The notes under the pieces were generated by a model. It was not told the origin of the DNA. It searched no databases and worked only from the letters and a program-made list of their open reading frames with translations. DNA of 43,026 bases from an uncultured euryarchaeote (GTDB lineage: Archaea; Thermoplasmatota; Poseidoniia; Poseidoniales; Poseidoniaceae): the NCBI GenBank assembly GCA_937899865.1, contig CALBRH010000062.1, positions 1 through 43,026 on the forward strand, in the 5' to 3' direction. How positions within the stretch are numbered: position 1 is the first letter of the stretch; every line of letters begins with the position of its first letter. The position numbers and the translations under genes were made by a program. This document shows positions 1-43,026 of this stretch, piece by piece.

Positions 1-197
1 GCTTCAACATAATACAGTCTACCATTTGTATCTTCATCACAAGTTGGTAGATCTGCAGCAGTTGCAGCAAAATGTACGTTCCAATCATCTAATTTCTCAT
101 CCGGAGTATCAGAGGAATCATCTCCTCCTCCGAAGCACCCAGCCATGGGCATTGTAATCATCAGCAGGCAAAATAGTAGAGCAATGGGTCTCTTCAT
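1..197 (-). CDS. Putative lipoprotein, 5' part only (runs off the window edge)
   Basis: Not in the ORF track. Manual translation from ATG at 197: MKRPIALLFCLLMITMPMAGCFGGGDDSSDTPDEKLDDWNVHFAATAADLPTCDEDTNGRLYYVE. Basic N-terminus, hydrophobic stretch, lipobox-like MAGC, open to the edge. Confidence 0.75.
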   Translation of the reverse strand, partial: MKRPIALLFCLLMITMPMAGCFGGGDDSSDTPDEKLDDWNVHFAATAADLPTCDEDTNGRLYYVE

Positions 198-264
198 AGT
201 GGCAAGAAAAATTATGATAGCCAATTAACATTTAGGACATATAGAATACAGGTGAATAAAATCA

Positions 265-351
265 TGGTGCGGGGAGCAGGATTCGAACCTGCGAACCGAT
301 AAGGAATGGGACCTAAACCCACCGCCGTTGACCAAGCTGGGCGATCCCCGC
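265..351 (-). tRNA. tRNA-Leu (anticodon UAG), CCA encoded, no intron
   Basis: Reverse complement folds as acceptor GCGGGGA/UCCCCGC-ACCA, anticodon stem GUGGG/CCCAU with loop UUUAGGU, long variable arm, T arm GCAGG-UUCGAAU-CCUGC; 87 nt. Confidence 0.97.
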
Positions 352-380
352 GCAAAGGGAATGGCGTCATCTCTATCATT

Positions 381-389
381 TCAAATAAA
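381..389 (-). promoter_or_regulatory. TATA-like box for tRNA-Leu
   Basis: Minus strand reads TTTATTTGA about 30 nt upstream of the tRNA 5' end (351). Confidence 0.4.
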
Positions 390-392
390 CGC

Positions 393-605
393 TTACTCAG
401 ATGCTACGAAACCAGCGTTATTGACTATGATAATTAAATGCTCAGCGGTCAATTTTTCTGTTGTTGTAATGACTCCAGAATTAGATTCAAAAGATACATT
501 GGCATTAACAACTTCTGGATTTTGCTCAAGAACCCTTTTCACTCTACTCGAACAACCACCGCAAGTCATGCCTTGGATTGATAATTTGTGAACTCTTTCA
601 CTCAT
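393..605 (-). CDS. copZ: Heavy-metal-associated (HMA) copper chaperone, CopZ-like
   Basis: 70 aa with GMTCGGC metal-binding motif; directly downstream of copA. Confidence 0.88.
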   Translation of the reverse strand: MSERVHKLSIQGMTCGGCSSRVKRVLEQNPEVVNANVSFESNSGVITTTEKLTAEHLIIIVNNAGFVASE

Positions 606-651
606 GATAAACTGTCATTATAGTGACATTTATCTCTTTGTATGTCAAATT

Positions 652-2922
652 TCAAATTTTAACCGGATTCCACCATCGTAAGATTAGGGAGTTAGTAACT
701 ACACTTACTGAAGAGAGTGCCATCGCAGCAGCAGCGAATGCTGGGGGCAACAAGAAACCAGTCACAGGCAACATGATTCCCAAAGCCAATGGAATTCCAA
801 GAGTATTGTAAGAGAAAGCCCAAGCAAGATTGGTTCTAATTCTACGCATGGTGGCCTTACCAAGTTCAACAGATGAAACAGCATCGATCAAATCGTTACG
901 AATAAGCACAAAGTCTGCAGCATCAAGAGCAATGTCAGAACCTGCACCCATCGCGATTCCAACATCAGCAACACTTAGAGCTGCAGCATCATTGATTCCA
1001 TCGCCAACCATAATTACCTTCTTGCCATCATTCTGTAGAGATTTAATTTCCCCAACCTTTTCATCTGGTTTAACATTAGCAATTACCGTTGTTATGCCAA
1101 CTTTTTCAGCGACTGTGGCCGCAGATTGTTGATTATCTCCAGTCAACATTACCACTTCTATACCCATTTGCTTAGCACGCTTAACGGCCAAGGAAGAAGT
1201 ATCTCTTACTAAATCGCTGAATTCGATCCAACCAAGAAGACGGGACCCAATACAAACAAATACCATTGAGGAACCTTTACTGGTCGCTTTTTCTATGCTC
1301 TGATTTAATTCTGTATTGAATTCAACACCACATTCAGCCATCAATTCTTGATTACCTGCTGCTGCTATTTGGCCATCAAACTCTCCAACCATGCCCATGC
1401 CAGGCATAGTTCGAATATCGCTAATTGACACTTTTTCTTTGGTGACATTTGACCATGAAGTAATAATTGCTGCAGATAATGGATGATTAGATTCTTGTTC
1501 AAGAGCAGCAGCTATGGAAAGGATTTCTTTAACTTCACAATCAAGAATTTCGATATGACTGACCTTTGGTCTGCCCAACGTAACAGTACCGGTTTTGTCA
1601 ACAACCATCACATCACATTTGTGAACCGACTCTAGAGCATCGATTCCTTTGATTAGTAGACCATGCTTTGCGCCAACACTAGTACCAACAACCAGAGCAA
1701 TTGGCGTCGCCAATCCTAATGCACATGGGCAAGCAATTACAAGGGTAGAAATGATGACCATCAATGCTAACTCAAATCCTGAATTCATTGGATTATCTAC
1801 CCAAGTGTGGCCGATAGTTGACCAAAATAAGCCTCCAATAATTGCCAGTAGTACGACGACTGGAACGAATATTGCTGATATTTTGTCGACCAATTTCTGA
1901 ATTGGTGCTTTTCCGGCTTGAGCATCTTCAACCAATCGAATAATATTAGAAATCAATGAATCATCAGCAAGTTTGGTTGTTCGAACGAATATTGTTCCAT
2001 CAAGTACAATAGTGCCCGCATAGACTTCCTCTCCACTTTTCTTCCTAATTGGATAGGCTTCACCAGTCATGGTAGATTCATCGATACTTGCTTTACAATC
2101 CTCCAATATTCCATCTATTGGTATTGTTTCACCGGTTAGTACTTTGATCAAACTTTGCGACTTCACAACTGTGGTTGAAACCATTTCAGTATAGTCATCT
2201 TCGGCGACAATTCTGGCTTGATTTGGCTGCAAACTCATCAGTGAATGAATTGCATCAGTTGCCTTCAATTTAGCAGCCGCTTCAAGATAATTGCCAAGCA
2301 ATACAAAACCGATTATGAACACAACACCATCAAAAAAGACATGTTCTGCATTAGTGAAGATTTCTGGCATCTGCGAAAAATTCCCAGCCAAAACCACTGC
2401 TAAGGACCAAAAAAATGCTACACTAGTCCCTAAGTGAATAAGTACATCCATGTTTGCAGTACCACGCCGAATTGATTTCCAAGCGTTGGTATGGAAAGAC
2501 ATACCAGACCAAAAATAAACAGGTAAAGTCATGATTAAGGCATAGAAAAGCCGAGCATCAAAGCCCGCAAATTCTCCCATGTCATTAGCAAACATAGTTA
2601 GGTAAATTGTTGGCAAGGCAAGCAATAATGCAAGCCCAGCCTTACGGCCTTCATCAGTGACCTGTTGAGCCATACGTTCTCTGAGAGGTTCAGATTCACT
2701 TTGTCGTGTTGCTGAAAAACCGCCTTGATTTACCACCTCAATAATTCCATCAACTATTTCCTCAGTTGGTGATTTGTTAAGTTGAATACTAGCAGAGTTT
2801 AGCGCCAAGTTCACTGCGACAGCCTTGACGCTGTCAACGCTTCCAACGATTTTCTCTACCGAAGCAACGCAGGCAGCACAACTCATGCCGCCAACATCAA
2901 GTCTTAACAAATCGCCAGTCAT
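652..2922 (-). CDS. copA: Cu(I)-translocating P1B-type ATPase (ORF track start 2937; ATG 2922 preferred)
   Basis: N-terminal GMSCAAC, TGE, CPCALGLATP, DKTGT, HP, GDGIND, YN and MALSS motifs; GGTG SD-like sequence upstream of ATG 2922. Confidence 0.96.
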   Translation of the reverse strand: MTGDLLRLDVGGMSCAACVASVEKIVGSVDSVKAVAVNLALNSASIQLNKSPTEEIVDGIIEVVNQGGFSATRQSESEPLRERMAQQVTDEGRKAGLALLLALPTIYLTMFANDMGEFAGFDARLFYALIMTLPVYFWSGMSFHTNAWKSIRRGTANMDVLIHLGTSVAFFWSLAVVLAGNFSQMPEIFTNAEHVFFDGVVFIIGFVLLGNYLEAAAKLKATDAIHSLMSLQPNQARIVAEDDYTEMVSTTVVKSQSLIKVLTGETIPIDGILEDCKASIDESTMTGEAYPIRKKSGEEVYAGTIVLDGTIFVRTTKLADDSLISNIIRLVEDAQAGKAPIQKLVDKISAIFVPVVVLLAIIGGLFWSTIGHTWVDNPMNSGFELALMVIISTLVIACPCALGLATPIALVVGTSVGAKHGLLIKGIDALESVHKCDVMVVDKTGTVTLGRPKVSHIEILDCEVKEILSIAAALEQESNHPLSAAIITSWSNVTKEKVSISDIRTMPGMGMVGEFDGQIAAAGNQELMAECGVEFNTELNQSIEKATSKGSSMVFVCIGSRLLGWIEFSDLVRDTSSLAVKRAKQMGIEVVMLTGDNQQSAATVAEKVGITTVIANVKPDEKVGEIKSLQNDGKKVIMVGDGINDAAALSVADVGIAMGAGSDIALDAADFVLIRNDLIDAVSSVELGKATMRRIRTNLAWAFSYNTLGIPLALGIMLPVTGFLLPPAFAAAAMALSSVSVVTNSLILRWWNPVKI

Positions 2923-2973
2923 TTCTACACCGCACATTATTCAAATCAATATAAACCATTTTATTTTACAAAA

Positions 2974-5298
2974 TTACTTCGGAGCAAGGTCCAAAGAACC
3001 ACTCCAAATATCGATACCTCGTAGCCTACAAGGGTATTTTTGACCTAATTTAGCAATCAATCTAAAATCACCATTTTGATCTGGCTCAGCACTTCTAACT
3101 TCAAGTCCATTTTCATCAATATTAAGTCGTTGCTTTGAACCCATTTGGCGAAGATGCATACGTCCTTGTATTGCCCCATCATCGTTCAAGTCCAAAAATA
3201 CCCAAGGAGTTCTAAGGCCAACAATTCTTGCAGGCCACGATTTTTCAATTACTGAAGGATAGATATTTTCTGAGGTAGAATCAATTTCACCACCCCTTAA
3301 CAGATGAATATGATAGGCATTAGCAACCAGTTCCCATTCAATGTATTTTGCAAGCACAGATTGGTTGCTACAATGTTCGGAAATTTTAGTGGTTTCCTCC
3401 TCGTCATGTGGCCAATCTTGTCCTTTAATAATCGCCTTTAATTGACGATGTGCCACCAAATCCGGATATCTTCTAATCGGGCTGGTAAAGTGCACATAAG
3501 CATCTAAATTTAGACCAAAATGGCCTAGATTTTCCGTGGAATAATTCGCCCGTTGCATCAATTGGAACAAACCTTGGTCAACGATTCGCCTTGTAGTATC
3601 ATCAAGACTTGAGGCTTTATTTTGTGCAACCATCAATGAATCAAGAATATCTTGTCGGGCATCAGGGTCCAGCACATTGGATAAGTATGGTGCGACATCT
3701 GATGATTTAGCAGGGCTTTCAACCTGTTTTGGTAAAGCCTCAATTGTAGTATTTGCCCATGCTCCTAAGAGGTTTGATAGCTCCTCAGAATCAGATTGGC
3801 CATGAGTTTTTAGTGATGGCATTGGCAACTCAATATCAACTTTCAAAGCTGCTAATTTTGCATTCAATTCTTTGACTTCAGTAGAGTCGGGTGGTGCGTG
3901 ACATCGCCAAGGTAGTGGAGCGCCAGCCTTGCCAAGCATATGTCCAACACATGCATTGGTTGCAACCATGAAGGACTCGATCATTCTTGTAGCATCGGTT
4001 GGCCATTTCACCAAGACTTTGATCTGTTCATCTGGTAATATTCTAGGTCGCATTTCAGCATTAGAAATGTTCAATCTAACTTCTCTTGCTTGCCATTTTT
4101 CTGCTAGCGCGAACATATTAGCGAATTTATCATTGCCAATAGCGTCTTCATATGCTAGATTTTGAGTAACTCTAATTACTGCTTCATAGGCTTTTGAATC
4201 TACAATTTCTCCATCTTTATTCAATTCCATGGCTACTACCATCGCTAACCGATCTACATCTTCCCTAAGCGAACATAAATTATCAGCCAAACGAGGTGGT
4301 AACATTGGAAGCACAGTATGTGGCAAGTAAACCGAAGTTGCTCTTGCTCTTGCAGAATTATCTAGACGAGTGTCTTTCTGAACATAATGAGCAACATCAG
4401 CGATTGCTACCCAAAGGGTTGAAACACCATCTTTTTCTATCAAACAAACAGCATCATCAAAGTCCTTTGCATCATTTGGGTCGATAGTAACAAAGGGCAG
4501 ATGACGCAAATCTTCTCTTCCATCTTTGACTGCTGAATCACCATCTACTTCAGATTGCAAATTGCTGTGCTCGACTAATTGTTCATCATAATATCTCGGG
4601 AAAGGGTTACGGCCATCTCGCTTTCTTGCAGCTAATCTTAAATCAAGTAATTCAGCAATGGTAATTTTTTGGTTTTGTAAAAGTAACAAAGTAATGCTTG
4701 GCATTGAATCTTGAAATCTAAAACCACATCTTGCGTCGGCAAATTTACTGATTTCTCTTTCCAGATCGAACTTTCCCCATCGTGTTAAACCCTCATCATT
4801 GAGCGATAATTCACTTGGCATTTTCTTGCCATTAATCATTGCAAGCCATGCATTTTCTACAATTAAATATCGAGATTTATCAGCATCATTTTCTAATATT
4901 GGTGGGCCTTGAAACAATTCTTTTGATTTACTTTGGCGCTGAAAAAATGCTTGCCAAAGGTCTATTGAGGCTTTAATTTCATCAATTTCTTGTTTTGTCC
5001 GAAGAGTTACTGACCTTTTTTTATCGGTTGAAAAAAATTGATTTTGCTTTCTTATTTCTGCTAACGATTGGTCAAGTTTGGCGCGAAACACGCGTTCAGA
5101 TTTTGGCTCTTTAGCGAATCTTTGACTTAGATTCTCTGCTCTAATAACTAGTTCAGCAATCGACTGGGCATCCCAAGATTTCTCCCATAACTCTTGATTA
5201 TCACCAATAGCCACAGACATTCGCTTCCACAAACGCTCCCCTTCACTTAGTTGTGGCCCCTTAGGTTGTTTGTTGCGACGATTGTGTTTCTTTGACAT
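2974..5298 (-). CDS. rnr: RNB-domain 3'-5' exoribonuclease (RNase II/R family) with C-terminal S1-like domain
   Basis: TIDPNDAKDFDDA catalytic motif, VAIADV, GHFGL, HFTSPIRRYPDL. ATG 5298 lies 4 nt after the dnaJ stop; the TTG at 5331 would overlap dnaJ. Confidence 0.88.
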   Translation of the reverse strand: MSKKHNRRNKQPKGPQLSEGERLWKRMSVAIGDNQELWEKSWDAQSIAELVIRAENLSQRFAKEPKSERVFRAKLDQSLAEIRKQNQFFSTDKKRSVTLRTKQEIDEIKASIDLWQAFFQRQSKSKELFQGPPILENDADKSRYLIVENAWLAMINGKKMPSELSLNDEGLTRWGKFDLEREISKFADARCGFRFQDSMPSITLLLLQNQKITIAELLDLRLAARKRDGRNPFPRYYDEQLVEHSNLQSEVDGDSAVKDGREDLRHLPFVTIDPNDAKDFDDAVCLIEKDGVSTLWVAIADVAHYVQKDTRLDNSARARATSVYLPHTVLPMLPPRLADNLCSLREDVDRLAMVVAMELNKDGEIVDSKAYEAVIRVTQNLAYEDAIGNDKFANMFALAEKWQAREVRLNISNAEMRPRILPDEQIKVLVKWPTDATRMIESFMVATNACVGHMLGKAGAPLPWRCHAPPDSTEVKELNAKLAALKVDIELPMPSLKTHGQSDSEELSNLLGAWANTTIEALPKQVESPAKSSDVAPYLSNVLDPDARQDILDSLMVAQNKASSLDDTTRRIVDQGLFQLMQRANYSTENLGHFGLNLDAYVHFTSPIRRYPDLVAHRQLKAIIKGQDWPHDEEETTKISEHCSNQSVLAKYIEWELVANAYHIHLLRGGEIDSTSENIYPSVIEKSWPARIVGLRTPWVFLDLNDDGAIQGRMHLRQMGSKQRLNIDENGLEVRSAEPDQNGDFRLIAKLGQKYPCRLRGIDIWSGSLDLAPK

Positions 5299-5302
5299 AA
5301 TC

Positions 5303-6232
5303 TCACAATCCAGTTTCTCGCAATTTTTCAAGAGCTTTTTTCTGTTTTACAGACAAATCTTCACTCTCAAGCAAAATGAATTCTAAGTCTAGGTCTCCAC
5401 CTTGAATGCCTGCTCCACTCATCCTTCGACGATCTCCAACTCGGGTATTTGGTGAGACAGTCAACAATCCTTGTTTACCAGATGGCAGTTTCACTTCGAC
5501 TTTACCTCCAAGCATCAATGTGCTGTAAGCGGTTTGGACTTCTTGAATTAGATTGTCACCATCCCAGTAGCGGCCTTCGCCAGCATCGATTCGAATAGTC
5601 AATAATACATCACCAGCATCACCTTCAGGATGGTCGTGACCCTGCCCTTTCATGCGTTTGATAGTACCGTGTTTAACTCCAGGCTCAAGTTTAGTTTTCA
5701 TGGTTACAGTTTTTGGCTCCATTGTTCCCATTGAATTTGGTTTTAGGCGTTTGAAAGTGAATGAGAAAGTCCCACCTTGCTCGGCTTCAGCAACCGTGAT
5801 ATCGATACTTACTTTGATGTCACTACCTTTAGGCCTAGAGGCTCGCTGAGAAGTTGTTCGATGTCCACTTCTGGCACCAAATGGATTGCCACCCATGCCT
5901 CCTCTCATGCCACCAGAAAACATCTGGCCGAGTACATCTTCAAAGCCGCCACCCATATTACCAAAATTGACACCACCTCTACCGCCACCGAACATATTAG
6001 CCATCTGCTGTTGTTGGTCATATTCACGCCTTGATTCAGCTGTGCCGATTTTATCATGAGCTGCTTGAACCTGTTTGAATTTAGCCTCTGCACCCGCATC
6101 ATCTGGATTCCTATCTGGATGAAATTGCCTTGCCTTTTTGCGAAACGCTCGTTTGATTTCGGCGTCACTAGCATCTTTGCCAACGCCAAGTACTCGGTAA
6201 GGGTCCGCCTCCGCCATTGGTTGGGCTTCCAC
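5303..6232 (-). CDS. dnaJ: J-domain chaperone, class II / CbpA-like (no zinc finger); alternative start ATG 6217
   Basis: DPYRVLGV...HPD J domain, G/F-rich linker, DnaJ C-terminal domain; no CxxCxGxG repeats. Confidence 0.9.
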   Translation of the reverse strand: MEAQPMAEADPYRVLGVGKDASDAEIKRAFRKKARQFHPDRNPDDAGAEAKFKQVQAAHDKIGTAESRREYDQQQQMANMFGGGRGGVNFGNMGGGFEDVLGQMFSGGMRGGMGGNPFGARSGHRTTSQRASRPKGSDIKVSIDITVAEAEQGGTFSFTFKRLKPNSMGTMEPKTVTMKTKLEPGVKHGTIKRMKGQGHDHPEGDAGDVLLTIRIDAGEGRYWDGDNLIQEVQTAYSTLMLGGKVEVKLPSGKQGLLTVSPNTRVGDRRRMSGAGIQGGDLDLEFILLESEDLSVKQKKALEKLRETGL

Positions 6233-6305
6233 ACCTCTACCTCATCAATATTAGCAGGGGTTAATTTGCTAATTATGGGGGAAATTAGTTTTATTTGTGA
6301 GCCGA

Positions 6306-6316
6306 CGCGATTATAT
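6306..6316 (+). promoter_or_regulatory. Putative BRE/TATA element upstream of secE
   Basis: CGCGATTATAT ending 39 nt before the secE ATG; the same 11-mer occurs at 8891-8901 before rpl11. Confidence 0.45.
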
Positions 6317-6354
6317 TTGATAGGCAATTGGCGTGACAAGCCAGAGGTTGTACC

Positions 6355-6627
6355 ATGTCCAACGAAACTGAGAAAAAGCGTTCCTTCGAGGATAGAGTTC
6401 AGGACCGTCAAGACTGGATTGAGTCCCAATTTAGACGAATTTCACGCGGTTCTTGGGCTAGAATTATTCGAATGGCTCGTAAGCCTTCGCCACAAGAATT
6501 CAAGCAAACCAGTATAGTTTGTGGAATCGGCTTATTCGTCTTAGGTGCGATTGGTTTCGGACTACTTGTTCTAATGGACAACTTCTTCCCTTGGTTAATC
6601 CACGACGTAATTGGAATTGGAAACTAA
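6355..6627 (+). CDS. secE: Protein translocase subunit SecE / Sec61-gamma
   Basis: RIIRMARKPSPQEF followed by a single TM helix (GIGLFVLGAIGFGLLVL); canonical position upstream of spt5. Confidence 0.93.
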   Translation: MSNETEKKRSFEDRVQDRQDWIESQFRRISRGSWARIIRMARKPSPQEFKQTSIVCGIGLFVLGAIGFGLLVLMDNFFPWLIHDVIGIGN

Positions 6628-6645
6628 GTTTGATGGGTGAGATAT

Positions 6646-7560
6646 ATGGTAGAAGCATTCGTTGCGTTTGTAAGGTTTGAAGAAAAATTGCTATTGTTGC
6701 GTAGAAACAAATCCGATGATGATTTCCCTGCTCTATGGGATGGTGTATGGGGTATTGCTGATACCCAAGAAGAAGTTCTAGCAAGAGTTGCTGAGGCAAC
6801 CAGCATCCCTGTAGAGAATCTACATTTCCATTCCACTGGTCCAGAACGCGGTATAGATATGGGTCGTTCTTTGGTCGATGTAATGCCGATCTTGGTAGTT
6901 TCATCTTCTGATGAAGTAACTCCAACTGGCAGATACAGCGAGCATGAGTGGGTAGACCCTGGTGCAATACAGAATTACAACTGTATCTTTTCCAATATCG
7001 ATATGGATAATGCTGATTCACTGTTTAGAGAAATGTATGGTTCAGTTGGCTCCTTCTTGTACATCGTAAAAACTGCAATTGGCTCAGAGCAAAGAGTCGC
7101 AGATGAGATGCATGCAAGACTACACGGTAGCGGTTCTCTAACAGCACTTCAAGGTGATATAATGTCCATTTTACATCCAACAGGGATGCGTGGCTATGTA
7201 TTTGTTGAATCAAGTGCTATATATCACGTTGAAAAGTTGATTGGGCGCTCTGGTGGTAGAGATCCAACCTCTCGCAGAGGTATTAATCAAACTCCATTGA
7301 AGAATGCTAAGACCGTATTGCCAGGTGAAGCACCTTTAGCTGACATCTTGCCATACCTTGAACCAAAGGCTGTAACTTCTGGTATTGAAGTAGGATGTAT
7401 TGTTGAAATTATCACAGGCGCTTTCAAGGGTGAAAAAGCACGTATTTTGAATGTTTCAGACTCTAAGGAAGAAGTTAGTATGGAATTGTATGACCAACCA
7501 ATACCAATGACTGTTAACATGCGTGGAGACCACGTCAGAGTCATTGAAAGAGTTGAATAA
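6646..7560 (+). CDS. spt5: Transcription elongation factor Spt5/NusG with an N-terminal degenerate Nudix-fold domain
   Basis: NGN domain from ~7054 (YIVKTAIGSEQRVA...GYVFVE) and KOW (VGCIVEIITGAFKGEKARI); N-terminal ~135 aa reads like a Nudix fold (LLLLRR...FPALWDGVWG). GGGTGA SD before ATG 6646. Confidence 0.9.
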   Translation: MVEAFVAFVRFEEKLLLLRRNKSDDDFPALWDGVWGIADTQEEVLARVAEATSIPVENLHFHSTGPERGIDMGRSLVDVMPILVVSSSDEVTPTGRYSEHEWVDPGAIQNYNCIFSNIDMDNADSLFREMYGSVGSFLYIVKTAIGSEQRVADEMHARLHGSGSLTALQGDIMSILHPTGMRGYVFVESSAIYHVEKLIGRSGGRDPTSRRGINQTPLKNAKTVLPGEAPLADILPYLEPKAVTSGIEVGCIVEIITGAFKGEKARILNVSDSKEEVSMELYDQPIPMTVNMRGDHVRVIERVE

Positions 7561-7640
7561 TCAATTCTTCTAATGAAATCCTAAATTTATAATATGGCGT
7601 AGATGGAAATATTATATTCCGATTTGATTCGGCTAATGTT

Positions 7641-8078
7641 ATGGATATAAAAGAAATCTTGACGCCTAAGAATATGCTAATTACCCTGGGGACTATTGTC
7701 ATAATAATGTCGCTATGGGGCATGACTCATGGAGATGAGTGGGCAGAAATTGGGTGGGGGGAAGATAATGTTCTCGCTCACGATGAGGCATATGAGGAAA
7801 TGTGGGCATTACATCTAATGCCGCTCGGGGTAATGGCAATTGTTACAGCATTGGTTGTAACTGGAAAGGAGCTAGCCAAGGTTGCAATGTTTGCTCCAAT
7901 TGTTATAGTAAATATGTTGGTAGGAATGTTTATTTTGACCAGGGATAATGGTTATGGGGGCACCCCTACGGGAGTTTCTGCAGCATTAGCAGGCCTTATG
8001 ATGCTTGCAACAATACTGACTTGTGTATCGGGTTTCATGCACAAAGACGGAGAAAGTGAAACGGAGGCGGTAGAATGA
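7641..8078 (+). CDS. Small integral membrane protein (about 4 TM), unknown function
   Basis: 145 aa, several hydrophobic segments; stop overlaps the next ATG (ATGA). Confidence 0.75.
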   Translation: MDIKEILTPKNMLITLGTIVIIMSLWGMTHGDEWAEIGWGEDNVLAHDEAYEEMWALHLMPLGVMAIVTALVVTGKELAKVAMFAPIVIVNMLVGMFILTRDNGYGGTPTGVSAALAGLMMLATILTCVSGFMHKDGESETEAVE

Positions 8079-8440
8079 TTGATACAATTCTAAACCCTCA
8101 AGTTTGGTTGGTTTTAGTCGTACTTGGCCATACCCTGCCTGGAGTTATAATACCAACAAATTGGGCAAATGACACAGCAAAAATGGTAGCGGGCTGGATG
8201 CTTTTAACTTCGGTTACCCTGATTTATGCTGCAGTTTGTTTAGACGGTGAGGAACAGGCTCGACTAGCGCTTGTAATAGCTGGACCAGTTTGGATTTGGT
8301 TTGTAGTGTGTATATCTCAAGGGTTCGAGTATACCTTGGGTAAGGAACCTCTGACAATGAATTGGAAACAAAATGCTCCGCCACTAGTACTTTGGGGCAT
8401 GGTTGCATTAACAGGGCTGTTGGAGTCTGGTTGGATTTAA
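8075..8440 (+). CDS. Small integral membrane protein, paralog of 8461..8832
   Basis: Shares ILNPxxWL..GHTL, QARLAxxIAGPVW and PPLVLWG with the next ORF. Confidence 0.8.
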   Translation: MIDTILNPQVWLVLVVLGHTLPGVIIPTNWANDTAKMVAGWMLLTSVTLIYAAVCLDGEEQARLALVIAGPVWIWFVVCISQGFEYTLGKEPLTMNWKQNAPPLVLWGMVALTGLLESGWI

Positions 8441-8460
8441 GAATTAGAAAGGTGATCTAG

Positions 8461-8832
8461 ATGGAACAATTAAAGAAAATACTGAACCCTAAAATTTGGC
8501 TCCTTATTGTTGCTTTTGGACATACTCTGGCCACTATTCTTCCTGTATTGAGCGATAAAGGAATCAACATGGAGGAAATAGAAGTTGAATACGCCGTTTG
8601 GCGAATTGTATCAATGATTCTCCCAATGATATTCATTGCATTCATTTTTACCAAGGAAATTCAGGCAAGATTGGCAACTGCCATTGCTGGACCGGTCTGG
8701 GTTATGTTTGTGGTATGGATATTAATGGAAGGATTTGAAACACTACTCATTCCACCATTGGTTCTGTGGGGTCTTCTCGCATTAAGTGGATTACTGCATG
8801 GCAATTTTCAAAATTTAATGTCTAACGAATAA
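8461..8832 (+). CDS. Small integral membrane protein, paralog of 8075..8440
   Basis: Same three motifs; AGGTGA SD-like sequence upstream of the ATG. Confidence 0.8.
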   Translation: MEQLKKILNPKIWLLIVAFGHTLATILPVLSDKGINMEEIEVEYAVWRIVSMILPMIFIAFIFTKEIQARLATAIAGPVWVMFVVWILMEGFETLLIPPLVLWGLLALSGLLHGNFQNLMSNE

Positions 8833-8890
8833 CCTTGTATTCCATTCAAATGGTTAAGTCTATGATTTTGGCACTGCATAATTGACGCGG

Positions 8891-8901
8891 CGCGATTATA
8901 T
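8891..8901 (+). promoter_or_regulatory. Putative BRE/TATA element upstream of rpl11
   Basis: CGCGATTATAT, identical to 6306-6316, ending 53 nt before ATG 8954. Confidence 0.45.
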
Positions 8902-8953
8902 AGGGGAGTTTTCTCGGCAAGATGCCCACGTCTGTGAGCATGGAGTTGAAATA

Positions 8954-9235
8954 ATGCCGAAACCTTGGACCTCCCATCTAATTAGAGATGCTCTTGGAGT
9001 TAAGAAGTGTAACGGTAGTATGGAGGCCGCGACCGAAGACCTACCTTTGGAAAAGGCAATTGAGGTTGCCAAGAAGAAGCATGGCGAAGGTCATCTGACC
9101 GGTGCGGACTTGAAAGCACAAACACGCGAAGTTATCGGAACTTGTGTGTCAATGCGTGTCAAGATCGACGGTCATTGGGCGAATGAGGCGCTCGCAATAA
9201 TCAGTAAAGGAGATTGGGACGAGCGCTTTGTTTGA
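8954..9235 (+). CDS. rpl11: 50S ribosomal protein uL11, C-terminal rRNA-binding domain only (93 aa)
   Basis: PWTSHLIRDALGVKK matches archaeal L11 PPTSALIKKELGIEK; EVIGTCVSM conserved; directly before rpl1; GGAG SD before ATG 8954. Confidence 0.88.
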   Translation: MPKPWTSHLIRDALGVKKCNGSMEAATEDLPLEKAIEVAKKKHGEGHLTGADLKAQTREVIGTCVSMRVKIDGHWANEALAIISKGDWDERFV

Positions 9236-9246
9236 ATTCACGGACC

Positions 9247-9275
9247 GCAGGAGAGGATAAAACCTCGTGGACTGC
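9247..9275 (+). promoter_or_regulatory. Putative uL1-binding autoregulatory RNA element
   Basis: GCAG/CTGC stem, GA, GAGG/CCTC stem with ATAAAA loop, GTGGA asymmetric loop; abuts the rpl1 SD (GGGGTGAGGT 9277-9286). Confidence 0.55.
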
Positions 9276-9289
9276 AGGGGTGAGGTAAT

Positions 9290-9934
9290 ATGGAAGAGAA
9301 AATTAACCAAGCAATAAAGGACGCACTGGAGAACGCTCCAGAGAGAAAGTTCGTCGAATCTGTTGACATTTCGTTTACCATAAAGGATGTCGATTTGAAG
9401 AACCCAAACAACCGTATCAAGGAGGAAGTGAGACTTCCTTCAGGTCGTGGTAAAGAATTGAAAATTGCAATGTTCGCTGCCGGAGAAGCCGCAACCAAGG
9501 CTAAGGATGCAGGAATAGACGTAATAACTCCTCAAGAAATTGAAGAATTAGGCGGTAAGAAAGGGAAAGCAAAGAAAATTGCAAACTCCTATGATTTCTT
9601 CCTTTCAGAAGTCCCTCACATGGGTCTAATTGGACGATATCTTGGTGTTGTTTTAGGTCCAAGAGGCAAAATGCCAAGACCAGTTCCTCCTACATTGGAT
9701 CCTTCAGTTATCGCTGCAGGTCTAAAATCAACAGTTATTGTCAAGTCAGGCGACAAGATGACTTTCCATGCAGCAATTGGTACTGCAAAGCAAAGCCAAG
9801 AAGAATTATCTGCTAATGCAATGGAAATTTTCAATCGTGTGATTTCTAAGTTGGAGCGTGGAGTTGGTAACATCCGTTCACTATACATCAAGACCTCAAT
9901 GGGTCCTGCTCAAAGAATCGAGGTGATCAATTGA
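9290..9934 (+). CDS. rpl1: 50S ribosomal protein uL1
   Basis: RKFVESVDI, LGPRGKMP, KTSMGP motifs; strong SD. Confidence 0.98.
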   Translation: MEEKINQAIKDALENAPERKFVESVDISFTIKDVDLKNPNNRIKEEVRLPSGRGKELKIAMFAAGEAATKAKDAGIDVITPQEIEELGGKKGKAKKIANSYDFFLSEVPHMGLIGRYLGVVLGPRGKMPRPVPPTLDPSVIAAGLKSTVIVKSGDKMTFHAAIGTAKQSQEELSANAMEIFNRVISKLERGVGNIRSLYIKTSMGPAQRIEVIN

Positions 9935-10944
9935 TTCCAAAAGTAATGCCTTGGAAGAAAGATACTGTTGCTGATTTAGTGTCTTTGCTAAAGAGCGGCA
10001 ATACAATTGCTGTAATCGATATTCACGGTGTTCCAGCAGGTGCTATGATTGGCATGAGAAAAGATCTACGAGCCTCAATGAACATTCAAGTTGCAAAGAA
10101 GCGCTTGATGAAAATTGCTTGGGAACAGTGTGGGTATGATTATGAACACCTTGAAGCATTGTTCAAGTCAGCAGTTCAACCAGCTCTAGTTTCTACAGCA
10201 GAGATGAACTCTTTTGGTTTGTTCACTGAACTAAAGAAGACTGAAGCCGGTCGAGCAGCAAAGCCTGGTGATATTGCACCATACCAAATCGTTGTTGAAA
10301 AAATGGATACTGGTATGCCACCAGGTCCTATAGTTGGTGACCTAAACTCAGTAGGAATTCCTGCTAAAATTATGGGTGGCTCGGTTCAAATTCAAAAGCG
10401 CACCGTCATTTTAGAAGAAGGCGAAGTATTCGAAGGCGAACTTGGTATGATGCTGTCAAAGATTGGCATCAATCCAATTGTTACAGGTTTGAAACTTTGT
10501 GGAACTTTAGAAGACGGAGTTCTATTCGAACCATCCACTTTAGATCTTGATTATGATCAATTCAAATCCGACCTAATAAGTTATGCTGCAGGCGCATTCA
10601 ATCTTGCTTGCAACATTACATGGTTTACAAGTCAAACCATGCCTACCCTGGTCGCAAAAGCCAGCAGCGAAGCACTCGCTGTGGCGGTCGAAGCAGCAGT
10701 TGTCAACGATACAACTGCTCCACATATAATCGGCAGAGCAAACCGTGCTGCATTAGGCATCGCTGGTTCGCTATCTGCTGAAGCACTCGATGACGAACTG
10801 GCAGCAATGCTAGGCGCAGCCGCAAGCGCTGCAGCCGCAGCACCTGCCGCTGTCGAGGACGCTTCTGAGGCTCCAGCCGAAGCCGAAGAAGAAGAGGAAG
10901 AAGAGGACGCCGGATTTGGCGGACTTGGAGATCTATTCGGTTGA
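9931..10944 (+). CDS. rpl10: 50S ribosomal protein uL10 (archaeal P0), TTG start
   Basis: Archaeal domain II (AKPGDIAP...TGMPPGP), Ala-rich hinge, acidic tail ending GGLGDLFG; GAGGTGA SD; TTGA overlap with the rpl1 stop. Confidence 0.97.
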   Translation: MIPKVMPWKKDTVADLVSLLKSGNTIAVIDIHGVPAGAMIGMRKDLRASMNIQVAKKRLMKIAWEQCGYDYEHLEALFKSAVQPALVSTAEMNSFGLFTELKKTEAGRAAKPGDIAPYQIVVEKMDTGMPPGPIVGDLNSVGIPAKIMGGSVQIQKRTVILEEGEVFEGELGMMLSKIGINPIVTGLKLCGTLEDGVLFEPSTLDLDYDQFKSDLISYAAGAFNLACNITWFTSQTMPTLVAKASSEALAVAVEAAVVNDTTAPHIIGRANRAALGIAGSLSAEALDDELAAMLGAAASAAAAAPAAVEDASEAPAEAEEEEEEEDAGFGGLGDLFG

Positions 10945-10961
10945 AAATGAGGTGAAAAAAT

Positions 10962-11270
10962 ATGGAATATGTATACGCTGCTATGTTATTGCACGCTGCT
11001 GAAAAAGACATTGATGAGAAGGCTGTTGGCGCCGTTTTGAAGGCTGCCGGCGTAAAAGCTGACGATGCTAGAGTGAAGGCACTTGTTGCTTCACTTGCTG
11101 GTGTTGACATTAGTGAAGCCATGACCCAAGCTGTTGCTGCACCTGCTGCCGCTGCTCCTGCAGCCGGTGGTGCCGCACCTGCTGCTGCCGCTGAGGAAGC
11201 CCCTGCTGAAGAGGAGGAGGAAGAAGATGACGGTGGCGGTTTCGAAGGTCTAGGCTCTTTGTTTGGCTGA
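10962..11270 (+). CDS. rpl12: 50S stalk protein P1 / L12
   Basis: [11 protein letters not shown] start, Ala-rich hinge, EEEEEEDD...GLGSLFG tail; GAGGTGA SD. Confidence 0.98.
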
Positions 11271-11447
11271 TCAAGACGGAAACCAATCCGATTTACCCTT
11301 GCCAGAGTAGGCGAGAGCATATCGACGCGGTTCATCGGTCTTATCAGGGAGGCCTCGTCCAGTGACGGGCCGTTAGCTGAACCGTGCAGAAACTGACAAT
11401 GGTCAGTTATTGGAAGCATTCATGCACTCAGTGCCGAAGGCATAGTC
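11271..11447. ncRNA. Candidate structured non-coding element (family not recognised)
   Basis: At least five helices by eye: 11298-303/11310-315, 11326-334/11378-386, 11351-359/11364-371, 11391-397/11402-408, 11432-435/11439-442. Confidence 0.35.
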
Positions 11448-11957
11448 ATGGTGCGAAAGGCAACTACCGATTTGGAAGTTAGTGTTTCACCAGTACAATG
11501 TGTCAAAGCATTTAGAAAACTCATTGAGGAAATTGGGTGGCAGATTGAACGCCATGAAGGTGCAAGACTTGTCGATAGATTCGCCATAATTGTTCCAATG
11601 GCACAATCGACTAGAACCATTGGAATAAAAATTCTAGATGGGCCATTGCGAGGTCTTGAACTCGCTTGTTGGTCAGAAACCAGAGGCTCACACGGGGCAA
11701 TAAATATCGCATCTTTCCTGCTCCCAGGCGGTCCAGATTTACCGATCACCAAATCGCTGATTGAAAATTGGGTTGCAATCCTGCCTCGCTGTCCATGGCG
11801 CTGGACATTTAGTGAACGTTCACAAGTAGGATACTTACTTCCAGTATGGCGTAAAGCAAGAAAAAACTTCAATGCTTTAGGCTTTGATACCTCGAAAAAA
11901 GGGTGGCCATACACTGCGAAAACAGTTTGGCCTCCCAAAGAACTCGAAGAAGAATAA
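11448..11957 (+). CDS. Hypothetical protein (169 aa, Trp/Pro-rich C-terminus)
   Basis: Clean ORF between rpl12 and the giant gene, same strand, followed by a T8 tract. Confidence 0.72.
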   Translation: MVRKATTDLEVSVSPVQCVKAFRKLIEEIGWQIERHEGARLVDRFAIIVPMAQSTRTIGIKILDGPLRGLELACWSETRGSHGAINIASFLLPGGPDLPITKSLIENWVAILPRCPWRWTFSERSQVGYLLPVWRKARKNFNALGFDTSKKGWPYTAKTVWPPKELEEE

Positions 11958-11965
11958 TTTTTTTT
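11958..11965 (+). terminator. Archaeal oligo(T) terminator candidate
   Basis: T8 immediately after the TAA at 11955-11957. Confidence 0.5.
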
Positions 11966-11996
11966 GAAAGGGGTAACAAATAAACCGGAGAAATTC

Positions 11997-12018
11997 CGCC
12001 TCCCCTTTAGGGGAGGCG
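11997..12018. repeat. Perfect GC-rich inverted repeat upstream of the giant gene
   Basis: CGCCTCCCC-TTTA-GGGGAGGCG, 9-bp stem. Confidence 0.8.
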
Positions 12019-12041
12019 TTACGCTGTCGGTAAAATCGTCG

Positions 12042-15000
12042 ATGAAAATCAAAACTTCCCTGTTTATTGTTTTCCTGATGATTTCCATGACTTGGTCTGC
12101 AGGAATCAATGAAATAGTCTCAAAATACGAACCTATAGACCGACTTTCTGATGGTACTTCGTTTGAAGCAAATGCTGGCTGTGACACATTTACAAGAGTT
12201 GCAGGAACTCCGATTTATGTCGACCCAATCAATGGTTCAGCTACATGGTCCGGGACGGTTAACTGTCCAAAAAACAGTTTGAGTGAAGCGGTTTCAGCAG
12301 CCGTTGCAGGCGACGAAATTATTCTTCAATCTGGCAATTACCATGACAATGTAACAGTGGATAACTTAGACAATCTAATTATCCGTGCTGCGGATGGAGC
12401 AAATGTGGTATTTGACGGAACAAAAAGCATAACTGGTGATATGGCTGCAACTTGGGGTACTGCCGATGGGTCTGGAATTCAAACAGTTACTTTGAGTGAG
12501 CCAGGTTGGCAATTATTCTACAATTATGATGAGCAAGTGCCTGCTCGTTGGCCGAATGCCGCATTTAGTGATGGCTCGGTTTTTGACCGAGATAATAACT
12601 GGGCACACGGCACAATGTCGGCTAGATCTATCGATAATACCGACAATGATGGCAATGGTTTTCCTGACGTAGGATGTTTTGCCGGTGAAGAATTATATCT
12701 CGATGGTAGCACTTGGAAATGTGTTGATTACGGCAACGGCGTGATGGAAGATGATTCAACCTGTTGTGGCAATCACTCAGGTTTAGTTGCAGCTGGAATT
12801 AATCCAGTTGGGGCAATTGCCATTCTCAACGTTGCATCTTTCCGTTCATACAGCAGAACGGTCAACACATGGGATTCTATCACAGGCACATTCACTTATG
12901 ACACAGTGCCAAATTGGAAAATCAAAGAACACGCTTACATGCTTGAAGGCAAGCGAGAATTGATTGATGTTGATGGAGAATGGTGGTTTGATAATTCCAA
13001 TAACGAGTTACATTACAAAACACCATCTGGCCAAGATGCTAACAATCTAGATTTACGAGTCAAGACTCAGCCCTATGCAATTACCGTAACCAACTCGGAT
13101 GGAGTAACCATTCAAGGCATTGATTTCTTTGGCACCACAATCAATGTCAACAATTGCGATGGGTGCTCATTTACCAACTCGACACTCGAATATCCAAGTA
13201 CCTCAAAGCGTGGTTTGGGCATTGCAGGAGAAGATGTTGATGACAGGTGGGCAACACGATTTTATCGCAGCACAAACACCTTTGTTGACCAGATTTCAAT
13301 AGTTTATACCGATGGAACAGCTATTGAATTCCACGGTTCAGCTGGCCAATCAAATAATAATACAATCAATAATTCGTATTTCCACCACATAGACTGGTCG
13401 GTTACAGATTTACCAGGGTTGATGGTTTCAGTCTTTGAAGGCGGTAGAGATTTCACCTTCTCTAACAGCACAGTTAGCCTAACTGGTGCATCAGCAACCT
13501 TGTCTCTAGGTGATGCACCTCAAGTTTGGTACAATGAGGTTTGGGGCACTGGTTATCTACAAAGTGATGGAGCAGTTGTTCAGATGATGCAAGAAGAGCA
13601 GAGTGATGCTAACATCGCCTACAATTGGATTCATGATACTGACAAGTATGGAATTAGAATGGACGGCCCAATTGGCGGTTCAAACAACGGCCGCAATGCA
13701 ACGGTACACCACAACGTACTGTGGAATGTTAGCGGTGCGTTGATGGTTAAAGGCGACTACCATGAAGCAACCAACAATACTGTCTTTGGCAGCGATGGCG
13801 GTAAAAATCACATCATCGTGCTTTACGAAAATGGTGCAGGAAATGAGAACTCAGTTATTTGGAATAATGCAGCAGACTCTATTGCTGCACATCGGGCAAA
13901 TGACATTTGGAACAACCCTCTTCAAGACGATACCTTTGGTATGAATTGGAATGGCTATACAAATGGTTATGATGAATCAATACAAGCCCGTAATCAACAT
14001 TCTTGCGCAGTTTATGAAAACGGATCTTTGTACTGCTGGGGCAGAAATAACTACGGGCAACTCGGTTTGGGCCTTATATCCAATCAAGAATTAACACCCC
14101 AATTTGTTGATGTTGGTGCTGGAAAAACTATTGCCATGATGGAATCAAGCGGTTCAGGAAACCAAGCATCGGGAATATTGACTCACACCTGTGCCGTTCT
14201 CAACGACGGCCAATTATTGTGTTGGGGGAATAATGATGACGGCCAACTTGGCATTGGGAACACTACAGCCGGAGGCGTTTGGGTTCCTACAGCCGTAGAT
14301 TTGGGTTCAGGCCGCAAAGCGATAAGTATCGCACTTTCTAACGGGGCATCATGCGCTTTGTTAGACGACCAATCAGTAAAATGCTGGGGCAAAAATAACA
14401 AAGGACAACTTGGATTGGGCAATACATCCTCAAATGATGTTCTAACTCCACATCTAGTAACCTTTACCGGCACAAGTAAGCCAGTGAAACTTTTCGGTGC
14501 ATTAACAGCATTTTGCGCACTCATGGATAATGGTTCAGTGGCTTGCTGGGGAGGAAATAATGAAGGACAACTTGGACTAGGCGATTTGATCGACCGAAAT
14601 ACACCAACTTATCTAACATTGCCAGCGGATCGCCAAGTCACTTCCATGGATATTGGGAAAAATTTCATCTGCATGTCTTTCGATGACGGCACAGTGGGTT
14701 GTACGGGTGACAATAATATGGGTCAACTTGGAATTGGAAATTTACCTGATGAATTAACTTTGACTCTCACACAGGATTTAGGAGACTATGCTTTGTCAGT
14801 AGATACGTCACAGCATGGAGCATGTAGTTTGCTTGTTAATGGTAGTATGATTTGCTGGGGATATACAGTTGACGATGTATTCGGTGTTGGATATACTGGA
14901 ACTTTCACACAATCATCCGTTCCAAGTCTATTCCCACTTATTGATTCTGCAAGAAATGTTGCCACTGCTTCGGTAGGCTACACCCATACTTGTACTATTC

Positions 15001-18000
15001 TTGATGACCAATCAGTATCTTGTTGGGGCAATAACGTTCGAGGGCAATTAGGATTGGGCAATTTTTCTTCAGATTCAGTTCATGACCCTGATACACTTAC
15101 TAGCCTTGACCCGCTTCGTAAAGGTACAGTAGAGCAACAACTCGTTGATCCAGACAACCGAGATTTCAGGCCAAAGTGGGGCTCACAACTACACGTTCTT
15201 GGCGCTGGTGCTTATGACGCAGATGATTCAAGCACATGGGTGCCAGGAATAGACTGGACTTATGTGGCGTTATCAAGTCCAACTGTAGGTTGTACTCATG
15301 AAGGTGCGCTAAATTATGACAGTAGTGCAGAATTTGAAGACGGCTCATGTTACTACATTACTATCACGCCAAGTACGACCAGTGCGGAGTTATCGGCGAC
15401 AACTCCAATGACGCCAATCACTATCTCAGCAACAACATCCTATGTTACTAACACCTCTTCACAACCATTCTACCATGCAATTAATGATGTGCATCAAGAC
15501 GCTGATATAGCGATTGATAGTAATGGCAACTCGCACATTTGTTACAGAACAGCAGATAACGGTGGTAACTTATTCTACATGACCGATGTCACAGGTTCTT
15601 GGGCATGGGAGGGTGTACACGCTTCAAGTGCTAATCTCGGATTAGAATGTAGTATTGCCATTGATTCTAACGACGTCATACATATTGTTTATCATCAAGT
15701 GAATAACATGAATATCAAATATGCAACAAGGGCCATTTCTCCTGACGGCTCAATATCTGGAGATTCAACATGGACTAAATCTAATATTGTCACACTTCCT
15801 GAAGTAGGAAGTTATATTTCAATGGACATCGCTGAAGATGACACATTGTATATGTCTTATTTCCAAGGTCCGCCAGAAGGCCAAGATTTACTTTGGAGTA
15901 AGAAAGCCCCTGGTGGTTCATGGGTAAATAAAGGAGCAATTGACACATCAGGTAATACCGGCAGGTATAATTCGATTGTTTATGATGAACTAAATTCAGC
16001 AGTCCATGTATCTTACAAGCGAGGAGATACCAATAATTTGAGGCATGCAGTCAATGAAGGCTCAAATACATGGGTTAAGCAAAATGTCGACGTCTCCCAG
16101 TCAACTAACGGAGACACATCAATAGCTATCGATTCAAATGGCTATGTCCATATTGCATATTCCAATAATGGTGGCTCAAAGGTGCTTTACTCCACCAATG
16201 CTGCAGGATCAGGATTTGTCACAACTGTTGTAGATCAAGGTGCAGATGCTCACTCAGGTTTGTCGATGCGACTAGACAAAAATGACAAGGCGCATATTGC
16301 ATATTACAACGGCAATGGAGGCACATTGAACTATTCTTCAAATGCTCAAGGTCCATGGATAAGTCAAATTCTTGATGGGCAATCCTCAAATGTTGGAAAG
16401 GGAGTTGAATTGGAATTAGATACTAATGGAGATTTATTCCTCACATATCTCAACGATGATAATGATCAGAGAAAGGTAGGTAAATTCCGTAGCCTAGCCA
16501 ATACAGAAACCTATGAAATCCATCCAGACTTACCTTCTGGATTGTCGTTTGGCGCCAATAATGGAACTATTTGGGGAACTCCTACTGAAGGATTCGCTGC
16601 CATAGATTATACGATTTATGCCAACACAACTACTCAATCTGCAACAACATCAGTTCAACTTATGTCGATGTGGCAAGTTGAGCCAAGTGTTGCTGGCGTT
16701 GAGATAACACAAGACGACACCATTACTCCAATCACTTTCAATTGGACCGGTTGGTCATCGAGTGTGCAAAACAGTTCGAGTGCGGCATATACTGCTGGCC
16801 AATCTGGTTATTACAATAGCATAGTCACCGATACTAACAACAAAGTGCACATAGTTTCGTATCGTGCAGGCTCGAAGGAGGACCTAAGATATACCACCAA
16901 TGAATCTGGCTCGTGGGTTACCACAACCATTGATTCAGATATGCGAGTAGGCCAGTATTGTAGCATTGCGATTGATTCATCCGATGGTCTTCATGTGTCT
17001 TACCACAGAAATGAGGGCAATGACTTGAAGTATGCATACAAGGCTTCAGGTTCTAATTCTTGGTCAAAGGAGACCATAGATAGTAGCGGAGGGAGATATA
17101 CCTCAATTGCTATTGACTCTAATGATAACCCGCACATCTCATACCGCGAGAGTGGTGGACACTTAACCCATGCGACATGTTCGAATAATTGTTTGAGTGC
17201 TACATCTTGGTCATTCTCGCCAATTATCACAGGGGTTAACGTTGAGTGGAACTCAATTGCTATTGATTCAAGCGATCACATACATGTCGCCATGTACGAT
17301 GCCACTTCAGATTACTTGCATTATGCTACTGATACGTCAGGTTCATGGGTTGGTTCAAATCTAAAAAACATATCCAATGCAGGCGGAATGGCTTTGGATA
17401 TTGCGGTATCTCCAATTACTGATGAGCCAGGAATATCATATCTTAATGCTCACACTGATGATTTAGAATACAAAGTGTATGACGGTTCTTCTTGGTCTAC
17501 CGAAGTAGTTCACTCTTCAGGCAGTGTCGGAAGATATAATTCCCTTGCTTATGATTCTCAAGGTTCGGCACATATTTCATACGAAATGAATGGTGCTGCG
17601 TTTGATGATTTATGGTATGCTACCGATGCCACTGGTTCATGGCTCATAGAAGGAATATATGTTCATCCAACTGATAGAACCGGTTTGGATACCGCAATCA
17701 CAGTAGATGCTAACGACGATATACACATAGCACATCGTAACACTGTCAACAGTGGCAACCTTTACCATCAAACTGTTCAGGGTTATATTTCTGGTTCATC
17801 AACACGCTCAGCATTGTCTGGCGCAACGTGTACTTTCTCACCTTCTTTGCCAACTGGTCTTAACGTGGAAGACGGGACATGTACGATTTCAGGAGCACCG
17901 ACCATACCACAAGTCAACACTACTCATACTATTACTGCAACCTCATCTACCGGTTTGTCTTATACCGGACAGTTCTACCTAAATGTGCTTGCTCAAACCC

Positions 18001-21000
18001 CAGTAATCTCTTACTCCGGCTCTCCGTTCACCTATACCAAAGATGTAGCGATCTCTACACTTACTCCAACCAATACTGGCGGCGCTGCTACCTCTTGGAG
18101 CATCTCTCCAACCGAACCAACAGGTCTTACTTTTGATATTTCAACCGGAGAACTTACTGGAACACCTACTATTTTGCAAACCACTCCAGTAACTTATACA
18201 ATTTCTGCAACCAATACTGGGGGCACAGATTCAACAACAATTTCTATTTCAGTCGTTGATGCCTTACCGAGTATATCTTACTCAACAACTACTTTTGATT
18301 TGATTGTAGGTGAGGCAATGACTCCTATTACTCCGTCCAATAGCGGTGGTACAGCAACCTCTTGGAGTATTTCTCCTACTGAACCAGCCGGTCTTAATTT
18401 CGATACAGCAACAGGGGAATTATCTGGAACGCCAACCGTCGAGTCCGCATCTCAAGCGTATACTGTGACAGCGACAAATTCTGGTGGCACTGATACTGCA
18501 ACACTAACCATAGAGGTGCAAGTATTTGCCACACTAACCTCTAGTGTTGATGGAATATCAAATGTACCAAATTCAGCGATTACTCCAATTACTTTCACTC
18601 ATACAATTAACGGTGATACCAGTAGTCCGGCGTGGACTACGGGAGTTTCAGCCAGTTCTTCCCAAGTTATTGCCGGTTCATTTACTAAAGGAAATGATAT
18701 CGCTCAAGGTCCAAATGGTGCAATGGCTATTGTCGGTTATGAATCGATATCAAAAGATATGAAATTGGCATATTACTACGATGGTAGTTGGACTACATCT
18801 GTTATTCAAAATTCAGTAACCGATTTAAAGTATCCAAGTGTAGGAATTGATTCGAATGGCGTGGTGCATATCGTTTACTTAGATATGGCAAATGATGTTT
18901 TACGCTACGCTACAAATTATAGTGGCACTTGGCAAGTAATAGATCTCCATGCTACATTAGGTAATGATGATGATGTGGGTAAAGGATGGATTGCTGGTAC
19001 AGATCTAGCAGTAGATTCAATAGATAACTTGCATATTGTTTACTCTACTAAGAATTCAGCAAATACCATGTATACAATAAATTACACAACTAATCAAGGC
19101 GGTAGTTGGTCTTCTACTATGATTTCAGATGTAACTAAAAACGCCTTTGACCCGGCGATTGCTCTTGATTCAAATGACAAAGCACACGTTTCATATTTCC
19201 GAGAAACCGGTAACAATTTAGTTTATGCAACTAATGAAGGGGGCTCATGGACAAGAGAAGAAGTTGCAATAACCTTGAATCAAGGCAAATACTCATCAAT
19301 TACTGTAGATTATAATGATGTAGTTCATATTTCTTTTATCAAAGATGATGGTAATAATGACGTTAAATTAGCCTCAGGCAATTCAGGTTCATGGTCAGTT
19401 TCACAGATTCAAGGCAATCCAGGCACTGGCGGAACCGACGGCGCCTTTTATACAAGCATTGCAGCAGATTCTAACGGCGATTTGCACATTGTTTATGCTA
19501 AAGATAACTGGAACTACAACTACATTTTGGAATATATGACTAACTCCAGCGGTAGTTGGAATAAATTAACACTATCTTCTGACGGAGGAACATTCTGTTC
19601 AATTTCAATCGATTCAAATGATGACATCCACATTGTTCACGGTGATGTTGCAATAAATACAGAATTAGAGTATGCCACAGCCTCAGGTTCGGGTAAAGGA
19701 GTCAAGCAACATACTACCTGGCAAATTAGTCCAGCTTTGCCTGATGGATTACATATGAATTGGCGTAATGGTACAATTAGCGGCACCCCCACATCGATTT
19801 ACAGCAATACTACTCATACAGTTTATGCAAATATTAGTGGCAATTCTGTTTCCACTATCATTTACCTAGAGTTCCAAATAGAAGCTCCAGATATATCCTA
19901 TACTCAAAACGACCTCACTCTTACCAAAGGTACTGCAATGGGTGCCGTTTCGCCAACCAATAATGGTGGTGCAGCAGATTCGTGGGCGATAAGCCCATCA
20001 TTCTCTAATGGACTCAATTTCGATTCATCAACAGGAGAGATTACTGGTACTCCAAACACACTACAAACAAGAACAGAATATACAATCACGGCAACAAATT
20101 CTGGTGGTACGTCAACTGCTTATGTCAATATCACAATCAATGATGTAGTGCCCGCGATAAATTACAATCCAGACCAATTCGAGTTAACCAATGGCACTTC
20201 AAGTCTTTCTGCTTCACCGTCAAATTCAGGTGGGCCAGTCATCACTTGGTGGATTTCTCCTAGCCTATCTAATGGCCTAAACTTCGATAACTCAAATGGT
20301 GTGATTTCTGGTACACCAACCGAACTTCGCCCAACAACAATGTATACAATTACAGCAACAAATAGTGGTGGTTCATCAGTAGCTTATGTCAACATTACCG
20401 TGACAGACTCAGCCCCAAGCATTTCATATACGCCTAATGTATTTGATTTAACGATAAATGCTGCAATGTCACCAACAGCAACACCAAACAACATTGGCGG
20501 AGCAATACCAACACGTATTATTGACAATCCAACAACTCAACAACAAAATTCAATTGCCATCGACTCACAAGGTTATCGACACGTGGCCTATAAGAAAGCT
20601 AATGACTTATACTATGCAACAGACAAAACAGGTGTTTGGGTCGACACTCTTGTAGACACTACTCTAACAGTAGGTCACTTCGCTGATATTGCAATCGATT
20701 CCAATGATAATGTACATATTTCGTACTATGGTCAGTCAATTACTGGTTTGAAATATGCTACTGATGAAAGTGGCTCTTGGGTGGTAACAGTTATTGATGA
20801 TACTGCTGATGTTGGATTTGAAACTTCTATTGGCATTGATTCAAGTGATAAAATACATATTTCATATTATGATGAAACCAGTGAAGATCTAAAATATGCA
20901 TCCTGTTCAAGCACTTGTTCATCTGCATCTTCGTGGGTCCTTTCAACATTATACGCAACGGGAGACACTGGAAAACAATCAGAATTAATGATAGATTCTT

Positions 21001-24000
21001 CAGATAACATTCACATTGCCTTTTACGATCGTGGAATTGAAGGTCTAATGTACGCTACTGACCAATCAGGAGCGTGGGTAATCACTGTGGTCGACAATAC
21101 AGGGGGAGCATCTGGTACAACTGGAGGCCAACCATCAATTGCTATGGATTCTACTGGTACAATTCACATTGTTCATCGTGATGTAGATGCTTTGGGAATA
21201 AGGCATTCCACCTGCTCCAGTACTTGTTCTTCTTCTAGTTCGTGGAGTAACTCGGCTCTCGAATCTGCTGGAAATGTCGGTCAGCAATCATCAATGGTAA
21301 TTGATTCACAGGACCATTTGCACGTTACTTACTATGATAATGGTAATTCAGCCCTTCGCTATGCCACAAATACCTCAGGTTCATGGGTATTTACTAATTT
21401 AGACACTGAGGGAAGTGTTGGACTTTTCTCTAGCATTGCACTTGACACCGATGATAATATTCATATTTTATATTCTGATTTGACCACTCCAGCACTAAAA
21501 ATCGCGACTCTTTCAGATGACGGAATGTTTGGTTACTCAATTAGCCCAGACTTGCCTAGCGGACTTAGTATTGATGCAGTAACTGGAGAGATTTCTGGAA
21601 CTCCAACTGTACTTTCTGCCTCTACAGTTTACACAATTACGGCGATAAATAGTGGCGGAACAACCACGACAACAATTACTCTTGCAGTAAATGATGTACC
21701 TCCTTCGATTAGTTATCCATTCCCTTCGTATATTTTTACCAAAGGCCAAATGATCTCCACAATTCATGCCACCGCTACGGGCGGCGAAGCAACAAGTTGG
21801 GAAGCGAGTGATTTACCCGCTGGCTTGTCAATAGATGCAGTTGACGGATATATTTGGGGAACGCCTACTAGTATTACCCCTACTACAACTTATACGATTT
21901 GGGCTAATAATTCAGGCGGTTCCGCTTCGACAACCATAACGATGACAGTAAACGATGTCGTACCAGGCACATTCTCTTACAGTCCAGTTGATATGGATTT
22001 GACCCTCAACCAAGCCATGACACCTAACACCGTATCGCCGGGCGGCGGCGCAGTCACAAGTTGGGAAATTGAACCAGACGTACCAAATGGCCTCAACTTT
22101 GGCTCTAACAACGGCACAATATGGGGCACACCAATGGTCTTACAAATCTCACCAATTACCTACACGATCTGGGCAAACAACACCGGCGGCTCATCCTCAA
22201 CAACTGTGACAATAACCATTATCGATGCTGCTCCTGGGCCATTCGAATACATCCCTGAGAACAACACCATCACCAACAACTCACTGGTTCACCTCGCACC
22301 ATATTTCATCGACGCCACATCAGGTAATGGTTCAACCTGGCAGGTTGCTACGCAAAACAATCCAGGTGTGAATTTCGAACTGGTCGTGAATGACATCATA
22401 TACTTCGATGCCAACCAAAACAAGCGTCTTTACGCCTTCAATCCAGTAAATAACACGGTTTGGCAAGTCAACAGTTCACTTACCGGTGTCGGCCAATATA
22501 TGGCCTATGCAATTGATGACGTGCTCTACTTTTCCGCTTTCGGGGCAGGTCTTGGGAACGAATTTTGGGCATACAACACCACGAACAATACGGCATGGCA
22601 AGTGGCCGATATCAATCCAGGGACCGGTTCAAGTAACTCCGGCAATTGGTTAAATGAGCTGAGTGGGGAGTTGATTTTCTTCCGAGCAAACACAGGTTCT
22701 GCATGGAAATTACATGTTTTCAATGCCAGTAATCAAACCGTCTGGGAAGTTTCACATTCTTTCTCCCAACAATTCGGATACTCAGGATCCTCAAAACTTC
22801 TGAGCAAAGCCATTGGTGACACGCTGTATTTTGCTGCCAAGGATTCATCTTCACCACATTATGAACCGTTTGCGTACACCGTATCCAACAACACCGTTTG
22901 GATGATTGCTGACATCTACTCTGGATCCGCATCCTACGGGACAGAAGCAGGACATAATCTGGCAGGCGTCGTGAACGACATCCTCCTGTTTGATGCCTGG
23001 GATGGCAGTGGTGGAGCCCGAACACTCTGGGCTCATGACCCGTCCAACGGCACCACATGGGAAATATCTTCTTCGGACTCAACTCGAAGTGACGGATTTA
23101 TTTCGGCAAATAATTGTGGTCATGATGGCAATAACAGATTGCGTGTCTTCGTGTATGGAGATACTGGTTATTTCTGCGCTGGTGGTTCAGGCGACGGCGA
23201 TGAACTCTGGGCATACAACACCTCAAACACCACGGCGTGGTTAGTCGCTGACATTAATCCGGCTGGAGACAGCAATCCTGGACGATACATGTTCGAGAGG
23301 ATTGGCGACACGCTGTATTTCTCCGCAACAAATGGAAGCACTCAAGGCACTGGACTCTGGGCTCACGACACGTCCAATTCTTCCACATGGCTTGTTGCAG
23401 AATTGGTATCACCAGGCCAAAGGTCGTCCTTGGTGGTTGGAGACACCGTCTATTTCAGTGCTGATGGAGGTTCGGGCACTGAGCCATGGGCGTATGACAC
23501 CTCAAACCAATCTACTTACCTTCTGAAGGACATCTATACTGGGAATTTTATGCACTGCGGTGGCTTCTGCTCCAGTAATCCAGGACTTCACCTCGATTTC
23601 ACCCTTGTTGGTGACGTCATCTATTTCGATGCAAGCGATGGTACTAGCCTCAGTCTATGGGGTCATCGACCTTCAGTCATCAATTATCAGACAAATACGG
23701 GTGGGGATGTTACTTCATGGGCAATCAATGCCAGCCTACCAAACGGTCTAAACTTTGATAGTAATACAGGTGTAATTTCTGGTACGCCGACTCAATTGAT
23801 TTCCCAAACCGCTTACAAAGTATGGGCTAATAATTCTGGAGGTTCAAGCGTTGGCTATTTCAATCTAACAGTTATCGATGATGCCCCAGGCACATTCTCT
23901 TACAGTCCAGTTGATATGGATTTGACACTCAATCAAGCCATGACTCCTAACATTGTCTCTCCAGGTGGCGGTGCAGTTACAAGCTGGGAAATTGAACCGG

Positions 24001-27000
24001 ATGTACCAACTGGCCTCAACTTTGGCTCTAGCAACGGAACCATTTGGGGCACTCCAACGGTTCTGCAAACCTCTCCAATTACTTACACAATTTGGGCTAA
24101 CAACTCTGGCGGCTCTTCCTCAACAACTGTTACCATTACCATCAATGACGAAATCCCGTCATTCTATTACTCTCCAGATGAATTTACTTTCACTAAAGGC
24201 GTTACTATTTCGTCAACCATACTACCAACAAACACAGGTGGAACACCTACTTCTTACACAATTTCACCAAATTTGTTCAATATTTTCCACTTCAATATCG
24301 TTAGCGGAATGATTGGAGGAACCCCAAGTACAACACTAACTAGGACACAGTTTACTATCACGGCAACAAATTCCGGCGGTTCATCTGTTGCATACATCAA
24401 TGTAACAATCAATGATGCTCCACCAGGCACATTTTCTTACAGTCCAGTAGATATGGATTTGACACTCAATCAAGCGATGACACCTAACACCGTATCGCCA
24501 GGCGGTGGCGCAGTAACAAGCTGGGAAATTGAACCAGATGTTCCAAATGGCCTCAACTTTGGTTCTAGCAATGGTACAATTTGGGGAACTCCAACGGTTC
24601 TGCAAACTTCACCAATCAGTTACACCATTTGGGCAAACAACTCAGGCGGCTCCGCCTCGACAACTGTAACAATTACCATTATTGATATTGCAGCATCAAT
24701 TTCTTATTCATTGGATGAAATCGTTGCAACACTTGGCGTTCCAATCAGTCCACATTCCAATCCAACTAATACCGGTGGAGCAGTCGTTACGTGGGAAATT
24801 TCGCCAGACCCAGGCCCTCATTTCCACTTTAATTCAGCAAATGGAGTCATTAGTGGAACTCCGGGCGCGCTTTTGACTAGGTCTCAATACACCATATACG
24901 CTAATAACTCCGGAGGTACGTCGATCGCTTATGTCAATGTTACAATCAATGATGCCGCTCCTAGTTTTTACTATGGAGTAATAGATGATGGTTCACAGCA
25001 CTTCGTAAGATTCGCTGTGAATGCTACAATCAGTCCGGTGATCCCCAATCATAGGGCCGGTGGCGGTATGCCAACGTCGTGTACTACTTCGCCATCCCTT
25101 CCAACAGGGTTGTCGATCAGTTCAAGTTGCGTTATTACTGGAACACCAACCGTTTTGAGTTCCTTTGCTTGGTACACTGTTAGTGCCTCAAATTCCGGTG
25201 GCACGACTTCTTTTCCGACCATAAATAAATTGTACATAGGCGTGTTTGCTGACGGCGGTACACTGACCGTCACACCAACTGCAACCGAAGGCAGCGTGAA
25301 CAGTTCTATTTCAGACATCACGATGTCCTATACGCATCAAACCAGCAACTATGGCTGGTCATCTGGAGTAACCAATGGCTCGTCTTTCTTGACTACCGAT
25401 TTCCAAAATGGTGGTGGTTCACATTGGCTCGGTATTGATTCGGGTGAGCAAGGTGAAATGGCTGTAGTCTATGCTCACAACGATACTGGAGCAACAACTC
25501 ATAGCCTTGGATTAATGTACCGCTGGAATGGAGTTTGGACTGAATACTTGCTTGATAGTGATACTGACACAGGACAACATCCATCGGTTGCTATCGACCG
25601 TCAAGGCGCCTTACATATCGCCTATATTGATACTCATAATGATAAATTACGTTACGCAACTAATGCTACAGGAACTTGGGCTTTTACTACACTGGGTGAT
25701 GCGATCCACAATAGTGTTGGGAGAGGTACTGCTATTGTTGTGCACCCAATAACGGATTCTGTCCATATTGTTACTACCAATTATGCTAATAGTAACCACC
25801 ACCTTCAATATCACACCAATGAGGATGGAACGTGGTTTAACGAGACAATAACCGATACAACGAAAGATGAAGGTTACTACCCTTCAATGGTAGTAGATGG
25901 CGATGGCAATCTTTACGTGGCACACCATTGTGATTCTGGCTGTCAAGATTTACGATTGTCGAGCCGAATCAACGGCGTGTGGCAAATTGAGACCGTCGCT
26001 GGTGTTGCAAATCTATACGGCATGAGTGCCGTAGATTACGATATTGGTAATACCGCTGAAATGACGATAGATTCTCAGGGAACCCTGCACATAGTTTCAC
26101 AATCATCAACCAAGAGAATTTACCTACACAGCGGAACTCCCGGAAGTTGGTTTGAGGACCGCAACGCAACTACTGAATGTTGTGGGCACTGGCCAGCAGT
26201 TGCCGTAGATTCCAATGACGCAGTTCATATCGCTTATCACATCGGTTCGAATAAAAATCTGAAGTATCTAACCAATGCATCTGGTTCATGGAGTTCACCG
26301 AAAGTGATTGACGGTTATGGTGGCTGGGGTAGCGTGATGGAAGTTGACGCTAATGATGATATATTTATTGTAAACAATGCACCAAATAACAACGCAATCA
26401 AGCTGACAACTGTCAAGGGTTCAGGACAAGGTTTGACGGCTATACCCATGTTCGATATCTCACCGCCACTGCCTGATGGCCTAACCATGAACTGGAGAAC
26501 CGGAACTATTTCTGGTACTCCAACCGAAGTACATGTCAATACAACTCACACAGTTACTGTGACTGCGCTTGGATTGACAACTACCGCTACTTTCACACTC
26601 TATATCTCCGGCGCTCCAGGAAGCATTGCCTACGCAGATATTATCGGCACCCATCACTCTCCAATTACTCCACAAGTTCCAACATTCACCAACACATCTA
26701 CTAGTGGGGATATTACCTCTTGGGAAAGTGATCCAATGTTGCCAACCGGTTTGAACATCGGGTCTGCTAATGGAACTATTTGGGGAACTCCAAGTGTAAT
26801 AATTGCTGGTGGAGTCTATGTGATTTGGGCAAACAACTCAGTCGGCTCTTCTTCCACTACAGTAAATATCACCATCAATGCGCAAGTACCGGGTTCTTTC
26901 ACATACAATCCAATAGATATGGATTTAACACTCAACCAAGCCATGACTCCTAACACCGTATCGCCAGGCGGTGGCGCAGTAACAAGCTGGGAAATTGAAC

Positions 27001-30000
27001 CAGATGTTCCAACCGGCCTCAACTTTGGTTCTAGCAACGGAACCATTTGGGGCACACCAACTGTTTTGCAAACCTCACCAATTACTTACACTATTTGGGC
27101 TAACAACTCTGGTGGTTCATCCTCAACAACAGTTACCATCACCATCAATGATGAGATACCAACATTATCCTACCCAAGTAGTCCTTACACTATTGTTCGT
27201 GGTTATGACATGACTGATATTACTCCAGTAGTGGGCGGAGGAACAGTCCTAACGTGGGAAATTTCCCCATCCTTGCCAAACGGGCTATCGTTCACTAATG
27301 GCGTAATCAGCGGCAAACCATTTGCTAACCGATCAACTCAAACATACACAGTTTACGCTAACAACTCTGGTGGCTCTGCCTCTGCAACTTTTGACCTAAC
27401 AATCAATGAGCCAACACCGAATATTGATTACAACCCAGATAATTACACACTAAGCAATAATACAGCAATCCGTATTGATCCAATTCTCCAAGCAAATCCA
27501 CCAAGCGCAGTTGCAGCAATTACCTATTCAGGAACTGCAGCATCGAACGCGTGTTTGATTCAGATGGGTGATTTAATCTTCTACCAAGGTACTGACTCTA
27601 CGCACGGTAGGGAATTGTGGGCCTTCAATCACACTCTCCCTGTTTCAGTCAACAATCCATATATGGTCAAAGATGTATATTCTGGCGCTAATGATGGCAT
27701 ATCAGGAGACTGTGAAGACATGCTGGTAGTCAACAATACTCTATTCTTTAGAGGCAATGATGGTTCAAATGGTGTTGAATTGTGGAAGAGTGACGGGACC
27801 TCTTCTGGTACGGTTATGGTAAAAGACCTCAATTCGGGTTCGGGTTCCTCGAATCCTAGTGACTTTACTTCGGCTAATGACAAACTCTTCTTTACGACCG
27901 GTCTTGGTTCATATCAATTCCGTAGGTGGGTTTCAGATGGAACAAATGCGGGAACTTATGATGTAGGTTCCTGGACATCAAATTTCAACGCCATCTTCTA
28001 TCCTGAAATAGAGTATAACGGCTCAATTTATGGTCAAGGCTGGGATGGTCATAGAGTGCTCTTCTCACTAAATGAAACGACATATGAAAGGGTAGCAGAC
28101 CTCGGAGGAGGGCATAATAACCCGCGTGCCTTGACTATTTACGATGGTTGGCTGTATTTCCTAACCTATGACACAGCAGCAGGAACAGGTTGCTTGTACC
28201 GAACTAATGGAACTGAAGCCGGAACTTCGATGTTTATCTGTGGTACTCCACAACATCACCCTATGGGTGCTAATGGAATGAATGAGTTTGAAATGCAGGT
28301 ATTTAATGATGAATTATATTTCATAAGAGATTCAGGTTCAGGTCATGGCGATGAGTTATGGAAGACTGATGGTACACAAAGTGGTACCGTGATGGTGAAA
28401 GATATTGTCCCTGGCACGTCATCAGGTTTCTGTAGTAATCCTTTAAGCAGTTGTCAAGGAGGATCTAGATTATACGCTACTGAGAATTATTTGTTGTTTG
28501 ATGTAGATTCAGATGGTGATGGCCAACTTGAGTTATGGAAGACTGATGGTACTTCTGGTGGCACATCATTGTTAAAAGAAATCTTTTTACCAGGGGCAAA
28601 TGAAATTTATTATCATCAAGTTGATGAAATAATATACTTCAGAGCCAGCCAACATAGTTCATATCAAGATTCAGAGTTATGGAGTACTGATGGTACGCCC
28701 GCAGGTACTGTAAGAGTGGAAGATATATGGGAGGGCTCATCTGGTTCAGCTCCAAGAGACATCATAGATGTTGATGGAACACTATATTTCATAGCTTACA
28801 ATGGTTCGAGTTATTCACTATTCAATGTCAATAATGCTGGGAACGGCATCATAGGCGCACCAACCACATGGTCAATTTCACCACCAACTCTACCAAGCGG
28901 TCTAACTTTCAATAATGGCGTAATCAGTGGAACGCCAACAGTTCTGCAACTAACACCAATAATGTATACAATCACTGCAAGTAATGCTAATGGTTCATCC
29001 TCAACCACGATTAATCTAACAATAATTGATGCAGCACCAGGCACGTTTGCTTACAATCCAGTGGATATGGATTTGACACTCAATCAGGCTATGACGCCTA
29101 ACACCGTATCGCCAAGTGGCGGAGCAGTCACAAGTTGGGAAATCAGCCCAGATTTACCGGCTGGCCTAAACTTTGAATCCAGCAACGGAACCATATGGGG
29201 AACTCCAACTATCTTGCAAATCGATCCAGTTATGTACACTATTTGGGCTAATAATTCAGGCGGCTCAGTTGAAGTTAATGTTAATATTACCATCAACGAT
29301 GAGGCGCCAGATATCGAGTATAATCCTGACTGGTTTGTTGTGGATAAGGGTGTTTGGTTGCCTGGAGGACAACTGAACCCTCCACTTTCGGCAATACCGA
29401 CCAACTCGGGAGGAGATATTCCTGCAGAATATATTCACACTAGTAGTATGAGTCCGACGCCGGGCCAGTACAACTCAATCGCTATTGACTCAAATGGCTT
29501 CAGGCACGTTGCCTACTACTCGGGTTATACTACTGGTTATACTTTGACGTATGCTACAGATATGAGCGGTACTTGGACTAGGGAGGTTGTTGATAGCTCA
29601 GCACTTTACATTGGACAGCACACATCAATTGCCATTGACTCAAATGATAAAGTGCACATTTCCTACTTTGATGATACCAATACTGACTTGAAGTATGCAA
29701 CCAATGCTGGTGGCGCTTGGGCTACTGTTTCAGTTGACACTTCCTCAGTAGGCAAGTACACTTCAATCGCGGTTGATTCTAATGATGTTGTGCACATCTC
29801 ATACTATGACACATCTTTTAGAGATCTGAAGTACGCTACATGTTCAGCAGTCTGCTCACAAGCGTCTTCTTGGACTACACTTACAATTGACAGTACAGGC
29901 ATAGTTGGTCATACCTCCTCTATTGCGATTGATTCAAGCGATACAATTCACATATCATATCGAGCCTCTCAATTAGGAAACATCAAGTATGCTACTTGTT

Positions 30001-33000
30001 CGTCATCTTGTTCAACTGTATCTTCTTGGACCACGACTACGATTGATAACTCAGGCGAGGCTACTGACCCATCAATTGTAGTTGACTCGAATGATGATGT
30101 TCATATTGCTTACAGGATATACAATTCCTCTACTAGTTACCTCATGCACACAACTTGTTCCTTATCATGCTCATCTGCGGCTTCTTGGACATCAACTGTC
30201 GTTACCTCCGCAACTGGCTATTATAGCTACATATCAATCGCCGTTGATTCTAATGATGGCGTACACATCTCTCATGCGAAACAGAAAACAGGCATCTACA
30301 GTGGTAGAAGCCTAGATTATGCAACTTGTTCTTCATCCTGCTCATCAACATCTTCTTGGACCAATATTATTGTTGATGATCCACCTAGTGGCGTAACATA
30401 CACTTCAATTGCAGTTGATTCAAATGATAGGGTACACATCGTTTACCACCAATCTGGAGTAGGTCACGGGCTAAGGCATATCACACTTGATGCTTCTTCA
30501 GATGTATATGGTTATACGATTAGCCCAGACTTGCCGGCAGGTTTGAAGTTCGACGTATTTACGGGCGAAATTTCAGGAACCGCATTAGAGATTTCGGCTA
30601 ATACAACCTATACGATTACTGCCAGAAATTCAGGTGGCTTTGATACAACGACCGTCACTATCGAAGTCGTAGACCAACTTCCAACTGTTGCTTATTCGCC
30701 AGATGATTTACAATTGACTAACAATACAGCAAGCGGTGATTTACCACTTACACCAAGCTTAACTGGCTTTGGAGCAATCACATCTTGGGAATTGAACAAC
30801 ACTAACTTGCCATCAGGAATCTTGTTCGCCTCCAATAATGGAACATTCTATGGAACGCCTACTGAACTGTGGCCAACTACTGCTTACAAGGTTTGGGCAA
30901 ACAATACCGGTGGCTCAACAGTCGCTTATCTCAATATTACAGTAGTTGATCAATTACCAACTGATATTACTTACCCAGTAATCAATCTCAACCTAACCAA
31001 TAACACTGCAAGTCCAGACTTGCCACTTACTCCGCAAATCACTGGACCAGGAGATATACTAACTTGGGAAATCAGTGATGACTTGCCGCAAGGTTTGACC
31101 TTTGACAGCAATACTGGTGAGATATCTGGTATTCCAACAGAGTTATGGCCAACCACCAATTATACTGTATGGGCAAATAATACTGGTGGCGCAGTGGAGA
31201 TTGAATTCAATATCACTGTCGTTGATGAGATTCCAACGCTAGCTTATTCACCAGATGATCTTGATTTGACTAATAACACTGCAAGCCCAGACTTGCCATT
31301 ACAGCCACAACTAACCGGTCCTGGTGAGATACTCACTTGGGAATTGAACAATACTAACTTGCCAGCAGGAATCTTGTTTGGCTCCAATAATGGAACATTC
31401 TATGGAACACCAACTGAACTGTGGCCAACAACCGCATACAAGGTTTGGGCAAACAATACCGGTGGTTCAGTAGCCGCTTATCTCAACATCACAGTTGTTG
31501 ATCAGGTTCCTACCGATTTCACTTACAGCCCAGATGATTTACAATTGACTAACAATACAGTAAGTGTTGACTTGCCACTTGCTCCACAACTAACCGGCCC
31601 TGGAGAGATACTCACTTGGGAATTAAACAACACTAACTTGCCAGCAGGAATCTTGTTTGGTTCTAACAATGGAACATTCTACGGCACACCTACTGAACTA
31701 TGGCCAACTACCGCCTACAAGGTTTGGGCGAACAATACTGGTGGAACAGTTGAAGCTTATCTCAATATTACAGTCGTTGATGAAGTTCCATCGCTTTCGT
31801 ACTTGCCAGAGAACTTGACGCTGACCAAGAACCAGGCAAGCAATGACTTACCGCTGACTCCAACTCTCACTGGCTCGGGAGCCATCACTTCATGGGCCAT
31901 CAGTCCAGCACTGCCAAGTGGTTTGACATTCGGTACAAGCAACGGAACCATTTGGGGTATTGCAACAGTCTTGCAAACTAGTCCAGTGACATACACAGTT
32001 TGGGCCAACAACAGTGGTGGTTCGGACAACACCAGCATCAACATCACCATCATCGACCAGGCGCCGGACATCTCCTATTCACCAGATGAGCTCAATTTGA
32101 CAAAATACCAATCCAGCAGCGATTTACCACTAAGTCCAACCAATACTGGAGGAAACACACAAACCACCGCATTGTGCAGTTCAAGCGGCACCCCCAACCT
32201 CTTCGTGGTGAGCGATCACGAAGGTACGCGCCATGTATTGTGTGGCACCACTCTCTACAGCACCGATCTCGGAGGTACACAGACCGTGTCGAACAATATT
32301 GTGACAGGAATAGCCTTTGGTCTGGAAATCGATGACGATGGCCATCTCCACATCGGCCACACGATAAACAACTATCCGTATGTTTACATTCATCACGCAA
32401 CGAACAAAAACGGTTCATGGCAATCAAGCAATGTCTTCAACTTCAGCTATGGTGGCGGGGTAAGTTATTCCATGCAAGGATTCAGTATGGCCGTTGGCAG
32501 TGACGACAGCATTCACTTCACGTACATCCGCACCACGGGCGGAGGGAACACCCCGAATCTCTATCATCTCAGTAATCAAAGTGGTTCATGGTCCAGTGTA
32601 TTGTTAACAAACCAAAACAAACCAGCTGAACCATCGCTTACTCTCAACAATGACAATGTACCACACGTTGCATTCAATGTTGGAAACTCTTTCAGTATTG
32701 GAAAATATGAGAGTGGCTCGTACACCACTCTCCTCTCCCGCTCGAATTACTTGGAGCCGGAGATCGCAATCGACGCTCAGGGAGATGTGCACGTGGTGTA
32801 TACAAAGAGCACAATTGGCCTTTATTATTCAACCAACGCTTCAGGTTCGTGGCAACATACCACACTTGAAACAACAGAAAGGCATTTTGATGTCAGGATT
32901 GCTTTGGATAACAACGATTATCCGCATGTGATGAGCGCTTCCATCACAGGGCAATTTAACAGTTACAGACATGTCAATTATTACAGCCATGATGGAAGTT

Positions 33001-36000
33001 CTTGGAGCGGTGGCAGCATTACTCCAGCAATGTCGAGTGTTCATGAACCGAGGCCGGACATCTTCATCGATGATAACGACGTGATTTCAATGGTCCATCA
33101 CGACCAAAACAACGGCAATCTGTTCACAAGAGCAGGTTCGACAACCTACGGCTACAGTATTTCTCCAGCCCTACCGAGTGGCCTCACCTTCTCACAATCC
33201 ACCGGTACCATTTCTGGAGTATCCACTGTCCAAATGAACAGAACCATGTTCACCATTACCGCTAACAACAGCGGCGGTTCAAGCACGGCCTACATCAACA
33301 TCACTGTCAATGATCGTATGCCTTCGTTCACTTACAACCCAGAAAACCTCACCCTGACCAACAACACGGTCAGCAGTGATCTACCGCTTGCACCAACCTT
33401 CCACTATTCAGGAGACGTTCCAACAAATTGGGTCTTGATTGGAACATTACCCGCAGGTCTCAACTTTGGCACCAACAACGGAACCATTTGGGGTACGCCA
33501 ACCGAGCTATGGACGACCACAAATTATACCGTATACGGGAACAACACTGGTGGTTCGTTCAACGTAAGCATAAACATCACGGTAGATGATCAAGTGCCGA
33601 TGATTTCCTATTCCCCAGATGCACTAAATCTAACCAATAATACGGTTAGTACTGACTTACCACTCGCCCCAACAGTAACTGGATATGGTACTATCATTTC
33701 TTGGGAATTGAACAATACCAACTTGCCATCAGGAATCTTGTTTGGAAGTAATAATGGTACGTTCTACGGAACACCGACTGAACTTTGGCCAACTACTGCC
33801 TACAAGGTTTGGGCCAACAATAGCGGTGGTTCAGTAGCGGCTTATCTCAACATCACAGTCGTTGATGAGCTTCCAACCTCGATCAACTATCCAGTAATAA
33901 ATCTGAATTTGACTAACAATACGGCAAGTCCAGACTTACCAATGAGTCCACAAATTACCGGCCCAGGCACAATCATCTCATGGGAAATTAGTGATGAATT
34001 GCCAGAAGGATTGACCTTTGACAATAATACCGGTGAGATTTCTGGTATTCCAACCGAGTTGTGGCCAACTACCAATTACACGATTTGGGCCAACAATACC
34101 GGCGGTTCAGTCGAGATCGAGTTCAATATTACCGTAGTAGATCAGTTGCCTGGTACCTTCACCTACAATCCGTCTGACCTGCTATTGACCAATAATACCG
34201 CAAGCACAGACCTACCATTACTGCCACAATTAACCGGGCCGGGTGAAATTACTTCTTGGTCGATAAATGAGACACTGCCACTTGGTCTAAACTTTGGTAA
34301 CAATAATGGTACCGTTTGGGGAATTCCAACCGAATTACAGTTGACGCCTAAACCATTCAACATAACAGCGACAAATTCTGGTGGCTCAATTTACGCAATC
34401 ATCAACATCACAATCCTCGAAGTTGTACCGACTCTGGAATATAATCCAGATGATTACAACTTCACTCGAAATGTCACAATCAGTGATATTGTCCCAACTT
34501 ATACTCCACTTGACCTAATTGATAGTTGGGAAATAAGTCCTGGTGTACCGCTTGGTTTGACCTTTGACAATGGTACAATTAGCGGAACACCGACAGTAAA
34601 TATGACAAGAACAGAATTTACCGTATGGGCTAATAATTCAGGTGGTAGTGCTTCAGCTAAATTCAACATCACAATAGTTGAGCCAACCGGTTCTTTCGCT
34701 TACGTTCCTGCTTACTACAACTTTACTCGCGGACTTGGAATCTCATCAATATCACCAAATTACATTGGTGGCGCAATCGAGAACTGGAGTGTCTATCCAG
34801 ACCTACCGGCTGGTCTAATATTCGAGAATGGAACGATTAGTGGAACTCCAACGGTTAACTCGACCGAAGTCAATTACACCGTCTTTGCCAACAATAGCGG
34901 TGGTTCAGTAACCGCCTTCATCAGTATCACAATCAACGAGCCGGTAGCATCAATTCACTACGCGCCAGATGAGCGCAATGAAACTCGAACCATCAGTATG
35001 ACACCTTGGTTCCCACAGGTAACCGGTGGCGAAGTCGAAACTTGGGAAATATACCCTGATCTGCCAACGGGATTGAGCTTCATTGATGGAGTGATTTCCG
35101 GTGTTGCGACTGTCAACTCAACTAGAACCAACTATACTGTATGGGCTAACAACAGTGGCGGTTCTGCATCAACCAACATTTACCTAACTGTGGTTGAGCC
35201 AGTGGTCGAATTAGCATACAATAATTACGAATTAATCTTGGTGAGAAATGTCACAATGGCTCCACTAATGCCTCAATTAAGCGGTGGAGAAGTTGAAACT
35301 TGGGAGATTTCCCCGGAGTTGCCAGATGGCATCAATTTCACTGATGGTATGATTTGGGGTACTCCGACCGTTAATTCTACTAGAATCATGTATACTGTAT
35401 GGGCTAACAATACAGGTGGCTCAACTAATGTCAGTCTAAACATAACCATTCTTGAGCCAAGTGCTAACATCGTCTACGATCCAAATAACCTGGTTTTGAC
35501 CAGAGGTGAAACAATGGATCCTGCCGTACCAGAGGCCGATGGTGGTGCAATAGAGACATGGGCAATTAGCCCAGATTTACCAGATGGATTGGTATTTGAT
35601 AATGGTACAATTTCCGGTACACCAACAATTAACATGACCACTCAAAACTATCTGATTTATGCTAACAATAGCGGTGGTTCATCATTCACTGCTATCAGTA
35701 TTACAATTTTGGAGCCAGCACCGACAATAACCTACCAGACTGATTCGCTAATCCTAACCAGAGGCGAGGCCATGCCATCCGCTCTACAGGCAATCTTTGG
35801 TGGCGGAGCAGTAGCATCATTCACTGTTGATCCAGAATTACCTGATGGCCTCAACTTCACCAATGGTACAATCTTCGGTACGCCAACAGTTAACTCAACG
35901 TTGGTACAATACAATATCAGTGCAATCAATAATGGTGGTAGTGATTACTTCTTGCTCAACATCACTATCCTTGAGCCGGTTGCAATCTTGAGTGCTGATG

Positions 36001-36977
36001 AGACATACTACGAACTAACTCGTGGTGATGATTACATGAATTTGACACTGAATAATACTGGTGGTATGGCTGCGACTTGGGAAGTCTCTCCAAACTTGCC
36101 GGCAGGGCTAATCTTTGGCAATGGCACAATTACAGGAGTGCCAAGCGTCAATGCTTCGTTGGAATCTTACACGATTTGGGCCAACAATACCGGTGGCTCA
36201 GATAGTATAATTGTCTACATTAAGATCTTTGAGCCAGCAGCTAACATTTCCTATCGCACTACCGACTTCACTTTGATTAATGGTGAAGATACAATATACA
36301 TCTCTCCGGATATTCTTGGTGGCAACCCTGAGACTTGGGAATTCGAGCCTGAACTACCTGCAGGCGTGACTTTCAGCAACGGTGTTATTTCCGGTATGCC
36401 TACAGAGAATTTGACTACTACGACTTATACAGTATGGGCTAATAACAGCGGTGGAACATCCTTTGCGTTCATCAATCTAACCGTCGATCAACCATTCTAT
36501 GTGGTTCGCTACCCAGTAACAATCTTAGTGCTAAATGCAAGTGAAAATATGCCAGTTCTTGCACCAGTATACTATTTCGATGAATCGAGTAAACCAGTTT
36601 GGTCAGTGTCGCCAGAATTACCTGATGGCTTGATCTTTGATAATGGTAATATCTCGGGAATACCAACAGAGCCACAATCATTGACAATGTATAACGTGAC
36701 CGTTACTGGAGATTTGGTGCCATATACATTCATCGTTATGATTGAAATCTTGGATACTTATGTTGAACCGGTAATTGAAGATCAGCGCAATCAAACACAA
36801 ATTGAGGCAGAACCGCCAGAAACTATCTTCCCCGAACCTGAAGAAGAGAATATCGCTTACTGGCTTTGCCCATTATTATTGATTATCTTGTTATGGCTAA
36901 CAGCAATGCTGTATAATGCGAAAAACAGGAATGATGATGTTGAAATTACTGAAGGCCCGGAGAATGAAGACAAGTGA
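12042..36977 (+). CDS. Giant (~8311 aa) type-I membrane-anchored surface protein: right-handed beta-helix head with RCC1-type propeller, ~42 He_PIG-type Ig repeats, nine beta-propeller cassettes (SIAIDSxxxxHI-type and ELWxxDGT-type), C-terminal TM
   Basis: One uninterrupted frame. Signal-like MKIKTSLFIVFLMISMTWSA from ATG 12042; GGQLGLG/CWG RCC1 repeats 13980-15110; recurring ISPxLPxGL...ISGTPT...YTIxANNSGG; ELWKSDGT; TM IAYWLCPLLLIILLWLTAMLY at ~36852-36914 followed by a short charged tail. Confidence 0.93.
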   Translation: MKIKTSLFIVFLMISMTWSAGINEIVSKYEPIDRLSDGTSFEANAGCDTFTRVAGTPIYVDPINGSATWSGTVNCPKNSLSEAVSAAVAGDEIILQSGNYHDNVTVDNLDNLIIRAADGANVVFDGTKSITGDMAATWGTADGSGIQTVTLSEPGWQLFYNYDEQVPARWPNAAFSDGSVFDRDNNWAHGTMSARSIDNTDNDGNGFPDVGCFAGEELYLDGSTWKCVDYGNGVMEDDSTCCGNHSGLVAAGINPVGAIAILNVASFRSYSRTVNTWDSITGTFTYDTVPNWKIKEHAYMLEGKRELIDVDGEWWFDNSNNELHYKTPSGQDANNLDLRVKTQPYAITVTNSDGVTIQGIDFFGTTINVNNCDGCSFTNSTLEYPSTSKRGLGIAGEDVDDRWATRFYRSTNTFVDQISIVYTDGTAIEFHGSAGQSNNNTINNSYFHHIDWSVTDLPGLMVSVFEGGRDFTFSNSTVSLTGASATLSLGDAPQVWYNEVWGTGYLQSDGAVVQMMQEEQSDANIAYNWIHDTDKYGIRMDGPIGGSNNGRNATVHHNVLWNVSGALMVKGDYHEATNNTVFGSDGGKNHIIVLYENGAGNENSVIWNNAADSIAAHRANDIWNNPLQDDTFGMNWNGYTNGYDESIQARNQHSCAVYENGSLYCWGRNNYGQLGLGLISNQELTPQFVDVGAGKTIAMMESSGSGNQASGILTHTCAVLNDGQLLCWGNNDDGQLGIGNTTAGGVWVPTAVDLGSGRKAISIALSNGASCALLDDQSVKCWGKNNKGQLGLGNTSSNDVLTPHLVTFTGTSKPVKLFGALTAFCALMDNGSVACWGGNNEGQLGLGDLIDRNTPTYLTLPADRQVTSMDIGKNFICMSFDDGTVGCTGDNNMGQLGIGNLPDELTLTLTQDLGDYALSVDTSQHGACSLLVNGSMICWGYTVDDVFGVGYTGTFTQSSVPSLFPLIDSARNVATASVGYTHTCTILDDQSVSCWGNNVRGQLGLGNFSSDSVHDPDTLTSLDPLRKGTVEQQLVDPDNRDFRPKWGSQLHVLGAGAYDADDSSTWVPGIDWTYVALSSPTVGCTHEGALNYDSSAEFEDGSCYYITITPSTTSAELSATTPMTPITISATTSYVTNTSSQPFYHAINDVHQDADIAIDSNGNSHICYRTADNGGNLFYMTDVTGSWAWEGVHASSANLGLECSIAIDSNDVIHIVYHQVNNMNIKYATRAISPDGSISGDSTWTKSNIVTLPEVGSYISMDIAEDDTLYMSYFQGPPEGQDLLWSKKAPGGSWVNKGAIDTSGNTGRYNSIVYDELNSAVHVSYKRGDTNNLRHAVNEGSNTWVKQNVDVSQSTNGDTSIAIDSNGYVHIAYSNNGGSKVLYSTNAAGSGFVTTVVDQGADAHSGLSMRLDKNDKAHIAYYNGNGGTLNYSSNAQGPWISQILDGQSSNVGKGVELELDTNGDLFLTYLNDDNDQRKVGKFRSLANTETYEIHPDLPSGLSFGANNGTIWGTPTEGFAAIDYTIYANTTTQSATTSVQLMSMWQVEPSVAGVEITQDDTITPITFNWTGWSSSVQNSSSAAYTAGQSGYYNSIVTDTNNKVHIVSYRAGSKEDLRYTTNESGSWVTTTIDSDMRVGQYCSIAIDSSDGLHVSYHRNEGNDLKYAYKASGSNSWSKETIDSSGGRYTSIAIDSNDNPHISYRESGGHLTHATCSNNCLSATSWSFSPIITGVNVEWNSIAIDSSDHIHVAMYDATSDYLHYATDTSGSWVGSNLKNISNAGGMALDIAVSPITDEPGISYLNAHTDDLEYKVYDGSSWSTEVVHSSGSVGRYNSLAYDSQGSAHISYEMNGAAFDDLWYATDATGSWLIEGIYVHPTDRTGLDTAITVDANDDIHIAHRNTVNSGNLYHQTVQGYISGSSTRSALSGATCTFSPSLPTGLNVEDGTCTISGAPTIPQVNTTHTITATSSTGLSYTGQFYLNVLAQTPVISYSGSPFTYTKDVAISTLTPTNTGGAATSWSISPTEPTGLTFDISTGELTGTPTILQTTPVTYTISATNTGGTDSTTISISVVDALPSISYSTTTFDLIVGEAMTPITPSNSGGTATSWSISPTEPAGLNFDTATGELSGTPTVESASQAYTVTATNSGGTDTATLTIEVQVFATLTSSVDGISNVPNSAITPITFTHTINGDTSSPAWTTGVSASSSQVIAGSFTKGNDIAQGPNGAMAIVGYESISKDMKLAYYYDGSWTTSVIQNSVTDLKYPSVGIDSNGVVHIVYLDMANDVLRYATNYSGTWQVIDLHATLGNDDDVGKGWIAGTDLAVDSIDNLHIVYSTKNSANTMYTINYTTNQGGSWSSTMISDVTKNAFDPAIALDSNDKAHVSYFRETGNNLVYATNEGGSWTREEVAITLNQGKYSSITVDYNDVVHISFIKDDGNNDVKLASGNSGSWSVSQIQGNPGTGGTDGAFYTSIAADSNGDLHIVYAKDNWNYNYILEYMTNSSGSWNKLTLSSDGGTFCSISIDSNDDIHIVHGDVAINTELEYATASGSGKGVKQHTTWQISPALPDGLHMNWRNGTISGTPTSIYSNTTHTVYANISGNSVSTIIYLEFQIEAPDISYTQNDLTLTKGTAMGAVSPTNNGGAADSWAISPSFSNGLNFDSSTGEITGTPNTLQTRTEYTITATNSGGTSTAYVNITINDVVPAINYNPDQFELTNGTSSLSASPSNSGGPVITWWISPSLSNGLNFDNSNGVISGTPTELRPTTMYTITATNSGGSSVAYVNITVTDSAPSISYTPNVFDLTINAAMSPTATPNNIGGAIPTRIIDNPTTQQQNSIAIDSQGYRHVAYKKANDLYYATDKTGVWVDTLVDTTLTVGHFADIAIDSNDNVHISYYGQSITGLKYATDESGSWVVTVIDDTADVGFETSIGIDSSDKIHISYYDETSEDLKYASCSSTCSSASSWVLSTLYATGDTGKQSELMIDSSDNIHIAFYDRGIEGLMYATDQSGAWVITVVDNTGGASGTTGGQPSIAMDSTGTIHIVHRDVDALGIRHSTCSSTCSSSSSWSNSALESAGNVGQQSSMVIDSQDHLHVTYYDNGNSALRYATNTSGSWVFTNLDTEGSVGLFSSIALDTDDNIHILYSDLTTPALKIATLSDDGMFGYSISPDLPSGLSIDAVTGEISGTPTVLSASTVYTITAINSGGTTTTTITLAVNDVPPSISYPFPSYIFTKGQMISTIHATATGGEATSWEASDLPAGLSIDAVDGYIWGTPTSITPTTTYTIWANNSGGSASTTITMTVNDVVPGTFSYSPVDMDLTLNQAMTPNTVSPGGGAVTSWEIEPDVPNGLNFGSNNGTIWGTPMVLQISPITYTIWANNTGGSSSTTVTITIIDAAPGPFEYIPENNTITNNSLVHLAPYFIDATSGNGSTWQVATQNNPGVNFELVVNDIIYFDANQNKRLYAFNPVNNTVWQVNSSLTGVGQYMAYAIDDVLYFSAFGAGLGNEFWAYNTTNNTAWQVADINPGTGSSNSGNWLNELSGELIFFRANTGSAWKLHVFNASNQTVWEVSHSFSQQFGYSGSSKLLSKAIGDTLYFAAKDSSSPHYEPFAYTVSNNTVWMIADIYSGSASYGTEAGHNLAGVVNDILLFDAWDGSGGARTLWAHDPSNGTTWEISSSDSTRSDGFISANNCGHDGNNRLRVFVYGDTGYFCAGGSGDGDELWAYNTSNTTAWLVADINPAGDSNPGRYMFERIGDTLYFSATNGSTQGTGLWAHDTSNSSTWLVAELVSPGQRSSLVVGDTVYFSADGGSGTEPWAYDTSNQSTYLLKDIYTGNFMHCGGFCSSNPGLHLDFTLVGDVIYFDASDGTSLSLWGHRPSVINYQTNTGGDVTSWAINASLPNGLNFDSNTGVISGTPTQLISQTAYKVWANNSGGSSVGYFNLTVIDDAPGTFSYSPVDMDLTLNQAMTPNIVSPGGGAVTSWEIEPDVPTGLNFGSSNGTIWGTPTVLQTSPITYTIWANNSGGSSSTTVTITINDEIPSFYYSPDEFTFTKGVTISSTILPTNTGGTPTSYTISPNLFNIFHFNIVSGMIGGTPSTTLTRTQFTITATNSGGSSVAYINVTINDAPPGTFSYSPVDMDLTLNQAMTPNTVSPGGGAVTSWEIEPDVPNGLNFGSSNGTIWGTPTVLQTSPISYTIWANNSGGSASTTVTITIIDIAASISYSLDEIVATLGVPISPHSNPTNTGGAVVTWEISPDPGPHFHFNSANGVISGTPGALLTRSQYTIYANNSGGTSIAYVNVTINDAAPSFYYGVIDDGSQHFVRFAVNATISPVIPNHRAGGGMPTSCTTSPSLPTGLSISSSCVITGTPTVLSSFAWYTVSASNSGGTTSFPTINKLYIGVFADGGTLTVTPTATEGSVNSSISDITMSYTHQTSNYGWSSGVTNGSSFLTTDFQNGGGSHWLGIDSGEQGEMAVVYAHNDTGATTHSLGLMYRWNGVWTEYLLDSDTDTGQHPSVAIDRQGALHIAYIDTHNDKLRYATNATGTWAFTTLGDAIHNSVGRGTAIVVHPITDSVHIVTTNYANSNHHLQYHTNEDGTWFNETITDTTKDEGYYPSMVVDGDGNLYVAHHCDSGCQDLRLSSRINGVWQIETVAGVANLYGMSAVDYDIGNTAEMTIDSQGTLHIVSQSSTKRIYLHSGTPGSWFEDRNATTECCGHWPAVAVDSNDAVHIAYHIGSNKNLKYLTNASGSWSSPKVIDGYGGWGSVMEVDANDDIFIVNNAPNNNAIKLTTVKGSGQGLTAIPMFDISPPLPDGLTMNWRTGTISGTPTEVHVNTTHTVTVTALGLTTTATFTLYISGAPGSIAYADIIGTHHSPITPQVPTFTNTSTSGDITSWESDPMLPTGLNIGSANGTIWGTPSVIIAGGVYVIWANNSVGSSSTTVNITINAQVPGSFTYNPIDMDLTLNQAMTPNTVSPGGGAVTSWEIEPDVPTGLNFGSSNGTIWGTPTVLQTSPITYTIWANNSGGSSSTTVTITINDEIPTLSYPSSPYTIVRGYDMTDITPVVGGGTVLTWEISPSLPNGLSFTNGVISGKPFANRSTQTYTVYANNSGGSASATFDLTINEPTPNIDYNPDNYTLSNNTAIRIDPILQANPPSAVAAITYSGTAASNACLIQMGDLIFYQGTDSTHGRELWAFNHTLPVSVNNPYMVKDVYSGANDGISGDCEDMLVVNNTLFFRGNDGSNGVELWKSDGTSSGTVMVKDLNSGSGSSNPSDFTSANDKLFFTTGLGSYQFRRWVSDGTNAGTYDVGSWTSNFNAIFYPEIEYNGSIYGQGWDGHRVLFSLNETTYERVADLGGGHNNPRALTIYDGWLYFLTYDTAAGTGCLYRTNGTEAGTSMFICGTPQHHPMGANGMNEFEMQVFNDELYFIRDSGSGHGDELWKTDGTQSGTVMVKDIVPGTSSGFCSNPLSSCQGGSRLYATENYLLFDVDSDGDGQLELWKTDGTSGGTSLLKEIFLPGANEIYYHQVDEIIYFRASQHSSYQDSELWSTDGTPAGTVRVEDIWEGSSGSAPRDIIDVDGTLYFIAYNGSSYSLFNVNNAGNGIIGAPTTWSISPPTLPSGLTFNNGVISGTPTVLQLTPIMYTITASNANGSSSTTINLTIIDAAPGTFAYNPVDMDLTLNQAMTPNTVSPSGGAVTSWEISPDLPAGLNFESSNGTIWGTPTILQIDPVMYTIWANNSGGSVEVNVNITINDEAPDIEYNPDWFVVDKGVWLPGGQLNPPLSAIPTNSGGDIPAEYIHTSSMSPTPGQYNSIAIDSNGFRHVAYYSGYTTGYTLTYATDMSGTWTREVVDSSALYIGQHTSIAIDSNDKVHISYFDDTNTDLKYATNAGGAWATVSVDTSSVGKYTSIAVDSNDVVHISYYDTSFRDLKYATCSAVCSQASSWTTLTIDSTGIVGHTSSIAIDSSDTIHISYRASQLGNIKYATCSSSCSTVSSWTTTTIDNSGEATDPSIVVDSNDDVHIAYRIYNSSTSYLMHTTCSLSCSSAASWTSTVVTSATGYYSYISIAVDSNDGVHISHAKQKTGIYSGRSLDYATCSSSCSSTSSWTNIIVDDPPSGVTYTSIAVDSNDRVHIVYHQSGVGHGLRHITLDASSDVYGYTISPDLPAGLKFDVFTGEISGTALEISANTTYTITARNSGGFDTTTVTIEVVDQLPTVAYSPDDLQLTNNTASGDLPLTPSLTGFGAITSWELNNTNLPSGILFASNNGTFYGTPTELWPTTAYKVWANNTGGSTVAYLNITVVDQLPTDITYPVINLNLTNNTASPDLPLTPQITGPGDILTWEISDDLPQGLTFDSNTGEISGIPTELWPTTNYTVWANNTGGAVEIEFNITVVDEIPTLAYSPDDLDLTNNTASPDLPLQPQLTGPGEILTWELNNTNLPAGILFGSNNGTFYGTPTELWPTTAYKVWANNTGGSVAAYLNITVVDQVPTDFTYSPDDLQLTNNTVSVDLPLAPQLTGPGEILTWELNNTNLPAGILFGSNNGTFYGTPTELWPTTAYKVWANNTGGTVEAYLNITVVDEVPSLSYLPENLTLTKNQASNDLPLTPTLTGSGAITSWAISPALPSGLTFGTSNGTIWGIATVLQTSPVTYTVWANNSGGSDNTSINITIIDQAPDISYSPDELNLTKYQSSSDLPLSPTNTGGNTQTTALCSSSGTPNLFVVSDHEGTRHVLCGTTLYSTDLGGTQTVSNNIVTGIAFGLEIDDDGHLHIGHTINNYPYVYIHHATNKNGSWQSSNVFNFSYGGGVSYSMQGFSMAVGSDDSIHFTYIRTTGGGNTPNLYHLSNQSGSWSSVLLTNQNKPAEPSLTLNNDNVPHVAFNVGNSFSIGKYESGSYTTLLSRSNYLEPEIAIDAQGDVHVVYTKSTIGLYYSTNASGSWQHTTLETTERHFDVRIALDNNDYPHVMSASITGQFNSYRHVNYYSHDGSSWSGGSITPAMSSVHEPRPDIFIDDNDVISMVHHDQNNGNLFTRAGSTTYGYSISPALPSGLTFSQSTGTISGVSTVQMNRTMFTITANNSGGSSTAYINITVNDRMPSFTYNPENLTLTNNTVSSDLPLAPTFHYSGDVPTNWVLIGTLPAGLNFGTNNGTIWGTPTELWTTTNYTVYGNNTGGSFNVSINITVDDQVPMISYSPDALNLTNNTVSTDLPLAPTVTGYGTIISWELNNTNLPSGILFGSNNGTFYGTPTELWPTTAYKVWANNSGGSVAAYLNITVVDELPTSINYPVINLNLTNNTASPDLPMSPQITGPGTIISWEISDELPEGLTFDNNTGEISGIPTELWPTTNYTIWANNTGGSVEIEFNITVVDQLPGTFTYNPSDLLLTNNTASTDLPLLPQLTGPGEITSWSINETLPLGLNFGNNNGTVWGIPTELQLTPKPFNITATNSGGSIYAIINITILEVVPTLEYNPDDYNFTRNVTISDIVPTYTPLDLIDSWEISPGVPLGLTFDNGTISGTPTVNMTRTEFTVWANNSGGSASAKFNITIVEPTGSFAYVPAYYNFTRGLGISSISPNYIGGAIENWSVYPDLPAGLIFENGTISGTPTVNSTEVNYTVFANNSGGSVTAFISITINEPVASIHYAPDERNETRTISMTPWFPQVTGGEVETWEIYPDLPTGLSFIDGVISGVATVNSTRTNYTVWANNSGGSASTNIYLTVVEPVVELAYNNYELILVRNVTMAPLMPQLSGGEVETWEISPELPDGINFTDGMIWGTPTVNSTRIMYTVWANNTGGSTNVSLNITILEPSANIVYDPNNLVLTRGETMDPAVPEADGGAIETWAISPDLPDGLVFDNGTISGTPTINMTTQNYLIYANNSGGSSFTAISITILEPAPTITYQTDSLILTRGEAMPSALQAIFGGGAVASFTVDPELPDGLNFTNGTIFGTPTVNSTLVQYNISAINNGGSDYFLLNITILEPVAILSADETYYELTRGDDYMNLTLNNTGGMAATWEVSPNLPAGLIFGNGTITGVPSVNASLESYTIWANNTGGSDSIIVYIKIFEPAANISYRTTDFTLINGEDTIYISPDILGGNPETWEFEPELPAGVTFSNGVISGMPTENLTTTTYTVWANNSGGTSFAFINLTVDQPFYVVRYPVTILVLNASENMPVLAPVYYFDESSKPVWSVSPELPDGLIFDNGNISGIPTEPQSLTMYNVTVTGDLVPYTFIVMIEILDTYVEPVIEDQRNQTQIEAEPPETIFPEPEEENIAYWLCPLLLIILLWLTAMLYNAKNRNDDVEITEGPENEDK
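21993..22235 (+). repeat. Ig repeat family A, copy 1 (MDLTLNQAMTP...)
   Basis: Near-identical in protein to copies starting at 23916, 24453, 26919 and 29067. Confidence 0.9.
23916..24158 (+). repeat. Ig repeat family A, copy 2
   Basis: 80/81 aa identical to the copy at 26919. Confidence 0.92.
24453..24695 (+). repeat. Ig repeat family A, copy 3
   Basis: Same MDLTLNQAMTPNTVSPGGGAVTSWEIEPDVP sequence. Confidence 0.9.
26919..27161 (+). repeat. Ig repeat family A, copy 4
   Basis: 80/81 aa identical to the copy at 23916. Confidence 0.92.
29067..29309 (+). repeat. Ig repeat family A, copy 5 (more diverged 3' half)
   Basis: MDLTLNQAMTPNTVSPSGGAVTSWEISPDLP. Confidence 0.85.
30680..31785 (+). repeat. 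Ig repeat family B, block 1 (four LTNNTxSxDLPL repeats)
   Basis: WELNNTNLP at 30786, 31338, 31617; YPVINLNL at 30972. Block ends approximate. Confidence 0.85.
33325..34420 (+). repeat. Ig repeat family B, block 2 (four LTNNTxSxDLP repeats)
   Basis: WELNNTNLP at 33702; YPVINLNL at 33888. Block ends approximate. Confidence 0.82.
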
Positions 36978-37046
36978 TTAGAGGAACATTTGACCGAAAA
37001 TGATACACCCTACATATTCATAGGATAGATTAGAGGAGAGGAAAAT

Positions 37047-37754
37047 ATGTCATTCTTTGAAAACTTGAAGAATAATCGAGATACGCAAATTATGGCTCTC
37101 AGTATCGTGTTTTTCGTCCTCGCATTCCCAATTTACTTCGGCTTAGCAGCTGCCAATGCAGATGAAGGAGCCGGTCTTAACGCAGTTAACATGTACGAGG
37201 TCGCAGGAGAACCCACTTACATTGAACTTGATGCTGGTGACGAATTTATTGCTGATGGTGATCCATTAGTTCTAGATAATTTGCACACCGATGCAATTGA
37301 CGATGCAGATGACATGAATATCGTGGGAGTTCGGCTCACTATGAGTTATACTGAAATGGAAGAAGGTGGAAATGGACCTCAATGTATAGGTGGTGGAAAC
37401 GCAGATGACACAATTACTGGAACAACTATGCATGGAGAGTATAATGAAACTGCTAGCGGTAGTAACAATGGCGACTCAGGCTCTCACGTTGTCGAATCAT
37501 ACTGGATAAATGAATCTATAATGGGTGAGGTTGTAATCATGTCAAAAGCTGAAATTATCTCTATGGTAGATGCTGATGGAGCTGGATTAGGCTCATACAC
37601 GGTTGAAATCAGCGTAGATGCAAGCGCTGGAAATGCCGGACCGTTGCCGGGTTGTCAGAAATCCGATAACGGCGAAGATGTTGTATATACAGTTGAATTA
37701 ATTGTCTTTGATTATGACATTAGACCATACTTTGAAGTGAGTGAAGAAATTTGA
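37047..37754 (+). CDS. Hypothetical membrane-anchored acidic protein
   Basis: N-terminal TM (IMALSIVFFVLAFPIYFGLAAA), Asp/Glu-rich body with two Cys; GAGGAG SD. Confidence 0.8.
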   Translation: MSFFENLKNNRDTQIMALSIVFFVLAFPIYFGLAAANADEGAGLNAVNMYEVAGEPTYIELDAGDEFIADGDPLVLDNLHTDAIDDADDMNIVGVRLTMSYTEMEEGGNGPQCIGGGNADDTITGTTMHGEYNETASGSNNGDSGSHVVESYWINESIMGEVVIMSKAEIISMVDADGAGLGSYTVEISVDASAGNAGPLPGCQKSDNGEDVVYTVELIVFDYDIRPYFEVSEEI

Positions 37755-37814
37755 TGTTATGAGGCTCTAGGGTGTGTTATAATCGCTCAACCTTACACTA
37801 AAATCGATACTGCA

Positions 37815-40349
37815 TTGTATCAAGCGTCTTATCAGTTGCTTTCTAAGCGCAACAAGCAAATCTTCTCTTTGCTAGTGTTTGGCGTCATTTGGGCTGGACT
37901 TTGCTTTGGTTTATTCAATGTTCAATGGTTTGCTGGTGAAGCATTCTCTGCATATGAGGAAATGACTACTGAAGAGTTTTATTATGAGGGTACTCAGGAA
38001 GAATGCCAAGCAGCAGGCCTTGGAACCTTGGCTGGCTGTGAAATTAGAAATTTCAATGGCGGAATATGGTGGTCTTTGTTAGCAGCGCTATTGTTTTCAA
38101 TTGCGTTTGCACCACTCGCCTCTGCATTAACGATGTTGACTTATCGCAATAAGGATGTAACCGATGCTTGGATAGGGCAAGTCAATGGATTGTTATTTGC
38201 AATCCCTACTGCAATAATTTGGGCGTTTCTGTGGCTGATTTGCCTACCGTTTACTTGGGGATTGTTACCTTGGGGAGACTGGAGTTTTAACTGGTGGAAA
38301 ATCTTCCCGTTCGGTTTCGGACTAATTTGGATGGGCGGTCTACCATTAGTTATTACTGTAATCAATTTTTTCAAGAAAATAGGTAGTCCTGAATATAATC
38401 ACGATTTGGTTTCGGCTGATAAAGATAGAATAATGGACATGATTTCTGGAAGTAATACAAAAGACTATGCAAAGGTTAAATCCAATAAATCAAGATTAAA
38501 GGTTCTTAGGGCGGAAGCAGCAAGAGGCGGTTTAGATGAAGCCCAACAAAAAGAATTAGCAGGAAGAGAAAAATTTGCCGCAGATAATAAAGGAAAAGGC
38601 AGTGCAATATTTGTCGCAATTTTGGCTGTAATCATGATGATTCCCGGAATAGTATTGCTAATAATTGGTGGCGTAATGGCAGAGGGGTTCATCGAAGGCG
38701 AAGGAAGTTCTAGTTATACTCTAGAAATCATCGATGAAGACGGTTTAGGTGACCAAGGATTCATTATTTTCATTCAAGCAACGCCTGGTGATTTCAACGG
38801 TAATGGAATGCATGATTATTGTGAAAATGTAATGGTGAATGCTAATCATTCGGGAGCCTGGATGAGTGATCCATGGACAGGATGGTCCTCATATAATGAG
38901 GCGGATGAAACAAGGCAAGTATTCGAACTTGAAATTTCTCATAAGAGTAGTGGTTGCGATGCACAACACTGGCCAAAAGAAAAATGGGTAAATGAGGTCC
39001 AACTGGTAAAAATTGGACGTGCTTGTTATGGTTGTATGGCAGGTAATACAACAATTACTGCAGAATATGCCAACGAACCAACAAAACCTGTTGGTATGTG
39101 GATCCAAGATGGTGAAAAAATCAATGAATCTACTGCTTTGACAATTATTGGAGCGATTTTAACCGGAATTGGTGTATTGACTCTCGTTGGTTTAGCAATA
39201 ATAAAGATCGCAAAATCCAAAGCAGCAGCGCAAGCGGTTTATCATGTGGAAAAAGACCTAATCGAGATTATTGAATCGAATCCGGGTCAACCGGTACGCT
39301 TCAAACTAAACGACCCCCCTAAGGGGAGAGATGCATGGGTGGGCATCTATCCTGCAAGCACTGGTGATCAAGACCATGGAGACCGCTGGCGTTGGCTGAG
39401 AGATATTGATGTGAATAACGCCACTTTACCGGGACAATCTGCAGGCAAGTGGAGCATTCGCGTCTTCAAAGATGGCGGATACAAACTCCAGCATCGCCTA
39501 GATTTCGAGATTTCTACTAGCCCCCAACAACTCGCTACACCAACCTCATCCAAGGAAAAAGTCGCTGGAAATGCAACAATCACAACCTCCAAATCCACAT
39601 ACACGATTGATGAGGGCATCAATTTCTCTTTCACCGCACCCAAACTACCCGATGACGCTTGGATAGGAATCGTACCCGTAGCGATACCTCATGGTGATGA
39701 AGCAGTTAACGATAGCCATGATATCAGTTATGCGCATCTTGGAGGCAGGACCAATGGGGACATCACTCTGCCCAACCCTGGATTGGGAACTTGGACTCTA
39801 AGGCTTCATAATACGGACAACAATGGTCGAGAGCTTACACACGTCGTCTTTGAGGTTGTTTCATCTCATGGCAATGCCGCTCAATTACACCCCGCCGATG
39901 GACGCTACGAATTAGCAACAGATGAGTTGTCTTGGAATGAGCACAATGACCGTGCTCTAGCGATGGGAGGCCACCTTGTTTCAATTACCAGCGCAGAGGA
40001 AAACGAACTGGTCGCACGAATCGCTGGTGGAAGAACCGTATGGATTGGTGGAATGAGGAAAGGCTCGGGCAATGGCCCCGGTGCTGAACACTGGTGTTGG
40101 TGTGACGGGCAACCTTGGATATATGCGAACTGGGCTCCTGGCGAGCCGAACAACTACGGAGGTAACGAGAACAGAATACATCTATACGGCCAAAACAAAT
40201 TGTGGAACGATGTTGGTGAGGGTTGGAGAGGCCCCGCAGTATATCAATTGCCAAAGGAAAAATCAACCCAGTCAGCCAAAAAGATACAGTCAGCGTTGAA
40301 AAAGTCAAGTGGCAAAGAAAAATCCAATTTCTGGGATTCTGTCAATTGA
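37815..40349 (+). CDS. Six-TM membrane protein with two tandem Ig/SKICH-like domains and a C-terminal C-type lectin-like domain (start uncertain, TTG)
   Basis: Six hydrophobic segments; DAWVGIYP and DAWIGIVP repeats; CTLD signature GGHLVSITSAEEN, VWIGG, W..DG, NWAPGEPNN, WND at ~39897-40250. Confidence 0.82.
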   Translation: MYQASYQLLSKRNKQIFSLLVFGVIWAGLCFGLFNVQWFAGEAFSAYEEMTTEEFYYEGTQEECQAAGLGTLAGCEIRNFNGGIWWSLLAALLFSIAFAPLASALTMLTYRNKDVTDAWIGQVNGLLFAIPTAIIWAFLWLICLPFTWGLLPWGDWSFNWWKIFPFGFGLIWMGGLPLVITVINFFKKIGSPEYNHDLVSADKDRIMDMISGSNTKDYAKVKSNKSRLKVLRAEAARGGLDEAQQKELAGREKFAADNKGKGSAIFVAILAVIMMIPGIVLLIIGGVMAEGFIEGEGSSSYTLEIIDEDGLGDQGFIIFIQATPGDFNGNGMHDYCENVMVNANHSGAWMSDPWTGWSSYNEADETRQVFELEISHKSSGCDAQHWPKEKWVNEVQLVKIGRACYGCMAGNTTITAEYANEPTKPVGMWIQDGEKINESTALTIIGAILTGIGVLTLVGLAIIKIAKSKAAAQAVYHVEKDLIEIIESNPGQPVRFKLNDPPKGRDAWVGIYPASTGDQDHGDRWRWLRDIDVNNATLPGQSAGKWSIRVFKDGGYKLQHRLDFEISTSPQQLATPTSSKEKVAGNATITTSKSTYTIDEGINFSFTAPKLPDDAWIGIVPVAIPHGDEAVNDSHDISYAHLGGRTNGDITLPNPGLGTWTLRLHNTDNNGRELTHVVFEVVSSHGNAAQLHPADGRYELATDELSWNEHNDRALAMGGHLVSITSAEENELVARIAGGRTVWIGGMRKGSGNGPGAEHWCWCDGQPWIYANWAPGEPNNYGGNENRIHLYGQNKLWNDVGEGWRGPAVYQLPKEKSTQSAKKIQSALKKSSGKEKSNFWDSVN

Positions 40350-41762
40350 TTAAGCCAACAGTTTGGTAATATCAATTATTGGTGAAACCTTTTGCTCAAT
40401 TAATGCAAGCAAACGAGTTAATTCATGCTCATCATTTGCTTCAACTCGCATGACAAGAATTGGTTCAGTATTGGACTTTCTTGCTAGATACCAACCGGTT
40501 TGCTCACCATCTTCATTGTTGAACCTCACTCTAACACCGTCAATAGTTGATGCTTCATAATCGGTGAATGCTTGCCTAATAGCCTCGACAGTCTCGAGTT
40601 TTTTCTCTTCAGAGCAGGGTACTTTTACTTCACCAGTTGTTGGTAAATTTGGTGCTAAGCGATTCAATTCCTCGCTGAATAATAGGCCATTTGTTCTTGA
40701 CCATAACTCAAGAATTCTTGCCGCGTTGTAAAGTGAGCAATCAAAACCGTACCATCCACGGTCAGCCATGAAGATATGACCACTCATTTCAGCTGCCATC
40801 AAAGCATCCGGATTAGCGGCTAAAACTCGCTTCATAAACGAGTGCCCAGTCTTAGCCATCATTGGTCTACCACCAGCTGCAATGATTGCTTTCTCAACAT
40901 TCATTGAACACTTGACGTCATAAATCAGCAGATCTTTACCCTCTTCTGAGCCAACCACATCATTGGCCAATAGAGCGATTAAGCGGTCAGGATAGACGAA
41001 ATCACCATTTTCATCAACTGCACCAAGTCTGTCACCATCACCATCAGCGCCAAGTCCAAACTCACAACCGTTGTCTACAACTGCTTTGGCAAGGTCAACC
41101 ATGTTCTTTGGCCTTGTAGGGTCTGCACCATGATTCGGTTCAGTAGCATCCCAATCACAATACAAGTCAATATGTTCACAACCCATCATGTCGAGTAATT
41201 TACTCATTGCTGGGCCTGGAACAGCATTGCCACAGTCGACTGCAACTTTGACAGGACGGGCTAGTGGACCGGTTGATTCGATGATTGCTTGAAGATAGGT
41301 ATCGATGTGAGGATTATCTACAACTTCTCCTTGACCTTCAATGAAATCGCCAGCAAGGAAGACTTGCTTTAATTCCTGAATTTCCTCACCAGCCAGCGGT
41401 AAAGTGCCACGACACATCTTGAAACCATTGTGAGTTGGCATAGGTAAATGGCTTGCAGTGACCATTACACCACCGTCAACCGGTAAAGTCCAGCAGGCGT
41501 GATAGACACATCCGGTGGAAACGATTCCCAAATCAAGAACTTTGACTCCAGACTCGGTTAAGCCGCGCATTAATTCATTGGCAAGGGCAGGAGAAGAATC
41601 ACGAATGTCTCTACCGACAGCAAAGCTCGAACAACCTAGATACTTAGCCATTGCACGACCTAACCTGTAGGCAAATTCAGGAGTTAGTTCACCTGTGCCA
41701 TCACCATTAGCCAAGCCACGAATATCGTAGGCTTTGAAGCAATGAACTGGCCATTCGCTCAT
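40350..41762 (-). CDS. Phosphomannomutase / phosphoglucomutase (alpha-D-phosphohexomutase)
   Basis: FKAYDIRG, TASH phosphoserine loop, DGDGDR metal loop, AEMSGH sugar-binding loop. Confidence 0.95.
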   Translation of the reverse strand: MSEWPVHCFKAYDIRGLANGDGTGELTPEFAYRLGRAMAKYLGCSSFAVGRDIRDSSPALANELMRGLTESGVKVLDLGIVSTGCVYHACWTLPVDGGVMVTASHLPMPTHNGFKMCRGTLPLAGEEIQELKQVFLAGDFIEGQGEVVDNPHIDTYLQAIIESTGPLARPVKVAVDCGNAVPGPAMSKLLDMMGCEHIDLYCDWDATEPNHGADPTRPKNMVDLAKAVVDNGCEFGLGADGDGDRLGAVDENGDFVYPDRLIALLANDVVGSEEGKDLLIYDVKCSMNVEKAIIAAGGRPMMAKTGHSFMKRVLAANPDALMAAEMSGHIFMADRGWYGFDCSLYNAARILELWSRTNGLLFSEELNRLAPNLPTTGEVKVPCSEEKKLETVEAIRQAFTDYEASTIDGVRVRFNNEDGEQTGWYLARKSNTEPILVMRVEANDEHELTRLLALIEQKVSPIIDITKLLA

Positions 41763-41817
41763 GCTACTGCGAGTAGGTGCGCCATTTCAATGATGAGGGT
41801 AACAAAGAATAAGGAGT

Positions 41818-42636
41818 CTAATCAACAAATTTAGGATTAGAAAGATTATTGTGTTCACAAAATTTCAGCACTTCATTTTTCCAGTCTTCGTTTTTGCCGT
41901 TTCCATGTATGTAGAAAGGAATATTCTGAGGCGAATGCTTTGCATACTCATAAACAGCATCGTCCAAACAGAAACCATTCTTGACGGAAAATAAATTATC
42001 TTCGTATTGTTCGTAATTTGTATCTAAATTAGAAATCATGTTTCTATCTGCTACAACTGCAGCCATTGGCTGTGTAAAGATTTCATATTTTTTATTCAAA
42101 ATTTGAATTACATGAAATAGGGAGCACCACTCCCAACTACCTATTCTTACCGAGTAACTAGGATGTGCTTTTTCCAGAATATATTTTGTTGATTTTTGAC
42201 GCTTCTTTGCAAAGTGTTCTGCAAGAGTTTCTCCAAGTAAAATACCATCTTTATATCCCTCTTTCATTTGATCTTCATTTGTCCATATTCGATTGTAATT
42301 TTTTGATAATTCTTCATCGCACAATCCATGCTTAACTTTCCAAGTATCGGTGACATGATGAAAATACTCATGATAATAGGGTAGAGTTTCATTTGAGATG
42401 AGTTTGAGTTTGTTATATTCAGATTCCCACTTACTCCAATTAACATGAATTCCATAATCATGTGAACCAATTGATTTGTACCACCACACAATTTGCTGTG
42501 GGTCACAACAAGGTTTTGGCGAAATTGAATCAAAATTCTCGTTCTTCTCGCCGCGCTTGGGAGTTGGTAATATTCTCCCCAAGTTGATTTTCTTGAACGA
42601 ACCCGTAACAATGTGCCGACCTGTCAAGCCACTCAT
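41818..42636 (-). CDS. Hypothetical protein with HExxH motif, possible zincin-like metallopeptidase
   Basis: YYHEYFHH at aa 87-94 and ETLAEHFA ~45 aa downstream. Confidence 0.6.
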   Translation of the reverse strand: MSGLTGRHIVTGSFKKINLGRILPTPKRGEKNENFDSISPKPCCDPQQIVWWYKSIGSHDYGIHVNWSKWESEYNKLKLISNETLPYYHEYFHHVTDTWKVKHGLCDEELSKNYNRIWTNEDQMKEGYKDGILLGETLAEHFAKKRQKSTKYILEKAHPSYSVRIGSWEWCSLFHVIQILNKKYEIFTQPMAAVVADRNMISNLDTNYEQYEDNLFSVKNGFCLDDAVYEYAKHSPQNIPFYIHGNGKNEDWKNEVLKFCEHNNLSNPKFVD

Positions 42637-42795
42637 AGAATAATTTCGTTTAAATCTAGTATAAACCTTACTAGTTTTCCGTAGTCATGAAAGCACCTGT
42701 ATACAAGGGTACCCTTTGCAAATGTGGGTATTTGCCAAAAGTCTTCTTTGTAAATCCGGCAATGAATTGAAGTGTAAGGCGCCTCTAGAAGTAAT

Positions 42796-43026
42796 ATGGC
42801 CATTGCCCAAGAATCTCAGAAGTTGAAAAAATCCATTGCTGGTTTGTTAGGCTTGGTGGGCATTTCACTGGTGGTGCAAGGGATTGTCATGGCATCGCAT
42901 CCATCGACTGATATGACTGGGACGACACTGATCATCGTAGGCTTAGCAATCTCTTTCTTAGCGTGGAGGTGTTGGCCGGCCTCAACATCGGAAAAAATTC
43001 AGAATTCAAACGAACAGGAACAGCCG
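42796..43026 (+). CDS. Membrane protein, 5' part only (runs off the window edge)
   Basis: Not in the ORF track. Manual translation MAIAQESQKLKKSIAGLLGLVGISLVVQGIVMASHPSTDMTGTTLIIVGLAISFLAWRCWP...; two TM segments, no stop before the edge. Confidence 0.65.
   Translation, partial: MAIAQESQKLKKSIAGLLGLVGISLVVQGIVMASHPSTDMTGTTLIIVGLAISFLAWRCWPASTSEKIQNSNEQEQP

Follow-up and report, generated by a model that had tools for sequence, protein, structure and literature searches.

The window analysed here (the whole stretch of 43,026 nt on the forward strand of contig CALBRH010000062.1, assembly GCA_937899865.1) comes from an archaeon of the order Poseidoniales (Marine Group II) and encodes a ribosomal protein uL11 of 93 amino acids, in which the C-terminal rRNA-binding domain is present and the entire N-terminal domain (NTD) is missing. 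Very probably this is a functional C-domain-only uL11, produced by a single deletion of the NTD in the ancestor of Marine Group II/Poseidoniales and kept in its short form by purifying selection. Within the GTPase-associated centre, the uL11 N-domain counts as universal and mobile; its partners are EF-G/EF-2, EF-Tu/EF1A, release factors and L12/P1, and it makes up one half of the thiopeptide pocket, which lies between the L11 N-domain and A1067/A1095. What is new here is a universal ribosomal protein that has lost a domain naturally and throughout a lineage; a literature search, with most subscription journals outside its range, returned no published description of an NTD-less uL11.

Table 1. 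Features of the uL11 locus, in coordinates of the window
Feature	Position	Strand	Remarks
Spt5/NusG (NGN + KOW), 307 aa	6637..7560	+	upstream neighbour in the conserved cluster
Insertion that carries three small membrane-protein genes	about 7561..8888	+	separates the Spt5 stop from the L11 promoter
First membrane-protein gene, 145 aa	7641..8078	+	predicted
Second membrane-protein gene, 121 aa	8075..8440	+	predicted
Third membrane-protein gene, 123 aa	8461..8832	+	predicted
BRE/TATA-like promoter element GCGCGATTATATAGGGG	8890..8906	+	~55 nt 5' of the start codon
GGAG, Shine-Dalgarno-like	8942..8945	+	8 nt 5' of the ATG
uL11 gene, C-terminal rRNA-binding domain alone	8954..9235	+	93 aa plus stop
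uL1 gene	9290..9934	+	downstream neighbour; PF00687, E 4e-47
P0 (uL10) stalk-base gene, 337 aa	9931..10944	+	
P1 (aL12) stalk protein gene, 102 aa	10962..11270	+	

The open-reading frame that matches L11 spans 8882-9235, with a conserved ATG at 8954-8956 and the stop at 9233-9235, and its product reads MPKPWTSHL...DERFV. A preliminary description had assigned the interval 8833-9235 to this gene; the short uL11 is indeed there, but the gene begins at 8954 and 8833-8953 is a spacer that holds the promoter. The sole Pfam match of the protein is PF00298, the L11 RNA-binding domain (score 38 bits, cut-off 21.4, covering profile positions 2-68 of 69), whilst the same Pfam search returned no match to PF03946, the L11 N-terminal domain. 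Searched against the whole genome, PF00298 hits one locus (38.8 bits), the uL11 of the window, which is therefore single copy. A profile built from an alignment of 20 short uL11 orthologues matched, from the first residues of the short protein, residues 71-159 of 164 in Pyrococcus furiosus L11P and residues 72-158 of 161 in Methanocaldococcus jannaschii L11, which is the C-domain from hinge to end, and the short uL11 aligned to full-length L11 of the sister order from the 'GTPPAASL...' hinge onward. By these alignments the short uL11 begins exactly at the inter-domain hinge, and the Pfam and profile results both agree with the earlier claim that L11 homology starts at MPKPWTSHL, in the linker between the two domains, with the whole NTD missing.

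An AlphaFold2 model computed on the same alignment (mean pLDDT 85, pTM 0.76) gave as its best Foldseek matches the L11 C-domains of M. jannaschii (5d8h_C) and Haloarcula marismortui (4v9f_I), both with a TM-score of 0.80 by query, and it covered the engineered bacterial fragments 1hc8_B and 1y39_B over their whole length (TM by target 0.78-0.80). Compared with canonical archaeal uL11, which carries both PF03946 and PF00298 (P. furiosus 4V6U chain BH, M. jannaschii 5COL/5D8H, H. marismortui 1S72/4V9F chain I), the short protein occupies the orthologous place within the Spt5-L11-L1-P0-P1 cluster and agrees in C-domain sequence (E 5e-20 to 1e-15), in predicted fold and in having the archaeal C-terminal helix. 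It differs in lacking the first ~70 residues, that is the whole NTD with its Pro-rich loop, and in carrying an order-specific KCNGS in place of the usual GSG loop, together with GTCVSMR. Xing and Draper (1996) reportedly observed that L11 C-terminal fragments bind RNA and do not support thiostrepton binding. In domain content the short uL11 is the same as such laboratory C-terminal fragments of bacterial L11, studied with the 58-nt GTPase-centre RNA (1HC8, 1Y39 and the 'L11-C76' of Xing & Draper 1996, the last as cited in PMC1802607). Those fragments were engineered, however, whereas the Poseidoniales protein is a natural, selected product of a whole order.

The missing domain was sought throughout the genome assembly of the window, which comprises 65 contigs and is 91% complete. 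PF03946 found nothing at E ≤ 10 in this assembly and matched in all 14 control genomes. A clade-matched NTD profile HMM, trained on the N-domains encoded by seven full-length L11 genes from sister families within the same class, was run without filters over 39,765 six-frame segments of at least 25 aa and gave a best E of 1.5, with alignments that were noise. Neither a second full-length rpl11 nor a stand-alone NTD, which the preliminary description had named as points to check, was thus detected with PF03946, PF00298 or the clade-matched HMM. In same-genus genomes that lack the membrane-gene insertion discussed below, the spacer between Spt5 and L11 measures 100-102 nt, and the frames 5' of the uL11 ATG vary in length and content between relatives. 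At ~100 nt this spacer is too small for a 65-aa domain, so that 8833-8953 cannot hide an NTD, and with the upstream frames not conserved either, a frameshift is ruled out as the cause of the short uL11, just as had been claimed from the window.

These searches also bear on the idea that an NTD is encoded elsewhere, separately or fused to another protein, has diverged too far for profiles to recognise and joins the ribosome in trans. Sequence searches reach poorly for a fast-evolving domain of ~65 aa and could miss one that had become unrecognisable, and the genome is not fully complete; against this, the clade-matched HMM returned only noise, and PF03946 is over its cut-off in none of the order's genomes sampled yet reaches 60-98 bits elsewhere in the phylum. 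As the NTD belongs to the most conserved ribosomal segments, such strong divergence within a single order would be striking in its own right. We consider a hidden NTD very unlikely and favour its outright deletion.

The loss extends across the order. PF03946 was over the cut-off in none of ~77 Poseidoniales genomes, single-contig genomes among them: 0/49 in family f1 and 0/26 in family f3 of the class sample, which makes 0/75 for the two main families, and 0/2 in family f2. Sister families of the same class carried it in 37/43 (f4) and 2/2 (f5) genomes, 39/45 together. Across the phylum, among genomes at least 85% complete, the domain was found in 0/20 genomes of f1 and 0/11 of f3, versus 116/120 in all remaining families. 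Weak PF03946 matches in relatives (E 0.05-0.8, 10-15 bits) were scattered on unrelated open-reading frames and were taken as noise. PF00298 was over the cut-off in 37 of 41 relatives, and the start at the hinge is kept in all orthologues, as MPKPWTS in f1 and f2 and as MSARNETPH in f3. Similarly, a protein search recovered 118 metagenome protein clusters, ~93 aa long, in which PF00298 is the sole domain; most are unnamed, those with names read 'hypothetical protein' (several from Candidatus Poseidoniales archaeon) or 'large subunit ribosomal protein L11', and of the few that bear a taxon name some are Poseidoniales. The survey of L11 across the order and its sister groups that had been proposed at the outset thus places the short form order-wide, with the NTD mostly kept in the sister groups. 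As all short uL11 are taken to descend from one ancestral event, the many genomes speak for a state that is real and retained, and are not independent events. A separate gap was seen in family f10 (genus g35) of the same phylum, in which PF03946 was unmatched in 3 of 8 genomes; this could be incompleteness or a second loss.

The same evidence weighs on whether the short gene is an artefact of assembly or annotation, or a decaying pseudogene, limited to this contig. The gene does adjoin an insertion, but the interval 8752-9400, which takes in the tail of the third membrane gene, the spacer, L11 and the beginning of L1, is collinear in the assemblies of at least six other species at 85-93%, and the assembly of one close relative aligns over 8074-9400. 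No misassembly is indicated at the junction, and with the same gene and the same start in 37/41 relatives, a dN/dS of about 0.06 (see below) and 118 metagenome clusters of equal length, an artefact is effectively refuted.

The gene order of the locus is conserved. SecE-Spt5-L11-L1-P0-P1 is found in 8 of 9 related loci, the exception being a rearranged locus in family f3 (L042), and in the window the order is SecE-Spt5-(insertion)-L11-L1-P0-P1, with uL11 between Spt5/NusG and uL1. Homology to two same-genus loci (L044, L045) breaks off near 7534, at the end of Spt5, to pick up again at 8889, at the promoter; the boundaries of the insertion thus lie outside the uL11 promoter and gene. None of the three membrane proteins has a Pfam match, and the second and third are paralogues sharing 46% identity. 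The family to which they belong is present in 31 of 72 genus genomes, at several genomic places, a patchy distribution that suggests a mobile or fast-turnover gene set, and it adjoins L11 only in the closest kin of the window (G143, G010, G012, G015, G021, G024 and G013). In other members of the genus (G009, G016) and in families f2 and f3 the short L11 follows directly upon Spt5. The preliminary description had proposed that truncation and insertion might be linked; this does not hold, since the trio is missing at L044 and L045, in f2 (L043) and in f3 (L037-L042), all of which have the short uL11, and where present it stands upstream of the conserved L11 promoter. With the truncation order-wide and the trio confined to a sub-clade of one genus, the truncation long predates the insertion, which is a later, unrelated event.

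Several signals indicate that the short gene is in use. Pairwise dN/dS (Nei-Gojobori, NG86), computed for 18 orthologues from the genus, reaches at most 0.13, with the median at 0.063, and by this measure the short uL11 is under strong purifying selection. Across the three families 15 alignment columns are invariant, including N20 G21, T49 G50 and G62 T63 C64 V65 M67 R68. The GCGCGATTATATAGGGG block is conserved among relatives in the genus, whether or not they have the insertion, and occurs in a diverged form in the other two families, and GGAG before the ATG is likewise conserved in genus relatives of both kinds; from their sequence and position we infer a promoter role for the former and a Shine-Dalgarno role for the latter. 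The earlier claim of an intact C-terminal domain with its own Shine-Dalgarno and promoter-like element is supported. Judged by sequence conservation and the predicted fold, the 93-aa uL11 is a functional C-domain-only gene product. A further (G)TCGGC motif stands in the leader after the TATA block (8907-8953 in the window, and its equivalents in L037-L045), conserved in the three families of the order, and could be a start point of transcription or a site of regulation.

Compensating changes had been envisaged in the neighbouring stalk base and in 23S rRNA, and only the latter yielded a candidate. Through its rRNA-binding and insertion domains P0 is colinear with P0 of the sister families, differing ahead of the acidic tail by single-residue indels only; by this alignment it contains no inserted stretch able to take the place of the NTD, and this candidate was rejected. 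P1 is of ordinary length. No 23S rRNA is assembled in the genome of the window, so the rRNA comparison was made on relatives, counting class genomes in which the GTPase-centre stretch is assembled (for example L049 from G044 and L050 from G039), with E. coli numbering presumed from the 1051-1108 sequence. The binding site in the rRNA is preserved in these relatives, and A1067 and A1095 are retained. Position 1061 is G in 66/66 and position 1083 is G in 65/66 order genomes (G300 is the sole member with U1083), and both are U in 11/11 sister-family genomes. G1061 is the archaeal consensus in Rfam RF02540, which makes the sister group the deviant and removes this position as a compensating change; a U-A pair at 1091:1100 was rejected also, being common to sister families with full-length L11. 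U1083 is a strongly conserved archaeal consensus base in RF02540, within the 1083-1085 triloop. On these sequences U1083G alone, within the 23S GTPase centre, arose on the same branch as the loss of the NTD; sharing one branch makes the two coincident in time, which falls short of a demonstrated connection.

Alternatively, the vacated site might have been filled, and the role of the N-domain taken over, by a lineage-specific protein without homology to it or by an extension on one of the neighbouring components. Two order-specific features would fit, U1083G and a NUDIX-like extension of ~135 aa on Spt5, neither of them shown to be connected with the loss, but the colinear P0 and the ordinary P1 offer no such extension and no candidate protein was identified. 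We regard a substitute as unlikely, and the simple loss of the N-domain remains our preferred reading.

How a ribosome of this kind would work can be sketched from the fold and the conserved motifs. The 93-aa uL11 most likely still binds H43/H44 of 23S rRNA in the assembled ribosome, where it would stabilise the fold of the GTPase-associated centre, whilst the P0-(P1)n stalk and the sarcin-ricin loop would take charge of factor recruitment and GTPase activation, with the mobile L11 N-domain switch missing from the GTPase cycle. Poseidoniales probably translate without the half of uL11 that touches translation factors and forms the thiopeptide pocket. The minimal GTPase-associated centre and the possible thiopeptide insensitivity put forward in the preliminary description stand as predictions. 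The L11 NTD touches the L12 C-terminal domain as well as translational GTPases and is pinned to H43/44 by thiostrepton (PMC3505967). Translation without the N-domain, and even without the whole protein, is possible in L11-deficient ribosomes of E. coli and yeast: E. coli 70S lacking L11 have been used for reconstitution (PMC3505967), and yeast without both uL11 genes is viable with very slow growth (PMC2175356). Both are mutants made in the laboratory, impaired in growth or activity, and have lost the C-domain too; in Poseidoniales, unlike these mutants, the N-domain alone is lost, and in abundant, free-living organisms.

Thiostrepton-resistance mutations lie in the L11 NTD or in the RNA (PMC1802607), which makes weak thiopeptide binding a reasonable prediction, and by this analogy ribosomes of the order are likely to bind thiostrepton-class thiopeptides weakly. 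The broader proposition, that a whole order lives without the uL11 N-domain switch, with ribosomes that are hence insensitive by nature to thiopeptides of the thiostrepton class and to further agents working through the NTD, possibly accompanied by co-adaptation (U1083G, the KCNGS loop) or by a non-homologous substitute, is one that we hold to be evenly balanced. Intrinsic insensitivity to thiopeptides would then be predicted in an archaeal group that ranks among the commonest in surface seawater, and an order living without the domain would be a natural experiment on how far it is needed, open to direct tests of factor-docking models. The loss has a practical side as well: PF03946 is invalid as a single-copy marker for Poseidoniales, completeness estimates that count it come out slightly low since it is absent order-wide, and the short uL11 is often labelled 'hypothetical' by automatic annotation.

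The surroundings of uL11 show further peculiarities. Spt5 carries an N-terminal extension of ~135 aa with a faint resemblance to NUDIX (E 0.015, below the cut-off), which aligns in every sampled locus of the order; Spt5 of the sister families (175-217 aa) is without it and aligns only to residues 136-305. In the sister families (L046-L048, L069-L073) full-length L11 comes directly after Spt5, with L1/P0/P1 not found within 5 kb and P0 on other contigs, so that the Spt5-L11 and L1-P0-P1 blocks are apart there and joined in Poseidoniales. Further downstream, more than half of the window (11964-36977) is taken up by a single open-reading frame of 8,337 aa, which contains numerous Ig-like and propeller repeats and has a membrane anchor at its C-terminus.

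What the first reader, a model, noticed from the sequence alone, without database searches (positions are those of the whole stretch)
15435..33150. Plug-in architecture: nine beta-propeller cassettes inserted into the same loop of a host Ig domain
Seen: an intact repeat reads PxISY...L...AMxPxxPTNxGG | xxWxISPxLPxGL...ISGTPT...ANNSGG. In nine of the 42 repeats a ~330-465 aa propeller-repeat block sits between the first half and the [WYF]xISPxLPxGL half. Approximate inserts: 15435-16508, 16749-17825, 18606-19715, 20511-21530, 22311-23711, 25338-26447, 27492-28862, 29424-30509, 32154-33149. Insert types differ (SIAIDSxxxxHI blades; ELWAYNTSN blades; ELWxxDGT blades). Established: propellers have adjacent termini, so they tolerate insertion into loops. 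Inference: the protein is a continuous Ig filament with a standard socket that displays lateral binding heads like a bottlebrush, rather than a simple domain string, and the heads may be exchangeable. I do not know of a description of this arrangement, but I cannot search.
Basis: partly seen in the sequence, partly recalled or inferred. Interest (0 to 1): 0.88.

Follow-up and report, generated by a model that had tools for sequence, protein, structure and literature searches.

The report
Archaeal giant adhesin with plug-in propellers
A marine archaeon (Poseidoniales) encodes an 8,337-residue membrane-anchored surface fibre in which nine of its 42 small Ig-like stalk domains are each split open by a whole beta-propeller; bacterial adhesins use the same design, but relatives here carry the same sockets empty, filled or filled with a different propeller.

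Summary
One ORF (window 11964-36977, +) encodes an 8,337-aa protein with a signal peptide, a beta-helix/RCC1 head, 42 He_PIG Ig-like repeats and a C-terminal TM anchor.

- **Repeats:** 33 are intact. Nine are interrupted by 324-459-aa propellers, seven of the 'SIAIDS' type and two of the ELWxxDGT type.
- **Position:** after every propeller the Ig profile restarts at position 23-34 of 88. That is the loop between strands B and C, but not one fixed residue.
- **Not chance:** across 180 related proteins the gap between the two Ig halves is <=20 aa in 1,066 cases and 250-600 aa in 36, with almost nothing in between.
- **Structure:** AlphaFold2 models insert 4 with both halves at high confidence and the strand pattern of an intact domain.
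- **Empty socket:** for the ELW-A socket (insert 5) two relatives have the same domain uninterrupted.
- **Strength of evidence:** five of nine N-halves are clearly Ig-like by sequence, three weakly, one not. AF2 did not dock the N-half of insert 5.
- **Variation:** relatives differ in socket occupancy and in propeller family (SIAIDS, ELW, RCC1, FG-GAP, NHL).

The design is not undescribed. 'Split domains' that project ligand-binding domains are established in bacterial RTX adhesins. This scan also reported the same module in another Poseidoniales genome (e1-2625061). I class it as a new variant of a known kind. Binding function and lateral geometry are inferred, not shown.

The parts
11964..36977 (+). 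Giant ORF, 8,337 aa. The likely true start is the ATG at 12042, followed by a signal peptide.
12042..15350 (+). Distal head: signal peptide and a beta-helix-like region, with an RCC1 propeller (about 13941-15122) that appears to be inserted in it.
   Evidence: Pfam RCC1 / WD40_RLD. The beta-helix reading comes from sequence motifs only.
15351..16673 (+). Split unit 1: N-half 15351-15434, SIAIDS propeller 15435-16499 (355 aa), C-half 16500-16673.
   Evidence: The N-half is not recognisable by profile.
16674..17996 (+). Split unit 2: N-half 16674-16754, SIAIDS propeller 16755-17825, Cys-pair C-half 17826-17996.
   Evidence: The N-half is weak.
18525..19883 (+). Split unit 3: N-half 18525-18605, SIAIDS propeller 18606-19691, C-half 19692-19883.
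   Evidence: The N-half is weak.
20409..21701 (+). Split unit 4 (canonical): N-half 20409-20510, seven-bladed SIAIDS propeller 20511-21509 (333 aa), C-half 21510-21701.
   Evidence: HMM N-half 2-38 and C-half 27-88. AF2 pLDDT 88.7. Fold matches.
22227..23888 (+). Split unit 5 (ELW-A): N-half 22227-22313, ELW-type propeller 22314-23690 (459 aa, about 9 repeats), C-half 23691-23888 starting at TNTGG.
   Evidence: TIGR04534 96 bits. Empty-socket counterpart P0027:3823-3915. AF2 leaves the N-half undocked.
25242..26612 (+). Split unit 6: N-half 25242-25337, SIAIDS propeller 25338-26411, C-half 26412-26612.
   Evidence: The N-half shows no Ig signal by sequence.
27411..29030 (+). Split unit 7: N-half 27411-27491, ELWxxDGT propeller 27492-28841 (450 aa), C-half 28842-29030.
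   Evidence: TIGR04534 239 bits. The N-half profile hits 168 intact N-halves in register.
29301..30674 (+). Split unit 8 (canonical, with a short extra loop in the N-half): N-half 29301-29423, SIAIDS propeller 29424-30503, C-half 30504-30674.
   Evidence: (47% identical to unit 4)
32058..33314 (+). Split unit 9 (canonical): N-half 32058-32153, divergent SIAIDS propeller 32154-33125 (324 aa), C-half 33126-33314.
   Evidence: HMM N-half 2-39 and C-half 26-88
33315..36773 (+). Proximal stalk of 13 uninterrupted He_PIG repeats.
   Evidence: He_PIG 224 bits, 11 stretches
36852..36914 (+). C-terminal transmembrane anchor, followed by a short charged tail.
   Evidence: sequence

Best explanation
This is a type-I membrane-anchored surface fibre of a Poseidoniales (Marine Group II) archaeon. 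It has an N-terminal signal peptide and a C-terminal TM helix.

Its stalk is a chain of He_PIG Ig-like domains. Nine of them act as 'split domains'. The chain makes strands A, A' and B, leaves through the B-C loop to fold a complete beta-propeller whose ends lie next to each other, then returns to finish strands C to G and continue the stalk. Each propeller therefore branches off the fibre without interrupting it.

Together with the beta-helix/RCC1 head, the propellers most likely act as multiple, different binding heads for glycans or other surface polymers on particles or phytoplankton. That part is inferred.

The socket is a conserved, reusable insertion site. Across relatives it is found empty, filled, or filled with a propeller of another family. 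The set of heads is therefore reshuffled over evolutionary time, probably by recombination within these repeat-rich genes. That mechanism is also inferred.
For: **Anatomy.** There are 33 intact and 9 split repeats, and every post-insert match restarts at HMM position 23-34. The spacing between the two halves is bimodal across 180 proteins.

**Co-folding of the halves.**
- The AF2 model of P0001:2729-3331 has pLDDT 88.7 and pTM 0.73.
- The N-half strands (92-94, 98-102, 113-115) and C-half strands (462-466 to 504-515) repeat the pattern of the flanking intact domains, at offsets of +89 and +429.
- Both halves have pLDDT 86-95, and seven four-stranded blades lie between them.
- In the model where the N-half is undocked, the C-half drops to pLDDT 51-74.
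- An ESM Atlas model from a Thermoplasmatota He_PIG cluster aligns over 410 residues, spanning model residues 16-513.

**Empty socket.** P0027:3823-3915 and its P0026 counterpart are intact He_PIG domains (34.8 bits). Their N-half matches the ELW-A N-half profile at E 3e-14. Compared with the occupied sockets in P0020, P0021 and P0016, the N-half is 15-23 of 28 identical (22-23 for P0020 and P0021), the C-half 46-48 of 61 and the preceding domain 52-56 of 69. The occupied sockets carry an insert of 453-474 aa.

**N-halves in register with intact domains.** The canonical profile gives 642 hits, the insert-7 type 168 and ELW-A 16. Splicing the N-half onto the C-half raises the profile-profile score by +53, +31 and +14 respectively.

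**Variation between relatives.**
- Homologous giants carry 4-9 inserts in different orders.
- Socket 2 holds an FG-GAP propeller in P0020 and a SIAIDS propeller in P0014, with flanks 41-46% identical.
- A same-genus relative, G012 (head 94% identical over the query), is collinear through insert 2. After that it carries a different SIAIDS propeller (35% identical) and an RCC1 propeller between scaffold repeats that are 87-94% identical.

**Context.**
- The neighbouring genes form an archaeal ribosomal-protein/Spt5 cluster.
- Two hits carry NCBI names, one 'Candidatus Poseidoniales archaeon' and one 'Euryarchaeota archaeon'.
- MGII archaea are reported to be particle-associated and to carry adhesion-domain proteins (PMC4511931, PMC6461757).
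- The SIAIDS propeller is seven-bladed. Its nearest solved folds are the CylK propeller (Z 34), Photorhabdus PLL/PHL fucose lectins (Z 30-32; Foldseek E 1e-15, TM 0.74-0.78) and Vgb lyase (Z 29.5).
Against: - AF2 did not dock the N-half of the ELW-A unit (pLDDT 31-43, no strands).
- The N-halves of inserts 1, 2, 3 and 6 give weak or no Ig signal. Insert-2-like N-halves give one in-register hit at E 0.005 and a +7 splice gain. Insert-6-like N-halves give none.
- No model coordinates or PAE were available. Contacts between the halves and the direction in which the heads project were not measured directly.
- The nearest solved folds include enzymes as well as lectins, at 11-16% identity, so a binding role is not established.
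- The gene comes from a metagenome-assembled genome (65 contigs, 91% complete). Long-range repeat order could in principle be misassembled. Against that, the repeats differ at many synonymous sites.
Confidence: 0.8

Rival explanations
1. This would be a plain beads-on-a-string arrangement for some or all units. The propeller is a tandem domain. The 27-40 residues before it are a linker or a strand that closes the propeller. The Ig after it is a truncated or divergent domain that folds by itself.
For: The N-halves of inserts 1, 2, 3 and 6 are barely or not detectable as Ig. AF2 left the ELW-A N-half disordered. Pfam aligns the post-insert domain of inserts 2 and 7 from profile position 12-14, so some strand-B-like sequence may lie after those propellers.
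Against: - The canonical unit models with both halves confident.
- An empty-socket counterpart exists for ELW-A.
- All nine post-insert matches lack the first 22-33 HMM positions, whereas intact repeats start at position 2-3.
- The pre-insert segments have a constant length and are conserved among orthologues.
- An intact He_PIG domain in P0122 has an N-half like that of inserts 1-3.
Confidence: 0.12
2. The architecture is real, but the propellers are catalytic modules (glycoside hydrolase, lyase or sialidase-like). On this reading the protein is a cell-bound multi-enzyme fibre rather than an adhesin.
For: The fold neighbours include Vgb lyase, rhamnose-glucuronate lyase, ulvan lyase, GH and putative neuraminidase propellers (Z 26-29.5) and the alkylating enzyme CylK (Z 34). 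There is a weak BNR_4 match for insert 3. The head resembles pectate-lyase-type beta-helices, from sequence motifs only.
Against: There is no significant match to any enzyme family in Pfam or NCBIfam. The lectins PLL/PHL are the best Foldseek hits. No catalytic residues were identified. The seven SIAIDS propellers share only 27-47% identity, which fits diversified binding surfaces.
Confidence: 0.15
3. The mosaic is an assembly artefact. Near-identical Ig repeats would have caused pieces of several genes to be joined into one chimeric ORF.
For: The source is a MAG of 65 contigs. GC3 differs strongly between cassettes, from 0.26 to 0.53.
Against: - The frame is uninterrupted for 25 kb.
- The most similar repeats are only 83-87% identical in DNA, and the longest exact run is 64 nt.
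- The same split units occur in dozens of independent assemblies, including contigs of 0.5-1.5 Mb.
Confidence: 0.04

Closest known systems
Ig-like 'split domains' that project ligand-binding domains in bacterial RTX adhesins (AhLap, FrhA, MpIBP; PMC12077191, PMC10865825, bioRxiv 10.1101/2025.09.30.679566; Graham et al. 2024, Proteins 92:933)
   Same: Both are giant fibres of Ig-like extender domains. A whole domain with adjacent termini buds out of an interrupted beta-sandwich, which is then completed. A single protein can carry several different heads (up to six CBMs are reported). Isoforms differ in their set of heads.
   Different: - This one is archaeal and has no RTX beta-roll or T1SS signal. 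It has a signal peptide and a C-terminal TM anchor, so its polarity is reversed.
- The host domain is He_PIG, not BIg.
- The insertion lies after three strands (B-C loop). In RTX adhesins it lies after the first strand or before the last two.
- The inserts are 7- to about 9-bladed beta-propellers rather than CBM, vWFA or PBD domains.
- Nine sockets are spread along two thirds of the stalk instead of clustering at the tip.
- Empty and occupied versions of one socket are documented.
Integrin beta-subunit hybrid domain with the inserted beta-I domain (named from my own knowledge, not tested here)
   Same: An Ig-like sandwich is interrupted by a complete ligand-binding domain.
   Different: It is eukaryotic, has a single insertion of a vWA-type domain, and shows no repeated socket and no exchange of inserts.
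Photorhabdus PLL/PHL seven-bladed fucose-binding lectins (PDB 5C9L, 5MXE, 8Q82)
   Same: They share the seven-bladed propeller fold of the SIAIDS cassette (VIA Z 30-32, rmsd about 2.5 A over about 305 residues; Foldseek TM 0.74-0.78).
   Different: Identity is 11-16%. They are free-standing soluble proteins. Sugar-site residues were not compared. CylK and Vgb lyase score similarly.
TIGR04534 ELWxxDGT repeat proteins
   Same: Inserts 5 and 7 score 96 and 239 bits, above the 65-bit cut-off.
   Different: Here the repeat propeller is nested in an Ig domain. No close solved structure exists (best Foldseek TM is 0.46 or lower).

Membership tests
He_PIG putative Ig domain (PF05345) | Profile match above the gathering score (24 bits) | tested here: met
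   Intact repeats score 67 bits over 2 repeats and 224 bits over 11 stretches, covering profile positions 4-95. The nine post-insert pieces score 28-43 bits.
He_PIG putative Ig domain (PF05345) | A contiguous domain covering the whole profile | tested here: not met
   In the nine split repeats the match starts at profile position 30-42 (12-14 in two of them). Pfam does not match the N-halves. This is what defines them as split.
Split domain plus projecting domain (the architecture described for RTX adhesins) | A beta-sandwich interrupted by a whole domain and then completed by the returning chain | tested here: met
   Shown by the AF2 model for unit 4 and by the empty-socket counterpart for unit 5. 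Sequence supports it in register for units 7, 8 and 9. It remains inconclusive for units 1, 2, 3 and 6.
RTX adhesin family | [quoted passage not shown] | tested here: not met
   No GGxGxD motif occurs anywhere in the protein. The C-terminus is a TM helix with a charged tail. No RTX family appears in the Pfam scans.
RTX adhesin family | [quoted passage not shown] | tested here: not met
   Here three strands (A, A', B) precede the insert and five follow it. The RTX rule is taken from bioRxiv 10.1101/2025.09.30.679566.
RTX adhesin family | N-terminal retention module held in the outer membrane | not tested
   The organism is an archaeon. The N-terminus is a signal peptide followed by a beta-helix-like head. 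No retention-module model was available.
TIGR04534 ELWxxDGT repeat | Profile score of at least 65 bits | tested here: met
   Insert 5 scores 96.4 bits and insert 7 scores 238.6 bits.
PLL/PHL propeller lectins | Seven-bladed propeller with conserved inter-blade sugar sites | tested here: inconclusive
   The fold matches (Z 30-32), but identity is 11-16%, the site residues were not compared, and enzymes score as well.

The most novel reading that the evidence does not exclude
The He_PIG socket of Poseidoniales giants may be a natural, general-purpose domain-insertion site. On this reading at least five unrelated propeller families (SIAIDS, ELWxxDGT, RCC1, FG-GAP, NHL) are gained, lost and swapped by recombination. 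Each species, or even each strain, would then display a different combination of binding heads on one fibre. That would make this a cassette-exchange system for surface recognition in the most abundant planktonic archaea, and a ready-made scaffold for protein engineering.
Probability: 0.4. Interest if true: 0.75.

Novelty: new variant of a known kind. Interest (0 to 1): 0.6.

Why it matters
Marine Group II archaea are abundant and uncultured, and how they attach to particles or algae is unknown. This protein suggests how they could do it: a very long fibre that carries many different propeller heads.

It also extends the 'split domain' design from Gram-negative RTX adhesins to archaea. The host fold, the insertion point and the class of insert are all different here, which argues for convergent evolution of the design.

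Empty and occupied versions of the same socket give a rare natural before-and-after example of domain insertion. Sockets that accept five propeller families would also interest people who engineer domain-insertion scaffolds.

Tried and rejected
- **Co-folding of separated halves.** I ran complex prediction on the two separated halves of unit 6. It returned no verdict (score 0.02), which is not evidence either way.
- **Pre-insert segments alone.** hhalign of these segments against the Ig N-half was too short to decide.
- **Showing the split sandwich by fold search.** I hoped to show this from model 1. Foldseek and VIA lists are filled by propeller matches, and no model coordinates or PAE are returned, so half-to-half contacts could not be read directly.
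- **Full-length unit search.** phmmer with the whole unit fragments the alignment and found only 5 full-length units. I replaced it with separate N-half and C-half profiles.
- **Literature.** A search for 'propeller inserted' or 'nested domain' returned nothing relevant. A search on Poseidoniales giant proteins also gave nothing specific. Graham et al. 2024 (Proteins) is not held in the library.
- **Assembly artefact.** Considered and rejected (see rivals).
- **ELW propeller fold.** No close solved fold was found, only generic 8- to 10-bladed propellers with TM 0.46 or lower.


Full report
**What is there.** The window holds one very long open frame, 11964-36977 on the + strand, encoding 8,337 aa. 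The likely start is the ATG at 12042, which is followed by a hydrophobic signal sequence. The protein ends in a hydrophobic helix and a charged tail, so it reads as a type-I membrane-anchored surface protein. Upstream genes are an archaeal Spt5 / L1 / L10(P0) cluster (I did not scan the L11 and L12 ORFs). Two relatives carry NCBI names, one 'Candidatus Poseidoniales archaeon' and one 'Euryarchaeota archaeon'. The genome is a 2.0-Mb MAG, 91% complete.

**Checking the observation.** I built an 88-position HMM from 30 intact repeats.
- It maps 33 intact repeats and nine gaps of 315-487 aa between its matches.
- After every gap the match restarts at position 23-34 instead of 2-3.
- Before four gaps a separate N-terminal match is seen.
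- Pfam He_PIG behaves the same way. Intact repeats cover profile positions 4-95. After seven of the nine inserts the pieces cover only 30-42 to 96, and after inserts 2 and 7 they start at 12-14.

Inserts 5 and 7 are ELWxxDGT repeat propellers (TIGR04534, 96 and 239 bits). The other seven consist of 'SIAIDS..H[IV]' blades that match no Pfam family.

**Is it more than chance?** I made separate N-half and C-half profiles and scanned 180 related proteins. The distance from an N-half to the next C-half is <=20 aa in 1,066 cases, 251-600 aa in 36 cases, 101-250 aa in one case and 21-100 aa in none. This is the signature of a discrete domain insertion at a fixed site.

The site is the same loop but not one residue. 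ELW-A propellers sit just before the TNTGG motif. SIAIDS propellers sit just after the TNxGG motif.

**Do the halves form one domain?**
- *Canonical unit 4.* I modelled it with one intact Ig on each side (P0001:2729-3331, 22-row alignment). AF2 gives pLDDT 88.7 and pTM 0.73. The pre-insert segment has three strands at pLDDT 86-94 and the post-insert piece has five. Both repeat the strand pattern of the two intact domains exactly, at offsets of +89 and +429. Seven four-stranded blades lie between them. I could not obtain coordinates, so the contact itself is inferred. The supports are the strand pattern, the confidence values, a pTM too high for the propeller alone (my own rough estimate), and an ESM Atlas model that aligns over 410 residues spanning the unit.
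- *ELW-A unit 5.* AF2 left the N-half disordered (pLDDT 31-43) and the C-half only moderately confident (51-74). Comparative data settle this unit instead. In P0026 and P0027 the same domain is uninterrupted and runs straight from '...IAPSFVNG' into 'TNTGG...'. It is a normal He_PIG domain. It sits at the same place in the protein as the occupied sockets of P0016, P0020 and P0021. The N-half is 15-23 of 28 identical (22-23 for P0020 and P0021), the C-half 46-48 of 61 and the preceding domain 52-56 of 69. The occupied sockets carry an insert of 453-474 aa.
- *The other units.* N-half profiles of the canonical type and the insert-7 type hit hundreds of intact N-halves in register. Splicing N-half and C-half together raises the profile-profile score against intact repeats by +53, +31 and +14 for the canonical, insert-7 and ELW-A types respectively. 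The gain is only +7 for insert-2-like units and 0 for insert-6-like units.

Overall, units 4, 5, 7, 8 and 9 are well supported. Units 1-3 are weakly supported, by an intact P0122 domain with a similar N-half. Unit 6 rests only on its truncated C-half and its conserved, correctly sized pre-insert segment. A complex-prediction run on the separated halves of unit 6 gave no verdict.

Fourteen homologous giants share the head and a partly conserved backbone, but they carry 4-9 inserts in different orders.
- Socket 2 holds a SIAIDS propeller in P0014 and an FG-GAP propeller in P0020, with flanks 41-46% identical and unrelated inserts.
- The Cys-pair socket subtype hosts SIAIDS, RCC1 and FG-GAP propellers, and it also exists as an intact domain.
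- NHL propellers occupy sockets in more distant proteins.
- A same-genus genome, G012, has a head 94% identical over the query. It is collinear through insert 2 and then differs. It carries a SIAIDS propeller only 35% identical to insert 4 and an RCC1 propeller, set between scaffold repeats that are 87-94% identical to ours.

So the scaffold is conserved while occupancy and cassette identity vary. Whether each difference is a gain, a loss or a swap cannot be told without rooted trees.

**What the heads are.** The SIAIDS cassette is a seven-bladed propeller. Its nearest solved folds are the propeller of CylK (Z 34), the Photorhabdus PLL/PHL fucose lectins (Z 30-32; best Foldseek E-values), Vgb lyase and several polysaccharide lyases and hydrolases. 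All are at 11-16% identity, so the fold does not fix the function. The ELW propeller has about nine repeats and no close solved relative. MGII archaea are reported to be particle-associated and to carry adhesion-domain proteins (PMC4511931, PMC6461757). Multivalent binding is therefore the most economical reading, but it is inference.

**Comparison with what is known.** In Gram-negative RTX adhesins, ligand-binding domains 'project out of companion split domains', usually Ig-like extenders, and up to six such heads occur in one protein (PMC12077191; bioRxiv 10.1101/2025.09.30.679566). The present protein works like that but is not a member of that family.
- It has no RTX repeats or T1SS signal.
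- It is archaeal and anchored at the C-terminus.
- The host fold is He_PIG.
- The insertion lies after three strands rather than after one or before the last two.
- All inserts are propellers.
- Nine sockets are spread along the distal two thirds of the stalk.

This scan has already reported the same module (three copies) in another Poseidoniales genome (e1-2625061), and I reach the same reading independently. The additions here are:
- the scale (nine sockets, two propeller families in one protein and five across relatives);
- the two exact insertion positions within the loop;
- the empty-versus-occupied orthologous socket;
- the within-genus difference in cassettes.

**Verdict.** This is a new variant of a known kind, of moderate to good interest.

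Noticed in passing
window 13941-15122: An RCC1 propeller (Pfam RCC1 / WD40_RLD, about aa 660-1000) sits between beta-helix-like rungs and a motif typical of the C-terminal end of such helices. The head therefore also seems to carry a nested propeller, which would be a tenth.
   Followed up: partly
window 21966-22226, 23889-24149, 24426-24686, 26892-27152, 29040-29300: Five 'family-A' Ig repeats bracket cassettes 5, 7 and 8. The first four are 89-94% identical in protein but only 83-87% in DNA, and the fifth copy is 77-79% and 75-78% identical to them. About 30% of the identical residues use different codons, and the longest exact run is 64 nt. This indicates strong purifying selection on the protein and argues against assembly collapse. 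G012 has a 94% identical copy.
   Followed up: yes
window 15435-33125: Third-position GC differs widely between cassettes within one ORF, from 0.26 (insert 4) to 0.48 (insert 5) and 0.53 (insert 9). The Ig scaffold lies between 0.30 and 0.45. This is compatible with a mosaic origin.
   Followed up: partly
own genome contigs C37:1-3941 and C25:about 101000-105100: A second, contig-truncated gene (open frame 1,275 aa) carries a canonical split Ig with a SIAIDS propeller. A third gene (3,276 aa) carries He_PIG repeats.
   Followed up: no
window 37815-40349: The gene downstream of the giant encodes an 844-aa membrane protein with a C-type lectin domain (Pfam Lectin_C, 33.8 bits).
   Followed up: no
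window 6637-7560: The Spt5 (NGN + KOW) homologue is 307 aa and has about 135 extra N-terminal residues.
   Followed up: no
P0001, whole protein: There are 196 N-x-S/T sequons, against about 152 expected from composition. Many lie in the conserved 'NNT', 'NIT' and 'NNSGG' positions of the repeats, which suggests heavy N-glycosylation of the fibre.
   Followed up: no
P0082:1562-1922, P0112:619-976, P0108:26-440: NHL-type propellers are nested in the same He_PIG socket in more distant metagenomic proteins.
   Followed up: no
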